From Candidatus Parcubacteria bacterium (GTDB lineage: Bacteria; Patescibacteriota; Minisyncoccia; UBA6257; 2-01-FULL-56-20): DNA of 46,236 nucleotides. The translations under genes and the position numbers were made by a program. The notes under the pieces were generated by a model, which ran no database searches, was not told the DNA's origin, and saw nothing but the letters and a program-made list of their open reading frames with translations. Below are positions 1 through 46,236 of the stretch, in pieces; within the stretch, counting starts at the first letter, position 1, and the number at the start of each line of letters is the position of its first letter. The stretch spans positions 1 to 46,236 of the forward strand of contig QZIV01000011.1 of assembly GCA_003599135.1 (NCBI GenBank). The letters run 5' to 3'.

Positions 1-99
1 TTTCACAGTTAGAAAGAATGGCAACACCAACGCGTACGCAACCTCATCAGTTCGCACACAGGTTGCAAATGTTTATGTTGAAGGCTGCGTAACAATCCC
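1..99. repeat. Terminal overlap identical to 46138-46236 (circular assembly)
   Basis: Exact 99-bp match of first and last bases; the fibre ORF reads in frame across the junction. Confidence 0.97.
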
Positions 100-184
100 A
101 TGCGACACAAATAGGGTGATAGAGTACTCTTCTTATGCGGGAATGGATTATATTGCGCTTGCCGTTTTGGGGTGGTTTTTATAA
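2..184 (+). CDS. C-terminal end of the fibre protein that starts at 43934 (wraps the circular junction)
   Basis: Frame from position 2 reads FTVRKNGNTNAYATSSVRTQVANVYVEGCVTIPCDTNRVIEYSSYAGMDYIALAVLGWFL, stop TAA 182-184; in frame with ATG 43934. Confidence 0.9.
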   Translation, partial: FTVRKNGNTNAYATSSVRTQVANVYVEGCVTIPCDTNRVIEYSSYAGMDYIALAVLGWFL

Positions 185-999
185 GGGCGAATCAGAGATC
201 GCAGCTGTAGGATGCCAGCTTCATTGAGATGCACAAAGTCTTTAAAATGTTCAGGTGGAATGCTCCCGGAAAGATCGACAACGGGTAAGCCGCTATGTAA
301 AAAGGAGGCTTTGAATTCTCTCGAGCAAGCAACCACCTTATTGACTTTTGCAGAAAACTCGCTGGTTTCAGAAACGGCATGGATTGGGAAAGTTGGATAC
401 AGCACATACAGGATGTTGGGATGTTTCTCGTAGAGACGCCTAAAAGGTTCAATGGTTGGCTCCTGAACGAGAGAGGCATACAGGTCAACATGGCGTGCAA
501 TTCGATATTCCATATGAACGGGCATAAAATCGGCGGCTTGACGGATGACCTTCTTGTGGCCGTTGTGAATTGTTCCCGTGTAGGGTCTAAAAAGTGCCGG
601 TCCTTTCAATCCGAGAACTTCATGTGCTCGAATTTTGGAGAGAAATAAGCGGCGGAAAATGGGATTAGTGATTGATTCTCTTGCATCATCCAAAAGAAAA
701 GCAAGGTCATTGATGCTGACCGGATATATGACAAGATCATCCGGTTTGCATGATGCGGCAACACGCAGAATTTCCTTTGTACGGGCGCTGTGGATGCCTA
801 GATTCTTAATGTCACCAAACTCGCCCAAAAAGGCCACATATGACGGGCCAACAAGAACAGGGCACGGCGGGTGCTCGGCATCGTATTTACGCATTCTTAA
901 GTCGAGATCGTACAACCAATGGTCTTTGGCGGGGAATGCGAGAACCGGCAAGGCAGAGGCAATTAGGAACAGCAGGAACCATGCTGCGAGTTTTTTCAT
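148..999 (-). CDS. Secreted or membrane-anchored SGNH/GDSL-like hydrolase or acyltransferase
   Basis: Start ATG 999 after GGAGGGG RBS; signal peptide MKKLAAWFLLFLIASALPVLA; SGNH-like blocks VLVGPS, NLGIHSA, SINDL, FKDFVHLNEAG (DxxH). Only clear minus-strand protein gene. Confidence 0.7.
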   Translation of the reverse strand: MKKLAAWFLLFLIASALPVLAFPAKDHWLYDLDLRMRKYDAEHPPCPVLVGPSYVAFLGEFGDIKNLGIHSARTKEILRVAASCKPDDLVIYPVSINDLAFLLDDARESITNPIFRRLFLSKIRAHEVLGLKGPALFRPYTGTIHNGHKKVIRQAADFMPVHMEYRIARHVDLYASLVQEPTIEPFRRLYEKHPNILYVLYPTFPIHAVSETSEFSAKVNKVVACSREFKASFLHSGLPVVDLSGSIPPEHFKDFVHLNEAGILQLRSLIRPYKNHPKTASAI

Positions 1000-1007
1000 A
1001 ATCCCCT

Positions 1008-1265
1008 CCGATCTGCGTGAATCTGCGGAATCTGCGGATCGAATATCCGTCAAAATTGTATCGCGGAAAGCGGGATTTGTCAAATCTCGGAGGGTCCAAG
1101 GTCCAAAGCTTGTCCCGGACTCTGATCCGGGATCAAAGGTCCCCGATCCGGGATCGCGAAAGGAGAGCGGTTATGAAATCGAATTCGTGGTTAAATGATT
1201 TTGCTCCTCCGGCGGCGGATCGCCGCAAAGATTCCCCCTTAAACAAAGGGGGACTAAGGGGGATT
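1008..1265. repeat. Cluster of short tandem and palindromic micro-repeats
   Basis: (ATCTGCG)x3 at about 1011-1040; GGTCCAAGGTCCAA at about 1093-1106; GATCCGGGATC twice at about 1125-1155; GCGGCGGATCGCCGC hairpin; CCCCCTTAAACAAAGGGGG palindrome at about 1233-1252. Confidence 0.75.
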
Positions 1266-1553
1266 TTGCTTTTAGCCCTTGCGGCGGCGGTGTTCCTGGC
1301 GCTGCTTATATTGCTGGATGCGCCTGTGCCGGCAAAGGACCTCGGGCCGATGTCGACCATTAAATGCGACGTGTGCGGCCTCGATCTCGTCGTTTACGAT
1401 AACCAGGTGCCGGAGACGTGGGCGGTCTTTAGCGTGTGCACGCCCGACACCTGGGGCAACGATTGCACAGATTATTTTCACGTCTGCCCCGCCGACAGGG
1501 TAAAACCTGCGGTGCACGCTCAGATTGTGGCGATGATATTGGAGCCGAAATAA
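1173..1553 (+). CDS. Exported or membrane protein with Cys-containing domain
   Basis: AAGGAG RBS before ATG 1173; hydrophobic LLLALAAAVFLALLILL followed by VPA; CDVC and further Cys residues. Confidence 0.65.
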   Translation: MKSNSWLNDFAPPAADRRKDSPLNKGGLRGILLLALAAAVFLALLILLDAPVPAKDLGPMSTIKCDVCGLDLVVYDNQVPETWAVFSVCTPDTWGNDCTDYFHVCPADRVKPAVHAQIVAMILEPK

Positions 1554-1578
1554 CTCTCTCTAAAACGCGGGACTCGGA

Positions 1579-1866
1579 ATGAACCAAAATCCATTAGACG
1601 GCGTCTGCAACCCTTTAGGCAACGGCTGTAAGGCGCTCTCAATCATGATCGGGGAAATTCGCAACGAGAAGGCGTCAAAGGACTACGTTGACAAACAGTT
1701 CGAAAAACAGGACTCAGGGAGAAGGGAGTTAGAAAAGAAAATGGAGGAAGCGATCAAAGCGTTTCGGGGCATGCTGTGGTGGGTTGTCGGCCTTGTGTTT
1801 GCGGAAATGCTGACGATTATGGGTGTTCTTGCATTCGCGCTATTCAAGGTCAAGGCGGGGCTATGA
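1579..1866 (+). CDS. Coiled-coil protein with C-terminal transmembrane helix (lysis module, possibly holin-associated)
   Basis: Charged helix followed by LWWVVGLVFAEMLTIMGVLAFALF; ATGA-coupled to the endolysin. Confidence 0.6.
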   Translation: MNQNPLDGVCNPLGNGCKALSIMIGEIRNEKASKDYVDKQFEKQDSGRRELEKKMEEAIKAFRGMLWWVVGLVFAEMLTIMGVLAFALFKVKAGL

Positions 1867-2183
1867 ACCGCGTCGACTTCACAAGGGCGATATCAACCCT
1901 ACTGTTTGAGATGGAGGCCGAGGGCGAAAGGCCGATACTCGATTATGTTAAGCGGCCCGCAGAGGAACAGCGGCGGCTATATGATGCCGGCCTGTCCAAG
2001 TGCGACGGTAAAGTGAAGGTTTCGAAACATCAACCGGGGAAAGCGGCAGATATCTACTTTGCCACAGAGGACGGCAAGCGCCTTGAAGATCCGCAAAAGG
2101 GCTGGGAATACTGGCATGAGCGGTGGGAGCGGCTGGGCGGCCGGCCGATGATCGAATGGGACAAAGGCCATTTCGAAGTTTAA
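1863..2183 (+). CDS. Endolysin, peptidase M15 family (L-Ala-D-Glu peptidase-like)
   Basis: R-x3-EQ-x2-LY, SKH-x2-GKAAD and WDKGHFE motifs; start ATG 1863 overlaps the upstream stop. Confidence 0.85.
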   Translation: MNRVDFTRAISTLLFEMEAEGERPILDYVKRPAEEQRRLYDAGLSKCDGKVKVSKHQPGKAADIYFATEDGKRLEDPQKGWEYWHERWERLGGRPMIEWDKGHFEV

Positions 2184-2198
2184 CCGAAAGGGGATGCT

Positions 2199-2573
2199 AT
2201 GGAAAATCTAGACTGGATCGAAAGCGCATGGGAAGTATGGATACCGTGGGTGCTGCTCGTTTTGGGCGTCGTATTCCGCATTTTCGGGAATCCAAAGCTC
2301 GTACGGCTTGTGCGGACACTGAGATTCACCGTGATCGAGCACAAAAGCCTCGTGCATCAACTGACGGAGGCAATTGAGGACTATTCTAAAACCGACACGG
2401 CAATCAAAAGGACCGTTGCGGCCAGGATCCCCGATCATACACCGGAAGGGCGTTTGCTCAATGACACGCTCGAAAAGACCGGCAAGCGTAAGCCGCGGCA
2501 GAATTTCGGCCCTCGTAAGCGCCCTGCTGCTGGCCGGGCTTCTAAGCGCCGAATTGACCGCGGCGGACCTTGA
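2199..2573 (+). CDS. Membrane protein with N-terminal TM helix (holin or inner-spanin candidate)
   Basis: VWIPWVLLVLGVVF TM segment, basic C-terminus, directly after the endolysin. Confidence 0.55.
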   Translation: MENLDWIESAWEVWIPWVLLVLGVVFRIFGNPKLVRLVRTLRFTVIEHKSLVHQLTEAIEDYSKTDTAIKRTVAARIPDHTPEGRLLNDTLEKTGKRKPRQNFGPRKRPAAGRASKRRIDRGGP

Positions 2574-2745
2574 CGCGCTCGAGGCCGAACGGGTGAATAT
2601 CCGGCATATGACACGCGGCGAGATCGTTCACGTTGTGGAGCTCGGGGGCTGGCGCCATTGGGGGATTGGGTTTTCGCTGCTCAACCCGCACGGCAAAACG
2701 CATGGGCAACCAATGATCGAGGAAAACATGAGAGGAGGTATTTGA
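2461..2745 (+). CDS. Exported protein overlapping the upstream membrane gene in another frame
   Basis: MTRSKRPASVSRGRISALVSALLLAGLLSAELTA signal-like N-terminus; fills the gap to 2747. Confidence 0.45.
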   Translation: MTRSKRPASVSRGRISALVSALLLAGLLSAELTAADLDALEAERVNIRHMTRGEIVHVVELGGWRHWGIGFSLLNPHGKTHGQPMIEENMRGGI

Positions 2746-2746
2746 T

Positions 2747-3100
2747 ATGTGGGACTGGTTAAAAGGGCTTGTTGGCGGCGTGATTGATTTCTTCACGCCC
2801 TGGTTTCAGGAATTCGTCACCACGATTTTCACCAAAGGCGAGCAGGTGCTCTACGAAAAGATCATGCCTGGGGTGCTCGGGATTCTGGCGGACATCAACA
2901 ACGATCCGAATATTATTCTGGATGACGATCGACGCCATGCCGCATTTACGCGAATCGAGAGCCTATTGACAACCGATTACAAGGTGGCTGCAATCCGGCT
3001 CGGGGTGACGGTCACAACGAGCTTTATCAACCGCCTGATCGAGAACGCGCTGGAACACGCCAAAAAGACGGGCCAGCTTCCGCCGAATGCAGGCGAATAA
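2747..3100 (+). CDS. Hypothetical protein, possibly holin-like
   Basis: GAGGAGGT RBS; amphipathic N-terminus; C-terminal INRLIENAL recalls LL-H-type holins. Confidence 0.5.
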   Translation: MWDWLKGLVGGVIDFFTPWFQEFVTTIFTKGEQVLYEKIMPGVLGILADINNDPNIILDDDRRHAAFTRIESLLTTDYKVAAIRLGVTVTTSFINRLIENALEHAKKTGQLPPNAGE

Positions 3101-3109
3101 GCGCCCATA

Positions 3110-3148
3110 GAGCCCCCGGGTTTTCCGTCTCCTTTCGCTCGGGGGCTC
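3110..3148 (+). terminator. Hairpin ending the late/lysis transcript
   Basis: GAGCCCCCGGG...CTCGGGGGCTC stem after the last lysis gene, followed by AT-rich sequence. Confidence 0.6.
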
Positions 3149-3214
3149 CCCTATTTGTAAATACTGTTTAGTAAAAATAATTCCCACTTTTTTCATTTTT
3201 CTTGCTTTTTCCTA

Positions 3215-3243
3215 TTGACAGATATACTAGCTCGTGATATAAT
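3215..3243 (+). promoter_or_regulatory. Consensus sigma70 promoter of the ibrAB cassette
   Basis: TTGACA (3215-3220), 17 bp, TATAAT (3238-3243), with extended -10 TG and T-rich upstream tract. Confidence 0.9.
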
Positions 3244-3249
3244 ATACTC

Positions 3250-3744
3250 ATGAGAACAGAGAACATAAAACTAGGTGAAATGGAGGAAAAGGAAATGGAA
3301 AGCAAGGATGCGATCAAGGGTTTAAGCCTGAATGAGATTTTAGCAACCACTAAAGAATTGAGCAATTATTTCCATCAAGCCCATATGAAGGTTGCAGCCC
3401 CGGCCAGCGGGTGGGCAAAGAATATGGAGCAATATTCCTTGCACATGAAGTTTCAGGTTGGCGGCTGGTTCGCAAAGTCCGCAGAGGAACAGGGCGAATA
3501 TTCCAAAGGTTTGTGGAGTACTATAAACCAAGGTTTTGGCATAATCGAAGTTAATATATGGGCAAAATGGGGCGGCAATTATTACGATGAAACCCCGATC
3601 GAGGGAACCATTGCTGAAATTCTTATCGTTGACCGCAGAACGCAATGGGATGACGGCAGCTACACGCCCCGAAGCTTTGAGGAAGCAAAAGCGCAAATTC
3701 AGCAACTTCTCGATAATCCAAAATCGGCGCCTCTTCTCTCATGA
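3250..3744 (+). CDS. Hypothetical protein, first gene of the ibrAB cassette
   Basis: ATG 3250 at the predicted transcription start (leaderless); alternative start 3295 after GGAGG; ATGA-coupled to the next gene. Confidence 0.65.
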   Translation: MRTENIKLGEMEEKEMESKDAIKGLSLNEILATTKELSNYFHQAHMKVAAPASGWAKNMEQYSLHMKFQVGGWFAKSAEEQGEYSKGLWSTINQGFGIIEVNIWAKWGGNYYDETPIEGTIAEILIVDRRTQWDDGSYTPRSFEEAKAQIQQLLDNPKSAPLLS

Positions 3745-4145
3745 AATATCACCTTAAATTTGAGGCCATTGGGGACAACATCTCTCAAATGATGCGCCTT
3801 TACCGATGGATAACAGACCAGGCTCTTGGTAAAGGCGCTGGCGATGTGGTGGTTGGGCATATTAGCAGCGGATGGGTTGCTGAGATTACAGGCAAGGACA
3901 AAAAATATAAATTTCGCCGTCACTTTTTGCGGGGGTTCAAGGATTATTCCAAAACAAATTCCGCGGGAAGTCGGGGCGTTTTTATTTCATTTTTTCTAGA
4001 TGAAGACAAACTCTATGAGGCTTGTTACCGGGTTACATGGGGAAGCGCGAGACGATATTTCTGCATCATCAAGAATGGGTGTATCATTGAGTTATCTGAA
4101 AAAGAGGCAAGGGAATGGCTAAAACAAAAAGGCCTTTGGGAATAA
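3741..4145 (+). CDS. Hypothetical protein upstream of ibrA
   Basis: 134 aa ORF overlapping both neighbours; GWVAEITG...DYSKTNSAGSRGV segment. Confidence 0.7.
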   Translation: MKYHLKFEAIGDNISQMMRLYRWITDQALGKGAGDVVVGHISSGWVAEITGKDKKYKFRRHFLRGFKDYSKTNSAGSRGVFISFFLDEDKLYEACYRVTWGSARRYFCIIKNGCIIELSEKEAREWLKQKGLWE

Positions 4146-5317
4146 ATGTGCTTGAGGCCGCGCAACAGCGCGTCGCCTGGGCATTCGACACCTTCCAAAA
4201 ACTCTATGTCTCTTTCAGCGGCGGAAAAGATTCGACCGTTATGCTCCACCTAGTTGCCGATGAGGCGCGCCGGCGCAGCCGCAAATTCGGGCTGCTCTTC
4301 ATCGATCTTGAAGGACAATATCAATACACGATCAAGCACGTACGCGCCATGTACGACACGTACGCCGACATTATCGAGCCGTACTGGGTTTCCCTTCCCA
4401 TCCACCTGCGCAACGGCGTCAGCCAGTTCCAGCCGCATTGGGTCTGCTGGGACCCGGACAAGCGCACCGACTGGATACGCGAGCCGGACCCGCTCTCAAT
4501 CACAGACCATGGCCATTTCCCGTTCTTTCATTATGCGATGGAGTTCGAGGAATTTACGCCCAAATTCGGGCGATGGTACGCCGGCGGGAAAACATGCGGA
4601 TGCTTCGTCGGGATTCGGGCGGATGAATCACTCAATCGATACCGCACAATCAAGCGCCGAAAAAGCATGATGGAAAATAAGCCGTTTACCACATGGTTCG
4701 GCGAGGGCCTCTTTAACGTCTATCCGATCTATGACTGGAGAACGCGCGATATCTGGATCTATCACGCGCGCACCGGCAAACTGTACAACCATCTCTACGA
4801 TATTATGCACAAGGCCGGCCTCAGTATCCACCAAATGCGGATCTGCCAGCCGTACGGCGACGATCAGCGCAAAGGGCTTTGGCTGTTTCACCTGATCGAG
4901 CCGGATACGTGGGCGCGAGTTGTTGCGCGCGTCAACGGCGCCAACCAAGGCGCACTCTACGCGCAGGACAGCGGGAACATCCTGGGTAATATCAAAATTT
5001 CGAAGCCCGAAGGGCACACATGGGAATCATTTGCAAGATTGCTACTTGAAAGCATGCCAGCAAAGACGCGCGAACATTATGAGGATAAAGTCGCTGTCTT
5101 CCTTCATTGGTATTCCGAGCGCGGATATTTTCACGGAATCATCCCGGATGAAGGACCCCTCACAAAAGATGCGCCGAGTTGGAAACGCATCTGCAAGGCG
5201 CTTCTGCGGAATGATTATTGGTGTAAAGGTCTTTCATTTTCTCAGCACAAATCCGAAGCTTACGAAAAATACCGTAAAATCATGAAACGGAGGCGAAGCG
5301 AATGGGGATTGATCTGA
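4115..5317 (+). CDS. ibrA: PAPS-reductase-like PP-loop protein with DUF3440 (IbrA/YbdN family)
   Basis: YVSFSGGKDS PP-loop, GIRADESLNR, YPIYDW, QMRICQPYGDDQR, PSWKRICKALLRNDYWC; paired with a ParB-like gene. Confidence 0.88.
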   Translation: MAKTKRPLGINVLEAAQQRVAWAFDTFQKLYVSFSGGKDSTVMLHLVADEARRRSRKFGLLFIDLEGQYQYTIKHVRAMYDTYADIIEPYWVSLPIHLRNGVSQFQPHWVCWDPDKRTDWIREPDPLSITDHGHFPFFHYAMEFEEFTPKFGRWYAGGKTCGCFVGIRADESLNRYRTIKRRKSMMENKPFTTWFGEGLFNVYPIYDWRTRDIWIYHARTGKLYNHLYDIMHKAGLSIHQMRICQPYGDDQRKGLWLFHLIEPDTWARVVARVNGANQGALYAQDSGNILGNIKISKPEGHTWESFARLLLESMPAKTREHYEDKVAVFLHWYSERGYFHGIIPDEGPLTKDAPSWKRICKALLRNDYWCKGLSFSQHKSEAYEKYRKIMKRRRSEWGLI

Positions 5318-5943
5318 TTGGCAATACCATCATCGAGCGGGCGCGTGAGTTGTTCTCAGAGCTTGAAAATCTGGACGCAGATGTGAAAATTGAAGTCATC
5401 AACGAAATAAAGGGTGCGCTTCATGAGCATAGCCCCTTCGCCGGCGAGCCCGTCGATTGCGTTCTCTGGATTCCCGCCGACCAGGTCGAGGCCAACGACT
5501 ATAACCCGAATGCAGTGGCGCCGCCGGAAATGCGCCTGCTCGAGCACTCCATTAAAAAAGATGGTTACACTCAGCCGATCGTTGCCTGGCCGGTCGAGGG
5601 TGGCTATGAGGTCGTCGACGGTTTTCATCGCAACCGGATCGGAAAGGAATGTAAAGCGGTCCGCGAGCGGGTAAGAGGACATCTGCCGCTGACTATTATC
5701 AATCCCGATCGCGAGGATCGGGGCGATCGAATCGCCGCTACCATCCGGCATAACCGCGCGCGTGGGCGCCACCAGGTCGCCGCTATGAGCGATGTGGTCC
5801 AGGAGCTTGCCCGCCGAAACTGGAGCGATAAGCGCATCGCGAAAGAACTCGGAATGGATCCAGACGAGGTCCTCCGCCTCAAACAGATCACCGGCCTCGC
5901 TGAAATGTTCTCCGATCAGGAGTTCTCAGAAGCATGGGATTAA
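5302..5943 (+). CDS. ibrB: ParB/Srx-like protein (IbrB/YbdM family)
   Basis: ANDYNPN, DGYTQPIV, VVDGFHR, ATIRHNRARG, C-terminal HTH IAKELGMDPDEVLRLKQITGL. Confidence 0.9.
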   Translation: MGIDLIGNTIIERARELFSELENLDADVKIEVINEIKGALHEHSPFAGEPVDCVLWIPADQVEANDYNPNAVAPPEMRLLEHSIKKDGYTQPIVAWPVEGGYEVVDGFHRNRIGKECKAVRERVRGHLPLTIINPDREDRGDRIAATIRHNRARGRHQVAAMSDVVQELARRNWSDKRIAKELGMDPDEVLRLKQITGLAEMFSDQEFSEAWD

Positions 5944-5960
5944 ATAGAGGAGGAAACCTT

Positions 5961-6128
5961 ATGACCGAAAACCTTACCAAACATCAGACCGTACCGCTCT
6001 CGCCTCGTCAATGGGAGGCGATCCGGCAGGCTGCCGCTGAGCGCAACCGGAAACCGACAGAGCTCATGCGGCTCATTATATTCGGGAAAGAGAAGCCGGT
6101 GAAGGAGGGGAAACATGGGAACGTATGA
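5961..6128 (+). CDS. Ribbon-helix-helix (CopG/Arc-like) DNA-binding protein
   Basis: GAGGAGG RBS; QTVPLSPRQWEAIRQAAAERNRKPTELMRLII matches the strand-helix-helix pattern. Confidence 0.65.
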   Translation: MTENLTKHQTVPLSPRQWEAIRQAAAERNRKPTELMRLIIFGKEKPVKEGKHGNV

Positions 6129-6294
6129 CACCATTGGCGGAACACCGCGCCATAACCCAATGTTTGACTGCGATCCGCCATGCGATATTTGTGGGAAAGA
6201 TCCTTATCTGTGCACGTGCCAGGAATGCCCTATCTGTGGCGAGCAAGGCAATCCTTGTTGCTATGTTGAGCACGGGCTTAAACGCGACAACTAA
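6115..6294 (+). CDS. Cys-rich 59-aa microprotein (not in ORF track)
   Basis: AAGGAGGGG RBS; MGTYDTIGGTPRHNPMFDCDPPCDICGKDPYLCTCQECPICGEQGNPCCYVEHGLKRDN; stop abuts the terminator. Confidence 0.75.
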   Translation: MGTYDTIGGTPRHNPMFDCDPPCDICGKDPYLCTCQECPICGEQGNPCCYVEHGLKRDN

Positions 6295-6333
6295 AGCTAA
6301 AAGCCCCTGCCGGGCGGCAGGGGCTTTTAGCTT
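6294..6333. terminator. Bidirectional intrinsic terminator
   Basis: Perfect 18-bp stem AAGCTAAAAGCCCCTGCC / GGCAGGGGCTTTTAGCTT with 4-nt loop. Confidence 0.88.
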
Positions 6334-6394
6334 CTCGATATCGGGGCCGCATAACCGGACTCAAAAATATTTTTGTATGCACGTTATTTTCCTC

Positions 6395-6423
6395 TTGACA
6401 GAATTACATATCTATGCTATGAT
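6395..6423 (+). promoter_or_regulatory. Rightward sigma70 early promoter
   Basis: TTGACA (6395-6400), 17 bp, TATGAT (6418-6423), extended -10 TG; shares TTTTCCTnTTGACAGA context with the 3215 promoter. Confidence 0.85.
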
Positions 6424-6435
6424 CTTGCACATGAG

Positions 6436-6453
6436 GAACATTCTACGCGCCAA
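6436..6453 (+). repeat. 18-bp direct repeat, copy 1 (GAACATTCTACGCGCCAA)
   Basis: 17/18 identical to 6781-6798. Confidence 0.8.
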
Positions 6454-6625
6454 TCGCACAGTATCAATCCAATTAAATAACCACTATATTATTCTACCCG
6501 AGCGGTCTCTATAGCATCCACGCTGATTCTAAGGGCCGCTCAAATTTTGAGCGTAAACGTCGTACTGGCACACTATCGGGGAGTTTACGCAATGAAACCT
6601 AGAAACAAGATAAACTTATCCCGCC

Positions 6626-6650
6626 TAAGTCATTGCTATAAAATGACTTA
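6626..6650. promoter_or_regulatory. Inverted repeat abutting the dif-like site
   Basis: TAAGTCATT-7 nt-AATGACTTA, perfect 9-bp arms. Confidence 0.6.
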
Positions 6651-6651
6651 C

Positions 6652-6679
6652 GTCTTTGATAATATATCTTATGTCTACT
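6652..6679 (+). other. dif: dif-like XerC/XerD recombination site (candidate attP or dimer-resolution site)
   Basis: GTCTTTGATAA-TATATC-TTATGTCTACT: 11-6-11 layout with ATAA...TTATGT core; right arm 9/11 to B. subtilis TTATGTAAACT and 8/11 to E. coli TTATGTTAAAT (reference sequences from memory). Confidence 0.72.
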
Positions 6680-6694
6680 TCAGCGGGGCCGTAA

Positions 6695-6837
6695 AACTAA
6701 AATTCGAGGCCGAGACGGACTCCTAGAGACCCTGTCTCGGCCCCATTTATCGGCAGGAAAGGCCAAAGGACGCCAGTGCAGAACATTCTAAGCGCCAACT
6801 TAGGAAGGAACCGCGCCTGTTCGCCCCTTAGCCTTAA
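6695..6837 (-). ncRNA. Candidate antisense small RNA of about 140 nt
   Basis: Downstream of a leftward consensus promoter; no obvious ORF; ends in GGCCGAGAC...GTCTCGGCC hairpin followed by a U-rich tract on the minus strand. Confidence 0.5.
6781..6798 (+). repeat. 18-bp direct repeat, copy 2 (GAACATTCTAAGCGCCAA)
   Basis: 17/18 identical to 6436-6453; lies inside the predicted antisense RNA. Confidence 0.8.
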
Positions 6838-6842
6838 CCTAT

Positions 6843-6871
6843 AGTATAACATCCCGATGTTATTTTGTCAA
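6843..6871 (-). promoter_or_regulatory. Leftward sigma70 promoter with palindromic operator
   Basis: Minus strand TTGACA (6871-6866), 17 bp, TATACT (6848-6843); ATAACATC-CC-GATGTTAT palindrome (6846-6863) covers the spacer. Confidence 0.8.
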
Positions 6872-6899
6872 GCGATGTCAAGGGAAAGGTGGCGAGCAA

Positions 6900-7256
6900 A
6901 TGGCATTTGAACCAATCGACAGGGACGCCGATCTAACCTTCTTCAAGAGCGGCCAGGTTTACATTACCCAAAGCGCCGCAGAGCGATATTTCAAGGGCAT
7001 TTCGCTTGTACGGGTTGAATACGATCCCGAGGCTCTCAGCGTGTCCTTCTCCCCCGCTACTACGGATGGACCGGCGATGCGGCAGGTCTGGAATACGACC
7101 CGAGGGACAATGACCATTTCCATAAGAATGCTATTCCGGCGATTCCATTTCCATCTCAGGAAAACCGTCTATGCAAATTTCTACCGGAAGGATGATCGAA
7201 TTGTTTTTAATCTGCCGGCAGATGCGATTATCAGGGATGAAGATTCAGCCCGTTGA
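6900..7256 (+). CDS. Hypothetical protein, first gene of the early operon
   Basis: 118 aa ORF with AAAGGTGG RBS, overlapping the next gene. Confidence 0.65.
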   Translation: MAFEPIDRDADLTFFKSGQVYITQSAAERYFKGISLVRVEYDPEALSVSFSPATTDGPAMRQVWNTTRGTMTISIRMLFRRFHFHLRKTVYANFYRKDDRIVFNLPADAIIRDEDSAR

Positions 7257-7458
7257 CGATCTAACCGGCCATAGGTTCGGGCGCTTGCATGTGGTGACGA
7301 TGTTGCGCGATTCGAGCCGGACCATTGAGCGCCTTTATCTCTGCGAATGTTCCTGCGGGAATGCGGTTGAAATATCCCATTACGATCTATGGAACGGGAA
7401 GAAGAGATCATGCGGCTGTTTGAAGGGGCGGGGAGATAGGCTACAGCGGGCAAAATAA
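7237..7458 (+). CDS. Stand-alone Zn-binding domain of the type found N-terminal in AP2/HNH homing endonucleases
   Basis: DLTGHRFGRLHV...CECSCG...NGKKRSCGCL pattern; no nuclease domain follows. Confidence 0.65.
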   Translation: MKIQPVDDLTGHRFGRLHVVTMLRDSSRTIERLYLCECSCGNAVEISHYDLWNGKKRSCGCLKGRGDRLQRAK

Positions 7459-7496
7459 TGCGTATACGCATTTCTAACGGGACTTCATCCTAATCA

Positions 7497-7685
7497 ATGG
7501 GAAATTCTCAATGCGAGTTCTGCGGGCGCTCCTACACGAAAAAACGGCAATGGCAAAAATTCTGTTCCCGGACCTGCCGAATCGAGTTTCATCAATCCGG
7601 CGGCGAAGAGGTTTTGAGATTGAGGCGCGAGAACAAGGCGTTGCGGGAACGGATGAAAACTATTACGGAGATTGCCTCTCAATGA
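7497..7685 (+). CDS. Small Zn-finger plus coiled-coil protein
   Basis: CEFCG...QKFCSRTCR followed by LRLRRENKALRER. Confidence 0.65.
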   Translation: MGNSQCEFCGRSYTKKRQWQKFCSRTCRIEFHQSGGEEVLRLRRENKALRERMKTITEIASQ

Positions 7686-7814
7686 ATAGCCCTAATCCCC
7701 TACCAAGTCGCCCCGCCCTGGGGCGTGCATGCGACCTCCCTTTTTCAGCTTGCTGGTTAGTGGTGGTGCTGGAGAGAAAACCGGCGCCCGGCTCACGCTT
7801 GGATTGGGGCTATT
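7685..7814 (+). ncRNA. Candidate structured RNA in intergenic gap
   Basis: AATAGCCCTAATCC (7685-7698) pairs with GGATTGGGGCTATT (7801-7814), enclosing internal hairpins. Confidence 0.35.
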
Positions 7815-7850
7815 TATTAGGACACTACGGGCAATCGAGGAGGCAGAAAA

Positions 7851-8006
7851 ATGAAAATCATAACCGTATTCCTTGAAGCCTCATGCCCCGTTTGTGGCGG
7901 TTATAACACCTGTGCCTATGGCGGATCATCAAAGCGGCTCTGTCTAACGTGCGACGTAGTATTTGAGATTGAGTGCAAAGAGGTTATCAGTGAACCATTA
8001 TCGTGA
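7851..8006 (+). CDS. 51-aa Zn-ribbon protein (not in ORF track)
   Basis: GAGGAGG RBS; MKIITVFLEASCPVCGGYNTCAYGGSSKRLCLTCDVVFEIECKEVISEPLS. Confidence 0.7.
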   Translation: MKIITVFLEASCPVCGGYNTCAYGGSSKRLCLTCDVVFEIECKEVISEPLS

Positions 8007-10236
8007 CTTCCTTGAAGGCAAAAAGACCTTGTGGGGCGCATACGGCAAGCCCGTTTCGCGTGGCGATATTCATGAGAAGCTATTTCCATTTCAGCGGGAT
8101 TTAACTTATTGGGCGGCTCGCAAGGGCAAAAGTGCGATATTCGCTGACTGCGGACTCGGAAAAACATTCATGCAGTTGGAATGGGCCCGATTGCTAGATG
8201 AAAGAACGCTGATAATTGCGCCGCTGTCGGTTGCACGCCAAACAGTACGGGAGGCGGAAAAGCTCGGGCTGACCGTGAAATATATCCGGGATTGTTCGTC
8301 TCTAGAAAAACTGAATATCACAAATTATGAAATGCTCGATCACATTAACCCCGCTTTGTTCGGGGCCGTTGTGCTCGATGAATCAAGTATCCTAAAATCA
8401 ATCGCCGGAAAGACCCGCGAAAAACTGATAGAGATGTTTCAACAAACCAATTTCAAGTTATGTTGCACGGCAACGCCCGCCCCGAATGACATTGCAGAGA
8501 TTGCGAACCATGCAGAGTTTTTGTCAGTTGCTACCCGCAATGAAATGCTCTCAACATTCTTTGTGCATGATGCCGAAGGGTGGAGATTGAAGCGACATGC
8601 GGTTGAGCCATTCTACCGCTGGCTTGCCTCGTGGAGCATGAATATAACAAAGCCCTCGGATTTTGGGTATGAGGATAACGGATTTATTTTGCCGCCATTA
8701 ACGGTTGCCCCCGTTTTCGTCCGTTCAAACTACAAGCCGCAGGATGAATTGTTCGCAACCGGGCTATCCGGCATTGCTGACCGCTGCAAGGTCCGGGGGG
8801 CATCAATCAGCGACCGGATAGAACAAACAAAGAAACTTCTTCATGCGCGATCAGGCCAGTGGGTTATTTGGTGCAACCTGAACAAAGAGGCCGATGTGCT
8901 AATTAAAGAGCTCGCTAATTGCCGCGAAATCAAGGGCGCGGATTCGCTGGAAATGAAGCTGCGGAATATCGAAGATTTTCAAGACGGTAAATATCGCATT
9001 CTTATAACAAAACCATCCATTTGCGGCTTTGGGCTGAACCTTCAGAACTGCGAAAACCAACTATTTTTTGGGCTTTCCGATTCATGGGAAAGTTATTACC
9101 AGTGTATCAGGCGATCGTGGCGATTTGGCCAGACAAAGCCAGTAAGCGTTCATATTGTTTTAACTGATATTGAGCGGGTGATATATGAGAATGTAATGGA
9201 AAAGGCGCAGGCGGCGGAAACGCTGACCAAGGGGCTTATTGAGAACATAGCAATATTTGAGAAAGAGGAAATCGGGGGCATCAATCTAGGCGATTCATGG
9301 AGGTATGAAATGCGCGACGTGAAGGGCGAAAATTATTATATCATGCTTGGTGATTCATGCGAGCGCATGAAAGAACTACCCGCTGAATCAATCCACCTTT
9401 CGGTATTCTCTCCCCCATTTGCAAGCCTCTATACCTACAGCAGCACAGAGCGCGATCTTGGGAACTGCAAGGATGAAGCGGAGTTTTTAAAACACTTCGA
9501 TTTTATCATTGAAGAGCTTTACCGGGTAACTATCCCTGGCCGAATTTGCGCCGTTCATGTTTTTGACATCCCGGCGATGCTGATAAGAGATAACTTTATC
9601 GGCCTGAAAGACTTCTCCGGGGATGTTATCCGCCAATTTATCAATCATGGCTGGATTTACGACGCGCGAATCCCAATAGACAAGAATCAGCAGGCGCAAT
9701 CCATCCGGACGCATTCAAAGGCGCTGACCATGACGCAACTTGAAAAAGATCGGTCATGGCTCCGGCCCGCACTTCCCGACTATATTCTTAAATTCCGCAA
9801 GCCCGGCGAAAATCCCGCTCCCGTCGTAAATGGTGGCGTGACGCGGGATCAATGGATTGAGTATGCCGCCCCTACATGGCCAGACCCGATAGCCGATCGA
9901 TGCGCCGAAATGGGCGCATTCCCAACGTGGTACGGTATCCGGGAAACCGATACCCTGCAGGGCTGGCGAACAAAGGCCGGGCACAGGAATACGGGCGGAA
10001 AAGACGAAAAGCACATTTGCCCGCTGCAACTTGAAACGATATCCCGCATTATTCGCCTCTGGTCAAACGAACATGAGCGCATATTTACCCCGTTCATGGG
10101 GATCGGGTCCGAGGTCTATCAGGCTATCAGCTTGAATCGCTATGGCATTGGAATAGAACTAAAGCCCGAGTATTTCGAGCTTGCGGTTGAATACCTGAGT
10201 GAATACGAAAGAGGTATGGAGTTATTTGCATCATAA
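7990..10236 (+). CDS. SNF2-like helicase fused to an N4-cytosine/N6-adenine DNA methyltransferase
   Basis: LFPFQ, FADCGLGKT (Walker A), VVLDESS, TATPAPN, GLNLQ, QCIRRSWRFGQ; C-terminal SVFSPPF (motif IV), HICPLQ, FTPFMGIGSE (motif I). Likely GTG start 7990. Confidence 0.9.
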   Translation: MNHYRDFLEGKKTLWGAYGKPVSRGDIHEKLFPFQRDLTYWAARKGKSAIFADCGLGKTFMQLEWARLLDERTLIIAPLSVARQTVREAEKLGLTVKYIRDCSSLEKLNITNYEMLDHINPALFGAVVLDESSILKSIAGKTREKLIEMFQQTNFKLCCTATPAPNDIAEIANHAEFLSVATRNEMLSTFFVHDAEGWRLKRHAVEPFYRWLASWSMNITKPSDFGYEDNGFILPPLTVAPVFVRSNYKPQDELFATGLSGIADRCKVRGASISDRIEQTKKLLHARSGQWVIWCNLNKEADVLIKELANCREIKGADSLEMKLRNIEDFQDGKYRILITKPSICGFGLNLQNCENQLFFGLSDSWESYYQCIRRSWRFGQTKPVSVHIVLTDIERVIYENVMEKAQAAETLTKGLIENIAIFEKEEIGGINLGDSWRYEMRDVKGENYYIMLGDSCERMKELPAESIHLSVFSPPFASLYTYSSTERDLGNCKDEAEFLKHFDFIIEELYRVTIPGRICAVHVFDIPAMLIRDNFIGLKDFSGDVIRQFINHGWIYDARIPIDKNQQAQSIRTHSKALTMTQLEKDRSWLRPALPDYILKFRKPGENPAPVVNGGVTRDQWIEYAAPTWPDPIADRCAEMGAFPTWYGIRETDTLQGWRTKAGHRNTGGKDEKHICPLQLETISRIIRLWSNEHERIFTPFMGIGSEVYQAISLNRYGIGIELKPEYFELAVEYLSEYERGMELFAS

Positions 10237-10253
10237 CCCCGAAAGGAGACCCT

Positions 10254-10511
10254 ATGACCAAACCACTACCATCGAAACCACGACGCGCAACCCGCGCGGA
10301 AGTTGAGCAGGAGCGGACGGCGAAAGAGCGGCTGCTCGAACAGTTGAGCGGTTATGAAATCGCCAATCAGGAATTGAGGAAATTATATTCGACTTCTCAA
10401 TCCACGATTCAGAAGTTGCATGAAGATCTGCGGCAGGAGGAGAGAAAATCCGCACAACTTCAGCGTACCCTTGACGCCCTCGTCGCGGCAACGCTGGGGA
10501 GGCGGCCATGA
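10254..10511 (+). CDS. Coiled-coil hypothetical protein
   Basis: AAAGGAGA RBS; heptad pattern; ATGA-coupled downstream. Confidence 0.7.
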   Translation: MTKPLPSKPRRATRAEVEQERTAKERLLEQLSGYEIANQELRKLYSTSQSTIQKLHEDLRQEERKSAQLQRTLDALVAATLGRRP

Positions 10512-10825
10512 TGGTTATGTCCGGCCATATCCTCACGTCTGAGCAGCGCCAGCGGCGATCTGATTTTCTTGACCACATGGTTTCAATCTTCCGGACCCGC
10601 CAGAATGTCATTTCCTTCCTGGCCGGCCATGCGGCAATCAAGGAAGAGCCGCTTACGAACTGCGAAATGGACGGTTACATGAAGGTGATCGAGGCGCATT
10701 ATCCTATGGCCGCGGCAGACCTGTATCAGCGGCATCAACAGCAGATAGAGGCGGCGAAGCTCGTGGAAGAAGTGAAAGTCGGGAACAGCGGAAAGCGAAA
10801 GGAAAAAGATAATGGACATTCTTGA
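10508..10825 (+). CDS. Hypothetical protein
   Basis: Translationally coupled + strand chain; GGAGG RBS. Confidence 0.65.
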   Translation: MMVMSGHILTSEQRQRRSDFLDHMVSIFRTRQNVISFLAGHAAIKEEPLTNCEMDGYMKVIEAHYPMAAADLYQRHQQQIEAAKLVEEVKVGNSGKRKEKDNGHS

Positions 10826-11033
10826 CTCTTACATTCCCGAAACAGAGCACCCATACATCGAGCAGAACCGCACAGGGACCGAACTGCTACGGCAGCAATT
10901 GGCGCTTGTCCAGCGGCAGAACGACCTATTGCAAAAGACGTGTGATGTCTATTCGCTGATCGTTCAGGGCATGGAGCGCGAGATCAAGACGTTGCGCCAA
11001 AAACACCACGGCGATATGTGGGTGGAAAACTGA
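10812..11033 (+). CDS. Hypothetical coiled-coil protein
   Basis: Overlapping chain of + strand ORFs. Confidence 0.6.
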   Translation: MDILDSYIPETEHPYIEQNRTGTELLRQQLALVQRQNDLLQKTCDVYSLIVQGMEREIKTLRQKHHGDMWVEN

Positions 11034-11034
11034 T

Positions 11035-11313
11035 ATGCCGACCATGACTACATCAAAACTGGAAGTCATCGTTGACGGAAGGATTCTATTCTCAGATACC
11101 TTTCCAGTTGCAATAATGGGCAAGCCTGAAGTCGATAAGGAATTGGCAGATATGCCGCGCCTAATGATTTTCTGCGCTGCCAATCTTCTCGTGGGCATTC
11201 TAAAAATCGGGGATTTCGCTTGGGCGGCAGAGCGATTTCAGGCAATGAGCCTTGAGGCAATGGGAAGGTGCATCGCTAAAATGCGGGGGCCAACGGATGC
11301 CGACCATGACTGA
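11035..11313 (+). CDS. Hypothetical protein
   Basis: Starts 1 nt after the previous stop. Confidence 0.55.
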   Translation: MPTMTTSKLEVIVDGRILFSDTFPVAIMGKPEVDKELADMPRLMIFCAANLLVGILKIGDFAWAAERFQAMSLEAMGRCIAKMRGPTDADHD

Positions 11314-11551
11314 AAGCAAGCTCGCGGAGATGGGGGCAGCGGCTCACGCTTGTCGGGGCTACCTGATTTTCAGGGCGACAGCCGCCCAATGGGACGACCG
11401 CTACCCGTTCATTTGCTGGCTTCGTGACCGGATAAAGCTGCCGGATGACTACGCTTACGCCATCGACGCCAACTTCTTTGGCGACGACATCAGGCGCTGG
11501 CATTGGGAAGCGTATCTCGATGACGTGTACGGGAGGGAGGAAAGTCGATGA
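11306..11551 (+). CDS. Hypothetical protein
   Basis: Overlapping chain; ATGA-coupled to 11548; start uncertain. Confidence 0.55.
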   Translation: MTESKLAEMGAAAHACRGYLIFRATAAQWDDRYPFICWLRDRIKLPDDYAYAIDANFFGDDIRRWHWEAYLDDVYGREESR

Positions 11552-11889
11552 ATTTCAAAATGCCGAAACCCACACCAGGTTTCCGAATCACTGGCAAAAA
11601 GGGTTTTCATATGACCTTTGAAAATGGTTATACCGTGTCCATCCAGTTCGGGCCAGGAGATTATTGCGATAACTATGACATGGAAATCGGAGAGCAGGAT
11701 GAGGCCGCCGGAGCCAATGGCTCATCGAATGCCGAGTACGCCGTATGGGGGCAAGGGGGAGAGATGATTCAGTACGGCGACTGGGGGGATACGGTCAGCA
11801 ACCGCTCAACGCCAGCGCAGGTTCTTGAATTATTGAATTGGGCGGCGAATCAACCAGCAATGGGGAATCCTGATGCCCTCGCTCGATGA
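11548..11889 (+). CDS. Hypothetical phage protein
   Basis: GGAGG RBS; GFHMTFENGYTVSIQFGPGDYC segment. Confidence 0.7.
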   Translation: MNFKMPKPTPGFRITGKKGFHMTFENGYTVSIQFGPGDYCDNYDMEIGEQDEAAGANGSSNAEYAVWGQGGEMIQYGDWGDTVSNRSTPAQVLELLNWAANQPAMGNPDALAR

Positions 11890-12273
11890 CGCGGTAACTG
11901 CGTTCGCCCATGCGGATGCCGCATACAAGACAGCCAAACGCGAACCTGCTCCCCCACGTGCTCGGAGCACCGCGCAAGGGTAACGATCAACTTCAAGGTG
12001 GTTAAAAAAGGAGAGGGTGAAGAATGACAACAATACCATGGCAATTAGACTCGCCGGAAAAGACCGCGACCGAAAGCACAAAGTCTAAATCCGAAATTAA
12101 GGTGGGAAAAAGATAAATGATTGCTTGGTTTATCGGAGGGCAAGACCATGAATCGCAGTACCCGCCATTGCGGGCTATGAGACAGCACACGATGGAGTAT
12201 TTCTTTCACGCGGCCTCGTGGATGAGCGGGGCTGCGTGAGGGAAATAGGGTAGAGAAAAGGAGCGGGAAAACA

Positions 12274-13137
12274 ATGGAAGGTGAACTTATGGAAAACGGA
12301 AAGAGCATTGCACCGCAGAACATGCTCGAGACTGCTTTGAGCGCGGACTTTGACGCAACTAAGGCAATTGCTCAGGCGGAAAAGCGGGTAGCGTTCTTGA
12401 AGCAGATCGCCGTTGTCAGCCTGAAAATGACAACAGAGGAGGACTGGACAAACGAGGGCGGCAAGCCCTACCTGCAATCATCGGGGGCCGAAAAACTGAA
12501 ACCGTTGTGGGGCATCTACGTGAAACCGGGGACGGTACGCTTTGAACGAGAAGATGATGAAGGACATCCGGCATTCACGTGCACCGGGGTCATGGGTTCA
12601 ACAATCACCCATGAAGAATCTGAATTTGTCGGCGGCAGATCGGCAAAGGATACGTTCTTTTCCCATCAAGCGTCTTGTGACATTCTCGACGTGAAAAAGG
12701 CGGCATATTCGAACCTTGAAGTGAACGGGATCACCCGCCTCCTCGGATTGCGAAACCTCACATGGGACCAACTCAAAGCCGCCAATCTCAATATCGAGAA
12801 GATCGGCAAGGTGGAGCGCGACACTTCCGGGATGGAGAAAGAGGAGATCGACAAGGCGCGGCTAAAGCATTTCGGAGAGTGCCTCGACGCCCTTTGCGAG
12901 ACGCGGGAAAAGGCGATCGAAAAGTTGTATGAGATGACAACCTTCACCGGCCGTGACGGGAAGACGATCACCGGCATCAAGTCTCTGAAGGCAATCAAGA
13001 GCAACAAGCAACTCAACAAGCTCACCCATGACATTCACGAGGCCATGAAAAAGGCGGGCGTGACGATCCCGGAAATGCCGAAGGCTCCGGCGCCTGAAAA
13101 TAAGAATGGAGGCGGCAATGATCCCGGGAATAGTTGA
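12274..13137 (+). CDS. Putative single-strand annealing recombinase
   Basis: GKPYLQSSGAEKL and DVKKAAYSNL segments; directly upstream of an exonuclease, the usual annealase-exonuclease pairing. Confidence 0.6.
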   Translation: MEGELMENGKSIAPQNMLETALSADFDATKAIAQAEKRVAFLKQIAVVSLKMTTEEDWTNEGGKPYLQSSGAEKLKPLWGIYVKPGTVRFEREDDEGHPAFTCTGVMGSTITHEESEFVGGRSAKDTFFSHQASCDILDVKKAAYSNLEVNGITRLLGLRNLTWDQLKAANLNIEKIGKVERDTSGMEKEEIDKARLKHFGECLDALCETREKAIEKLYEMTTFTGRDGKTITGIKSLKAIKSNKQLNKLTHDIHEAMKKAGVTIPEMPKAPAPENKNGGGNDPGNS

Positions 13138-14050
13138 CCGCGTTTTTGAGGTGAAGCGGGCACGAAGGAAGATATTCCCCTGCCATACGAATCGCGCCTC
13201 CGCGCTTGGACATCCGTGTGAACGATATCTCGTCTATTTGCGGACCAGGTATCAGGAAGCAACCCTGCCGGACGTTGGCCTTCAATTTATTTTCGACGGC
13301 GGGGAAATGATTGAGCGGATCGCCATAGACCAGCTCAAAGATGCTGGTTTTGTTGTCATGCAGCAACAGCGGCCGCTCGATTGCCCGGAGTTTCGGGAGC
13401 TCAATATCACGGGGCATCTTGACCTGATGATTGGGGATTACAAGGACAGTTCCACGTTTTTCCCGTGCGAGATCAAGGGGCTTAACCAATTCGATTGGGA
13501 AAAAATCGAGAGCATTGAGGATTTGACCCGCTCAAAAAAGCCGTGGCTGAGGAAATACCCGGCGCAACTCTACCTCTACATGCTCATGACGAACACAGAC
13601 GAGGGCTTATTCTACCTCGTCAACAAGCAGAATTTCCAGCCGAAAGCGATATGGGCGCCGCTCGATTATGGGTACACAGAGGAACTATTGCAACGCGCTT
13701 CCCGAATAAACCGGCATGTCCTGGACGACACGATACCGGACCGGCTTGAATACGAGCCAACTGTTTGTGACCGCTGCGAATTCGCCATGATCTGCGCTCC
13801 TGGCCGGGATTATGGGCCGGGCGTGCGAATTGTCGATGATGCCAAATTAGCGGTAAAGCTCGCCCGGAGAGAAGAGCTGAAACCGCTAGCCAAAGAATAC
13901 GACGCGATTGATGAAGAAATTAAGGCGGCATTCAAGGACATCCCGGAGGCGCTCTGTGGTGATTTCATCGTCAAGGGAAAGCTTGTCGAATATGCGGCCA
14001 GCACAAAACCGGCTGGTTCGTATTGGCGATGCACGGTAAAGAAGCTGTGA
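13118..14050 (+). CDS. Cas4-like PD-(D/E)XK exonuclease
   Basis: RASALGHPCER, TGHLD, EIKG, QLYLY (QxxxY), C-terminal CDRCEFAMIC metal cluster; GGAGG RBS before ATG 13118. Confidence 0.82.
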   Translation: MIPGIVDRVFEVKRARRKIFPCHTNRASALGHPCERYLVYLRTRYQEATLPDVGLQFIFDGGEMIERIAIDQLKDAGFVVMQQQRPLDCPEFRELNITGHLDLMIGDYKDSSTFFPCEIKGLNQFDWEKIESIEDLTRSKKPWLRKYPAQLYLYMLMTNTDEGLFYLVNKQNFQPKAIWAPLDYGYTEELLQRASRINRHVLDDTIPDRLEYEPTVCDRCEFAMICAPGRDYGPGVRIVDDAKLAVKLARREELKPLAKEYDAIDEEIKAAFKDIPEALCGDFIVKGKLVEYAASTKPAGSYWRCTVKKL

Positions 14051-14103
14051 GGCGATCAATCGGCCCTCGCGCATGCGGGGGCCGTGAGATAGAGGAAATA
14101 TGA

Positions 14104-14874
14104 ATGGCGTCACCGCAAGTTGAGAACGGGTACATCAGGATTGCGACGGAACTATGGGCCGCGCTTGTTAGGGCTCGTATTCCAGGGGAAGCCCGGCAGG
14201 TGTTTGATTCAATCATCCGGAAAACTTACGGGTTTAACAAGAAGGAGGACGTTATTTCTCTCTCCCAATTTGCCAAAGACACCGGGCTTTCCCGTATCGC
14301 AGTATTTCGGGCGGTCTCAAAACTGCAAACTATGCGGCTGATCACTGTTACCAAAAAAGGTAACAGATCGGCGAATGAGTATGCAATAAACAAGGATCAT
14401 TCACAATGGCAACTGTTACCAAAAAAGGTAATAGAAACTGTATCCAAAAAAGATAACAGTCATGGGAGTTCTGTTAACATTTTGGATACAACTGTATCCA
14501 AAAAAGGTAACAAATCTGTATCCAAAAATGTAGCACACAATAGACATAATAAACACTATACAATAGACAATTGTCCGGAGCGATCGTTGATCGACTCCGA
14601 ACCCTCCCCGGCGATACCCCCATTTTTCTCTCAACTTGAACTCTACCGAAACGACAAAAAACTATGCGGCCGGATATGCCAACTTTTGCCAGCATGGAAG
14701 AGTGCTTTCCCGGCCGTAGACGTTGAGGCGGAAATCAGAAAAGCCCATGCCTGGGAAGTCGCAAATCCGAAACGGCAGAAAAAAGACCGCGCAAAGTTCC
14801 TGAATAACTGGTTATCCCGCCAACAGGATCGAGGCGGGACTGTACCTGAAAAACCGGACCCAATGAAATGGTAG
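14104..14874 (+). CDS. Replication initiator, lambda O-like
   Basis: MASPQVENGYIRIATEL...IIRKTYGFNKKEDVISLSQFAKDTGL N-terminus typical of Phage_rep_O; internal iterons. Confidence 0.88.
   Translation: MASPQVENGYIRIATELWAALVRARIPGEARQVFDSIIRKTYGFNKKEDVISLSQFAKDTGLSRIAVFRAVSKLQTMRLITVTKKGNRSANEYAINKDHSQWQLLPKKVIETVSKKDNSHGSSVNILDTTVSKKGNKSVSKNVAHNRHNKHYTIDNCPERSLIDSEPSPAIPPFFSQLELYRNDKKLCGRICQLLPAWKSAFPAVDVEAEIRKAHAWEVANPKRQKKDRAKFLNNWLSRQQDRGGTVPEKPDPMKW
14344..14535. repeat. Replication origin iterons within the initiator gene
   Basis: About 20-bp semi-palindromic units (consensus CTGTWWCCAAAAAAGGTAACA) at about 14344, 14412, 14437, 14491, 14516 and one inverted at about 14471, followed by an A-rich stretch. 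Confidence 0.85.
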
Positions 14875-15734
14875 CCATGAAAGAAATAGAACCGACTGAA
14901 ACCGAAAAACTGATCAAGCGGGAATATGAGCTATCGCAGTATCAGGGCGAGTTTGAGGTATTGCCGGCCAGTGAACTTCGCAAAATAGCACGCGGTAGAC
15001 CTCGCCCATCCGTCCTGCTTAAATCCGGCATTCCGGCGATTGACGCCACGATCGAGGGCTTTGAGCCGCCGGAACTGACAATCATAACCGGACCAACAAA
15101 GGGCGGAAAGACATTATTTTGCCAGACCTTGACGGAATCATTTATCCGTCAGGGATTTAATCTGCTGTGGTTTCCGTACGAAAACTGCGGCGAATATGGC
15201 GAACGATTCATGCGAGCTTTCGGCGCGGAAGTTCCTGAGTTTTTCATGCCGAAGAAGCTGAAGCGGAACGCGCTTGAATGGCTTAATGAGCGCATTTGGG
15301 AAACACAGGTTAAATATAACCACGTCCACGCGGTTTTCATCGATCATTTGCACTTTCTCTTTGACATGGCTCGAAGCAAAAGTCCGTCTCTGGAGATCGG
15401 CGCAATCATGCGGCAGCTAATCGGTATCGCGCAGGAGCGCAACGTTGCGATGTTTTTGATTTGTCATATGGTCAAAGTCGCTCCTGATCATGAACCACAG
15501 GCCGGGGACACGAGGGACAGCGGAATGATCGAGTGTGAATGTGACAACTTGCTTGCCGTCTGGCGAAGCAAAAAGCAGGGATCAACGCAATCGAAAATCA
15601 AAGTTATCCTCAACCGCAGGCTCGGAGTGTTCGACTACGTGGTAACAGTCGCAAAACAAGGCCCGTACCTCCGCGAGATCGAACAAAGACAGCAAGAGGC
15701 CCCGCAATCATGGGAGAACAAATGCTATCAGTGA
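14868..15734 (+). CDS. DnaB-like (SF4) replicative helicase, motor domain only
   Basis: SGIPAIDATIEGF, TGPTKGGKT Walker A, VFIDHLH Walker B, DTRDSGMIECECD; 288 aa. Confidence 0.82.
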   Translation: MVAMKEIEPTETEKLIKREYELSQYQGEFEVLPASELRKIARGRPRPSVLLKSGIPAIDATIEGFEPPELTIITGPTKGGKTLFCQTLTESFIRQGFNLLWFPYENCGEYGERFMRAFGAEVPEFFMPKKLKRNALEWLNERIWETQVKYNHVHAVFIDHLHFLFDMARSKSPSLEIGAIMRQLIGIAQERNVAMFLICHMVKVAPDHEPQAGDTRDSGMIECECDNLLAVWRSKKQGSTQSKIKVILNRRLGVFDYVVTVAKQGPYLREIEQRQQEAPQSWENKCYQ

Positions 15735-16339
15735 CCGACGCTGAAACCCTTGCATGGCAGGAGCAAGAGCGGGATAACGCGGACCTCGAGCGAATGAACC
15801 GCGAAATATTCACGCCGCAGGCCCGGACCGCTATTGCCGAAATGAAAGAAGAGGCGGGCGCATGGGGGCTGGAGCGCCGCCATATATTTCTTGCCGGCAT
15901 CCAGGCCCAGCTCGAAATTCAGATCATGGACCTGGAAGCCGATTACCTTGACGGCATGAAACGGGGGCAGCCGTACCTTGAGCGCCGGATAACCGCAGAC
16001 CTGATTGTCAACAAACAAAAGACGCTGGAGCGCGTCCAGGGCGAAATGAAAAGTCTGATCATCCGGCTCCACGCTCTCCAGCAGGGCAAGGAACTGAAGC
16101 AGGCCGGATTGACTGACGCCGAAATTAAGCGGGCCCGGCAATACCCGATCGAGCGGCTTGTTGAGATCGGGCGCAACGGCCGGGCGCTGTGTGTATGGCA
16201 TGAGGATCATGATCCGTCAATGGACTGTAGGAACAATTTTGCATACTGTCACGCCTGCGGGAAACACGGGGATACGATTGATCTTTACCGGCAGATCCAC
16301 TGCGTGGATTTTCCTACAGCGGTAAGGGCGCTCCAATGA
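15722..16339 (+). CDS. Protein with C-terminal CHC2 (primase-type) zinc finger
   Basis: CVWHEDHDPSM...YCHACGKHGDTIDLY...DFPTAVRAL; no TOPRIM domain. Confidence 0.78.
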   Translation: MLSVTDAETLAWQEQERDNADLERMNREIFTPQARTAIAEMKEEAGAWGLERRHIFLAGIQAQLEIQIMDLEADYLDGMKRGQPYLERRITADLIVNKQKTLERVQGEMKSLIIRLHALQQGKELKQAGLTDAEIKRARQYPIERLVEIGRNGRALCVWHEDHDPSMDCRNNFAYCHACGKHGDTIDLYRQIHCVDFPTAVRALQ

Positions 16340-16373
16340 CCCGCCTAGAGCGCGTGGCGATACAGGAGGAGAG

Positions 16374-17156
16374 ATGCTAGGGCCGTTCACTTACCTTTCC
16401 CTTTTCACTGGCGCTGGCGGTGGAGATTTAGCGTGTCAACACCTACTTGGATGGAGATGCCTCGGATATGTCGAAATTGATGAATACTGCCAAAAAGTCA
16501 TCGCGCAAAGGATCAAAGACGGCTTCCTCAACGAAGCCCCAATCTTCACCGATATCCGCACATTCATCAGTGACGGGTACGCCGCAAGCTATCAAGGAAT
16601 GGTTGATGTCGTCACGGGGGGATTCCCATGTCAAGACATTTCAAGCGCCGGGTCAATGCGTGGTATCAACGGGAAGCGGTCAAGTCTCTGGCGTTCAATG
16701 GCCGAAGTGGTTCGCCAAGCTAGACCCAAATTCGCGCTTGTGGAAAATTCGCCAATGCTCACTATTCGAGGACTTGGAGACGTCCTTAGAGAGTTGGCCG
16801 AAATGCGGCGAAATGCGCGATGGAAAGTGTTTTCCGCTTGCGAATTCGGAGCGCCACACACACGGGAAAGGCTGTTCGCAGTTTCCAACGCCGAATGCGA
16901 TCGACGGAGAGCCGGTAGCAGCCTTATGGGATGGGCATGGGGAAATTTACAAAACGAAAAACGGAACGCTTCGGCGCCGCGCCAAGACGGGAAGCAATTT
17001 CGGCGTGAAGTTGCCCGTTGCAATTGGTGGAACTCCGAACCCGATGTGGGTCGAGTGGCTAATGGGCTGGCCTATGGGGTGGACCGCCTTAGAGCCATTG
17101 GCAACGGACAAGTTCCAATTATGGCTGCAACTGCATGGGAGATATTGAGTCAATGA
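16374..17156 (+). CDS. C5-cytosine DNA methyltransferase, large (alpha-like) chain
   Basis: LSLFTGAGG (I), GGFPCQDIS (IV), VENS (VI), GAPHTRERLF (VIII), RLRAIGNGQVP (X); motif IX absent from this frame. Confidence 0.9.
   Translation: MLGPFTYLSLFTGAGGGDLACQHLLGWRCLGYVEIDEYCQKVIAQRIKDGFLNEAPIFTDIRTFISDGYAASYQGMVDVVTGGFPCQDISSAGSMRGINGKRSSLWRSMAEVVRQARPKFALVENSPMLTIRGLGDVLRELAEMRRNARWKVFSACEFGAPHTRERLFAVSNAECDRRRAGSSLMGWAWGNLQNEKRNASAPRQDGKQFRREVARCNWWNSEPDVGRVANGLAYGVDRLRAIGNGQVPIMAATAWEILSQ
16447..17148 (+). CDS. Overprinted +1-frame chain of the C5 methyltransferase (beta-like, motif IX); start uncertain
   Basis: 233 open codons nested in the methyltransferase gene, containing FPTPNA and ending PNPMWVEWLMGWPMGWT. 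Confidence 0.7.
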   Translation: MDGDASDMSKLMNTAKKSSRKGSKTASSTKPQSSPISAHSSVTGTPQAIKEWLMSSRGDSHVKTFQAPGQCVVSTGSGQVSGVQWPKWFAKLDPNSRLWKIRQCSLFEDLETSLESWPKCGEMRDGKCFPLANSERHTHGKGCSQFPTPNAIDGEPVAALWDGHGEIYKTKNGTLRRRAKTGSNFGVKLPVAIGGTPNPMWVEWLMGWPMGWTALEPLATDKFQLWLQLHGRY

Positions 17157-17202
17157 ATCGCGGCCTAACCGTCCCTGAGCTTGAGCAGGGCCAACAAACG
17201 CT

Positions 17203-17391
17203 ATGGTGAAAGGAGGAGATATGGTTACGGTTTACAATCGTGGATACTGTTTCAATTGTGGGGAGCCGACTGATGATGACTACGATGTCGGCAGGGTCAG
17301 GCTGTATTGTTGCACACAGCGCGAATGCCAGAGGGAATTGAGGGACATGGAACAGGAAGAGCGCGAAGAGCGCGACTGTGAGTGGAGATAA
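17203..17391 (+). CDS. Small Cys-rich protein
   Basis: CFNCG...YCCTQREC; AGGAGGAG RBS suggests a start at 17221. Confidence 0.6.
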   Translation: MVKGGDMVTVYNRGYCFNCGEPTDDDYDVGRVRLYCCTQRECQRELRDMEQEEREERDCEWR

Positions 17392-17397
17392 ATACAA

Positions 17398-17514
17398 ATG
17401 ATCCTCGCAGTCGCTCTTATCTTCGCAACACTGCTCACGTGGTCACTCTGCTACGCGGCAGGCGAGGCGGACAGGGGAAAAGAAAGGTGGGAAAATGAAA
17501 ACACTAACACCTGA
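17398..17514 (+). CDS. 38-aa membrane microprotein (not in ORF track)
   Basis: MILAVALIFATLLTWSLCYAAGEADRGKERWENENTNT; fills the gap between neighbours. Confidence 0.55.
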   Translation: MILAVALIFATLLTWSLCYAAGEADRGKERWENENTNT

Positions 17515-17749
17515 ACAGGTCAAGGCATTCTGCGAGAGGATGGGGTTTAGGTACTATTGCGGAACGGATGCTTGGAGCAATACCCATGCTTCTGCTGGGA
17601 GATATAGAAATGCCCGCACTATTGAAATCGCCTTTTTTCGCTATGGCCGCACGGAGCGCGAGGCCGCCAACAATCTCTACCGCACGATGACCCGCGAGAT
17701 CAAGCGGCTGGCCGAAAGGTGGGAGGAGGAAAACCATGAACGTCCGTGA
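17495..17749 (+). CDS. Hypothetical protein
   Basis: AAGGTGGG RBS; resembles the C-terminus of ORF 21836. Confidence 0.65.
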   Translation: MKTLTPEQVKAFCERMGFRYYCGTDAWSNTHASAGRYRNARTIEIAFFRYGRTEREAANNLYRTMTREIKRLAERWEEENHERP

Positions 17750-17993
17750 AATCGTAAAGGCGTATCTCGAAGCGAACGGGTTTGACGGGCTGTACAATCC
17801 CAACATTGTCTGTGGCTGCATGAGGGATGATTTAATTCCATGTGACTTTGAGAATGGGAATTGCGAGGCGGGATACAAGCAAACGTGCGAAAATTGCAAC
17901 CCTGAAGACTGTGAGGAAGCGCAATATCCGCACGAGGACAAAACCTATTTCTGCATCGGCCCGAAGAGGCAGGAGGAAAACCATGTCGTGTAA
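17736..17993 (+). CDS. Cys-rich hypothetical protein
   Basis: GGAGGAGG RBS; YLEANGFDGLYN...CGC...PC pattern. Confidence 0.7.
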   Translation: MNVREIVKAYLEANGFDGLYNPNIVCGCMRDDLIPCDFENGNCEAGYKQTCENCNPEDCEEAQYPHEDKTYFCIGPKRQEENHVV

Positions 17994-18492
17994 ACCGGAA
18001 ATGAACAAGAGCATTCTGAAGAAGTTAAAGCAGGCCGATGAAGAGGGCGGGTTCGGGATGTTTAGTGCTGCGTGGTATGACCGGCGCTGCACTTCCTGGG
18101 AGGCGTGGAAATCTTTCATTGAGCATCATTCAGGCCGTGCTCTCGCCCTCTTCCGCGAACAGGTGATTGCCGCAAAATTCACCCGCGCCGAACTCCTCTA
18201 CTGCAAGGAGAACATCGGAGAAGAGGCATGGAAGAAGCTGGAGATCGAGATACCGGAAGAAGGGTTCAAGCCGTATGCGGCGGATAGCAAAAGGGTGCTG
18301 GAGGAGTACGGGTTCAAACGCTACTGGGTTCGCTCTTCGCATGCTGGCTACTTCGTGGAAATGGCAGACGGTTTATATAGCGACTTAACGGACGTTGTTG
18401 TCTCAATGGCGCAATGTCACATGAACGAACGTGCCGCCTATGACGCCGCCGCCACGTGGTGCAAGGAAAACCTGAAGGAGAAGGGGAAATGA
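17983..18492 (+). CDS. Hypothetical protein
   Basis: AGGAGG RBS before ATG 17983; coupled downstream. Confidence 0.65.
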   Translation: MSCKPEMNKSILKKLKQADEEGGFGMFSAAWYDRRCTSWEAWKSFIEHHSGRALALFREQVIAAKFTRAELLYCKENIGEEAWKKLEIEIPEEGFKPYAADSKRVLEEYGFKRYWVRSSHAGYFVEMADGLYSDLTDVVVSMAQCHMNERAAYDAAATWCKENLKEKGK

Positions 18493-18734
18493 GTAGAGCC
18501 GAAGAACTGGAAATGATGAATAAATATCAACAGCATGTTATCGATGCCGATAATACCGAACTCTCCTCTCTCCGCGCCCAGCTTGCGGACGCGGTGGCGG
18601 AGAATGAGCGGCTGAAGGGCGCGTTAGCCGACCTTTGCGCAAGCCACAGAATGCAGAATCTTGGACTGTGCAGGGAGATCGAGTCGTTGGAATACGAGAA
18701 CGCCTTTGCAAAGATTCTGCTCAACTCTTACTGA
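18489..18734 (+). CDS. Coiled-coil hypothetical protein
   Basis: ATGA coupling; LRAQLADAVAENERLK heptads. Confidence 0.6.
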   Translation: MSRAEELEMMNKYQQHVIDADNTELSSLRAQLADAVAENERLKGALADLCASHRMQNLGLCREIESLEYENAFAKILLNSY

Positions 18735-18754
18735 CAAGATAAGGAGCCGCAACC

Positions 18755-19117
18755 ATGAGCTTATTTAAGAAGCCCCCAAGACCTATTATCTCTGGGTACG
18801 ACACCATCACCGGCCCTATGACGGATGAAGAGCGCGACACCCGCCATTATAAACGGCTTGGCAAGTATCTAAATGAGAAAGCTGCGCCGAATGATGCTTA
18901 CTCGGATGCAGAATATCTGCGTAAGGAACTGCGGAAGGCGAGAGAGGAGATTAAGGAACTCGCCGCCGCCAAAGAGGAGGCTAAGCGGCTGATAGAGGCA
19001 ATTCGCAAGGACAACAAATGCACAAATGAGCATGACATGCATTGTGGATGTGGGGCTACTGCCTTGCTTGAAGCTCTTGCAGAATACGATGGAAAGCAAG
19101 TAGCTGATTACTACTAG
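18755..19117 (+). CDS. Hypothetical protein
   Basis: AAGGAG RBS within a repeated 18-bp start box. Confidence 0.65.
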   Translation: MSLFKKPPRPIISGYDTITGPMTDEERDTRHYKRLGKYLNEKAAPNDAYSDAEYLRKELRKAREEIKELAAAKEEAKRLIEAIRKDNKCTNEHDMHCGCGATALLEALAEYDGKQVADYY

Positions 19118-19131
19118 AAGGAGCCTCAACC

Positions 19132-19461
19132 ATGACACCATCAATACCGCCACATGACCACTTATCCGAAACCAGAGGCTACCGAGCACCAATCTACATT
19201 AAACAGCTTGAAGAAGAAAACAAGCGCCTGAGAGAGGAGGTCGAGAGGCTGAAGACGCAGATGGCGGAATTGTACGGTGAGGATATCTGCGGCATATGCG
19301 GGCTTCCTGGGGCCGACAAGATTCCGCATCCTTGCCATTGGCCGGGCGAAATGGTTCCCAATACGGAATTTGTCCATGCTTATTGCGAAGAAATGGAATG
19401 CCGGAGGGCGCACGCCGCGCTTACCGATCAAGAACGGGAAGCGTTTCTGCGAACGATTTAA
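19132..19461 (+). CDS. Coiled-coil plus Zn-finger hypothetical protein
   Basis: Repeated start box; CGICG...HAYC. Confidence 0.65.
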   Translation: MTPSIPPHDHLSETRGYRAPIYIKQLEEENKRLREEVERLKTQMAELYGEDICGICGLPGADKIPHPCHWPGEMVPNTEFVHAYCEEMECRRAHAALTDQEREAFLRTI

Positions 19462-19473
19462 GGAGCCGCAATC

Positions 19474-19896
19474 ATGAAACTTACCGAATCCGACTGTAGA
19501 CAAATAGAAAAAATCAATGGAGACTGGATTGCGTATCAGTACATTACCATCGACAGTCTGCGCTGGCTGATTGAGGACTTTTTCCCACGGGTAAGCCTCC
19601 GCCCCGCGCCTGAAGTGGTGTGGGGGGAGTGGGAGCATCTTGGCATGCAGGATTATGAGCTGGACATAAAATGTCAATCCTGTGGCCGTGATATGTACTA
19701 TCTGACGGTAACATCAACCCTAAGCGGCTTTGATTGGGAGGTTGCATGCGCCGATGATGATAATACTACGATTTGCACGCTAAAGAAGGGTAAGCGTGCC
19801 ACTGTTGCCGCCGCCCAGTCCGCCGCCGAGACCGCCGCGATGCACCTGGAGAAGGGGGTGGAGGGCCGAACGCAGACAATTGGGCAGCTGAAATAG
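19474..19896 (+). CDS. Hypothetical protein
   Basis: Repeated start box; CQSCG. Confidence 0.6.
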   Translation: MKLTESDCRQIEKINGDWIAYQYITIDSLRWLIEDFFPRVSLRPAPEVVWGEWEHLGMQDYELDIKCQSCGRDMYYLTVTSTLSGFDWEVACADDDNTTICTLKKGKRATVAAAQSAAETAAMHLEKGVEGRTQTIGQLK

Positions 19897-19926
19897 CGGA
19901 TAAAATCAGGCCAGTGGAGGCGAAGG

Positions 19927-20298
19927 ATGAATAAGAGCGACGCTTTTGTCCAAGCAGATATAGTTGTCGGCGTAGACAGAGACGGCAACTTCGTCTACCG
20001 CGAATTTGAGGCGTGGCACGGCCTCATGAATCTCATCGCCCGCACGCTCACTGAGGATGACTATGAAGATTGGTATTGGAGCATTGACGAGCCGGATAGC
20101 TGGTTTGAGTGCCAGACATGCGCCGATGAAGGGTTTGTCGAATGCCGGGAATATTATAACGACTATGTGAATTACGACAGCGACGATGTCATGGAATGCC
20201 CCGAATGCAAACGCGCCGAATGGGACAGACGATTTGCCGTGGCTCAGTGGAAGTTGAACAAATGGGTGAACAAACACGGAATGGTGATAGTGACATGA
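19927..20298 (+). CDS. Acidic Zn-finger hypothetical protein
   Basis: GGAGG RBS; CQTC...CPEC. Confidence 0.6.
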   Translation: MNKSDAFVQADIVVGVDRDGNFVYREFEAWHGLMNLIARTLTEDDYEDWYWSIDEPDSWFECQTCADEGFVECREYYNDYVNYDSDDVMECPECKRAEWDRRFAVAQWKLNKWVNKHGMVIVT

Positions 20299-20960
20299 AA
20301 ATGAGCTGGAACGCTGCCGCCGGATGCAATCATGGCTGTTGGTATTGCTATGCTCGGAAATTCTTGCGCCGGAGCCACTGTCAGAAATGCCAAGCGTTTG
20401 AACCGCACTGGCACTGGGAGCGGCTAGAGCAACCGCTGAAGCGCAAGAAACCCACAACGATTTTTCTTGACAGCGTGTGGGATATCGGCGCGGACTGCTG
20501 GAAGAATGAGGATATCCAGAAGGTGCTCGATGTGGTACGCGAAGCGAAACAGCACACCTTCCTCGCGCTGACAAAAAACCCGAAACGGTATATGGATTTT
20601 GACTTGCCGGAAAATTTGTGGTGCGGGGTGACGGTGACGGGATTGGAGGATTGGGGGAAAACGATAGCCATGAACCCGCCAGCGCCCAATATGGCTGGGG
20701 ATAAATGCTACCGGCGATTCATTTCTTTTGAGCCGGTTCTTGATGATATGAAATGGCTGCATTGGCAAAAGCTGCATAAGTGGCAAGGCATCATCATCGG
20801 CCCATTGAACCACAAAAAGCGCGTGACGAAGAGGGAATGGATACTCAATCTAACCGATCTTGCAGTCAAGGCCGGTGTGCCGGTATTCCACAAACGCGAT
20901 TGTCTAAAACAAGGCTTACTCCGTCCCGACGAGATGCGGGCGGAACTGGCGTGGAGGTGA
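20295..20960 (+). CDS. DUF5131 / phage Gp37-Gp68 radical-SAM-like protein
   Basis: SWNAAAGCNHGCWYCYAR (CxxxCxxC), HTFLALTKNPKR, LPENLWCGVTV, RFISFEP, VPVFHK; ATGA-coupled start 20295. Confidence 0.85.
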   Translation: MKMSWNAAAGCNHGCWYCYARKFLRRSHCQKCQAFEPHWHWERLEQPLKRKKPTTIFLDSVWDIGADCWKNEDIQKVLDVVREAKQHTFLALTKNPKRYMDFDLPENLWCGVTVTGLEDWGKTIAMNPPAPNMAGDKCYRRFISFEPVLDDMKWLHWQKLHKWQGIIIGPLNHKKRVTKREWILNLTDLAVKAGVPVFHKRDCLKQGLLRPDEMRAELAWR

Positions 20961-20963
20961 AGG

Positions 20964-21233
20964 ATGATCGACCTGAAATGGATTAAAGAACGGGCGGAGA
21001 AATTTGAGCATTGCCAAGAATACGATTGGTGCAAGGCGGATGGAATTGCAGAGGATGTTATTGACCTCATCGCGCACATCGAGGAGTTGGAGAAGGCGCT
21101 GAGGACATGGTTGCCACTTGTTGATCATCAATATCCATGCGAGGATGAACCAGTTACAGGCGTTCATAGTCCGGATGGTTGCATATGTGGACTCGCCCAA
21201 GCCCGCGCCCTTGTGGGAGAGGAGGAGAAGTGA
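20964..21233 (+). CDS. Hypothetical protein
   Basis: GGAGGTG RBS; DLIAHIEELEKAL coiled coil. Confidence 0.6.
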   Translation: MIDLKWIKERAEKFEHCQEYDWCKADGIAEDVIDLIAHIEELEKALRTWLPLVDHQYPCEDEPVTGVHSPDGCICGLAQARALVGEEEK

Positions 21234-21466
21234 TCCTTAACACGCTGAAAATTGGTCGCAAAAAGCTCTACTGCGTGCACTGGAAACTGCGCGGTGCTCT
21301 TTTCGGTAACGAGGCCCTCGTGCTCGCGCAGAGCATGGAAGAAGCAAAGCGAATAGTCAAAAGCGCGGGCCTTATTCAGTCGAACCATGAGATAGTTCGC
21401 GTGAAACTTGCGATGGTTCATGCTGCGGAGCATAAATCTAACGAACAGTGGAAGGAGGCCCCATGA
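21230..21466 (+). CDS. Hypothetical protein
   Basis: GAGGAGG RBS, GTGA coupling. Confidence 0.55.
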   Translation: MILNTLKIGRKKLYCVHWKLRGALFGNEALVLAQSMEEAKRIVKSAGLIQSNHEIVRVKLAMVHAAEHKSNEQWKEAP

Positions 21467-21642
21467 CCTACGAAGAACTGAAAGACTGCTACCTGCGTGC
21501 AATGGCAATCGGGGTTATGTGCCACAAGCGAAAAGAGGACAAAAAATTCGCTTGCCCCATTACCTTTGACCGCAGGCCGAAATGCGAGGGCTGCCGCGTA
21601 CCCGACGCGATACGGTCTGTACAAGGAGGGGAAGAAGAATGA
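21463..21642 (+). CDS. Small Cys-containing protein
   Basis: AAGGAGG RBS, ATGA coupling. Confidence 0.55.
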   Translation: MTYEELKDCYLRAMAIGVMCHKRKEDKKFACPITFDRRPKCEGCRVPDAIRSVQGGEEE

Positions 21643-21839
21643 CCGAGAAAAAACTCATCATGACCATCGCCAAAGCCGAGCAGATCGAGGCGGCGGCTGA
21701 AGTGGGAGCGGCGGTTTCGCCAGGATATTTAGAGGTTGCCCGTAGCGTGCTCGATGCAAGAGACGAAGCATGTATCACCATGAACTATGACTGCGTGCAT
21801 TGCACCTATTACCAGCAATGCAAGGAGGCCGCAGAATGA
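21639..21839 (+). CDS. Small hypothetical protein
   Basis: AAGGAGG RBS, ATGA coupling. Confidence 0.55.
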   Translation: MTEKKLIMTIAKAEQIEAAAEVGAAVSPGYLEVARSVLDARDEACITMNYDCVHCTYYQQCKEAAE

Positions 21840-22432
21840 CACCGGAAGAAAGAAAGCGGTTTGAAGAGATACGGCGCGAGGTCTATAAACTTTATCACCC
21901 CGAAGATGGTGGTCGTTACTTTTACGATGCAGATGGAAATCCTGAATATGAAGAACCCGAAAAAGGAGAACCAACAATCAGAGATGATATGAAGTTTCTA
22001 TTCACCCTCCTCGACCGCCTCTCCCCCGCTGCCCCTGCGCCGCAGAGCGCGGAGCAAAGGCGATGTTGTGATTGTCACTTTGCCGTGATTGATGCAAATT
22101 CATTTTACTGCGAGAAGTCGGGCGCGTTCGTAGACGATGACCCCTGTACAACCTTTTGTGAGAATTGGCAAGCAAATGTCACGCCCCTCACAGTCACCGA
22201 AGAAACCAAAGAGCCTCAGACCGCCGAAGAGGTCAGGAAAAGGCTGGAGGGGATGGGGTACGCCGTTGCACATTACATGGATTATCAAAAGAAGCCGCAC
22301 ATGATGCAAGCGGCAGACATGCAAATAACACACGAAATATTCTATCGAGGCATTGGCTCCACCCCCGACGAAGCCGCCCGCAACCTGTGGACGGCGGTGA
22401 AAGGAGAGAAATGCCACATCCAGAAACCATAG
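21836..22432 (+). CDS. Mosaic hypothetical protein with central Cys cluster
   Basis: AAGGAGG RBS; CCDCHF...C...C...C; C-terminal domain similar to ORF 17495. Confidence 0.65.
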   Translation: MTPEERKRFEEIRREVYKLYHPEDGGRYFYDADGNPEYEEPEKGEPTIRDDMKFLFTLLDRLSPAAPAPQSAEQRRCCDCHFAVIDANSFYCEKSGAFVDDDPCTTFCENWQANVTPLTVTEETKEPQTAEEVRKRLEGMGYAVAHYMDYQKKPHMMQAADMQITHEIFYRGIGSTPDEAARNLWTAVKGEKCHIQKP

Positions 22433-22914
22433 AGCGGGTGGATGAAGGCCAGCCGATACCGCCGCTCTATCAGCGGACTCTCGCGCTCGATCCGGCAACG
22501 AAATGCGGCTGGGCATTACAGGACGGAAAGCAGATAATTTCCGGCGTGTGGGACTTGTCAACTCACCGTTATGAGGGCGGCGGCATGAGGTACGTTCGCC
22601 TGAAGAAGTATCTGCGTGATATCGGGCCGGTTGACCTGTTGACGTTTGAAGAAGTCGCGAGTCATAAGGGAACTGCGGCGGCTCATGTTTATGGCGGCAT
22701 CGTCGCAACGATAACCGGATGGTGTGAGGAACAACTAATCCCCTATCAAGGCATACCCGTCGCAACGATCAAGAAACATGCGACCGGCAAGGGCAATGCG
22801 AACAAGGAAAAAATGTGCGAGGCGTTCAAGGCAAGGAACGGGCGCGACCCGATTGACGATAATGAGGCCGATGCGTGGTGGCTGTTGGACTACACGCTGA
22901 AGGAGCTTGTATGA
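22411..22914 (+). CDS. Holliday junction resolvase, RuvC-like
   Basis: LALDPATKCGWA, FEEV, IKKHATGKGNANK, DDNEADA; AAGGAG RBS before ATG 22411. Confidence 0.85.
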   Translation: MPHPETIERVDEGQPIPPLYQRTLALDPATKCGWALQDGKQIISGVWDLSTHRYEGGGMRYVRLKKYLRDIGPVDLLTFEEVASHKGTAAAHVYGGIVATITGWCEEQLIPYQGIPVATIKKHATGKGNANKEKMCEAFKARNGRDPIDDNEADAWWLLDYTLKELV

Positions 22915-22973
22915 AAACCGTCTTATTCGTTCTCACGCTGGCTGCTTTATGAGGCAACGGGAATAGAGTAACT

Positions 22974-23327
22974 ATGCCACAGCGTCAGCCGCCAAAAAAG
23001 CCGCTACGGATTTGTACCCACCCAGGATGCAATAATCTGACAACGGAAAGATATTGCCAAAAATGCGCCCCGAAACATATACAGAACTGGATAAAAAAGC
23101 GAGAATTCCCCCGAATATCCGGCCGAAAATTACAAAAAGCGCGGAAAAGGCTATTCAAGGAGCGACCACATTGCGAAAATTGCCTAAAACAAGGGAAATA
23201 CAGCCTCGCAACTGAGCGAGATCACATAATTCCGCTATCTCAGGGCGGGCCGGATGCAGAGGAAAACATTCAGGCGCTTTGCAAGGAATGCCATGATAGA
23301 AAGTCCAAAAATGAACAAAAAGGCTGA
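22974..23327 (+). CDS. HNH endonuclease (terminase-associated, HK97 gp74-like)
   Basis: CTHPGC N-terminus; CENC...DHIIPLSQGG...NIQALCKECH; upstream of the terminase genes. Confidence 0.88.
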   Translation: MPQRQPPKKPLRICTHPGCNNLTTERYCQKCAPKHIQNWIKKREFPRISGRKLQKARKRLFKERPHCENCLKQGKYSLATERDHIIPLSQGGPDAEENIQALCKECHDRKSKNEQKG

Positions 23328-23416
23328 AAATGCGGGAATGAGAAACAAGGTACCCTCTACGGTTTCCGCTCTTTCCCAAAAACTTCTTGACCCCCCCCCA
23401 TACTAGGAGTTGCAGA

Positions 23417-24094
23417 ATGAAACACAATCCCCTTGACAAACTATCCCCGCCAACAACCCACAAGCGTAAATCTGTATCACGCAGGCTCATCAAAGCCGTG
23501 CGCCAGGAGAACATCAAGCAGGCGATCGGCCAGCTCTTCCCGGGCTGCGAAATCTACGGCTTCACCAAAGGCCAGTTCTGCTTGATTGACATTATTGAGC
23601 ATTGCCTAGAGCAGACCGGCGGCGCTGACGTTGTTGTCTCAACATGGTCTGCGGCATCGGGCGACATCAAAGCCGCGAATAGGCTCATGACTCAAAGCCT
23701 CATTAAGTCCTTGCGGTTTATTGTCGACTTCTCTTTCAAATCCCGCAAACCGCACTTTTGCGCTGACCTACTCAATACCTTCGGCCAGGATTGTATCCGC
23801 GTCTCAAAGATACATGCCAAGTTTTGCACAATCAAAAACGAGCAATGGGCGCTTACGATCCGAACGTCAATGAATCTCAACTATAACCCGAGGTTTGAGA
23901 ACTTCGAAATCTCGGATGACGTAGGACTGTATAATTTCATGAATGAGATTGTTCAAGAACTTTGGGCAACACAGGAATCACATGACGGCTTTAATCTCAG
24001 ACCGTCACAGAACGAGCGGGCATTTGACCGCATGTATAGAACAGGCGAATTAAGGCCGGTAACGGCGGACGCGCTAATCACAAGGAGGCTGTAA
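23417..24094 (+). CDS. PLD-like (HxK) domain protein
   Basis: AGGAG RBS before ATG 23417; STWS, IHAKF, TSMNLNYNPRFEN resemble a single PLD-fold nuclease domain. Confidence 0.55.
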   Translation: MKHNPLDKLSPPTTHKRKSVSRRLIKAVRQENIKQAIGQLFPGCEIYGFTKGQFCLIDIIEHCLEQTGGADVVVSTWSAASGDIKAANRLMTQSLIKSLRFIVDFSFKSRKPHFCADLLNTFGQDCIRVSKIHAKFCTIKNEQWALTIRTSMNLNYNPRFENFEISDDVGLYNFMNEIVQELWATQESHDGFNLRPSQNERAFDRMYRTGELRPVTADALITRRL

Positions 24095-24097
24095 TCT

Positions 24098-24589
24098 ATG
24101 CCAGGCAGAAAACCGATTCCAACAAACATGAAGCTACTCAAAGGCAATCCCGGCAAGCGCGCTCTGAATGAGAACGAGCCGAAACCGGAAATTGAGATCC
24201 CGGACCCGCCGCGCTTTCTAACAGGGTATGCGCTGGAAGAGTGGCATGAGATCACGCCGATTCTCTATAGGCTCGGGCTCGTCTCAAAGCCAGATCGGGC
24301 CGCCCTTGCCGCATATTGTCAGGCGTTTCAGCGATGGGCGGAAGCGGAAGAGCAGCTTACCGGCCTTGACGGCCGCCAGAATTTGCTTACTCAGGACACG
24401 TCCGGCAATATCCGCAAATCGCCGCTCGTGAATATCGCTCATGAGGCGATGGATCAAATGCGCCGATTTTTGGTCGAATTCGGCATGACCCCGAGCTCCC
24501 GGGCAAAGGCTGTTGCCCGAAAGCCGAATGAAAACAAAAGCCCGTGGGATAAATTCAAGACGGCTGACACGAGAAAGAAAAAGAAATAA
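24098..24589 (+). CDS. terS: Terminase small subunit, P27 family
   Basis: MPGRKPIPTNMKLLKGNPGKR, ALAAYCQA, EFGMTPSSR. Confidence 0.93.
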   Translation: MPGRKPIPTNMKLLKGNPGKRALNENEPKPEIEIPDPPRFLTGYALEEWHEITPILYRLGLVSKPDRAALAAYCQAFQRWAEAEEQLTGLDGRQNLLTQDTSGNIRKSPLVNIAHEAMDQMRRFLVEFGMTPSSRAKAVARKPNENKSPWDKFKTADTRKKKK

Positions 24590-26253
24590 TGTCACTTTCC
24601 TATGCCGCTCGCGCTAACAAATACGCCCGCGAAGTCCTATCCGGCAAAATCCCGGCCTGCATTTATGTCCGGCAGGCTTGCCAGCGCCACCTTGACGATC
24701 TCGCACAGTCAAAAGACAAATCCTATCCGTACTATTTCGACACTGGCACCGCAGACCGTATTTGCTCATTCGCTGAAAACATGGTTCACGTCAAGGGCAA
24801 ATGGGCGCTTGAATCTATCCGGCTTGAAGCATGGCAGATTTTCCTATTCGCCGTTGCGTTCGGTTGGCTCAGACATACCGACAACATGCGCCGATTCCGG
24901 GAAATCTATTGGGAAATTCCGCGCAAGAACGGTAAATCGCTTATGGGGGCAATTATCGGGCTTTACATGGCATTTGCCGATACCGAGGCGGCTGCAGAAG
25001 TATTTTCCGGCGCTACTTCCGAAAAACAGGCGTGGAAAGTGTTCTGGCAGGCCCGCCAAATGTGCCTGAAGTCAGAGGAATTCCGGGAACATTTCGGCAT
25101 CTATGTTGGCGCGAAAAACCTTTGTTGCCTTGATGACGGCTCGAAATTTGAGCCGATCATCGGCGACCCCGGCGACGGCGATTCCCCGCATTGCGCGATT
25201 ATAGACGAGTACCACGAGCATAAGAAATCGAATCTTTACGACACGATGAAAACCGGCATGGGTGCCCGTACTCAACCTATGCGCGTGGTTATCACAACCG
25301 CCGGAATGGACACGTCCACGCCCTGTTATGCAAAGCATGACGATTCAATCAAGATCCTCGCGGGCGTCCTGCAGGATGACGAAACATTCCCCTGCATTTT
25401 CACAATTGACCCTGACGATGACTGGACCTTACTCGAAAACTGGAAAAAGGCTAACCCAAATTATGGCGTATCCGTTTTTGAGGACTTCCTGGAAGCCCGC
25501 CGGCAAGAGGCGATGGTCAAAACCGGCGAGCAGAATGAACTCAAATGCAAGCACCTGAATGTATGGAGCAGCGCGGGCGTCGCATGGATCAACATTCTGC
25601 AATGGCGAAAAAACATAATTCCCATGACACTCGAAGAACTCAAAGGCCAGCCCTGTATTGCCGCCCTCGATCTCGCGTCAAAAATTGACCTCGTTGCGCT
25701 TGTTTTCATGTTCAAATTCCCCGAATATTACTACTTTTTCGGGCGATACTATCTCCCGGAAAATACCGTCGATCTCCCGGCTAACAGGCATTACCAAAAA
25801 TGGCGCGATGAAGGCCATTTGATTGTCACGCCCGGCGCTCGCACGGATTTTCACTACGTCAAAGACGATCTTCTAGAGCACAATAAGACTTTCCCGATAA
25901 AAGAACTGGCGTATGATCCCCACGAGGCCGCGATGCTCATTCAGGAAATCGAAGAGGAGGCGTCTTTCCCCTGTATCGAAGTCATGCAATCGGCGGCGCA
26001 AATCTCCGAGCCGATGAAAGAACTGGAGGCCCTTTACATGGCCGGGAACCTTCATCATGACGGAAACCCGATTCTCAATTGGACCGCGTCTAATGTTGTG
26101 CTCAAATCTACCCGGACAAAGCTATTTTATCCGGCTAAAGAGCGCCCGGAAAACAAGATCGACCCGATTGTCGCCGCGATCATGGCGCTAAAACGGGCGA
26201 TGATTGCCGCTCCAACATCCGTCTACGAAGAAAGGGGGATTTTATTTGTATGA
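24589..26253 (+). CDS. terL: Terminase large subunit
   Basis: EIPRKNGKS Walker A, IIDEYHEH Walker B, ITTAG, WKKANPN, ALDLASKID, KIDPIVA. Confidence 0.96.
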   Translation: MSLSYAARANKYAREVLSGKIPACIYVRQACQRHLDDLAQSKDKSYPYYFDTGTADRICSFAENMVHVKGKWALESIRLEAWQIFLFAVAFGWLRHTDNMRRFREIYWEIPRKNGKSLMGAIIGLYMAFADTEAAAEVFSGATSEKQAWKVFWQARQMCLKSEEFREHFGIYVGAKNLCCLDDGSKFEPIIGDPGDGDSPHCAIIDEYHEHKKSNLYDTMKTGMGARTQPMRVVITTAGMDTSTPCYAKHDDSIKILAGVLQDDETFPCIFTIDPDDDWTLLENWKKANPNYGVSVFEDFLEARRQEAMVKTGEQNELKCKHLNVWSSAGVAWINILQWRKNIIPMTLEELKGQPCIAALDLASKIDLVALVFMFKFPEYYYFFGRYYLPENTVDLPANRHYQKWRDEGHLIVTPGARTDFHYVKDDLLEHNKTFPIKELAYDPHEAAMLIQEIEEEASFPCIEVMQSAAQISEPMKELEALYMAGNLHHDGNPILNWTASNVVLKSTRTKLFYPAKERPENKIDPIVAAIMALKRAMIAAPTSVYEERGILFV

Positions 26254-26726
26254 AAGAAGTTGTTGAAATTAGGCTAAAAAGGCGCTATGGAAAAGTGCTG
26301 AAAACCATAAGCACTGAAATACCCCTTAATCAAATGACAGCCTGCAATGACATTGGAGAAATGGTTGCATATTTAATGCGAAGCACTGGCGAATTCGTCA
26401 ATGATAACGCGGCGCTGACCCCCAACCTCAAGAGAGAAACACTATCCCGCCGCGATAGAACAGACGAAATAGCCGCGCTAAAGGCGATGCCCTACAGTGA
26501 ATATTTAACAACTAAGCATTGGAAGTCAATCGCTAGAAGGGCAAGGCTGCGAGCAAAGCATAAATGCCAGCTATGCAATAACACCGGAGAGAGCCATGTC
26601 CACCATCGGCATTATAAGACAATAGGCGAGGAAAGTATAATTAACGACTTGATTGTTTTATGCGCTGACTGCCATGCAAAATTTCATGGGACGGGTTTAC
26701 CGGAGGATTCCCCCAGTGACCGCTGA
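26250..26726 (+). CDS. HNH endonuclease
   Basis: YSEYLTTKHWK, CQLC, HVHHRHY, LIVLCADCHAKFH. Confidence 0.8.
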   Translation: MKEVVEIRLKRRYGKVLKTISTEIPLNQMTACNDIGEMVAYLMRSTGEFVNDNAALTPNLKRETLSRRDRTDEIAALKAMPYSEYLTTKHWKSIARRARLRAKHKCQLCNNTGESHVHHRHYKTIGEESIINDLIVLCADCHAKFHGTGLPEDSPSDR

Positions 26727-26883
26727 CACCACCGCCCAAACCTATCACATCACCAAATGCCCCGGATGCGGCGGTAAAGCGCCGGTAACGCGGACAATGC
26801 CGAAAGAAGATGAAAACGAAATCCGAATCAGGTATCATAAGTGCTCGATCTGCGGAAGGCGGTTTAAGACAACGGAGGGATGA
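26716..26883 (+). CDS. Zn-ribbon protein (Ogr/Delta- or NrdR-N-like), candidate late-gene regulator
   Basis: GGAGG RBS, GTG 26716; CPGCG...VTRT...IRYHKCSICGRRFKTTE. Confidence 0.7.
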   Translation: MTADTTAQTYHITKCPGCGGKAPVTRTMPKEDENEIRIRYHKCSICGRRFKTTEG

Positions 26884-27035
26884 AAATGCAATACGGAATA
26901 GACTTCTACACCACAGATTGCCCGCTCTGCTAGACCTCTTTTCTAGATTCTAGAAACGACCACCCCAAAATCTATTGACTTACCCGCCGTTTAGTGCTTA
27001 GATAACACCGTACATGGTTTCCGCTCCTTTGTTAT

Positions 27036-27084
27036 AAGGCCGTTCGGGAGGCCCGAAACTTCCGGACGGCCTTTCGGTTTTTTT
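27036..27084 (+). terminator. Terminator with embedded alternative hairpin (element 1, before portal)
   Basis: AAGGCCGTTCGGGAG / CTTCCGGACGGCCTT stem plus U-tract; loop CCCGAA can instead pair with TTCGGG of the 5' arm. Confidence 0.7.
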
Positions 27085-27252
27085 GGAGAGAGATTTGGGA
27101 ATAGGACCGCGAGAGGTAATATTCACGCTTGGTTTTCTCACCCTTGCCGCCGGTCTTGCCGGTTATGACTGGCGTATTTCCGCCTCTGTAATGGGGGCGA
27201 TTTTGCTGTTATTGTCCATAATTCCCGCGATTTTACCGAAAAAGCGTAAAAA

Positions 27253-28974
27253 ATGAGCCTATTATTGCGCCTTTTACAGCCCGATTCCTTCGAGGCCCGC
27301 GCTTCCGCAGACGATGATTTTTGGTATACCCACGCGCCTTCGGGTCCGACAAAGACCGGCCTCGATATTGACGAAACGAATGTCATTCAAATCGCTACGG
27401 TTTGGGCGTGCGTGCGAGTGATTGCCGAAACAATAGCCTCTTTGCCCCGTTTCGTATATGAACGGCTCGAAAAAGGCAAGAAAAAAGCCATAAATCACCC
27501 GCTTTACAACCTGATCCACCTGCAACCGAACCCCGAATCTAGCGGGATGCAGTTCCATGAGACAATGCTCCATCATTTGCTATTGTGGGGAAACTTTTAC
27601 GCCGAAAAGCAAATCAATCAGCGAAATGAACTCATTGCGCTCTGGCCGTGGAATCCGGCGCAAACAAGCGTGGAAAGAGATAGAGAAACCAGTCAATTGA
27701 TGTATACTCTACAACTTGGCAACGGGAAAGACCCCCGAAAACTGCCCCGCGAGCGTATGTTCCATATCGCCGGACTCTCATTTAACGGCGTAACCGGGCT
27801 TTCGCCAATCGCCAATGAGCGGGAAACATTCGGCCTCGCAATGGCTACCCAGGAATTCGGGTCGCGATTTTTCGGCAACTTCGCAAAGCCCGGCGGGGTC
27901 ATGGAACACCCCGGGCAAATAACCGATGAAGTCTATAAGCGCCTGCAGGCGTCATGGCAAGAAGGACACGCAGGACTACATAACGCTCATAAGCTGGCAA
28001 TTCTCGAAGAGGGCATGACGTTCAAGCCTATCACGATGCCGCTTGAGGACGCTCAATTTCTCGAAACGCGGAAATTTCAGCAAAATCAAATTGCCGCGAT
28101 CTTCCGGGTCCCGCCTCATATGATCGGCGATCTCGAACGCGCAACATGGGGAAATATCGAATTTCAGAGCCTTGATTTTGTTGTGCATTGTATTCGCCCG
28201 TGGCTTGTGCGGATTGAGCAGGCGTGGTTACTGCAATTATTCAAGCCCGAAGAGCGCCGCCGCTTTTTTGCAGAGCATGTTGTCGATGGACTCTTGCGGG
28301 GCGATTTCAAAAGCCGGATGGAAGGCTACGCGATTGGCAAAAACAACGGGTTTATGTCTTCAAATGACATTCGCGAGCTCGAAAATATGAACCCGATCCC
28401 GGAGGAGCAGGGCGGCAATACGTATCTCATACCCGCCAACATGCTGCCGGCGGAGCGGGCGCTCAATCCAGAGCCGGAGCCGCAGGAGACGATGCCAGAG
28501 CCGGAAGAGCAGCCCCAGCGCCGCGAGCGCATGAGAAGCGCGTTTACGCGATGGTTTGCCGATGCAACCGCAAGGATTGTCCGGCGCGAATCAGCCGCGA
28601 TCGGCAACCAGGCGAAAAAATTCATGGGGATTTATGCGCTTGAGGACTTCGAGGCATGGCTCGATAGCTTCTATGGCGATCTGCCGGCATTCATCGGCCT
28701 GCAGTTAGAGCCGGTCGTTTCATCCTACTGCGATACGGCGGATCTTAATGGGCAGGCAGGGACGTTTTGCGCGGCATTCCTGGAGGATTTCTCGGGGCGC
28801 CACATTTCGGAGAGCAAGAACCTTATCCTTGCGACGGCAAAACAGGCGGATCGGAGCGTTAGATTCGCTGCAATAGAAAATATGGTTAACGAATGGACTG
28901 AGGGCCGGGCCGAACACATAGCAGAGCGCGAGATTGATTATATGGCGGCTCTCATACAGGAAAATATGATCTAA
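27253..28974 (+). CDS. Portal protein, HK97 family, with C-terminal extension
   Basis: VWACVRVIAETIASLP, PNP, LLLWGNFY, GLSPI, AQFLETRK, IAAIFRVPPHMIG, NDIRELENMNP. Confidence 0.96.
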   Translation: MSLLLRLLQPDSFEARASADDDFWYTHAPSGPTKTGLDIDETNVIQIATVWACVRVIAETIASLPRFVYERLEKGKKKAINHPLYNLIHLQPNPESSGMQFHETMLHHLLLWGNFYAEKQINQRNELIALWPWNPAQTSVERDRETSQLMYTLQLGNGKDPRKLPRERMFHIAGLSFNGVTGLSPIANERETFGLAMATQEFGSRFFGNFAKPGGVMEHPGQITDEVYKRLQASWQEGHAGLHNAHKLAILEEGMTFKPITMPLEDAQFLETRKFQQNQIAAIFRVPPHMIGDLERATWGNIEFQSLDFVVHCIRPWLVRIEQAWLLQLFKPEERRRFFAEHVVDGLLRGDFKSRMEGYAIGKNNGFMSSNDIRELENMNPIPEEQGGNTYLIPANMLPAERALNPEPEPQETMPEPEEQPQRRERMRSAFTRWFADATARIVRRESAAIGNQAKKFMGIYALEDFEAWLDSFYGDLPAFIGLQLEPVVSSYCDTADLNGQAGTFCAAFLEDFSGRHISESKNLILATAKQADRSVRFAAIENMVNEWTEGRAEHIAEREIDYMAALIQENMI

Positions 28975-28985
28975 ATTTTTCATAT

Positions 28986-29083
28986 CGGGCTTATCAAGGG
29001 CCGATCACCCGCGATAACGCAAGAAAAGAAGGCGGCAGTTCCGGTGCCGGAACCATCGGGATTACCGCCTTTTCTTTTGCCCG
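28986..29083 (+). promoter_or_regulatory. Structured RNA element 2 (attenuator-like) before the prohead protease
   Basis: CGGGC/GCCCG closing stem, TTATC/GATAA stem, long AAGGCGG...CCGCCTT terminator stem whose loop CCGGAAC complements GTTCCGG. Confidence 0.65.
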
Positions 29084-29099
29084 AATGAAAGGACTGGAA

Positions 29100-29891
29100 A
29101 TGAAAAAAGACAAGGCGGAGCTTAAAGGCTACTCGATCACGGCAAAGGCGAAAGAAGCCGAAGTCTGGATTTATGAGGAAATCGGCGAGTATTGGGGCAT
29201 GGGCCTTTCGTCAAAGCAATTCGCAAAGGACTTGAAAGACCTCGGGGATGTAAGCAAGATCACCGTTCATCTCAATTCGCCTGGCGGAGACCCGTTCGAA
29301 GGCGCGGCTATTTATAACACGCTCCGGAGTCACAAGGCAGAAGTCATTGTGAATATCGACGGCCTTGCCGCTTCCGCCGCCTCGATCATTGCAATGGCCG
29401 GCAATGAAATCAATATCGCCGAAAACGGCATGTTCATGATCCACGAGGCCGCCGGGATGACGTTTGGCCGCGCCGAAGATCATGAGCATATGGCTGAAGC
29501 CCTCCGCAAGATCAATGGCTCAATGATGAGCACCTATCTCAAACGGGCGAAGATCGATCAAGAAAAAATTGCCGAACTCATGGCCGCCGAAACGTGGATG
29601 AACGCAGACGAGGCGGTTGCGTACGGCTTTGCAGATCAAATCAGTGAGCCGCTTGAAATGGCGGCCAGCTTTGATCTCTCGAAATTCAAATACCGGAACG
29701 CGCCCGCGCTAAGCATGAGCGCGGAAGATATCCCCTCACGGCCAAAGCCGGAGGAAGGGGCGCCGGAATCGGCCAAAGTCGATAACCCGCCGCCTGCGGA
29801 GCCCGTCAGGGCAACGCTCCACGACGTGACCTTGTATGAAAACGACAGACAGAAGAGGCTCGCACACTTGCGACGCCCGAAAGGAAAGTAA
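29100..29891 (+). CDS. Prohead maturation protease, ClpP (S14) type
   Basis: HLNSPGG, IDGLAASAASIIAMAG, FMIHEA, ETWMNADEAVAYGFAD. Confidence 0.93.
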   Translation: MKKDKAELKGYSITAKAKEAEVWIYEEIGEYWGMGLSSKQFAKDLKDLGDVSKITVHLNSPGGDPFEGAAIYNTLRSHKAEVIVNIDGLAASAASIIAMAGNEINIAENGMFMIHEAAGMTFGRAEDHEHMAEALRKINGSMMSTYLKRAKIDQEKIAELMAAETWMNADEAVAYGFADQISEPLEMAASFDLSKFKYRNAPALSMSAEDIPSRPKPEEGAPESAKVDNPPPAEPVRATLHDVTLYENDRQKRLAHLRRPKGK

Positions 29892-31237
29892 TGCTCACGA
29901 TCACGCAGATGCGCGAGAAGGCCGCCGCTCTGCTCGATGAGGATGCCGGCATTAGAGCGGCAGCCGTGAATCAGAAACGGCAACTCACCGGGCAGGAGCA
30001 GGACCGGATCACGCAGATTTACAACGAAGTCGAAGAGCTTGAAGCATCGATCAAGCTCGAAGAAAAAGGGGAGGCAATCCGCGCCCGATTCAATCAGTCC
30101 GTTGACGAACCGGCGCGGCCCGATCCGACCGACGATGGAAACGGCAGTTACCGCGCTCCCGGCGCGGCCAATCGCCCGAAACCCCGCAAGGGTGACGGCT
30201 TCCGCACGCTCGGAGAATTTCTCACAAAGGTAGCGATTGCACAATCACCCGGCGGACTCACAGACCCGCGGCTTATTCAGGCCGCCGCAACCGGCATGAG
30301 CGAGGGCGTATTCTCTGACGGCGGGTTTGCAGTCGGAACGGATATCGCCGGTACGATCATGGACAAGATTTTCGGGGCCGAAAACCTTGCTTCCCGTTGC
30401 ACCCGCTTCACCATCAGCAACACGTCAAATTCAATCAAAGTGCCTCGCATTGTTGAATCATCTCGCGCTGACGGCTCGCGCTGGGGCGGAGTGCGCGGGT
30501 ACTGGAAAGACGAGGCCGCGGCAATGACCGCCAGCAAACCCAAGGGCGGCGATTGTCAGTTGAGCCTCGAAAACCTGACGGTATTGATTTACACGACGGA
30601 CCAGCTCCTTGCCGATTCCGCCGCGCTCGAATCGTATATCCGCCAGCTCGCGCCGAAAGAGATCATCTTCAAAATGAACGATGCTCTCATTAACGGCGAC
30701 GGCTCCGGCAAACCTCTGGGCATCCTTCAGGCCGGTTGCCTCGTATCGCAGGCAAAGGAAACCGGACAGACGGCGGAAACGATCAAGTACGAGAATATTG
30801 TCAAAATGTGGTCCCGCATGTTCTCTGATTCGCGCCCGAATGCCGTATGGCTTATCAATCAGGACGTGGAGCCGCAACTCTACACGATGTCCCTTGCGGT
30901 CGGTACGGGCGGCAGCGCGGTTTATCTGCCCCCGGGCGGCGCGTCAGATCAACCGTATGCGCGGCTCTTCGGCCGGCCGGTAATTCCGATGGAGCAATGT
31001 CCTACGCTGGGAACGGTTGGCGATATCATCCTGGCCGATTTCAGTCAATACCTGTTGGCTGATAAAGGCGGAGTGGAAAGCGCCTCCTCGATCCATGTCC
31101 AGTTCCTTTACAACGAAACCGTTTTCCGGTTCGTCTACCGCGTGGATGGCCAGCCGTGGTGGGGCGCTCCATTGACCCCCAAAAGCGGATCATCCAATAC
31201 CCTGAGCCCCTTTGTGGCGCTCGCAACCAGGTCTTAA
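29891..31237 (+). CDS. Major capsid protein, HK97 fold with N-terminal delta domain
   Basis: N-terminal coiled coil, DGGFAV, LINGDGSGKPLGIL, LFGRPVI, GDIILADFSQY. Confidence 0.95.
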   Translation: MLTITQMREKAAALLDEDAGIRAAAVNQKRQLTGQEQDRITQIYNEVEELEASIKLEEKGEAIRARFNQSVDEPARPDPTDDGNGSYRAPGAANRPKPRKGDGFRTLGEFLTKVAIAQSPGGLTDPRLIQAAATGMSEGVFSDGGFAVGTDIAGTIMDKIFGAENLASRCTRFTISNTSNSIKVPRIVESSRADGSRWGGVRGYWKDEAAAMTASKPKGGDCQLSLENLTVLIYTTDQLLADSAALESYIRQLAPKEIIFKMNDALINGDGSGKPLGILQAGCLVSQAKETGQTAETIKYENIVKMWSRMFSDSRPNAVWLINQDVEPQLYTMSLAVGTGGSAVYLPPGGASDQPYARLFGRPVIPMEQCPTLGTVGDIILADFSQYLLADKGGVESASSIHVQFLYNETVFRFVYRVDGQPWWGAPLTPKSGSSNTLSPFVALATRS

Positions 31238-31253
31238 GGGGAGGTGACAGCTA

Positions 31254-31736
31254 ATGGCTAGAGGAATCAATATTGCCGAACAATGCCACGTTGTGAATGC
31301 CACGGCTCCTATCGATATCAATGGCGCGGGCGCGTCTTCAGACGTTTTTTCAATGGAGAACTTCTCCCACGCTACGATCATCGTTCAGCTTGGCGTCACC
31401 GGCGCGGCTACCACGATCACAGTCAAGGAGTGCGATGACGTTACGCCGACGAATTCAACGGCTATCGCGTTCTACTACTACTCTGAAACCACGGCGGCGG
31501 GAGATACGCTTTCGACTCGCACGGCCGCCACGACTTCGGGAATCACCGGCTCAACCAACGATGGTGTCATGTACGTCATCGAAATCGACGCATCGCAGCT
31601 TACCGATGGGTACAAGTACCTGCAGGTATGCGCAAGCGATCCGTCAGCCGCAACGCTTTATTCCTGTGTTGCGATTCTGAGCGGCTCGCGCTATTCCGGC
31701 GATCCGGCAACTGAGGCAATAACGGCGATCGTGTAA
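31254..31736 (+). CDS. Putative capsid accessory or decoration protein
   Basis: GGGAGGTG RBS; beta-rich, Thr/Ala-rich; immediately after the capsid gene. Confidence 0.6.
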   Translation: MARGINIAEQCHVVNATAPIDINGAGASSDVFSMENFSHATIIVQLGVTGAATTITVKECDDVTPTNSTAIAFYYYSETTAAGDTLSTRTAATTSGITGSTNDGVMYVIEIDASQLTDGYKYLQVCASDPSAATLYSCVAILSGSRYSGDPATEAITAIV

Positions 31737-31757
31737 CTGAGACAATAACCAACTATC

Positions 31758-31786
31758 CGCCCGGCCTCCAGTGACGAGGCCGGGCG
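31758..31786 (+). other. GC-rich hairpin without U-tract (processing or stabilising element)
   Basis: CGCCCGGCCTC-7 nt-GAGGCCGGGCG perfect 11-bp stem. Confidence 0.55.
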
Positions 31787-31818
31787 CCCTACGGGGCGGA
31801 TAGAAGGAGAAAGAAAAA

Positions 31819-32523
31819 ATGGCAGACGTACACAGCAAATGGATTAATGGGCAGCTCGTCTTTTGGGACACCTACGAATACAGGTGGGTTGATGCAATCG
31901 GCCCGGATGTCGTCAAGTATTGCAACCACTTCGTCAATTTGCCGGTAGACGATACGACCGGCAATCCGACGGAATTCACGACAACGGAAACGGGAGTGAA
32001 TACGGTCGTTATTAGCACGACGGCGGGCGGACGGCTCCTGCTTACCACCGGCGCCACGGAAAACAACGGCATCAGTATGCAATTGACGGGCGAAGCGTTC
32101 AAGCTCGAATCGAACAAGCCGCTGTATTTCGGAACGAAATTGCAGGTGAACGATGCCGACCAGGTTGACTTATTTATCGGCCTCTGCATAACCGACACCG
32201 ATTTGGCGGGCGGCATGACCGACGGAGTCTATTTTGAATCGCTTGACGAAAGCGCGAGCATCTCATGCGTGACCGAAAAGGATTCAACCGAAACGCAGAC
32301 CGATTCCACCGGAACGCTTGTCGATGCCACTGACAAGACGCTCGAATTCTACTGGGACGGCAGCACATACATTCATTTCTACATCGACGGAACGCTTGTG
32401 GCGTCAAGTTCCACAAACATTCCAACCGATGAAGAGCTTACGCTCTCGATCGAATTGCTGACCGGCGAGGGTACGGCAAACACCTGCTCAATCGATTGGG
32501 TCCGCGTCATTCAGATCCGGTAA
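31819..32523 (+). CDS. Putative virion protein with beta-sandwich (lectin-like) domain
   Basis: Acidic, Thr-rich; TLEFYWDG..IHFYIDG and IDWVRVIQ segments; in the head module. Confidence 0.55.
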   Translation: MADVHSKWINGQLVFWDTYEYRWVDAIGPDVVKYCNHFVNLPVDDTTGNPTEFTTTETGVNTVVISTTAGGRLLLTTGATENNGISMQLTGEAFKLESNKPLYFGTKLQVNDADQVDLFIGLCITDTDLAGGMTDGVYFESLDESASISCVTEKDSTETQTDSTGTLVDATDKTLEFYWDGSTYIHFYIDGTLVASSSTNIPTDEELTLSIELLTGEGTANTCSIDWVRVIQIR

Positions 32524-32533
32524 GGGGGTTGCA

Positions 32534-32950
32534 ATGAGAAGATACCTGATTGCGCTAGTGCTCGTGCTTCTCTTTGCAGGGGCGGCATGGGCAACGAGCC
32601 TCAACTTTTCGAGCAGCCCGAACCTGACGGGGCTTACTTACTGGGTTGAGCGTGATAACGTCGGCGATGCCTCAACCGCGCAAACGATCAAAGCCGCTCC
32701 TGGCGCGGGCTACAGGCTGACGGTAACGCGGGTAATAATCAGTTGCGTAACCGCATGTGCCATTTACTTGAAAGACGAAGACGGCACGGTAATAGCCGGC
32801 GGTTACGAATTCACTACGGGCGGCCCGGGAACAATAGACCTCAATTTCTACCGATACCCGCGATATTTGGCCGACAACAAGGCGCTGACGTATGAGGCAA
32901 CCGCAGAGGGAAACGTGACGGTTGAGGTTGAGGGGTTCACAAGCAACTAA
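32534..32950 (+). CDS. Head-module protein with Sec signal peptide
   Basis: MRRYLIALVLVLLFAGAAWA then TSLNF; beta-rich mature domain. Confidence 0.7.
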   Translation: MRRYLIALVLVLLFAGAAWATSLNFSSSPNLTGLTYWVERDNVGDASTAQTIKAAPGAGYRLTVTRVIISCVTACAIYLKDEDGTVIAGGYEFTTGGPGTIDLNFYRYPRYLADNKALTYEATAEGNVTVEVEGFTSN

Positions 32951-32974
32951 CGGGCGATGACTGAAAGGGGCGAT

Positions 32975-33142
32975 ATGAGCGAGTTGAAAATGGTGCAGGT
33001 GAGGTTGAAGCCGCATTATCTTCCTCACCTGCATTCTCGTATTGTGGAAATGTATGAGGGACCGGCAAGGCAACTTGCAGATAGCGGATTGCTCGAGATC
33101 CTGCCGGTAGAGAAAAAGCGCGGGCGCAAACCAAAGGCTTAG
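32975..33142 (+). CDS. Small basic protein preceding the head-tail connector
   Basis: ARQLADSGLLE...KKRGRKPKA, a common small gene at this position. Confidence 0.55.
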   Translation: MSELKMVQVRLKPHYLPHLHSRIVEMYEGPARQLADSGLLEILPVEKKRGRKPKA

Positions 33143-33145
33143 GCG

Positions 33146-34051
33146 ATGTCGATAAGCTCTCCGAATCGGATAATCACAGCTACCGATTTCAAGAACATTA
33201 TGCGCGTTGGCGATACCTCGCAGGATACGATTCTTGGGCGCGTTCTCCCGGGGGCGCTCCGGGCGCTCGAAAGATACTGTAACCGCAAATTCTGCGAGTA
33301 CGAAGAGGAGGCGTTTTCGGTTTATTGCAACGATACCGGCAGCGTTTCAGCGGCAACAGTCACCGTTACGGAATCCACGCTTACCCTTGTCAATACCGGC
33401 GGGGATAATGCGGGAACAAATACGCTCACCCTTGCCGATGCCGCCAATGACACGCTGACAGAACTTGTTGCCGTCATAGAGGCACTGGACGGCTGGACCG
33501 CAACGATATCTTCATCGGCAACGGGGACGGCATCGAGCACAGAACTAACTCCGGCGGCCGCTCAATCCTGCATCGGCTCTGCAAATGCCGTCACATTGGG
33601 CTATCGCGTGGACATAACGGAGTACTTTGACGGGGACGGCAAAACGCGGCTCTGGCCGCAGTATATCCCGCTCATTTCCGTCACTTCGCTTTACGATGAC
33701 ACAGACCGGACTTTTACGGATTCGAATGACGCGCTTGACGATGACGATTATGCGCTTTTTGACGATTACCTTCAGCTGGTCGATAACAACACTTTCAATG
33801 TCGACACAAAAAACATTCGCTTGATCTATCGCGGCGGCTACACGCCCGCACAGCTTGACGATGACGAGCGATCAGATTTGAGGCTGGCGGCGGCTCAGTA
33901 CGTGAATTACATCATGCAGCAGATATCAACCGGGCCCGTCCAGGCGCAGGTTGACATTGACGGCATGGTTCAAAGGCCGCTATTTTTCGGCCCAATTCCC
34001 GCGATGGTTCGGGCGCTCCTGGAGCCCTACAAACGCAAGGTATTTTTCTAA
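33146..34051 (+). CDS. Head-tail connector (gp6/gp15-like) with inserted domain
   Basis: ALERYCNRKF, EYFDGDG, PLISVTSL, NIRLIYRGGY, IPAMVRALLEPYKR. Confidence 0.75.
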   Translation: MSISSPNRIITATDFKNIMRVGDTSQDTILGRVLPGALRALERYCNRKFCEYEEEAFSVYCNDTGSVSAATVTVTESTLTLVNTGGDNAGTNTLTLADAANDTLTELVAVIEALDGWTATISSSATGTASSTELTPAAAQSCIGSANAVTLGYRVDITEYFDGDGKTRLWPQYIPLISVTSLYDDTDRTFTDSNDALDDDDYALFDDYLQLVDNNTFNVDTKNIRLIYRGGYTPAQLDDDERSDLRLAAAQYVNYIMQQISTGPVQAQVDIDGMVQRPLFFGPIPAMVRALLEPYKRKVFF

Positions 34052-34614
34052 TGGGTGACTACAAATTCGAGGTCGATACGTCCCAGGCTGAAGCTCTTGG
34101 CCGGCGCATTGAACAGGCCGCTAAAGATGGTTTCTCTGATGCTCAAATTACAAAAGCCCTCAGACAAGGGGCCCGCGTGATACGGGATAAGGCGCGAGCT
34201 ACGGCTCCGGTACGGAAAACGGGCAAGTCCATTAAGGGCAAGGGACGCCCCGGGGTGCTCAAAAGATCGATCAAGGACGTAACCCTTAAAAAGCGCCAGG
34301 GTAGACCACCGGCGGCAAAAGCGGCTGGCGTTGCTCCTCATGCTCATTTGGTGGAACTCGGGACGGGGCCGCGATTCCGGGGAATCAAAAAGCATTTCGT
34401 TGGCGGGAGGACAGAGCGGGGAATAAAGCGATACGGACCGCGTCATTTCTTTTGGGAAGGCACCGGCAACAAATTCGGCTATACCGGCTCGATGCCGCCT
34501 AATCCCTTTTTCAAGCATGCCGTTGACGCTGGTATGGCGGCGGCCAATCAGGCTATAGACCAGGGCATTGACAAAATGCGCGATGCGTTTGACCGGAAGG
34601 TACGCGGAAGTTGA
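34051..34614 (+). CDS. HK97 gp10-like tail completion protein
   Basis: ALRQGARVIRDKARATAPV, LKRSI, AHLVELGT, MPPNPFFKHAVD. Confidence 0.85.
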   Translation: MGDYKFEVDTSQAEALGRRIEQAAKDGFSDAQITKALRQGARVIRDKARATAPVRKTGKSIKGKGRPGVLKRSIKDVTLKKRQGRPPAAKAAGVAPHAHLVELGTGPRFRGIKKHFVGGRTERGIKRYGPRHFFWEGTGNKFGYTGSMPPNPFFKHAVDAGMAAANQAIDQGIDKMRDAFDRKVRGS

Positions 34615-35129
34615 GCATTGATATTTCCAGCCTTGAAGACGCCGTTAAGGTGGTTTATGCCGCCGATTCATGGTTCTCGGAGTCCGCAAACTGCGTTACT
34701 ATCGAGGCCCGATTCCGGCGCGTTTCGCAGGACTATAACCGCGCCTTTTATGGATTCGAGCCAACAAGCGAATTACCCGCCGTTATCATTGTGGCGGCAA
34801 TTCAGCGCAACGGATTCGAGGGTAAGGTCCGGCGCGAACATACCACGACCGGCGAATACGATTACTTTATTCCAATGGCGATTCTGTGCATCTTGCAAAA
34901 GGCCGATTATGACGATTGCGAAAGCGCGATTATCACGATGATCGAAAAGGCCACCGACGTTGCAGAGGAGCAAATTCATTCCGGCGCCGATTGGGGAACG
35001 GGTGACGGCATAACCGTACCCGACAGCATTGAGGACTCATATAACGTGATTCCGCACGGGGCAACGCATATCGGAGTTGGCATTGTGAAATTCGACATTC
35101 AAAAGATTGGGGATATCGGGGGAATATAA
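34611..35129 (+). CDS. Putative tail terminator protein
   Basis: Position between gp10-like and tail tube genes; ELPAVII segment. Confidence 0.55.
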   Translation: MSIDISSLEDAVKVVYAADSWFSESANCVTIEARFRRVSQDYNRAFYGFEPTSELPAVIIVAAIQRNGFEGKVRREHTTTGEYDYFIPMAILCILQKADYDDCESAIITMIEKATDVAEEQIHSGADWGTGDGITVPDSIEDSYNVIPHGATHIGVGIVKFDIQKIGDIGGI

Positions 35130-35138
35130 AATAGCATT

Positions 35139-35239
35139 CAGGGCTTGACCTGAGCCGGACGCGGCAGACGGTCAATGAAAGAAAGAAAGGCGGCTGGTAG
35201 GAGCCTACCCTCCTATTAGCCGCCTTTTTCTTTGCCCTG
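35139..35239 (+). promoter_or_regulatory. Structured RNA element 3 (attenuator-like) before the tail tube genes
   Basis: CAGGGC/GCCCTG closing stem, TTGACC/GGTCAA stem, AAAGGCGGCTGGTAGGAG / CTCCTATTAGCCGCCTTT terminator stem whose loop CCTACC complements GGTAGG. Confidence 0.68.
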
Positions 35240-35260
35240 ACAACGAGGAGGATACGACAG

Positions 35261-35461
35261 ATGCCGAGCAAGGCAAAACGCGATTTTGAGGTTTTTACCG
35301 GCGCTCTCAGGCGCAAATTCAAAGCCGGTGACGTTGACCTGCGGGATGTCTACGCCCGTAAATGGCCGCATGATTTTGAGTTCATTCCGGCCGATACGCC
35401 ACCAAAGGAGGGCCCGAAACCCGTAAATGTTGAGATCAAGCCGGAAGGGGGTGACGAATAA
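35261..35461 (+). CDS. Small hypothetical protein
   Basis: GAGGAGG RBS; coupled to the tail tube gene. Confidence 0.65.
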   Translation: MPSKAKRDFEVFTGALRRKFKAGDVDLRDVYARKWPHDFEFIPADTPPKEGPKPVNVEIKPEGGDE

Positions 35462-36531
35462 TGGCACGTACATTTGCAGAACCGTCATACAGGGGTTTTT
35501 CGGTTACGGCGGAAAGCCCGTATGGAACGGCAGAGGCCGCCGCCTCGTGGATTGCCCGTTTTCAGGACAAGGCCACAATGCCGCAACCTGGCGGGCTTGT
35601 CGATGCCGATGAAGACGAGTACACGGGCAGCACTTATCGCAAAAAGCATGACATTGTGCAATGGGCGGTCCAACTCACACATGAGCAGCGCCTATTACCA
35701 TATGTCGCGGGGTTATTTCTTTCGCTTGTCGGCGGATCGACTACTGCAACACAGCAGGCAGCGACCGCCGCATATCTGCATGTGATAGAGGATGATTCCG
35801 ACGCTGTTGACCTGCTCTCCGTAACCATGTGGGAGGATACGCCCGCATACGGCCAGCAGGAATTTACCGGAATCGCTTGCACTGAGGTTTCCATTGAATT
35901 CGGGCGCGGCGAATTCTGCAAGCTGACGGCCCAACTCATCGGCGACGGCGCGGTTGCGGCGGGAGACGATCTCTCAGCCGTTGCGGTAGCGAATACCTCG
36001 GAGGTCTATCTCAAATGGAGCGATGTTGATGTTCTTGTCGGTGGCACATATTCCGAGGCCGCAGGCGTTGGATCGGTAGCGGGTGGAACGTCAATCAAAT
36101 CACAGATTCGCAGCGGGAAAATCACGATCAAAAACAACGGCGCCCTGCTCTATGCGCTCGGGGAATCGGACGACTACGCCTCGGGAGCAATTAAGGGAAA
36201 CATGAAGGACGCCGAAATCGTGAAAATCGAGCTCGAATTTGAACCCGCATTGGCGGATCCCGATTTAGAGCTTGATTACCTTACCGGCGAAACGGAGAAC
36301 GTCCTGCAGATCGAATTTCAGGGCGCATCAATGGGCGGCGCAGAGGCCGCCTATTACTACACCGTGGATTTCTACTTCCCGGTTACTCGCGTCAATGCGG
36401 GGGCGCTCGATAAGGACAACCTGGTACAGACGGCAACGCAGACATGGATTGCCATAAAAGACGATTCAGTCAATGACTATCCGCTCTGGCAGGCGCAGGT
36501 GACCAACAAGGTAACGGCCTATCTAGGCTAG
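35461..36531 (+). CDS. Major tail tube protein
   Basis: ESPYGT N-terminus, FTGIACTEVSIEFGRGEFCKLTAQLIG, ITIKNN; upstream of chaperone and tape measure genes. Confidence 0.78.
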   Translation: MARTFAEPSYRGFSVTAESPYGTAEAAASWIARFQDKATMPQPGGLVDADEDEYTGSTYRKKHDIVQWAVQLTHEQRLLPYVAGLFLSLVGGSTTATQQAATAAYLHVIEDDSDAVDLLSVTMWEDTPAYGQQEFTGIACTEVSIEFGRGEFCKLTAQLIGDGAVAAGDDLSAVAVANTSEVYLKWSDVDVLVGGTYSEAAGVGSVAGGTSIKSQIRSGKITIKNNGALLYALGESDDYASGAIKGNMKDAEIVKIELEFEPALADPDLELDYLTGETENVLQIEFQGASMGGAEAAYYYTVDFYFPVTRVNAGALDKDNLVQTATQTWIAIKDDSVNDYPLWQAQVTNKVTAYLG

Positions 36532-36561
36532 GGTATGGGCGAATGAAAGGAGACTACAGCA

Positions 36562-36951
36562 ATGGCGAGGGTACTCAACGAAGGCGATCAAATCAGAATC
36601 AGGATCGAAACCGAAGACGATGAAAAACGCTGGCCGGTTTTGATTCTGACGTATCCGAACGAGCAAGAGCTCGATAAACACGAGCGCGACCGCGCAACCG
36701 TCGAAATGGCGCGTCACGGCAAAGTCAAAACCAAAGTCGACTATGCCGCAGATATTCAGTTCATCGAAAAGCATCTTGTCGGCTGTGAAAACATCGAGAT
36801 TCCCGATCCCGCCAATCCCGGCCAATTCGTACCGCTAACCACCACAACCCCTGAATGGAAATCGAAAATCCCCGTTCGCTGGAAACGACGAGCGATCAAT
36901 TATTTCCTTACGGGTGACGCAATGGGTGACGAGGACCCGGAAAAAAACTAA
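36562..36951 (+). CDS. Tail assembly chaperone (gpG-like)
   Basis: Between tube and tape measure; ends in slippery A AAA AAC TAA. Confidence 0.8.
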   Translation: MARVLNEGDQIRIRIETEDDEKRWPVLILTYPNEQELDKHERDRATVEMARHGKVKTKVDYAADIQFIEKHLVGCENIEIPDPANPGQFVPLTTTTPEWKSKIPVRWKRRAINYFLTGDAMGDEDPEKN

Positions 36952-37244
36952 TCGCGTTCCTGGAGTCAGACTATTTTCGGCGGCTCCAGGAATGCAGGGA
37001 CATGGAGGGCGAGCCATGCGGGGAATGCAAAGACTGTCCGCATTACAAAGAGGCTTTCAGCCGATTCACGCCCGAATATGCGGCTTATGTTTCACGCCTG
37101 CAGCGCGGCATTTTGCGGCTGAAGCTCGCCCCCACGCTGGCCGGCCAATATTCCTTGCGGGAAATCGATCTCATGGCCTTGATGATCGCACACGCCGAAC
37201 AGAAGGCCGCAGAGAAGGCAAAAGAAAATGCCAAGACCAGTTGA
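36942..37244 (+). CDS. -1 frameshift extension of the tail chaperone (gpGT-like)
   Basis: -1 frame from 36948 reads LIAFLESDYFRRLQECRD into ORF 37002-37244; hairpin TTCCTGGAG/CTCCAGGAA at 36957-36992. Confidence 0.8.
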   Translation, partial: KKLIAFLESDYFRRLQECRDMEGEPCGECKDCPHYKEAFSRFTPEYAAYVSRLQRGILRLKLAPTLAGQYSLREIDLMALMIAHAEQKAAEKAKENAKTS

Positions 37245-39351
37245 AATAATCCTGCGTGGAGCATTTGACGACAAGATCACACCCGCATACAAGCGGGCGA
37301 TGAATCAGGTCAAGGCGGAGGCTAAATCTGCTACTGCCGCAATGGGCCAGCTTTTCAATTCCGGCATCGGCCTAATCAAGCGCGGATTTACCAGCCTCTT
37401 GTCCCTCGCAAGGCGCGTATTCTCCGAACTCGTACAGGCCGCGAAATGGGCGGCATTAGGAATTGCCGCGATATCGGTAGCTTTAATCAAGATCGGCTCT
37501 GACGTTACGGAAGCGGAGAACCTTTTTGTCGTTTCAATGGGTGAAATGCGCTCGCAGGCAGAAGCATGGGCGAAAGAATTTTCGCGCACCCTGCGATTGA
37601 ATGTCAATGACGTAAAGAAATTTTTGGGCACGTTCAATGTCATGCTGTCAAGCCTCGGACTCGCCGCAGACGAAGCATATGAGATGTCGAAGGGGCTTGT
37701 CCGGCTCGCCTACGATATTAGCTCATTCTACAATCTGAAGCCCGAGGAGGCATTCCTGAAACTTCAGGCCGGCATCACCGGCGAGGTGGAGCCGTTAAAG
37801 CGCCTGGGAATTGTGCTGAATGAAACGACCGTAAAAGCTTACGCCATGGCGCATGGCATCGGCGAGGCCGGAAAAGAGCTTACGGAAAACCAAAAAATTC
37901 TTGCTCGTTACGGCGCATTGATGGAAGCAACGAAAAAGGCTCAGGGCGATCTTAACCGGACGCTGGGAAGCTCTACGAACATATTCCGCTCGATTTGGGC
38001 GGCGATCCGAGAAGTTGCTCAGCATATCGGCAAGGGGATCGTTGAGAGCAAAGCGTTTCAGGCCGCCGTTAAATGGCTGGGTGATACATTCATTGAATTG
38101 AAAGATAAGATCCTCGGGGTGAATATCTCCGAAACGATAGACCGCTGGACCGACAGCATCCGCCGCTTTTTCACTGAAACATTGAATGTGGGGGCGCGGC
38201 TGCAGAACATGAAACAGCAGGCGCTCGATCTGCTCAGAAGTATTCCTATTGGCGGAACGATCACGGAAACCAAAGTGCATTCCACCGGATTCGGAACGGA
38301 AAAGACCACCACGACCCGGGCCCGGACGCTGGCGGATATCGGCGGTATTCGAGAGGCGCTAAAGGCGCTCGGAGTTGACGCCAAACAATTCATTGCCGAT
38401 GCGTTCACGTGGATCGAGCAGAAGATTCTCGCGGCGTTTGCATATATCAAATCCGGCGAGGCTAAAAGAGACTTCGAAGGCTTAAAGAGAAGCTGGGCGG
38501 CCTTCAGGGAAGATGTTGCTGTAATCGCTGGCGTACTTCGGCCAACGTACACAATATTAAAAAACCTTGCCGGCCTCGCCTTTGACTTTGCTAAAGCACA
38601 CCCGGATATCGCCGCCCTTGGCGCCGCCTTTATTCTGCTCGGACCGCCAATTGCCAGAATAGTAGGGCCGCTCGCCACTATCGCATCGTTCCTGTTTACC
38701 ATCGGGAGCGGAGTAATCCCCGTGATTATCTCCGGCATAGGCGCGGTTGTGGGTGTTCTTGGTGGACCGCTGACGCTTGCGATCATCGGCGTTGTTGCCG
38801 CAATCACCTCGATTTACCTCAATTGGGAAAACATCTGGAAAATGTTTCGTGACGGTTGGTGGGCAATCCGGGATGCCGCGATCGAAACATGGGAAATGAT
38901 CAAGGAAGCATTCACATTTGATGCCTTGACGCTGGCGCTTAATGGTTTTATCGACGGCGCGAAGGCAACATGGCAGGATTTTTCCACCTGGTTCAAATCC
39001 CTCTGGAACGAAACCATAAGCGCGGGTATCGATAAGGTCAAGGAATTCTTCGGGGTTGCGCGTCCTCAGCATAAAGAAAGCCCGTCCATGATCGAGAATT
39101 GGGCGGCTGGTATTGGACAGATTGAAGCCACGTTTGCGAGCGCGATGTCAAACATGATGGCGCAGTCGCAAGTATTAACGGCTCAGTCGAGGCCAAATTA
39201 TCAAACGTCGTATTCCACGGTCATTAATGGCGGCATCAATGTTTCTCTTCCGCCTTCGAATGACCCCGAAACACTGTCAGATGAATTTGTCCGCAGGCTC
39301 CAACACAAGATGAACCGGCGCTCTCGCGTTGGCTGGGACCCGATCTCATGA
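37228..39351 (+). CDS. Tail tape measure protein
   Basis: 707 aa, helical and Ala-rich; LAYDISSFYN, GITGEVEPLKRLGIVL, AQGDLNRT; Trp-periodic C-terminal region. Confidence 0.92.
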   Translation: MPRPVEIILRGAFDDKITPAYKRAMNQVKAEAKSATAAMGQLFNSGIGLIKRGFTSLLSLARRVFSELVQAAKWAALGIAAISVALIKIGSDVTEAENLFVVSMGEMRSQAEAWAKEFSRTLRLNVNDVKKFLGTFNVMLSSLGLAADEAYEMSKGLVRLAYDISSFYNLKPEEAFLKLQAGITGEVEPLKRLGIVLNETTVKAYAMAHGIGEAGKELTENQKILARYGALMEATKKAQGDLNRTLGSSTNIFRSIWAAIREVAQHIGKGIVESKAFQAAVKWLGDTFIELKDKILGVNISETIDRWTDSIRRFFTETLNVGARLQNMKQQALDLLRSIPIGGTITETKVHSTGFGTEKTTTTRARTLADIGGIREALKALGVDAKQFIADAFTWIEQKILAAFAYIKSGEAKRDFEGLKRSWAAFREDVAVIAGVLRPTYTILKNLAGLAFDFAKAHPDIAALGAAFILLGPPIARIVGPLATIASFLFTIGSGVIPVIISGIGAVVGVLGGPLTLAIIGVVAAITSIYLNWENIWKMFRDGWWAIRDAAIETWEMIKEAFTFDALTLALNGFIDGAKATWQDFSTWFKSLWNETISAGIDKVKEFFGVARPQHKESPSMIENWAAGIGQIEATFASAMSNMMAQSQVLTAQSRPNYQTSYSTVINGGINVSLPPSNDPETLSDEFVRRLQHKMNRRSRVGWDPIS

Positions 39352-39707
39352 GTGTGATATTCACACAGGGAGCAACGACCGTAACATTAACCCGCGGCCC
39401 GATATTCCCGTACACGCCGCAGACGGATAAATACCAGCTCATAGGCCGGACGGCCGGTAATACAATCATTGTCCAGGAGCTTGCAACACAGGATTCGGTT
39501 TATACGTTTCGATTCGCTAACGTCTCAGACAGCGATTATGCCGATCTGTATAGCTTCTGGAATACAACGATCGATGGAGCAAATGAGACGTTTACCTTTA
39601 CCGACCCGGATGCTTCCGCGCATACCGCCCGCTGGATGAACGGCTGGAAATGGGAGCAGACATCCGAAGGCCGCTGGGCCGGGGAAGTAACTTTGAGGTA
39701 TGAATGA
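39348..39707 (+). CDS. Distal tail protein (Dit / gpM-like)
   Basis: Follows tape measure; LYSFWNTTIDGANETFTFTDPD segment. Confidence 0.7.
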   Translation: MSVIFTQGATTVTLTRGPIFPYTPQTDKYQLIGRTAGNTIIVQELATQDSVYTFRFANVSDSDYADLYSFWNTTIDGANETFTFTDPDASAHTARWMNGWKWEQTSEGRWAGEVTLRYE

Positions 39708-40972
39708 GAACTCTAACAGCCGCGATGGAGGCGCAACGGACCGCTACCGCAACATCCCCGCGCATTCTCGTCAGGATTGACATTTCCGGCGACGGCGACT
39801 ATTCCGGCATGTACTCAGACCAGGACATGGATGTATCCGGCAACACCTACGAGGGATACGTTCAGGAGATATCCGACATCAACTCTTCCCTCGATCTCGT
39901 GAAACTCGGAAGCACGGATGACATTGAGATCATCATGAAAAATGACGATACGGAGAAGTTCGCCACAATCGCAATCACAAATCAGCTTGAAGGTAAAGCC
40001 GTTTGGGTTGAACTGTGGTTCCCGGGGACTACATACAGCACAGACGCTATAACCCTTTTTCGCGGGCATATCGAGTCGATCCGGGAGCACGCAAACGGCG
40101 GAACGGCGCTGCATTGCGTGGAATTTGGCAAGAAATACCTTCAAGAACTTCCGCTCCGGGAGATAAATGAGGATGATTTTGATTGGGATTTGCCGCCTGA
40201 AAACCTGGGCGCGAAAATCCCGGTGATCTATGGCAAGCTGGAGAATGCGAAAGGGCTTTGTATTTGGGGTTATCCGACCACGAAATTATACACGGCGCAT
40301 CGGGCCGAACAAACCGTAATTCTCTGTGATGATGTGTCTAATTTTCCGTCATCTGGCACCGTTTTAATTGGCATGGAAGAGATCAGCTATGGCGACATCG
40401 ATGTTGAGTATGACTTTGAAGGCCAGACAATAGGAGCCTTGCTCGATTGCACGCGCGGCGCCGGTGGCACAACAGCCCTTCCCCACAAAGAGGGCAGCGT
40501 GGTCGCCATTGCAAAGCAACACATCTATATTTTTGCCGATCACGGTTGCGGGGCGATCCGGGCGCCGCTGATCAATGGGATTCGCCCGATTGACGATTAT
40601 ACGAGCAATGATGCATCCACCTCATTCGCGCGGCTGCGCGACGGAGAAACACAGCGGACGTGCATTCTCACGTTTGACGAGTCGCCGGCGCGATATCTGG
40701 AGATACAGGAAGGCGTGGAATCGATGAATGTATATCCGAATGTGGTGGATGCAGTAAATAGCGCAACCGACCCGACAAACGCGATTGATCAAATCGAGGG
40801 AGACAGTTATGCCCAAGTATCGGCCGCCGCAACCCCGCTGGCGGTTAAACAGACACTCGATCTATCTGATTACGAGTATGAGCGCGGCCCGATAAAGCAG
40901 GCATTCGTGACGGTTGAGTATGAATATGACGGCACATTTTCGGTCGGCGATTTTACGGTGGACGTAGCCTAA
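39704..40972 (+). CDS. Tail tip / hub protein, N-terminal part
   Basis: YSDQDMDVSGNTYEG, LFRGHI, GAKIPVIYG, CTRGAGGTTALPH segments. Confidence 0.7.
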   Translation: MRTLTAAMEAQRTATATSPRILVRIDISGDGDYSGMYSDQDMDVSGNTYEGYVQEISDINSSLDLVKLGSTDDIEIIMKNDDTEKFATIAITNQLEGKAVWVELWFPGTTYSTDAITLFRGHIESIREHANGGTALHCVEFGKKYLQELPLREINEDDFDWDLPPENLGAKIPVIYGKLENAKGLCIWGYPTTKLYTAHRAEQTVILCDDVSNFPSSGTVLIGMEEISYGDIDVEYDFEGQTIGALLDCTRGAGGTTALPHKEGSVVAIAKQHIYIFADHGCGAIRAPLINGIRPIDDYTSNDASTSFARLRDGETQRTCILTFDESPARYLEIQEGVESMNVYPNVVDAVNSATDPTNAIDQIEGDSYAQVSAAATPLAVKQTLDLSDYEYERGPIKQAFVTVEYEYDGTFSVGDFTVDVA

Positions 40973-40973
40973 T

Positions 40974-41210
40974 ATGCAGTCCTGGAATTTATATGATGTC
41001 GATCAAGGCCATTCCAAAAATTCGGATGATACGAAGGATCGGGATTTTGTTGGGCGCGGAGGCGTCCAGGACGCAAAATTTTGGAGGCAGTCATCCGAAC
41101 CGACGCCTGTTGCCGGCAAGACAAACTTTTGGGAAGACACTGACGACGGCCATGAATATAAATATAACTTTTCACTGTCAATGTGGGTTTCAATCACGGG
41201 GTTTTCATAA
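40974..41210 (+). CDS. Small tail-region protein
   Basis: SSEPTPVAGKTNFWEDTDDG resembles fibre-junction motifs; coupled on both sides. Confidence 0.55.
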   Translation: MQSWNLYDVDQGHSKNSDDTKDRDFVGRGGVQDAKFWRQSSEPTPVAGKTNFWEDTDDGHEYKYNFSLSMWVSITGFS

Positions 41211-42355
41211 TGCCTGTAAGCGGCGAACCTCCTTATAGCTGGTATAAAGGCACGTCCCTTACAAAGCAATTCTTTTGGAGTCGCATCTTTTGTGAGGCGA
41301 TGCAGGCGCTAAACAATCGCGCCGCCATTGTCGAGATGTCGCCCTTTACATGGTATGCGTATCGCCCTAATGGTTCGGTGATCGGAGCTCTCGAACACTT
41401 ATCGTTTACATACGAAGAGGCAGAAAACGAGGAGGATATTTCCGCAGGCAAGACGCTCGAAAACGACACGACGGCGGCAAGCGCGGAAATATATTCAATC
41501 AACACAACGACTAAACGCATCATAATTATTGCCACAAGCACCATTGATTGGAATGCGGGAGACGCGATCTCGTGCGATACATTTGCGGCAGTGATCAGCG
41601 ACACATATATTTCATGCCCGGATGATGACGCGCTCAAGAATTTCAAAGCGTGGCGTCACTCGAATGTAATTTACGATATGCGGACGGCGATTGACCAACT
41701 CATTGCCAGCGGCAGGTATAAAACACCCGATACCTATGAGGACTACACGCTCGCGAGGCTGTTAACTGATGCGGTTGCTAGAGAAGATTGGAAACACACG
41801 ATAGCGGCAATTCAGGGGTTGGGCTATTACGATCCCGAGGATATAGAGGAAATTCTGAAGTGCGCCGATCTCTTGATTCCGGGTATCTGGTATATCCCAA
41901 AGACATATATCGGAGAAACCGTTGTTCAAGAAGCGGCGGCGACACGGACAAATTACAGTGAGGCGCCGTATCGAGAGGACGGATTCTGGACGCTGAGCTG
42001 TACAGGGGCTGCGGGCAAGAAGGGCTCCGTAGCGTGCGACGGCTATCATTTCACACTGCAAACAGGGGAATGGGAGACCGGCGGCGCGCTGACGGCAGAA
42101 GTTGCCGTTGGCGAAACAGATAGAATGGTTGATTTCTCCCCTACCGTGAGTTTTTTGACTGTACTAGGGGATTATTGGGAATTCACTTTTAGCGGCGACG
42201 CTTCGACTGTGCTAATGACGGCAACATCTGGGACGCGATATAAATATACGCCCAGCCTGGATTCTATTGAATACCAACTGCTGATAGATGGACAGTGGCA
42301 GACATGGTGGGAGGGCGAGGGCGACACGATACGCCATACATTTGAGGCGCCCTGA
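41210..42355 (+). CDS. Tail-region structural protein
   Basis: TAATG coupling at 41210; 381 aa, acidic and beta-rich. Confidence 0.65.
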   Translation: MPVSGEPPYSWYKGTSLTKQFFWSRIFCEAMQALNNRAAIVEMSPFTWYAYRPNGSVIGALEHLSFTYEEAENEEDISAGKTLENDTTAASAEIYSINTTTKRIIIIATSTIDWNAGDAISCDTFAAVISDTYISCPDDDALKNFKAWRHSNVIYDMRTAIDQLIASGRYKTPDTYEDYTLARLLTDAVAREDWKHTIAAIQGLGYYDPEDIEEILKCADLLIPGIWYIPKTYIGETVVQEAAATRTNYSEAPYREDGFWTLSCTGAAGKKGSVACDGYHFTLQTGEWETGGALTAEVAVGETDRMVDFSPTVSFLTVLGDYWEFTFSGDASTVLMTATSGTRYKYTPSLDSIEYQLLIDGQWQTWWEGEGDTIRHTFEAP

Positions 42356-42358
42356 CAA

Positions 42359-43480
42359 ATGACTATCAATTATTTCAAAATCAACCTGGGAAGCGGACTC
42401 GATGACATTCTGACGGACCCCTGGGGCTTTTTCACAAACAAGGTGGTTCGCGTGAGCAGCACAACAAGCTCGCCGGTTAAGGTGCGGAACGTCCTTTTTA
42501 ATATCGAGTATCACCCGGCCGATATCCGCGTCGGTGATGATGTGCGGGCGACGGTGTGGGGCGACACGGTCACCGAGGATATGGAGCCGGTTGTTGACGG
42601 CAGTGGGGTTGTTGCGGAGCACCCGGCAACAATCCTCTATCATTTGCTGAGTTACTGGTTTCAGGTGCCGGCCGCGCGAATCGATAAGCAGTCGTTTCGT
42701 GACGCAAAGAATACATTAGGAGACGTGCGTTTCGCGTTCGCGCTTTCACAGGCGAGGGCGGGAGAGGAGATCCTTGCCGATCTCGCGTATCAAGCCCGAT
42801 GCTGGTTATTCATGGACTCCGGCAAATACAAGCTCGTTGTCAGGCCAACCGTGCTAACCACGTCCGTCCGCTCGATCGGCACGACCGGAGTAACCGGATT
42901 CATTGGCGGCACAACAAAGCTATTTCCGCTGGGACTGAAGCAAATCTATAACAAAGTGATCGTCAAATATTATCACTCGAATAAAGATGAACTGGACCCG
43001 TACAAACGAAAGGTTATCGCTCAGGACGTTGACAGTCAAACGGAATTCGGAATCCGGACGCTCACGATCGACGCATGGGCGGTCCGGCAGTACGAATGGG
43101 CGCTAAATATCGCAAATCATTATCTCGCCTGGCACCTCGGGCCGCGCTACATATGGCAGGCGGAAACATACCTCGGAAACATGGATCTCGAGCGCGGGGA
43201 CGTTGTTGCTATTACTGACAGCCAATGGGGGCTTTCCGGTGCGTTAGGCGTGGTTGTTGGCATCCAGTGGCTACCAGGATCGGCGCCTGCAGGACGCATG
43301 TATAAAATGCGGCTGAATGTTTTGCTCTATCCCTGTGACTTCTATTGGACCTCGAACCCCAGCGATGAAGAGCCGGAAGAGGGCGAGCCCGAGACGCCCG
43401 ATAATCCGTTTGATCCGGGCGACCGTGGGATCTGGTTTGGCGGCGGCTGGGGGATCGGCTTCGGCCGGGGGATTGCCTAA
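42359..43480 (+). CDS. Tail tip / hub protein, C-terminal part (phage tail_3-like)
   Basis: EHPATILYHLL, IDKQSF, ILADLAYQARC, YNKVIVKY, DSQTEFGIR, DLERGDVVAIT. Confidence 0.75.
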   Translation: MTINYFKINLGSGLDDILTDPWGFFTNKVVRVSSTTSSPVKVRNVLFNIEYHPADIRVGDDVRATVWGDTVTEDMEPVVDGSGVVAEHPATILYHLLSYWFQVPAARIDKQSFRDAKNTLGDVRFAFALSQARAGEEILADLAYQARCWLFMDSGKYKLVVRPTVLTTSVRSIGTTGVTGFIGGTTKLFPLGLKQIYNKVIVKYYHSNKDELDPYKRKVIAQDVDSQTEFGIRTLTIDAWAVRQYEWALNIANHYLAWHLGPRYIWQAETYLGNMDLERGDVVAITDSQWGLSGALGVVVGIQWLPGSAPAGRMYKMRLNVLLYPCDFYWTSNPSDEEPEEGEPETPDNPFDPGDRGIWFGGGWGIGFGRGIA

Positions 43481-43861
43481 ATGTCCGATACCGCGCTTTT
43501 CGCATTCAATAAAAAAGATTTTTACATATTGGGGCGTGTGCGAGAGCGGCAGGCGCTGGCCGCCGGCACGGTTGACGATCTCTCGTATGACGATACAACG
43601 GGCCGGATTAAATTCTGCTTACTCGATCTTACGTGTGTGGCTGAGATTGACGAATCCGGGAATCTCTATATCCCGGGGCGAGTGCGGGAAAGAGAGGTAT
43701 TCGCAAACAGGAATTCGACCGACGGCATCCGGGCGGAGGCATCGGCGGTTGTGCTGAATATCGGGATTACATCGGTTGTCGAATTTACCGTTACCGCCAT
43801 GAGAATTAAAGGGCGGCTGTATGAGCACACGCTCGGGGCGGCATTGCTCGCGGGCGTGTGA
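43481..43861 (+). CDS. Tail-region protein with three short internal repeats
   Basis: YILGRVRER, YIPGRVRER, RIKGRLYEH. Confidence 0.6.
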   Translation: MSDTALFAFNKKDFYILGRVRERQALAAGTVDDLSYDDTTGRIKFCLLDLTCVAEIDESGNLYIPGRVREREVFANRNSTDGIRAEASAVVLNIGITSVVEFTVTAMRIKGRLYEHTLGAALLAGV

Positions 43862-43863
43862 GA

Positions 43864-44027
43864 AGTCCAAAGTCCAAAGGCTAAGGTCCAAGGTTGCGGG
43901 CCGTGCCCGTGAAGAGGAGGAAAAGCCGTGAAAATGAATCCGTGGTCAAAAATCTTCGTGTTTTTCTGTCTTGGTCTTTTCGTTTTGGTCTCCCTGACCT
44001 TGGACCTTAGACGTTGGACCTTGGACC
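43864..44027. repeat. Inverted pair of heptamer (GGTCCAA) arrays flanking the fibre RBS and start
   Basis: AGTCCAAAGTCCAAAGGCTAAGGTCCAAGG (43864-43893) versus CCTTGGACCTTAGACGTTGGACCTTGGACC (43998-44027): 26/30 reverse-complementary. Confidence 0.85.
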
Positions 44028-46236
44028 AAATTTCCGCATGGGCTTTGGGCTACAGCCCTATCACCGCCGTGGCCGTTGGCGAAGGTGACGTGGTCATATG
44101 GGACTCTTCGACTGCCTATCAGGTGACCACGACCACCACGCAAGGCAGTCAGCTTGTGGCCGGCGTGTGCGATGAGGCGGCCTCACTCGGGCAGCCCGCG
44201 CCAATCACTTCCAGCGGCCCATGCGTCAAAGTGGCGGTTACGGGCAGCGTCTCGATCGGCGATTACCTGATTACGAGTACGACGGCGGGCAAGGCGGTTG
44301 CGTCGGCCACGCTCGTTAACGGAGTATTTGGCCGGGCGATCACTGAGGATGGTACGCCGTCAGCCGGCTTCTGCTATGCGGACGTTGATGTCGGATTACA
44401 GGACGGTGCGGGTACTCCCAGCGCCGGAACAATTACAGAATCGATGCTCGATATCACGAACGCGGCTGTAGACGAATATACGCTCACCTACGAAACAACC
44501 GACGATGATCTTGAATGGCACGCGCCTTCCGAATGGATAAGCGTGGATGATCCTCTTGTGTGGCGCGGCGGGTTTCTCCTCGATATTCTGGCCGATGGGA
44601 TCAATGACCTCCATATCGATTGGGGGACCGACGCGGACCAGGTTAGCCAGGATGATGTTGTCGACGGCACGTCTTACGAGCGCGTGGCGGCAAATCAGCT
44701 TTCCAGCGGCATCTATATTGACGCCACGACCGCGGTTAAAGGTATTGCCTCGTTTGTGAGCTCATTTTTCTCCGTCTCTTCCGGTGCGGTATCCATTGCG
44801 AATGATGCAATCACCGAAGCACTCCTGAAGGCCGTCAATGCCGCTTCGGATGAATACTGCTTTACCTATGAGAGCACGACGGGTGACTTTGAATGGGAAG
44901 CGCCTTCCGACCTGTTCACCGCAGGCGCGTCACTCGATTGGGCTGGCGGGTTCGTTCTCGAAGTTGCGGCGGACGGCGTGAACGACCTGCATGTTGATTG
45001 GGGGACCGGAACGAATCAGGTATCAGCGGCGGACGTGCCTTTTGCTGACGGCGACAGCAACTATACGGCTACCACGGTTGAGGCTGCATTTGCCGAACTC
45101 GATGACACAAACCCGTCAGGCGTGAATGCCGCAGACGCAAAGGTTGACTGGACTCAATTGGGTTCTGTCCCCGCCGGATTCGCTGACGGTACGGATGATA
45201 CAGGGGGCGGCGGCGATATTACAGACGTGTTTGATTGTGCCACCGGCGATTGCGCATCTATCGCCATGACGGACGGTGATCTTCTCAATGCCTCTGCCGT
45301 CAATGGTTCGAGCACGACTGAAGGCATTATCATTCCGCAGTCTACCGACTGTTCGGCGGCAACGGCTGAAGGTCAGCTTTGCTGGGATACCGACAACACC
45401 ACGCTCTATATCGGCAACGACGGCGGTACGTCTCAGATAGGCGCGGCTGGCGGCGCTGGCGATATCTCAGACGTTTACAACTGTGCATCGGGTGACTGTG
45501 CGGCTATAGCCATGGCCGACGGGGACCTGCTGAATGGTTCGGCTGTCAACTGCTCAGGTACGGGCGAGGGCATCATATTGCCGCAGGCGGCTGATTGCGC
45601 CGCTGCTACCGCAGAGGGTCAGATATGCTGGGACACTGACGATCGGCTGTATGTGGGAACAGGCGCGGCTACGGTGGGGATGCTGAAAGCGACGGATACG
45701 GGCGGGGCAATCGACTTCGGCGGCTCTACCAGTTTAGAGATTCCCAATGGCACAGATCCACAGCCTAATGCTACCGGCGAAATAGCACTTGATACCGACC
45801 TTGCGGATTGGTCAATCGACCGGGCGCTTATCGTCTATGCCCTTGACGCCACAAATCAAATGTACGCTATCGCCGTTCATGAGGATGAATTTGCAAGCCT
45901 GGCCGATGACTTCATAGTCAAATACGATGCCGCAACGGATGAATTTAAACTGGAGGAAGATACGGGCGGAAGTGGCGGATTTGTAGATCGAGGCGATCCA
46001 GCGGCCAATGATTACACACAAGCCACATTGACGAGTGACAGCACATATCATGACCTTGATTTGAGCGCAATCGTGCCAGCAGGTGCAACCGGGGTGCTTC
46101 TCAAAATCATGATCAAAGATGCTACCGTAGGGGCGGCTTTCACAGTTAGAAAGAATGGCAACACCAACGCGTACGCAACCTCATCAGTTCGCACACAGGT
46201 TGCAAATGTTTATGTTGAAGGCTGCGTAACAATCCC
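43934..46236 (+). CDS. Approximately 795-aa fibre protein with signal peptide, cement-like N-domain and internal repeats (continues to 184; missing from ORF track)
   Basis: GAGGAGG RBS, GTG 43928 or ATG 43934; my manual translation is open to the window end and through the junction to TAA 184; acidic, Gly/Thr/Ala-rich; two pairs of internal repeats. Confidence 0.85.
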   Translation, partial: MNPWSKIFVFFCLGLFVLVSLTLDLRRWTLDQISAWALGYSPITAVAVGEGDVVIWDSSTAYQVTTTTTQGSQLVAGVCDEAASLGQPAPITSSGPCVKVAVTGSVSIGDYLITSTTAGKAVASATLVNGVFGRAITEDGTPSAGFCYADVDVGLQDGAGTPSAGTITESMLDITNAAVDEYTLTYETTDDDLEWHAPSEWISVDDPLVWRGGFLLDILADGINDLHIDWGTDADQVSQDDVVDGTSYERVAANQLSSGIYIDATTAVKGIASFVSSFFSVSSGAVSIANDAITEALLKAVNAASDEYCFTYESTTGDFEWEAPSDLFTAGASLDWAGGFVLEVAADGVNDLHVDWGTGTNQVSAADVPFADGDSNYTATTVEAAFAELDDTNPSGVNAADAKVDWTQLGSVPAGFADGTDDTGGGGDITDVFDCATGDCASIAMTDGDLLNASAVNGSSTTEGIIIPQSTDCSAATAEGQLCWDTDNTTLYIGNDGGTSQIGAAGGAGDISDVYNCASGDCAAIAMADGDLLNGSAVNCSGTGEGIILPQAADCAAATAEGQICWDTDDRLYVGTGAATVGMLKATDTGGAIDFGGSTSLEIPNGTDPQPNATGEIALDTDLADWSIDRALIVYALDATNQMYAIAVHEDEFASLADDFIVKYDAATDEFKLEEDTGGSGGFVDRGDPAANDYTQATLTSDSTYHDLDLSAIVPAGATGVLLKIMIKDATVGAAFTVRKNGNTNAYATSSVRTQVANVYVEGCVTI
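46138..46236. repeat. Terminal overlap identical to 1-99
   Basis: Exact 99-bp duplication of the window start. Confidence 0.97.

Follow-up and report, generated by a model that had tools for sequence, protein, structure and literature searches.

The P4 CI RNA is a small structured RNA with short complementary boxes in a leader, and both it and the c4 RNA are processed from a same-sense transcript in temperate or plasmid elements. In prgQ/prgX of pCF10, convergent promoters a few hundred base pairs apart combine transcriptional interference with an antisense RNA, and in the RNA-OUT/RNA-IN pair of IS10 the antisense RNA has a bulged stem whose loop pairs with its target at the very 5' end. In par (Fst/RNA I-RNA II of pAD1, Enterococcus), as laid out in the excerpt of PMC7472228, a hairpin terminator lies between convergent promoters, direct repeats are read in opposite directions, and the long RNA from one side has a 5' end complementary to the short RNA from the other. 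The excerpt of PMC12197685 describes the lambda OOP and P22 sar RNAs as short, terminated RNAs with their own promoters facing a major phage promoter, and P1/P7 c4 as a small structured RNA complementary to short boxes in a leader. Here we describe a phage leader that combines facing promoters, a repeated 18-nt box and a predicted structured RNA, and we weigh how its early genes might be controlled.

The window, by which we mean the whole 46,236-nucleotide stretch analysed, is a complete circular phage genome of 46 kb; public data contain almost no relatives of this phage, and the element is novel. It was binned with a 0.7-Mb genome, a size in the range of the ultra-small Patescibacteria, and its composition differs from that of the bin (tetranucleotide correlation 0.42-0.77, versus 0.87-0.98 among most other contigs). 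To our knowledge, phage gene control in such ultra-small bacteria is essentially unstudied, and a literature search on it gave metagenomic and host-range work only.

Facing promoters and a predicted antisense RNA

A non-coding stretch of about 470 bases (6424-6899) precedes the early genes and makes up the leader, in our reading untranslated, of the main early operon. Upstream of it lies a perfect 19-bp inverted repeat (6294..6333, 100% complementary, without strand assignment), preceded by an A run and followed by a T run. Judged by its sequence, this repeat is a predicted bidirectional terminator that closes the upstream operon of the PAPS-reductase and ParB-like genes and insulates the rightward promoter, P_R; the sub-threshold, terminator-like matches to Rfam were found only around it. 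A small ribbon-helix-helix-like protein of 64 aa is encoded nearby, at 5934-6128.

The earlier note on this DNA had placed a rightward promoter at 6395-6423 facing a leftward one at 6871-6843, and we find both. P_R (plus strand, 6395..6423; TTGACA-17-TATGAT with a TG extended -10) has a predicted start at about 6430-6431, and P_L (minus strand, 6843..6871; TTGACA-17-TATACT, likewise with a TG extended -10) at about 6835-6838; both are near-consensus sigma-70-type promoters that match 11/12 consensus positions. Only four sites reach 11/12 or better on the two strands of the window (+3215, +6395, -6871 and -1083), all of them outside the ORFs taken as genes, and 100 dinucleotide shuffles gave a mean of 0.33 such sites, with four or more in none (0/100). 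The other 23 contigs of the bin hold 31 sites of this quality versus about 2 in resampled sequence, and it is therefore plausible that the host uses this promoter type. Between 6424 and 40000 there is no rightward site above 9/12, which leaves P_R as the sole strong rightward promoter before the early and replication genes; thus, the early genes depend on P_R and the leader. P_R has TTTTCCTnTTGACAGA and CATGAG in common with the 12/12 promoter at 3215. A leaderless mRNA from P_R was considered and dropped, the ATG at the predicted start being all that spoke for it; CATGAG is more likely part of a promoter module, because the promoter at 3215 is followed by a canonical GGAGG-plus-ATG at 3296. 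At the other end of the leader, a repeat scan found tandem 10-mers (TGTCAAGCGA and TGTCAAGGGA, plus strand, 6866..6885) that overlap the -35 element of P_L and are possibly a protein site.

From P_L, an RNA of about 140 nt is predicted (minus strand, 6695..6837) that begins with a 5' stem-loop and, after a spacer, ends in a terminator hairpin with a U-rich tail. Its fold is strand-specific: the minus strand reaches -65 kcal/mol (z -4.06, equalled by 0/200 shuffles), and the same span on the plus strand has z -2.12. The difference is sharper for the 5' stem-loop (6759..6835), which on folding has 30 pairs, five of them G-U, with a UUGGCG tip, and is stable on the minus strand only (z -3.63, 0/200 shuffles, versus z -0.29, 80/200, on the plus strand). 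The GC-rich hairpin (6706..6744) folds on both strands, but the U-rich tail (GAAUUUUAGUUUU at 6705-6693) follows it in the minus orientation only, and the plus-strand tail, CCAUUUAUC, is poor. The stem of this hairpin contains inner bulges, its U run is not continuous, and a simple terminator scan flagged neither strand. Within the 140 nt we found no ORF with a ribosome-binding site (a 33-codon TTG ORF is present without one), and the minus-strand ORF at 6697-6852 was discarded as a product of this RNA since it begins upstream of the predicted P_L start. The leftward transcript had been described as lacking an obvious ORF and as ending after about 140 nt in a hairpin and U-tract, and both statements agree with these results. 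The best reading of 6837-6695 is therefore a probable minus-strand RNA, structured and terminated and about 140 nt long, on the strength of the strand-specific fold, the lack of an ORF with a ribosome-binding site and the U-rich tail confined to one orientation. The Rfam search that the earlier note had proposed gave no gathering-score match in the window; at E <= 10 all seven matches lay at 6250-6383 and none in 6395-6871.

Repeated boxes, the first early gene and the search for relatives

The leader carries an 18-nt direct repeat, as reported before us. Box 1 (GAACATTCTACGCGCCAA, plus strand, 6436..6453) occupies +6 to +23 of the P_R transcript, and box 2 (GAACATTCTAAGCGCCAA, plus strand, 6781..6798) lies within the template of the predicted antisense RNA, in which its complement, UUGGCGCUUAGAAUGUUC, forms nt 40-57, in the upper part of the 5' stem-loop. 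The boxes are 17/18 identical, and box 1 is therefore 17/18 complementary to the antisense RNA. They are the only matches in the window at up to three mismatches, and 0/100 shuffles gave two or more. Their flanks do not align (the upstream score was matched by 21/500 shuffles and the downstream score by 159/500), so the repeat is not the remnant of a larger recent duplication, and an origin by duplication was ruled out on this ground. The antisense RNA had been credited with two targets; box 1 stands as an additional site, and the cis site is trivial, because any antisense RNA complements its own template.

A shorter core is shared more widely. A repeat scan found a third copy of 10 nt (ATTCTACCCG, plus strand, 6491..6500), and a fourth (ATTCTAAGGGCC, plus strand, 6526..6537) is 11/12 identical to box 2. 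The core, ATTCTAMSSG, a pattern derived from these same four copies, occurs at 6440, 6491, 6526 and 6785, always in the same orientation, and is absent from the rest of the element; this 350-nt stretch holds four of the element's 15 copies of ATTCTA. Neither the four-copy core nor the possible DNA-binding product of the first downstream gene, described below, appeared in the earlier note.

We then ranked the possible targets of the antisense RNA's box over 184 distinct sites on both strands of the element. With target accessibility counted, the cis site scored -26.2, box 1 -21.6 and the next site -16.7 kcal/mol; box 1 is thus the best accessible target outside the cis site in the whole element. 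In the fold predicted for the 5' end of the P_R transcript most of box 1 is unpaired, and its single mismatch sets U opposite C, with no wobble pair. The box in the antisense RNA is itself mostly paired within its own stem, the open loop being only 4-6 nt; opening it costs 11.1 kcal/mol, and with that cost subtracted about -10 kcal/mol is left for pairing with box 1. A longer probe of 26 nt, scored without the accessibility term, formed duplexes of similar energy at other sites, with -30.7 at 12311 versus -30.2 at box 1. Co-folding gave an ensemble gain of -5.3 kcal/mol, which 32 of 100 resampled targets (mean -5.0) and 79 of 151 natural windows equalled or bettered, in a test that is biased against the pairing model because pairing inside a closed outer stem is not representable in it. 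The ribosome-binding site of the first early gene (6887-6893) lies outside the antisense RNA (about 6695-6837), and any effect on that gene would therefore be indirect.

This first gene, ORF 6900 (plus strand, 6900..7256), encodes a protein of 118 aa from a small family and has AGGTGG 7 nt before its ATG. The model of its product (pLDDT 85.4) is a two-halved beta-barrel of two beta-beta-alpha-beta-beta halves. By structural comparison it comes closest to MraZ (1n0e_A, Z 5.4, rmsd 3.6 over 84 residues), where a Z below 8 may reflect a common arrangement only, and B3 DNA-binding domains (Z 3.6-3.9), BfiI (Z 2.7) and SpoVT (Z 2.4) follow. Foldseek returned nothing from the PDB at E <= 0.001 for this model, none of the seven family members matched a Pfam DNA-binding family (MraZ and SpoVT_AbrB included) at E <= 1, and hhalign against the bin's own MraZ gave a non-significant probability of 0.5%. 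Going by the model, the product may be a DNA-binding protein with a weak resemblance to MraZ/AbrB/B3 barrels. Among 5.8 billion clustered proteins it found only itself, and among 1.84 billion representatives it has eight relatives, the best at 58% identity and from a Candidatus Parcubacteria bin. Alignments of the family led no further: alignment A1 matched 0/400 genomes at each of the order, class and phylum levels, alignment A2 found no relatives in metagenome, viral or genome contigs, and tblastn of the ORF 6900 queries P0001 and P0003 found nothing among phages.

Searches with the leader itself (6290-6900) were equally bare. Its blastn comparison with phages and plasmids gave no match, and none of 60 related genomes matched its DNA. 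Against 34 ParB-anchored viral loci the best E was 0.44, at chance level, and against 80 helicase-methylase-anchored loci it was 0.38, nhmmer finding nothing in either set. The box pattern GAACATTCTAMGCGCCAA had no match in viral contigs and 11 in genome contigs of unrelated phyla, where by our own estimate about 35 are expected by chance per 596 billion bases. By blastn these matches extend to 18-23 nt, except for 45 nt at 80% in one locus, L005; no locus matched any other part of the window, and all 11 were set aside as chance. A triple-core pattern, defined as three core copies at loose spacing, gave four viral matches, all tandem arrays, and at least 110 matches in metagenomes; 88 of the 110 had more than three copies on one strand, and none of the 110 was similar to the window or to the ORF 6900 family (blastn E <= 0.01, and tblastn).

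Proposed control of the early operon and rival explanations

Our preferred reading is that the leader works with an antisense RNA from the facing promoter that lowers or times the early genes, by convergent transcription together with pairing at box 1; we advance it tentatively, giving it somewhat less than an even chance. P_R would transcribe rightward through the leader into ORF 6900, the helicase-methylase gene and then the replication genes. P_L, inside the leader, would yield a non-coding RNA, some 140 nt long (from about 6836 to about 6695), with a long, bulged 5' stem-loop and an intrinsic terminator. Convergent transcription would cause polymerase collision and occlusion across the shared 140 bp, and the antisense RNA could pair with the P_R transcript across its own template region. 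Box 1, at the very 5' end of the P_R transcript, could be a further pairing partner for the apical UUGGCG loop and the box of the antisense RNA. The analysis shows the promoters, the repeat, the strand-specific fold and the energy ranking; synthesis of the RNA, its contact with box 1 and the outcome of that contact, be it cleavage, decay or premature termination, we infer. A weak hairpin at 6846-6863 followed by UUUU might serve as an attenuator, which is a guess only.

The core occurs four times and ORF 6900 may encode a DNA-binding protein, and protein operators are therefore a serious rival, which we regard as possible but rather unlikely. Here the boxes would be DNA sites, and a protein binding box 1, the two weaker cores and box 2 would shut off or autoregulate the early operon; the ORF 6900 product would be the likeliest candidate and the protein encoded at 5934-6128 the alternative, and an antisense RNA might coexist with either. 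Four copies in the same orientation, confined to this stretch, fit protein binding at least as well as RNA, although the core pattern was defined from the very copies counted. Box 1, at +6 to +23 of P_R, has a classic repressor position, and the tandem 10-mers overlap the -35 of P_L. MraZ, itself encoded at the head of its operon, binds direct repeats close to the promoter from which it is expressed, and the ORF 6900 model is closest to MraZ and then to B3 domains; however, these fold matches are weak (Z under 8), the Foldseek, Pfam and hhalign searches lend them nothing, and the copies, 51, 35 and 259 bp apart, do not keep to the helical repeat of MraZ sites. The P1 C1 repressor uses asymmetric 17-bp operators, and an asymmetric 18-bp site would suit a pseudo-dimeric monomer. 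Operators would nevertheless not account for the position of box 2 at the tip of an RNA stem-loop that is strand-specific. By comparison, the reading that nothing here is regulatory, with P_L unused or its RNA functionless and the 18-nt repeat left over from a small duplication or gene conversion, strikes us as improbable. The composition of the contig, unlike that of the rest of the bin, speaks for this reading, but each feature alone is unlikely by chance, their arrangement together with the strand-specific fold is even less likely, and the flanks of the repeat do not align.

The earlier note had favoured an RNA switch for immunity or copy control, analogous to P4 CI or P1 c4; a small RNA would then silence a prophage or plasmid form, and we consider this very doubtful. 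Short complementary boxes do lie in the leader, c4 acts through short complementary sequences in the excerpt of PMC12197685, and the remark that no CI-like repressor is recognisable holds, since we recognised no protein repressor on the contig. Searches of the phage contig gave, however, no match to tyrosine integrase (Phage_integrase), serine recombinase (Resolvase), an HTH_3 repressor or ParA (AAA_31), which leaves immunity and copy control unsupported. Its ParB-like gene adjoins a PAPS-reductase/DUF3440 gene, a pair that we take to be IbrA/IbrB and not a partition system; together with the missing integrase, recombinase and ParA, this means that there is no sign of a lysogenic or plasmid state. 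The analogy also fails on layout and on Rfam membership: the RNA here would have its own promoter on the opposite strand, in contrast to the same-sense processing of CI and c4, and it matches no Rfam family. The boldest version, in which the 140-nt RNA and its box would be the sole switch between silent carriage and lytic growth and also confer superinfection immunity, as a new RNA-only immunity family in a phage of ultra-small bacteria, has a slimmer chance still. Least probable of all is a par-like type I toxin-antitoxin pair, with the P_R transcript up to the hairpin as toxin mRNA and the P_L RNA as antitoxin. The layout of par, in the excerpt of PMC7472228, is indeed matched, with convergent promoters, a hairpin between them and a copy of the repeat on each side read in opposite directions. 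Two small ORFs might encode a peptide: one of 27 codons (plus strand, 6431..6514) opens where transcription from P_R is predicted to start and overlaps box 1, its translation unsupported, and one of 44 codons (plus strand, 6592..6726; 59 codons if the TTG at 6547 is taken as start) is preceded at a distance of 8 nt by GGGGAG, which lies within a predicted hairpin, and ends inside the terminator hairpin. Against this, neither peptide is hydrophobic (GRAVY -0.23 and -0.40, maximal 15-residue hydropathy 0.25 and 0.77, respectively), the 59-aa form has no relative besides itself in 5.8 billion proteins, and the U tail after the hairpin on the plus strand is poor. Transcription from P_R must, moreover, read through, because no other strong promoter serves the early genes.

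The region resembles control regions whose general type is known, and at present we regard the antisense leader as a well-formed hypothesis and not as a discovery. Because the region is small and self-contained and has consensus promoters, whether RNA or protein acts here could be answered in a laboratory host or in vitro. Should the RNA prove real, it would be a regulator of a new sequence family.

Comparison with known systems

The likeness to MraZ autoregulation concerns the operator reading: the first gene of the operon is modelled as a two-domain AbrB-like barrel, and direct repeats lie between promoter and start codon, but the Z score is only 5.4, there is no sequence similarity and the spacing of the repeats is irregular. 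In contrast to the P4 CI and c4 RNAs, the candidate RNA here is on the opposite strand with its own promoter, matches nothing in Rfam and is accompanied by no lysogeny genes that we could find. As with OOP and sar, a promoter of its own faces that of the target and the predicted product is short, terminated and non-coding; those RNAs, however, come from temperate phages and overlap a coding region or ribosome-binding site (cII and ant), whereas the RNA here would overlap an untranslated leader only and has an extra, remote box. The convergent promoters, and the interference and antisense RNA that we propose, recall prgQ/prgX, although the sequences are unrelated and both the downstream genes and the type of element differ. 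The proposed contact between a loop and a 5' end may likewise be compared with IS10 RNA-OUT/RNA-IN, by analogy and with no relation in sequence.

As in par, convergent promoters for a long and a short RNA are present here in silico, and the hairpin is flanked on either side by a copy of the 18-nt repeat, the two copies transcribed oppositely, which places the complementarity at the 5' end of the long RNA. The terminator that par shares between its two transcripts is bidirectional; the hairpin here folds both ways with a U-rich tail in the minus orientation only, neither strand being flagged by the scan. Unlike par, the locus has no small hydrophobic toxin ORF, and its long RNA has to continue into an early operon of 17 kb; it has one long box where par has DRa and DRb, and its carrier is a phage. 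If the RNA is real, a layout of the par type, with convergent promoters and a repeat on each side of a terminator, would here control the early operon of a phage and not a toxin.

Promoters and boxes of the probable early-operon leader

The facing promoters described in the earlier note at 6395-6423 (P_R, plus strand) and 6871-6843 (P_L, minus strand) are borne out: each agrees with the consensus at 11/12 positions, has 17 nt between its hexamers and carries a TG extended -10, and both strands of the whole element hold only four sites of at least 11/12, against a mean of 0.33 sites at 11/12 in 100 dinucleotide shuffles, of which 0/100 carried four. Of the remaining two strong sites, that at 3215 is a 12/12 promoter before the PAPS-reductase/ParB-like operon, and the other, at 1083 (minus strand), precedes a secreted GDSL-like protein; the rest of the bin contains 31 sites of this kind (at least 11/12) versus about 2 in resampled sequence. 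When 3185-3260 is compared with 6365-6440, the 3215 promoter and P_R prove to share the upstream sequence TTTTCCTnTTGACAGA as well as CATGAG where transcription is predicted to start, and judged by these motifs they look like one promoter class. The two 18-nt boxes likewise stand as described, at 6436-6453 (box 1) and 6781-6798 (box 2); they are 17/18 identical, the element holds no further copy, and their flanks do not align with each other. The promoter and box observation is real and non-random.

A perfect 19-bp bidirectional terminator (6294-6333) ends the operon upstream of P_R, and is followed by P_R itself, a 470-nt stretch that holds no convincing gene, and ORF 6900 (6900-7256, plus strand, 118 aa), the first early-operon gene, with a good ribosome-binding site. 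Between P_R and position 40000 no further rightward site scores above 9/12 as a promoter, so P_R most probably serves as the main early promoter, with the gap as its leader. Tandem 10-mers, TGTCAAGCGA and TGTCAAGGGA, occupy 6866-6885, with two minus-strand TTGACA hexamers 10 bp apart over the P_L -35. In its minus-strand reading, box 1 includes a -10-like TAGAAT with TTGATA 16 nt upstream (6467-6440, 10/12), which may be a weak promoter pointing leftwards, back to back with P_R; sites as strong as this occur at chance level.

A candidate minus-strand RNA and a protein-operator alternative

The transcript predicted from P_L (about 6837-6695, minus strand) would be structured, the 148-nt minus-strand sequence folding at -65 kcal/mol (z -4.06) into a long bulged 5' stem-loop (6835-6759), a GC-rich hairpin (6744-6706) and then GAAUUUUAGUUUU. 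On the minus strand the 5' stem-loop reaches -37.2 kcal/mol (z -3.63, 0/200 shuffles equal or better), compared with -21.1 kcal/mol (z -0.29, 80/200) for the same span on the plus strand; 5/30 of its pairs are G-U, which become A-C mismatches on the opposite strand. Such a strand-specific stem-loop is the pattern expected if selection acts on a minus-strand transcript. A U-rich tail follows the hairpin in the minus orientation only, the plus-strand hairpin being followed by CCAUUUAUC. The structured, terminated RNA of the earlier note therefore finds in-silico support in its promoter, its fold and its strand-specific stem-loop. Against it, a simple terminator scan did not call hairpin 6744-6706, and an Rfam search, which the same note had proposed, returned nothing within 6395-6871. 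We consider the existence of the RNA fairly probable.

Within the RNA, nt 40-57 are the complement of box 2; they lie in the upper part of the stem, which is tipped by UUGGCG. Co-folding of the RNA with the box-1 target gave no gain over controls; this method cannot model inner loop or stem pairing with the outer stem kept closed, and an accessibility sum was judged fitter for box pairing. By that sum, the hybrid of the RNA with box 1 is worth -25.2 to -25.7 kcal/mol and opening costs 11.1 for the RNA box and 4.1-4.5 for box 1, leaving a net of about -10 kcal/mol. An 18-mer scan of both strands of the whole element with target accessibility ranked the cis site at -26.2 and box 1 at -21.6, followed by -16.7, -15.3 and -14.9; since box 1 stands at -21.6 versus -16.7 for the next site, it is the best non-cis target of the RNA box with target accessibility counted, and its margin over other sites vanishes with a longer probe lacking the accessibility term.

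The likeliest reading is an antisense RNA within the leader of the early operon; its full model, drawn from one sequence, is held tentatively, at somewhat under even confidence. This model does not account well for two extra copies of a 10-nt core, ATTCTAMSSG, of which one shows 11/12 complementarity to the RNA and the second is weaker. All four copies of this core, a pattern defined from these copies, have plus-strand orientation and are confined to the leader, where the plain hexamer ATTCTA clusters likewise (4/15 copies). The boxes may instead be bound by a protein, an MraZ-like first-gene autoregulator acting on direct repeats in its own leader. The model of ORF 6900 (pLDDT 85.4) has two beta-beta-alpha-beta-beta halves, and a structure search independent of Foldseek placed MraZ first (Z 5.4) and three plant B3 DNA-binding domains next (Z 3.6-3.9), with BfiI and SpoVT lower; however, these Z values are under the search tool's own safe level, Foldseek gave no PDB match at E <= 0.001 (best meaningful row a B3 domain, probability 0.72), and Pfam and hhalign gave ORF 6900 no sequence link to MraZ-type families. 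The operator reading also leaves the strand-specific stem around box 2 unexplained, and we regard it as a reasonable if rather improbable alternative to the antisense RNA.

ORF 6900 belongs to a very small family whose members are about 115 aa long: 1.84 billion representatives yielded eight relatives, the best match being named as from a Candidatus Parcubacteria bin, and in BFVD the two-halved barrel fold occurs in many uncharacterised phage proteins. Short HNH-endonuclease-like ORFs lie at 7171-7458, 7497-7685 and 22974-23327, two of the three directly after ORF 6900. Because no relative carrying the leader was found among phages, plasmids, 60 related genomes, and 34 ParB- and 80 helicase-methylase-anchored loci, the claims rest on one sequence. 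The repeat unit of a long tandem array (about 11000-11983) in a 111-kb viral contig includes GGAACATTCTACCCG, a sequence near to that of box 1, next to GTTCCGGAAC palindromes; with no further similarity seen, the array was taken as chance.

The phage genome and its bin

The window, contig C3 of a 24-contig bin of 0.70 Mb, is a phage genome assembled as a complete circle of about 46.1 kb, because an exact 99-bp direct repeat stands at both ends (1-99 and 46138-46236). It encodes a large terminase (24589-26253), with less than 50% identity to every entry among 50,697 phage records, a portal (27253-28974), an O-like replication initiator, a DnaB-like helicase, a primase domain, methyltransferases, a Cas4-like exonuclease and a helicase-methylase fusion (7963-10236). 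The contig codes for neither a tyrosine integrase nor a serine recombinase, and likewise has no HTH_3 domain or ParA-type ATPase. The plus strand carries almost all of the long ORFs; the single clear gene on the minus strand (998-148), served by an 11/12 promoter of its own (1083-1055) and a GGAGG ribosome-binding site, specifies a secreted protein whose N-terminus is signal-peptide-like and which weakly matches GDSL lipase. A self-contained cassette with a moron-like layout extends from the 12/12 TG promoter (3215-3243) to the bidirectional terminator, over 3215-6333, and holds, in order, two small ORFs, the PAPS-reductase/DUF3440 gene (4115-5317), the adjoining ParB-like gene (5302-5943), a 64-aa NikA/RHH-like ORF and a 59-aa Cys-rich ORF.

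Tetranucleotide correlations between this contig and the others of the bin are 0.42-0.77, versus 0.87-0.98 for most other contigs among themselves, and host assignment through the bin is therefore uncertain. However, for one protein of this contig the nearest relative is likewise named as from a Candidatus Parcubacteria bin. The tetranucleotide outliers are C3, C18 (64.5% GC), C22 (42% GC) and C21. The bin probably has mixed contents, and the phage host is uncertain.

Comparison with known RNA switches

The label of immunity or copy control that the earlier note had attached to the locus is unsupported, the element having neither lysogeny nor plasmid functions; for this reason, and given the lack of an Rfam match and an RNA on the opposite strand, membership of the c4 or CI families was rejected. 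A par-type toxin-antitoxin was also rejected, as P_R must read through to the early genes and the candidate peptides are without relatives. The leader has the same layout as the par locus but, unlike par-type toxin-antitoxin systems, its candidate peptides are not hydrophobic.

What the first reader, a model, noticed from the sequence alone, without database searches (positions are those of the whole stretch)
27036..35239. Three late-operon RNA elements sharing a terminator versus alternative-hairpin architecture
Seen: before the portal (27036-27084), protease/capsid (28986-29083) and tail tube (35139-35239) blocks sits a long terminator-like stem whose loop is the reverse complement of part of its own 5' arm: TTCGGG/CCCGAA, GTTCCGG/CCGGAAC and GGTAGG/CCTACC. 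Each can therefore form two mutually exclusive folds. Copies 2 and 3 also share a closing stem (CGGGC/GCCCG versus CAGGGC/GCCCTG), a first stem (TTATC/GATAA versus TTGACC/GGTCAA), an A-rich linker and an AAGGCGGC stem start: different sequence, same pairing. The antisense-RNA hairpin shows a similar inner pairing (GAGAC-AGG-GTCTC, minus strand). Inference: a family of attenuators or antitermination sites staging late gene expression, possibly bound by a phage protein.
Basis: partly seen in the sequence, partly recalled or inferred. Interest (0 to 1): 0.78.

Follow-up and report, generated by a model that had tools for sequence, protein, structure and literature searches.

The report
New phage leader RNA with terminator
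Two of the three flagged hairpins belong to a previously uncatalogued folded RNA, shared by many unrelated uncultured phages, that wraps a terminator-like hairpin inside a three-armed structure just before the genes for the most abundant virion proteins.

Summary
All quoted motifs sit at the stated coordinates.

Copies 2 (28985-29084) and 3 (35138-35240) are homologous. They belong to a phage RNA family of at least 62 distinct members with no Rfam 15 match.

The fold is a three-way junction:
- P1 is a clamp whose 3' strand lies after the U-tract.
- P2 is a hairpin.
- A conserved purine-rich linker follows.
- P3 is a 16-25-pair terminator-like stem.

Covariation supports this fold.

Copy 1 shares only the hairpin design (11.1 bits, E 1.1).

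The alternative fold leaves the terminator base intact and is about 9 kcal/mol less stable, so it is not a classical antiterminator.

No protein is shared by all six element-bearing genomes, which argues against a dedicated phage protein partner.

The element always precedes a same-strand gene. Every one of the 19 of 29 downstream genes that could be annotated was a virion or packaging gene.

My reading of its function is inferred, not shown. I take it to be a leaky or conditional terminator whose read-through transcript refolds into a compact protective leader.

The parts
28985..29084 (+). Copy 2: full family member, sited between the portal stop (28974) and the protease start (29100). P1 28985-28990 / 29079-29084. 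P2 28991-29017, with loop CCGATCA at 29001-29007. Linker CGCAAG 29018-29023. A-tract and P3 run 29022-29078.
   Evidence: Covariance model R1 gives 78.9 bits, E 3e-17, over the full model 1-123. The MFE fold shows the three-way junction at -49.8 kcal/mol, z = -4.7.
29038..29063 (+). Copy 2 tip triple. S is GTTCCGG (29038-29044). S' is CCGGAAC (29047-29053): it is the loop in the long fold and the 3' arm of the short hairpin. S'' is CATCGGGATT (29054-29063), the wobble-rich 3' arm of the long fold.
   Evidence: Read directly from the sequence. There are 7 Watson-Crick pairs between loop and arm.
35138..35240 (+). Copy 3: full family member, sited between the 172-aa neck-region ORF stop (35129) and the 66-aa ORF (35261) that precedes the 356-aa putative major tail gene. 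P1 35138-35144 / 35234-35240. P2 35145-35175, with loop GACG. P3b 35187-35194 / 35219-35226. U-tract 35225-35233.
   Evidence: R1 gives 92.8 bits, E 1e-20. The fold is -61.9 kcal/mol, z = -7.3.
35197..35219 (+). Copy 3 tip triple. S is GGTAGG (35197-35202), S' is CCTACC (35205-35210), and S'' is CTCCTATTA(G) (35211-35219).
   Evidence: Read directly from the sequence. There are 6 Watson-Crick pairs between loop and arm.
27036..27084 (+). Copy 1: a stand-alone terminator-like hairpin with the same S / S' / S'' design (TTCGGG / CCCGAA / TTCCGGA) and a similar basal stem (AAGGCCG / CGGCCTT). It has no P2, no linker and no GGG/CCC clamp, so it is not a full family member.
   Evidence: R1 matches only model positions 62-105, at 11.1 bits, E 1.1. 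The terminator scan lists it with 15 pairs. It has a 6-pair loop/arm complement.
26940..27010 (+). Possible regulated promoter feeding copy 1: near-palindrome TTTCTAGATTCTAGAAA (26940-26956), then TTGACT (26975-26980), with TGCTTAGAT about 17 nt downstream.
   Evidence: Read from the sequence only. The promoter scan did not list it because it lacks A at position 2 of the -10 hexamer. This part is inference.
6706..6744 (-). Minus-strand terminator-like hairpin with its own triple: GAGAC, GTCTC in the loop, and GTCTC again in the 3' arm. It lies downstream of a TTGACA...TATACT promoter-like site at about 6880-6845.
   Evidence: -26.3 kcal/mol. It is not homologous to the family (no R1 match).

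Best explanation
**Shown**
- Copies 2 and 3 are members of a widespread, uncatalogued cis-acting RNA family of uncultured tailed phages.
- The family is an element of about 100-105 nt (modelled with flanks as 123 positions) lying in the sense strand of late mRNA, between a stop codon and the next ribosome-binding site.
- It folds as a three-way junction:
  - P1 is a clamp with a GGG/CCC core and covarying outer pairs.
  - P2 is a hairpin whose loop is usually NGAUCA or NGGCCA.
  - The junction is a conserved strand, ACGCAAG.
  - P3 is a long arm. An A-tract pairs with a U-tract, then comes a conserved AAGGCGGC/GCCGCCUU helix, then a variable 9-10 bp helix S/S''. The loop S' is the reverse complement of S.

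**Inferred mechanism**
1. P3 plus its U-tract is a genuine host-RNAP intrinsic terminator. It punctuates the late operon directly in front of high-copy virion genes and is read through partly or conditionally.
2. The P1 3' strand lies after the U-tract, so P1 can only form in read-through transcripts.
3. In those transcripts P1 and the A-tract/U-tract helix close the junction and bury the AU-rich single strands. This leaves a compact, nuclease-resistant leader abutting the ribosome-binding site of the downstream gene.
4. The short S/S' hairpin forms first during transcription. It is then replaced by the more stable S/S'' helix. It probably tunes how fast or how completely the terminator hairpin forms.

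The element works with host factors or on its own, not with a dedicated phage protein. Copy 1 is a separate leader terminator built on the same hairpin design.
For: **Family and structure**
- A motif scan returned 39 viral loci, and a second scan that did not force P3 returned 84.
- The covariance model confirms 65 hits, 62 of them distinct.
- In the main fold 90.3% of cells are paired, 29 of 39 pairs change on both sides, and 0 of 500 shuffles reach this. Versions slid by 1-3 columns give 42-51% paired.
- P1 outer pairs covary: AU 24 / CG 22 at one column pair, and CG 16 / UA 13 / UG 11 at another.

**Terminator features**
- The hairpin is GC-rich and followed by UUUUUCUUU.
- The A/U orientation of the flanking helix is kept in 47-58 of 62 members rather than flipped.

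**Sense-strand RNA**
- U-G pairs are frequent in P1 and P2, for example UG in 50 of 62 at columns 20/157.

**Alternative hairpin**
- 88.7% of cells are paired, with a covariation score of 0.71 against 0.05-0.12 when slid, and 0 of 500 shuffles reach it.
- 55 of 62 members have at least 5 Watson-Crick pairs between loop and arm.
- Its partner is S itself: no S-like copy is enriched within about 90 nt of the flanks.

**Leader position**
- In 29 of the 31 loci examined, a same-strand ORF was found that starts within 15 nt before to about 110 nt after the model match end, which includes about 5 flank nt beyond P1; two loci (L136, L103) yielded none.
- 19 of 29 downstream ORFs have PHROG hits, and all 19 are virion or packaging genes: 10 major tail, 3 major head, 3 adaptor, 1 protease, 1 minor tail, 1 large terminase.
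- Upstream genes vary. They include portal, protease, terminase, scaffold and glycosyltransferase-like proteins, and 16 of 28 have no hit.

**No phage partner**
- No protein cluster is shared by all six genomes.

**Precedent**
- More than 60% of the termination sites of phage LUZ7 allow substantial downstream extension (average termination efficiency below 50%), and ten terminators changed read-through by at least 30% during infection (PMC9163698, passages read).
Against: - No transcript data exist. No sequencing run was listed, so termination, read-through, processing and stability are all unmeasured.
- A terminator directly upstream of the most abundant virion genes is counter-intuitive unless read-through is high or antiterminated. 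No antiterminator or sigma factor was recognised in the window.
- The stabiliser idea does not explain three things: the strong sequence conservation of the AAGGCGGC helix, the conserved ACGCAAG junction, and the P2 loop.
- Both tip states keep the basal stem, so an effect of S' on termination is conjecture.
- S/S' is almost free of G-U pairs, about 10 of roughly 330 paired cells. S/S'' has G-U in 5-45% of cells depending on the column. A DNA-level constraint could also produce that pattern.
- Most members were found with sequence patterns taken from the family itself, so the conservation of the forced motifs is overstated.
Confidence: 0.45

Rival explanations
1. The element is an RNA processing signal. 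The long P3 helix would be a host RNase III (or other endonuclease) site in the polycistronic late mRNA. Cleavage would separate low-copy from high-copy cistrons and leave protective hairpins on the products. On this reading the resemblance to a terminator is secondary.
For: - P3 is a nearly continuous helix of 16-25 predicted pairs whose length is tightly conserved. The forced-motif span is 51-52 nt in most members.
- The element is intercistronic and can occur more than once per genome.
- It is independent of phage proteins.
- Recalled precedent, not checked in any call: the repeated RNase III sites of T7 and the conserved processing sites of SP82.
- For PMC6938266, on T7 transcript degradation, I saw only the search listing and the start of the abstract.
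Against: - This does not explain why the 3' flank is kept U-rich and the 5' flank A-rich rather than being free to covary.
- It does not explain the P1 clamp, P2 or the conserved junction strand.
- No cleavage data exist.
Confidence: 0.15
2. The element is a factor-sensing attenuator. The junction, P2 loop and P3b helix would form a binding pocket for a host protein or small molecule. Binding would shift the S/S' versus S/S'' balance or stabilise P3, and so set termination.
For: - Nucleotides that are unpaired or not needed for pairing are conserved: the ACGCAAG junction, the NGAUCA/NGGCCA loop and the AAGGCGGC helix. This holds in members found without forcing them.
- Two mutually exclusive tip pairings are both conserved.
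- The element sits in a leader position.
Against: - The alternative hairpin does not free or sequester the stem next to the U-tract.
- It is about 9 kcal/mol less stable than the long fold.
- No upstream antiterminator segment exists.
- The P1 3' strand is transcribed only after the termination decision.
- No shared phage protein was found.
- No Rfam riboswitch resemblance was found.
Confidence: 0.15
3. The element is a mobile or selfish intergenic cassette, MITE- or REP-like or comparable to the promoter/stem-loop cassettes of T4-type phages. It would spread between unrelated phages by recombination, with P1 acting as terminal inverted repeats, and would be tolerated because it behaves as a harmless terminator.
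For: - The RNA sequence is far better conserved than the surrounding proteins. The window shares only terminase, portal, capsid, a 160-aa ORF after the capsid gene and one small ORF (27-45% identity) with one of the five other genomes, plus scattered single, mostly non-structural matches to the rest.
- Some genomes carry two copies.
- The tips of both hairpins are palindromic through their centres, as template-switch correction of quasi-palindromes would produce. That mechanism is recalled, not checked.
Against: - Orientation is strictly the sense strand, and the element always sits just before a virion gene start.
- There are abundant compensatory changes and strand-specific U-G pairs.
- No target-site duplication was noticed in the flanks, and no associated transposase was looked for or seen.
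- Ordinary terminators in the same genomes lack the design.
Confidence: 0.08
4. The element is an RNA-RNA pairing module. The self-complementary P2 loop (GAUC, GGCC, AAUU) and the self-complementary P3 tip would mediate kissing or duplex formation between two copies of the element, linking late mRNAs.
For: - 47 of 62 P2 loops contain a self-complementary tetramer, against a shuffle mean of 28.5 and a maximum of 44 in 1000 shuffles.
- GAUC, GGCC and AAUU differ by changes that preserve self-complementarity.
- The S-NN-S' tip is a 14-nt near-palindrome in 55 of 62 members.
Against: - About 9 members have a GACG tetraloop and 4 have GGCA instead.
- In this window the two copies have non-complementary P2 loops, CCGAUCA versus GACG.
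- The sequences are related, so the shuffle test overstates significance.
- No test of dimerisation was possible.
Confidence: 0.07

Closest known systems
Leaky or time-dependent intrinsic terminators inside phage operons (Pseudomonas phage LUZ7 mapped by ONT-cappable-seq, PMC9163698; T7 as cited there)
   Same: Both are GC-rich hairpin plus U-tract elements inside co-directional phage operons, with genes continuing downstream. Read-through of such sites is documented as a way to balance expression (passages read).
   Different: Those terminators are simple hairpins and are not a conserved family. Here the terminator is embedded in a covarying three-way junction whose closing helix lies beyond the U-tract. 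It also carries a conserved second 3' arm in its loop, and it recurs in unrelated phages.
Lambdoid late leader (late promoter, short terminated RNA, terminator read through by Q) and the HK022 put RNAs; recalled knowledge, also named as comparators in earlier scan notes on other DNA
   Same: Both are structured RNA plus a terminator placed in front of virion genes. A cis-acting RNA of two adjacent stem-loops could act on RNA polymerase.
   Different: Copies 2 and 3 are intercistronic, not promoter-proximal. No Q-like or N-like protein was recognised. The hairpin itself carries the U-tract. Only copy 1 has a possible promoter just upstream, and that is read from sequence only.
RNase III processing signals of T7 and SP82 polycistronic mRNAs (recalled)
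   Same: Both are repeated, conserved long hairpins in intercistronic spacers of phage operons that depend on a host enzyme. The helix is about two turns long.
   Different: The T7 and SP82 sites are not three-way junctions with a U-tract and a downstream clamp. Cleavage has not been tested here.
Obligatory non-native hairpin intermediates in co-transcriptional folding of E. coli SRP RNA (10.1101/379222 and 10.1101/378745; search listing and start of abstracts only)
   Same: In both, a short 5' hairpin forms first and is later replaced by a long, more stable hairpin once the 3' strand has been made.
   Different: In this family the early partner lies inside the loop of the final hairpin, and it is kept by covariation across 62 members. 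Its function is unknown.
Classical attenuators and riboswitch expression platforms
   Same: Both offer two mutually exclusive pairings for one strand of a terminator hairpin, in a leader position.
   Different: The competing partner does not disrupt the stem next to the U-tract. No sensor was identified, and there is no Rfam match.

Membership tests
The new three-way-junction leader family (model R1, built here) | Full-length match to the covariance model, covering P1, P2, linker and P3 | tested here: met
   Copy 3 scores 92.8 bits and copy 2 scores 78.9 bits, both over model positions 1-123. Both copies were in the seed alignment, so their match is partly by construction. The 33 further hits from the second pattern scan were not in the seed and score 55-114 bits.
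The new three-way-junction leader family (model R1), applied to copy 1 | Full-length match to the model | tested here: not met
   Only model positions 62-105 match, at 11.1 bits, E 1.1. Copy 1 has no P2, no linker and no GGG/CCC clamp.
Intrinsic (Rho-independent) terminator | GC-rich hairpin followed immediately by a U-rich tract | tested here: met
   All three copies meet this. The U-tract is conserved across the family.
Intrinsic (Rho-independent) terminator | RNA 3' ends and transcript release at the U-tract | not testable with these tools
   No sequencing run was listed for this DNA.
Any Rfam 15 family | Match at the gathering score | tested here: not met
   There were 0 matches in the whole window and 0 matches at E<=1 in three family loci. 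The best sub-threshold hit was ctRNA_p42d at 23.1 bits against a cut-off of 50.
Transcription attenuator / riboswitch expression platform | An alternative pairing that prevents the terminator stem next to the U-tract from forming | tested here: not met
   With S/S' forced, the 8-bp basal helix still forms. The mean energy is -16.0 kcal/mol against -24.9 kcal/mol for the long fold.
Transcription attenuator / riboswitch expression platform | An identified sensor (ligand, protein, tRNA or leader peptide) | tested here: inconclusive
   No protein is shared by the six genomes. Conserved unpaired nucleotides exist. No binding test was possible.
RNase III processing site | About 20 bp or more of nearly continuous double helix in an intercistronic spacer | tested here: met
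   The P3 arm has 16-25 predicted pairs (one member gave 13).
RNase III processing site | Cleavage by RNase III | not testable with these tools
   No data are available.
put-type cis antitermination RNA | Promoter-proximal position and terminator read-through conferred in cis | not tested
   Copies 2 and 3 lie between cistrons. No sequence comparison was possible without a reference, and I did not check whether Rfam 15 holds a put model; its whole-library search returned no family at all.

The most novel reading that the evidence does not exclude
The element would be a new type of kinetically programmed terminator-leader. A spare 3' arm kept in the hairpin loop, and kept different from the real arm only by wobble-preserving transitions, would make the terminator's behaviour depend on polymerase speed or state. 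The post-terminator clamp would then convert read-through RNA into a closed three-way junction with self-complementary loop tips. Such tips could pair late mRNAs with each other. Together this would make a portable, protein-independent module that unrelated phages use to set virion protein ratios.
Probability: 0.15. Interest if true: 0.85.

Novelty: new variant of a known kind. Interest (0 to 1): 0.7.

Why it matters
**Significance for phage biology.** How tailed phages that rely on host RNA polymerase achieve very different amounts of neighbouring late proteins is poorly understood outside a few model phages. This is a compact RNA module, conserved in sequence and structure across phages that share almost no proteins, and it sits exactly at the entry to major tail and capsid genes. 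It is a concrete, testable candidate for such control.

**Significance for RNA biology.**
- Both the final fold and a less stable competing fold are maintained by covariation.
- A helix closes over a terminator only after read-through.
- If it works without phage proteins, it could serve as a portable expression-tuning part.

**Practical outcome.** The family can be added to RNA family catalogues.

Tried and rejected
- **Protease-gene relatives.** I looked for the element upstream of the protease gene in relatives, using 76 viral and 19 genome loci. None had it there. Only L054 carries a copy, between protease and capsid (36.8 bits).
- **Cultured phages.** blastn of a member against 50,697 phage records gave only 19-nt chance hits. 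blastn of the portal-capsid region found no close relative.
- **Own assembly.** There is no further copy in the other 23 contigs.
- **Second pattern in the genome collection.** Of at least 120 matches, the 80 loci listed were scored with the model and 0 of 80 were members. This gave no extra host information.
- **First pattern in the genome collection.** 11 of the 80 loci searched reached E<=1e-4. Seven were strong, coming from bins labelled Verrucomicrobiota (4), Lentisphaerae, Dehalococcoidia and Babeliales.
- **Sequencing runs.** None was listed, and no RNA holder was listed.
- **A trans or flanking target for loop S'.** No enrichment of S-like words was found within about 90 nt on either side, compared with permuted controls.
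- **Pseudoknot between the P2 loop and the P3 loop.** I rejected this by inspection, because loop classes do not co-vary.
- **Promoter inside the element.** No sigma-70-like match was found in the element.
- **Known self-cleaving ribozymes, retron ncRNA, pRNA and tRNA-like RNA.** I considered these and dropped them. There is no Rfam hit and the context is wrong.
- **Earlier scan notes by sequence.** There were none.
- **Literature.** Two searches for a described motif before major tail or capsid genes and two papers searched for terms found no description. Supplementary tables of PMC8040213 and the 2026 preprints were not seen and could list it.

Full report
**Context.** The window is one whole contig with a 99-nt terminal direct repeat, so it is a circularly closed phage genome of about 46.1 kb. 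It is binned with a 0.70-Mb assembly that earlier scan notes call a Parcubacteria (CPR) bacterium (not checked by me). PHROG searches give this gene order:
- small and large terminase (24098-26253)
- an HNH endonuclease (26250-26726)
- a gap containing copy 1
- a 57-aa ORF and the portal (27253-28974)
- copy 2
- head protease (29100-29891) and major head protein (29891-31237)
- neck proteins
- copy 3
- a 66-aa ORF
- a 356-aa ORF with no family hit, which I take as the major tail protein from its position before the chaperone-like ORFs and the tape measure at 37228-39351

**Observation.**
- Folding gives long hairpins followed by T-runs, with z-scores of -3.2, -4.7 and -7.3.
- Copies 2 and 3 fold into the same three-way junction. 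A closing helix has its 3' strand after the T-run. Then come a first hairpin, an A-rich linker, and a long hairpin starting AAGGCGGC.
- The 'loop equals reverse complement of the 5' arm' feature is unusual. Only 4 of 74 clean terminator-like hairpins in the whole assembly have at least 5 such pairs, and two of those are copies 2 and 3.
- In five other phage genomes that carry the element, the hairpins outside it have at most 3 such pairs.

**A family, not a local curiosity.**
- A pattern made from the shared letters of copies 2 and 3 found 39 viral-contig loci. Most of these also showed unforced features: GGGTTTCC at the start, a P2 loop CTGATCA or GGCCA, the linker ACGCAAGAAAGA, and the arm/loop/arm triple in many different sequences.
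- I built a covariance model from 32 sequences. It scores copy 3 at 92.8 bits and copy 2 at 78.9 bits. It matches copy 1 only over the hairpin, at 11.1 bits, E 1.1.
- A second pattern that did not force the P3 helix gave 84 loci, of which 33 were model hits.
- Altogether 65 hits, 62 of them distinct, were aligned.
- Rfam 15 has no match at the gathering score in the window, none at E<=1 in three family loci, and only weak terminator-like hits in the region.
- No cultured phage record holds it at blastn sensitivity.

**Structure and covariation.**
- On the 62 distinct sequences the model fold has 90.3% of cells paired, against 73.0% in shuffles and 42-51% when slid. 29 of 39 pairs change on both sides, and 0 of 500 shuffles reach the observed values. 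The alignment was fitted to this structure, which favours it. Even so, the pair-type diversity in P1, P2 and the variable part of P3 is large.
- U-G pairs are common in P1 and P2, so the pairing is in RNA of the sense strand.
- The helix formed by the A-tract and the U-tract keeps A on the 5' side and U on the 3' side in 47-58 of 62 members. That pattern is expected if the U-tract itself matters.

**The alternative hairpin.**
- I counted six pairs between the distal 5' arm (S) and the loop (S'). 88.7% of cells pair. The covariation score is 0.71 against 0.05-0.12 for slid versions, and 0 of 500 shuffles reach it.
- 55 of 62 members have at least 5 Watson-Crick pairs between loop and arm.
- S/S' is almost free of G-U pairs, whereas the S/S'' helix has G-U in 5-45% of cells depending on the column. 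S'' therefore looks like S' with wobble-preserving transitions.
- With S/S' forced, the basal AAGGCGGC/GCCGCCUU helix still forms. The state is on average 8.9 kcal/mol less stable than the long hairpin (47 of 62 members could be evaluated).
- So the alternative fold is conserved, but it is at most a transient or assisted state, and it does not remove the terminator stem.
- No additional partner for S' was found within about 90 nt of the flanks.

**Context across the family.**
- In 29 of the 31 loci examined, a same-strand ORF was found that starts within 15 nt before to about 110 nt after the model match end, which includes about 5 flank nt beyond P1; two loci yielded none.
- 19 of the 29 downstream ORFs have PHROG hits, all virion or packaging proteins: 10 major tail, 3 major head, 3 head-tail adaptor, 1 protease, 1 minor tail, 1 large terminase.
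- Upstream genes vary: portal, protease, terminase, scaffold and glycosyltransferase-like proteins, with 16 of 28 unannotated.
- The element therefore behaves as a leader of the downstream gene. It was never seen as an operon-end terminator.
- Five other records carrying it have one or two copies each.
- These genomes share very few proteins with the window or with each other. No cluster covers all six, and the widest, tape measure, covers four. The RNA is thus much better conserved than its carriers, and a dedicated phage-encoded partner is unlikely.

**Mechanism.**
- Shown: a conserved sense-strand RNA junction that contains a terminator-type hairpin and U-tract; a clamp helix that can only form after read-through; and a conserved competing tip hairpin.
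- Inferred: the hairpin terminates a fraction of host-RNAP transcripts, or all that are not modified. This would resemble the leaky and time-dependent terminators mapped in phage LUZ7 (PMC9163698, passages read). Read-through RNA would then close P1 and the A/U helix into a compact leader that protects or insulates the message of the abundant downstream protein.
- The early S/S' hairpin may tune terminator folding. A recalled parallel is the non-native early hairpin of SRP RNA (10.1101/379222 and 10.1101/378745, listing and abstract start only).
- Rival readings that remain open: an RNase III-type processing site, a factor-sensing attenuator, a mobile cassette, and RNA-RNA kissing through self-complementary loop tips.

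**Copy 1 and the minus-strand hairpin.**
- Copy 1 shares the three-part hairpin design and a similar basal stem, but it is not a family member.
- It lies about 20-40 nt downstream of a promoter-like TTGACT...TGCTTAGAT preceded by a TCTAGA-rich near-palindrome, read from sequence only.
- It also lies just after a 76-aa ORF with weak, sub-threshold Zn-ribbon matches, including Ogr/Delta (E 0.0022).
- It may therefore be the leader terminator of the portal-to-tail operon.
- The minus-strand hairpin at 6706-6744 has its own GAGAC/GTCTC/GTCTC triple behind a strong promoter-like site.
- This phage therefore uses the design at least four times.

**Limits.**
- No expression data were available.
- Members were collected with patterns derived from the family, so its true breadth and the conservation of the forced motifs are uncertain.
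- Host assignment rests on metagenome bins.
- Supplementary tables of candidate-RNA surveys were not seen.

Noticed in passing
window 1-99 and 46138-46236: The first 99 nt are identical to the last 99 nt. The contig is therefore a circularly closed (or terminally redundant) complete phage genome, binned with a 0.70-Mb assembly that earlier notes call Parcubacteria (CPR). Whether that bacterium is the host is open.
   Followed up: partly
window 6690-6885, minus strand: A near-consensus promoter-like site (TTGACA ... TATACT) drives a non-coding stretch. That stretch ends in a terminator-like hairpin (6744-6706) whose loop holds a second copy of its 3' arm. It is a candidate antisense or regulatory small RNA next to the ParB-like gene region.
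   Followed up: partly
window 6303-6324: A perfect 9-bp GC hairpin with T-runs on both strands, which looks like a bidirectional terminator. It lacks the loop/arm complement.
   Followed up: no
window 26653-27010: A 76-aa ORF with weak Zn-ribbon similarity (NrdR-like E 3e-5; Ogr/Delta E 0.002; all below the Pfam cut-offs). It is followed by the near-palindrome TTTCTAGATTCTAGAAA (26940-26956) and a promoter-like TTGACT (26975). Together these may be a late activator and its target promoter feeding copy 1.
   Followed up: partly
family alignment A3, P2 apical loop (window 29001-29007 in copy 2): P2 loops fall into classes NGAUCA, NGGCCA, UAAUUA, GACG and GGCA. 47 of 62 contain a self-complementary tetramer (shuffle mean 28.5). 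GAUC, GGCC and AAUU differ by changes that keep self-complementarity, which cannot pair within one loop.
   Followed up: partly
G003 (locus L260 and L261): 1557-1670 and 47389-47503 of a 47,850-nt record: This record has two family copies close to its two ends. If the genome is circular they would lie about 2 kb apart, flanking a small gene block.
   Followed up: no
window 4115-5943 and 13106-14050: A PAPS-reductase-like gene lies next to a ParB-like gene. This pairing is often seen in phage DNA-modification or anti-restriction modules. There is also a Cas4-domain exonuclease.
   Followed up: no
L054:2130-2240: This is the only relative found through the protease gene that carries the element. 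It has it between protease and major head genes rather than before the protease, so the insertion point shifts between related head modules.
   Followed up: no

Follow-up and report, generated by a model that had tools for sequence, protein, structure and literature searches.

Tailed-phage assembly is treated as purely cytoplasmic, and the locus analysed here raises the question whether a tailed phage can make one of its fibres as a secretory precursor. For the last gene of a late operon, a fibre protein with a Sec-type signal peptide, a cement-like N-terminal domain and repeats with paired cysteines had been predicted. In the following, the gene, its N-terminal region and its homologues are examined, and the possible fates of the encoded protein are compared.

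Extent and position of the fibre gene

Bases 1-99 of the window (the whole stretch of DNA analysed, 46,236 nucleotides) are an exact copy of positions 46138-46236; because of this terminal duplication the contig can be deduced to be circular, with a length of 46,137 bp, and this circle represents an uncultured siphovirus-like phage. The fibre ORF crosses the junction and encodes a complete product of 797 aa. Its wrapping to position 184, as stated in the original prediction, is confirmed by the exact terminal repeat and the stop codon at 182-184. The start had been assigned to ATG 43934, but GTG 43928 (MKMNPWSK...), two codons earlier, is probably the start because a GAGGAGG motif is found 7 nt upstream of it. 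The other part of this assignment holds, as the hydrophobic segment is included in the ORF from either start. Further downstream, in-frame GTG and TTG codons exist as well, and a true start behind the hydrophobic segment would speak against a signal peptide; a ribosome-binding site, however, is present only at the upstream start. The corresponding features are:

43914..43920, + strand: ribosome-binding site GAGGAGG, 7 nt 5' of GTG 43928 and 13 nt 5' of ATG 43934
43928 (GTG) or 43934 (ATG)..46236, + strand: fibre ORF, residues 1-769 of 797, open at the window end
100..184, + strand: end of the fibre ORF, last 28 residues (PCDTNRV...GWFL) plus stop codon 182-184, the frame resuming at window 2..184

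Searching the whole fibre protein against Pfam and PHROGs gave nothing significant, comparison with the PDB by sequence gave no match at E ≤ 1, and neither the whole fibre nor residues 1-167 had a tblastn counterpart in 50,697 GenBank phage records.

The gene order in the window is tape measure, followed by genes for proteins of 119, 422, 390, 373 and 126 aa and then the fibre gene, which is the last ORF of the late operon and shares the late-operon orientation. Between the upstream gene and the fibre ORF, neither a sigma-70-like promoter nor a terminator-like site was found. The gene hence closes the tail module, as genes for tail fibres or receptor-binding proteins do, and no other match to a fibre-like family was obtained among the tail genes of the window. 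A signal-bearing gene directly after homologues of the 119-aa, 422-aa and 373-aa tail-tip genes is also present in the related loci L005, L027, L024, L017, L015, L016 and L019, and the same post-tail-tip position of the fibre gene is seen in L028, making eight related loci altogether.

Convergent to the fibre gene, the window bears a signal-bearing SGNH-like gene (148-1083, - strand) with a weak match to Lipase_GDSL_2 (E 7e-4, under the cut-off), and the same convergent arrangement of a signal-bearing SGNH-like gene and a fibre gene is found in L027. Besides, a 30-nt inverted repeat surrounds the fibre start. An invertible switch at this site was considered and rejected as the main reading, since after inversion in silico no start is preceded by a ribosome-binding site. 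No recombinase family match was found among the window ORFs scanned (comprising part of the small ORFs), and a repeat comparable to the 30-nt inverted repeat occurs in 0/7 related loci.

The N-terminal signal region and its homologues

The N-terminal region of the fibre comprises an n-region, a hydrophobic core and a predicted cleavage site:

43928..43951, + strand: n-region, M/V-KMNPWSK, net charge +2 (K2, K8)
43952..44002, + strand: hydrophobic core, residues 9-25 (IFVFFCLGLFVLVSLTL), 17 residues, part of one modelled helix (residues 5-38)
44003..44044, + strand: charged spacer and A-W-A, residues 26-39 (DLRRWTLDQISAWA), with a predicted signal-peptidase site after A39

In line with the original description, the hydrophobic core is followed by an A-x-A site (AWA, residues 37-39) and then LGYSP, save that the charged spacer within the 14-residue c-region had been overlooked. 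The net charge of +2 gives the window fibre the positive n-region of Sec-type signal peptides, and 13 residues lie between the predicted A-x-A and G53 of the GDVV motif. The 17 residues of the core lie at the upper end for a signal h-region (about 7-15 residues) and are few for a membrane anchor, and the c-region comprises 14 residues including A-W-A compared to 3-7 in a Sec-type signal, with 5 of the 11 residues in the stretch from the core to AWA (DLRRWTLDQIS) being charged. A similar spacer between core and A-x-A is present in the relative P0040, while P0069 and P0047 possess classical short c-regions. As such a long charged c-region is atypical for signal peptidase I, the segment might serve as an uncleaved anchor, and cleavage of the predicted signal after A39 is uncertain. 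Nevertheless, a hydrophobic segment starting within the first 40 residues is rare among the window ORFs (4 of 58) and recurs in homologues of the fibre, so that this feature is not due to chance.

Searching with the N-domain alone retrieved 296 proteins at E ≤ 1e-3, the best 150 of which were analysed. Among these best 150 of 296, a hydrophobic N-terminus is found in 31 homologues with a locatable GDVV motif. A positive n-region is present in 30 of these 31, and a strict A-x-A ending 10-17 residues before GDVV in 27, compared to only 4 of the 75 homologues with non-hydrophobic N-extensions and none of the 18 internal copies of the N-domain within the same best 150. Conservation of the signal segment at the protein level extends to homologues of about 35% identity, and many homologues have textbook short signals, for example, P0069, P0062, and P0047. 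In the signal-less proteins P0049, P0051, P0053, P0054, and P0059, on the other hand, the initial M is followed by 14 residues and then by the GDVV motif, and the start of these orthologues thus coincides with the predicted mature end of the signal-bearing forms. In the case of P0054, the upstream frame is stopped after 2 codons and the protein's own start is preceded by a ribosome-binding site. The P0054 gene lies directly 3' of a homologue of a window tail-tip gene (37% identity, E 4e-68); loci related to that of P0054 were not found among viral contigs.

As to whether homologues keep the signal, the group of the window fibre in the N-domain tree (29 rows, node support 87) contains 24 signal-bearing and 5 signal-less members. 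On this tree, the signal state requires 8 changes; among 300 shuffles the mean was 27.3 and the lowest value 22. The resolution of the tree itself is poor, with 105 columns and 14 starred branches out of 134. Taken by this comparison, Sec export of the fibre via its predicted signal is well supported.

Anchor domain and cysteine-pair modules

Downstream of the signal region, the fibre consists of an N-terminal domain, two types of repeats and a distal domain:

44045..44407, + strand: N-terminal arm (residues 40-52) followed by a beta-tulip-type, cement-like domain reaching about residue 160, from AlphaFold2 and Foldseek
44432..44674, + strand: Repeat A copy 1, residues 169-249, agreeing with copy 2 at 45 of 81 aligned positions
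44810..45058, + strand: Repeat A copy 2, residues 295-377, from internal alignment with copy 1
45203..45448, + strand: Repeat B copy 1, residues 426-507, with C-x4-C at 437/442 and C-x9-C-WDTD at 475/485
45449..45715, + strand: Repeat B copy 2, residues 508-596, with C-x4-C at 519/524, C-x9-C-WDTD at 557/567 and an extra Cys at 542
45974..46236, continuing at 100-181, + strand: C-terminal distal domain, residues about 683-797, with C-x4-C at 766/771

Modelling by AlphaFold2 with an alignment resulted in pLDDT values of 92-98 for residues about 41-160, while in the single-sequence model of residues 1-211 only the N-terminal helix is confident (mean pLDDT 40). Foldseek against the PDB matched 9 chains at E ≤ 1e-3, all of them capsid decoration or head-fibre-base proteins, with the HFTV1 decoration protein (8qsy, E 1.2e-5), the Pam3 cement protein (8hdt_G, E 4.4e-5) and the base of the phi29 head fibre gp8.5 (6qyy_B, E 4.6e-5, TM 0.68-0.71 on target) among them, and the TW1 stabiliser (5wk1_K) is also matched. 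Against BFVD, 72 matches at E ≤ 1e-3 were obtained, one of which is named DUF2190. The HMM of PF09956 (Phage_cement_2, formerly DUF2190) hits 12 of the 46 aligned relatives with E ≤ 0.01, the best value being 6.5e-7, and gives no match to the window fibre itself even at E ≤ 1. The proposed resemblance of the N-domain to DUF2190/capsid cement proteins is therefore borne out at the level of the fold. Among the best 150 of 296 matches, however, the N-domain search also detects 4-8 matched stretches inside giant proteins of 2,353-4,884 aa, and the fold alone is thus no proof of virion binding. A stand-alone cement gene beside the capsid gene was sought as well but not recognised; for the 160-aa and 234-aa ORFs considered there, hhalign gave probabilities below 1% against the N-domain profile. 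In PMC7602432, proteins of the cement/decoration fold are described as trimers binding via an N-terminal arm, and phage L Dec as binding to mature capsids in vitro.

The predicted repeats with C-x4-C and C-x9-C pairs are found at 437/442 and 519/524 and at 475/485 and 557/567, respectively, in two Repeat B copies sharing 57 of 84 aligned residues. For copy 1, a weak Pfam match to Mtd_N was obtained (E=0.12, under the cut-off). The region of Repeat A copy 1 is common to the signal-less fibre proteins P0006-P0014. The distal domain shows 50.6% identity over 87 residues with the C-terminus of the L027 fibre, and P0045 ends in a similar ...GWFY. In relatives, the N-domain is conserved and the C-terminal parts differ, with Beta_helix in 6 of 46 and also Laminin_G_3 and CBM_4_9 as distal Pfam modules; such a conserved N-terminal anchor combined with variable distal modules is the architecture of tail fibres and receptor-binding proteins.

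The Cx9C-WD motif is present in 8 and Cx4C in 10 of 13 signal-like full-length matches (5-47 Cys each) and both are absent from all 22 signal-less matches (0-5 Cys each), a contrast comprising few independent comparisons since the signal-less block P0006-P0014 is closely related. General Cys enrichment was not significant in an independent N-domain set, with a median of 0.77 per 100 aa in signal-bearing proteins versus 0.48-0.81 (one-sided Mann-Whitney p=0.058). The predicted mature fibre has 15 cysteines, and due to this odd number at least one would be unpaired. Of the exported, disulfide-folded fibre originally proposed, export gains support from the A-x-A pattern (27/31 versus 4/75 among the best 150 of 296), while disulfides in the mature fibre are putative.

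Possible fates of the fibre

In the favoured reading, the ORF encodes a modular, probably trimeric fibre of the late structural operon that is made as a secretory precursor. As an explanation for all these features, we tentatively favour a fibre that is exported via Sec, folded under oxidation and added to particles upon lysis, a scenario whose chance we put slightly below even. Late in infection, the precursor would pass the Sec translocon, and signal peptidase I would cut after A39, or the helix might tether the fibre briefly; by this, the N-terminal arm would be freed. In the periplasm, given a diderm host, oxidation of the cysteine-pair modules would follow, and the fibres would wait in the envelope until lysis by holin and endolysin mixes the compartments and the cement-type N-domain can dock them onto finished particles. 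Post-assembly docking is possible for decoration proteins and side fibres. The designation as a fibre agrees with the architecture, but the anchor domain resembles a capsid-binding module and blurs the distinction between a head and a tail fibre; gene position points to the tail tip and the fold to the capsid surface as docking site, with roughly even odds. The gain from export is likely a disulfide-stabilised adhesin, and a fibre that binds or cuts glycans would moreover be separated by export from precursors in the cytoplasm.

A periplasm can be assumed for hosts of related phages, as the four genomes with the closest relatives all possess Omp85/BamA and are thus diderm. One of these BamA proteins looks verrucomicrobial, which we regard as a lead only. 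The window has been binned with a 0.70-Mb genome where BamA is absent, a doubtful placement; a CRISPR-spacer-like link between the window and the rest of this bin was not found, two 18-nt matches being at chance level (E 0.39). Should the 0.70-Mb bin be the true host and be monoderm, there would be no periplasm step. Of the two fates originally envisaged, display on the carrier cell surface appears weaker than joining particles at or after lysis, because in the BamA-positive genomes of the close relatives a protein with no more than a Sec signal is delivered to the periplasm.

An exported protein need not become part of the particle. The fibre might instead stay in the host envelope and mask or remodel a receptor glycan together with the exported SGNH/GDSL-like hydrolase, by which superinfection would be excluded or released progeny protected from debris. 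The signal evidence in the family (A-x-A in 27/31, best 150 of 296) is in line with such a role, as are the convergent signal-bearing SGNH-like gene in the window and likewise in L027, the occurrence of the domain in giant proteins not looking like virion components, and the exported accessory genes known from tail-module ends (lambda Lom, PMC12309495). Yet, we consider it unlikely. The gene has late-operon orientation without a promoter- or terminator-like site in front of it, it always follows directly after the tail-tip genes in the related loci compared, the N-domain folds like modules that bind virions, and the other tail genes of the window lack a match to fibre-like families. Moreover, a signal-less orthologue occupies the same gene position; being cytoplasmic, it could not act in the envelope, and a virion component therefore fits both forms.

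Still less probable is an uncleaved signal-anchor that tethers the fibre to the inner membrane while the fibre body extends into the periplasm or outside; the fibre would either work in the tethered state or leave along with membrane fragments upon lysis. For a signal peptide, the core is on the long side (17 residues, with up to 24 uncharged residues in SGPCDLAN-type relatives), a spacer of 12-16 residues between core and A-x-A is conserved, and residues 5-38 are modelled as a single continuous helix, all of which would suit an anchor. On the contrary, the distance from A-x-A to the domain is fixed in 27/31 homologues (best 150 of 296), including those with short classical signals (P0069, P0062, P0047), the signal-less orthologues start exactly at the predicted cleavage point, and a tether would block the free N-terminal arm by which this fold binds according to PMC7602432. 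An ordinary cytoplasmic tail fibre without any export, due to a downstream true start or to burying of the helix in a cytoplasmic assembly, is in line with the general knowledge that structural proteins of tailed phages normally lack signals and with the in-frame GTG and TTG codons downstream. It is, however, very improbable in view of the ribosome-binding site found only at the upstream start, the conservation of the segment to about 35% identity with positive n-region in 30/31 and A-x-A in 27/31 (best 150 of 296), and the textbook short signals in many homologues.

Among known systems, phi29 gp8.5 (6qyy) likewise has an N-terminal beta-tulip-type base carrying an elongated fibre. However, its spike is an alpha-helical supercoil, whereas the window fibre has beta-rich repeats with cysteine pairs and is encoded after the tail-tip genes, and gp8.5 is not known to have a signal peptide. 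The HMM of PF11133 (phi29-type head fibre) does not match the window fibre, with only a low-score Atlas lead (0.82). The gp8.5 head fibre is thought to aid host adhesion, as mentioned in PMC7602432. The PF09956 cement proteins of TW1, Pam3 and HFTV1 share the fold of the N-domain but are stand-alone, cytoplasmic proteins of about 110-170 aa, while in the window the domain anchors a fibre of 797 aa and is preceded by an export signal. Siphovirus side fibres and receptor-binding proteins correspond to the window fibre in being encoded by the last tail-module gene and in having repeats and swappable distal modules; compared to them, the window fibre adds the export signal, the cysteine-pair modules and the capsid-cement-type anchor. 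T5 Llp is an exported accessory gene at the tail-module end. Also lambda Lom is a signal-bearing gene beside tail genes, as is the window fibre (PMC12309495). Unlike the latter, Lom and Llp, as small lipoproteins or outer-membrane proteins, do not belong to the particle and do not resemble fibres. The pIII protein of filamentous phages is a receptor-binding virion protein with Sec signal and periplasmic disulfides that is added at the envelope. It works like the mechanism proposed here, but belongs to another virus realm with extrusion without lysis and shows no homology to the window fibre. In full-text literature searches covering few subscription journals, no paper on a tailed phage whose head or tail fibre bears a signal came up.

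If true, some phages would build part of their particle with the secretion and oxidative-folding machinery of the host, which would explain disulfide-rich modules in phage adhesins. Annotation would have to change, as both structural-protein predictors and 'moron' calls take signal peptides as a cue, and laboratory production of such fibres or depolymerases would need periplasmic expression. The same gene with and without signal in related phages provides a natural contrast, making the question directly testable. Beyond this locus, it is conceivable, although rather doubtful at present, that a widespread group of tailed phages of diderms possesses a Sec-secreted receptor-binding fibre, folded with disulfides in the periplasm and loaded via a cement-type domain onto capsid or tail tip only at lysis, and that related phages have repeatedly changed between this route and the usual cytoplasmic one by gain or loss of the signal.

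Genome, gene order and probable host

The first 99 bases of the window are an exact duplicate of the last 99, from which a circular contig and a genome of 46,137 bp can be deduced. Encoded are a head module (small and large terminase subunits, portal, head protease, HK97-type capsid protein, head-tail adaptor and neck proteins), a tail module (707-aa tape measure protein, then five tail-tip genes without family names) as well as replication and DNA-modification genes. The fibre ORF, encoding a 797-aa product, is the final gene of the late block, running past the window end and resuming at 100-184, and no promoter-like or terminator-like site was found between it and the upstream gene.

43928, + strand: GTG start of the fibre gene, GAGGAGG 7 nt upstream
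43934, + strand: alternative ATG start, chosen in the original prediction
31819-32523, + strand: 234-aa ORF after the capsid gene, matching an SO2946-like C-terminal domain (E 7.8e-9)

The 234-aa protein may be a lectin-like head decoration; a weak Laminin_G_3 match was also observed.

The place of the fibre gene in the structural operon is fixed: in seven related loci (L005, L027, L024, L017, L015, L016 and L019), the signal-bearing gene directly follows homologues of the 119-aa, 422-aa and 373-aa genes, and in locus L028 the same gene order is found for a signal-less form. The tape measure gene precedes the tail-tip genes in the window, L005, L016 and L027. In L015 (1-11631) and L017 (3283-12049), genes for a tail tube and a tape measure are missing between the head-tail adaptor and the tail-tip genes, the order being portal, protease, capsid, adaptor, 119-aa homologue, a fused tail-tip protein of 1,102-1,103 aa and the signal-bearing fibre. 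Both may represent reduced elements or relatives with short tails; the contig containing L017 measures 127 kb.

The binning of the phage contig, and hence its apparent host, is doubtful. The bin (702,929 bp, 92% complete) lacks a detectable Omp85/BamA, no spacer-like match was found between the phage contig and the rest of the bin, and their tetranucleotide profiles correlate with an r of 0.735, where most contigs reach 0.94-0.99 (outliers also include C18, C21 and C22). The four genomes holding the closest N-domain relatives among the matches listed have sizes of 2.6-4.7 Mb and all encode BamA, which in one of them looks verrucomicrobial (Atlas, lead only), and the large terminase is 46-48% identical to terminases of Pseudomonas, Synechococcus, Caulobacter and Moraxella phages. 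Taken together, composition, relatives and terminase kinship would make a diderm host more likely than the small-genome bin.

The N-terminal signal and its distribution

The fibre protein bears two lysines within residues 1-8, a hydrophobic core of 17 residues (9-25) and a charged spacer (26-39) closing with A-W-A, after which LGYSP follows. Core, A-W-A and LGYSP are thus present as described in the original prediction of a Sec-type signal, whereas the charged spacer, which makes the signal atypical, had gone unremarked. Hydrophobic segments starting in the first 40 residues occur in 4 of the 58 window ORFs, the fibre gene included; the others are a small membrane protein and the products of two genes:

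32534-32950, + strand: 138-aa head-module ORF flanked by the head genes and the head-tail adaptor, with a textbook signal MRRYLIALVLVLLFAGAAWA then TS...
148-1083, - strand: signal-bearing SGNH/GDSL-like hydrolase gene convergent to the fibre gene (Lipase_GDSL_2, E 7e-4, below cut-off)

The 138-aa ORF, matching no Pfam or PHROGs family, is a second predicted exported protein within the structural block. For the SGNH/GDSL-like product, a role as an exported esterase of surface glycans is possible, and L027 likewise has such a convergent gene (11708-12403, - strand, 26% identity to that of the window).

A 30-nt inverted repeat (43865-43894 and 43997-44026, 90% complementary, with GGTCCAA(A/G)G units) encloses the RBS, the two possible start codons and the codons for the hydrophobic core, its right arm encoding the unusual TLDLRRWTLD spacer. 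RNA of 43855-44040 folds at -77.1 kcal/mol versus -50.0 ± 4.3 for shuffles (z -6.3, 0/200). Two further repeat units (1093-1108) immediately precede the convergent SGNH-like gene. Seven related loci lack the repeat, and no recombinase was found among the window ORFs scanned. An invertible switch was rejected as the main reading, as in silico inversion leaves no usable start; candidate roles are translational control or a regulator binding site.

Searching with the full-length protein retrieved 31 homologues, and signal-like N-termini are present in 13 of the 35 sequences of the full-length set (query counted). With the N-domain alone as query, 296 of 1.84 billion representatives matched at E<=1e-3 (36 at E<=1e-10), of which the best 150 plus five earlier finds were analyzed where the GDVV motif near the domain start could be located. 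In this set, the signal is indeed kept in a subset of homologues, a point the original prediction had put up for checking: 31 have a hydrophobic N-terminus, 30 of them with a positive n-region and 27 with a strict A-x-A ending 10-17 residues before GDVV, while the same A-x-A occurs in 4/75 homologues with a non-hydrophobic extension and in 0/18 internal domain copies. Seven homologues begin directly at the domain, five of which (P0049, P0051, P0053, P0054 and P0059) read M plus 14 residues and then GDVV, the start expected of signal-bearing forms after cleavage. For P0054, encoded in L028, the DNA has an in-frame stop two codons upstream and an RBS ahead of the ATG, and the immediate upstream neighbour of the gene is homologous to the 373-aa tail-tip gene of the window (37% identity, E 4e-68); hence, the same gene exists in the same place with and without a signal.

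In a FastTree phylogeny of 137 domain segments, excluding arm and signal columns as well as P0002 (near-identical to the window protein), P0041 (start uncertain) and P0055 (partial), the window protein falls among 29 rows grouped with support 87 (not starred), of which 24 bear the signal and 5 lack it. The signal state requires 8 changes over the whole tree versus a mean of 27.3 and a minimum of 22 in 300 shuffles, although the tree, built on few columns, is poorly resolved and this value is not a count of independent gains. At the sequence level, this shows a predicted secretory-type N-terminus passed on by descent and constrained in position.

Cement-like domain and distal modules

An AlphaFold2 model from a 46-sequence alignment gives pLDDT values of 92-98 for residues 41-160 and a single helix for residues 5-38. 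Nine PDB chains match the modeled N-domain in Foldseek at E<=1e-3, and every one is from a capsid decoration protein or a head-fibre base: chains of Haloferax tailed virus 1 (8qsy), the cement protein of cyanophage Pam3 (8hdt_G) and, for phi29, the base of the head fibre (6qyy) together with head-fibre chains in the prohead structure (6qvk). Capsid entries of TW1, T1 and XM1 matched with weaker E-values, and BFVD yielded 72 structural matches at E<=1e-3. The window protein has no Pfam match and, hitting neither the PF09956 nor the PF11133 HMM, is not filed as a member of either; among the 46 aligned relatives, 12 do match PF09956 (Phage_cement_2, the former DUF2190), so the predicted DUF2190 resemblance is right for fold and distant homology. 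As modeled, a virion-anchor-type domain stands behind the secretory-type N-terminus. In an excerpt of PMC7602432, beta-tulip decoration proteins are described as trimers binding capsids mainly via an N-terminal arm, phi29 gp8.5 as a beta-tulip base domain bearing a spike, and phage L Dec as binding to mature capsids in vitro. By analogy, the binding arm would correspond to the 13-residue stretch separating A-W-A from GDVV. Giant proteins of 2,353-4,884 aa (P0036, P0048, P0079 and P0131) contain 4-8 stretches matching the cement-like domain as well, hence the fold alone is no proof of virion binding. Some of these giants have signal-like N-termini.

The remaining protein has the modular architecture of a fibre. 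Repeat A is present twice (residues 169-249 and 295-377; 45/81 aligned residues identical), in a region also found in signal-less fibre proteins, and so is repeat B (426-507 and 508-596; 57/84 aligned residues identical), each copy of which contains C-x4-C plus C-x9-C-WDTD, corroborating the cysteine pairs originally noticed. A third, cysteine-free half copy was dismissed as not significant (15/200 shuffles score equally). The C-terminal domain, holding the last C-x4-C, shares 50.6% identity with the L027 fibre end across 87 residues. Relatives instead carry right-handed beta-helix, Laminin_G_3 or CBM_4_9 modules, and such exchange of distal modules is the usual pattern of receptor-binding proteins. 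For the mature protein 15 cysteines are predicted, leaving at least one unpaired.

The cysteine-pair module accompanies the signal, whereas general cysteine richness does not. In the full-length set, Cx9C-WD is found in 8/13 and Cx4C in 10/13 signal-like proteins (5-47 Cys each) but in 0/22 signal-less ones (0-5 Cys each), a contrast that owes part of its strength to a single group of closely related proteins (P0006-P0014), and in the independent N-domain set cysteine enrichment with the signal is not significant (p=0.058).

On an unrelated viral contig, a fibre-like ORF without the cement-like domain (L004, ~7840-8666) follows structural genes and combines a signal-like start (MRKFYLQCALKSIYVFCILGLGSIAYA...) with a C-x9-C-WDTD module. 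The homologue P0002 is 99% identical to the window protein over residues 3-721 (4 differences), its last 41 residues (720-760) being wholly divergent from window residues 722-797; for this end, a frameshift, a recombination junction and an assembly error of its 3.1-kb contig are possible explanations.

Possible working of the fibre

By fold, the phi29 head fibre and PF09956 cement proteins are the nearest known things, and by gene position and modularity siphovirus side fibres are. GenBank phage records gave no match to the window fibre protein, and a full-text literature search of incomplete coverage turned up no publication describing a tailed phage whose fibre bears a signal.

Tentatively, the likeliest working is a fibre that is Sec-exported, oxidatively folded and joined to particles at lysis. 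An exported non-virion envelope factor is a less probable reading: signal-bearing and signal-less forms at one locus point to a role workable from either compartment, which an envelope-resident factor fits more poorly than a virion component. That the hydrophobic segment acts as an uncleaved anchor appears improbable, and an N-terminal hydrophobic segment without any export role would be very surprising. For the favored Sec-exported virion fibre, export would be followed by cleavage after A39 or by transient tethering, the cysteine-pair modules would fold oxidatively, and the protein would dock on finished particles once lysis mixes the compartments, with gene order suggesting the tail tip and the fold suggesting the capsid as docking site. 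The route proposed here is similar to the one taken by the adsorption protein pIII of filamentous phages.
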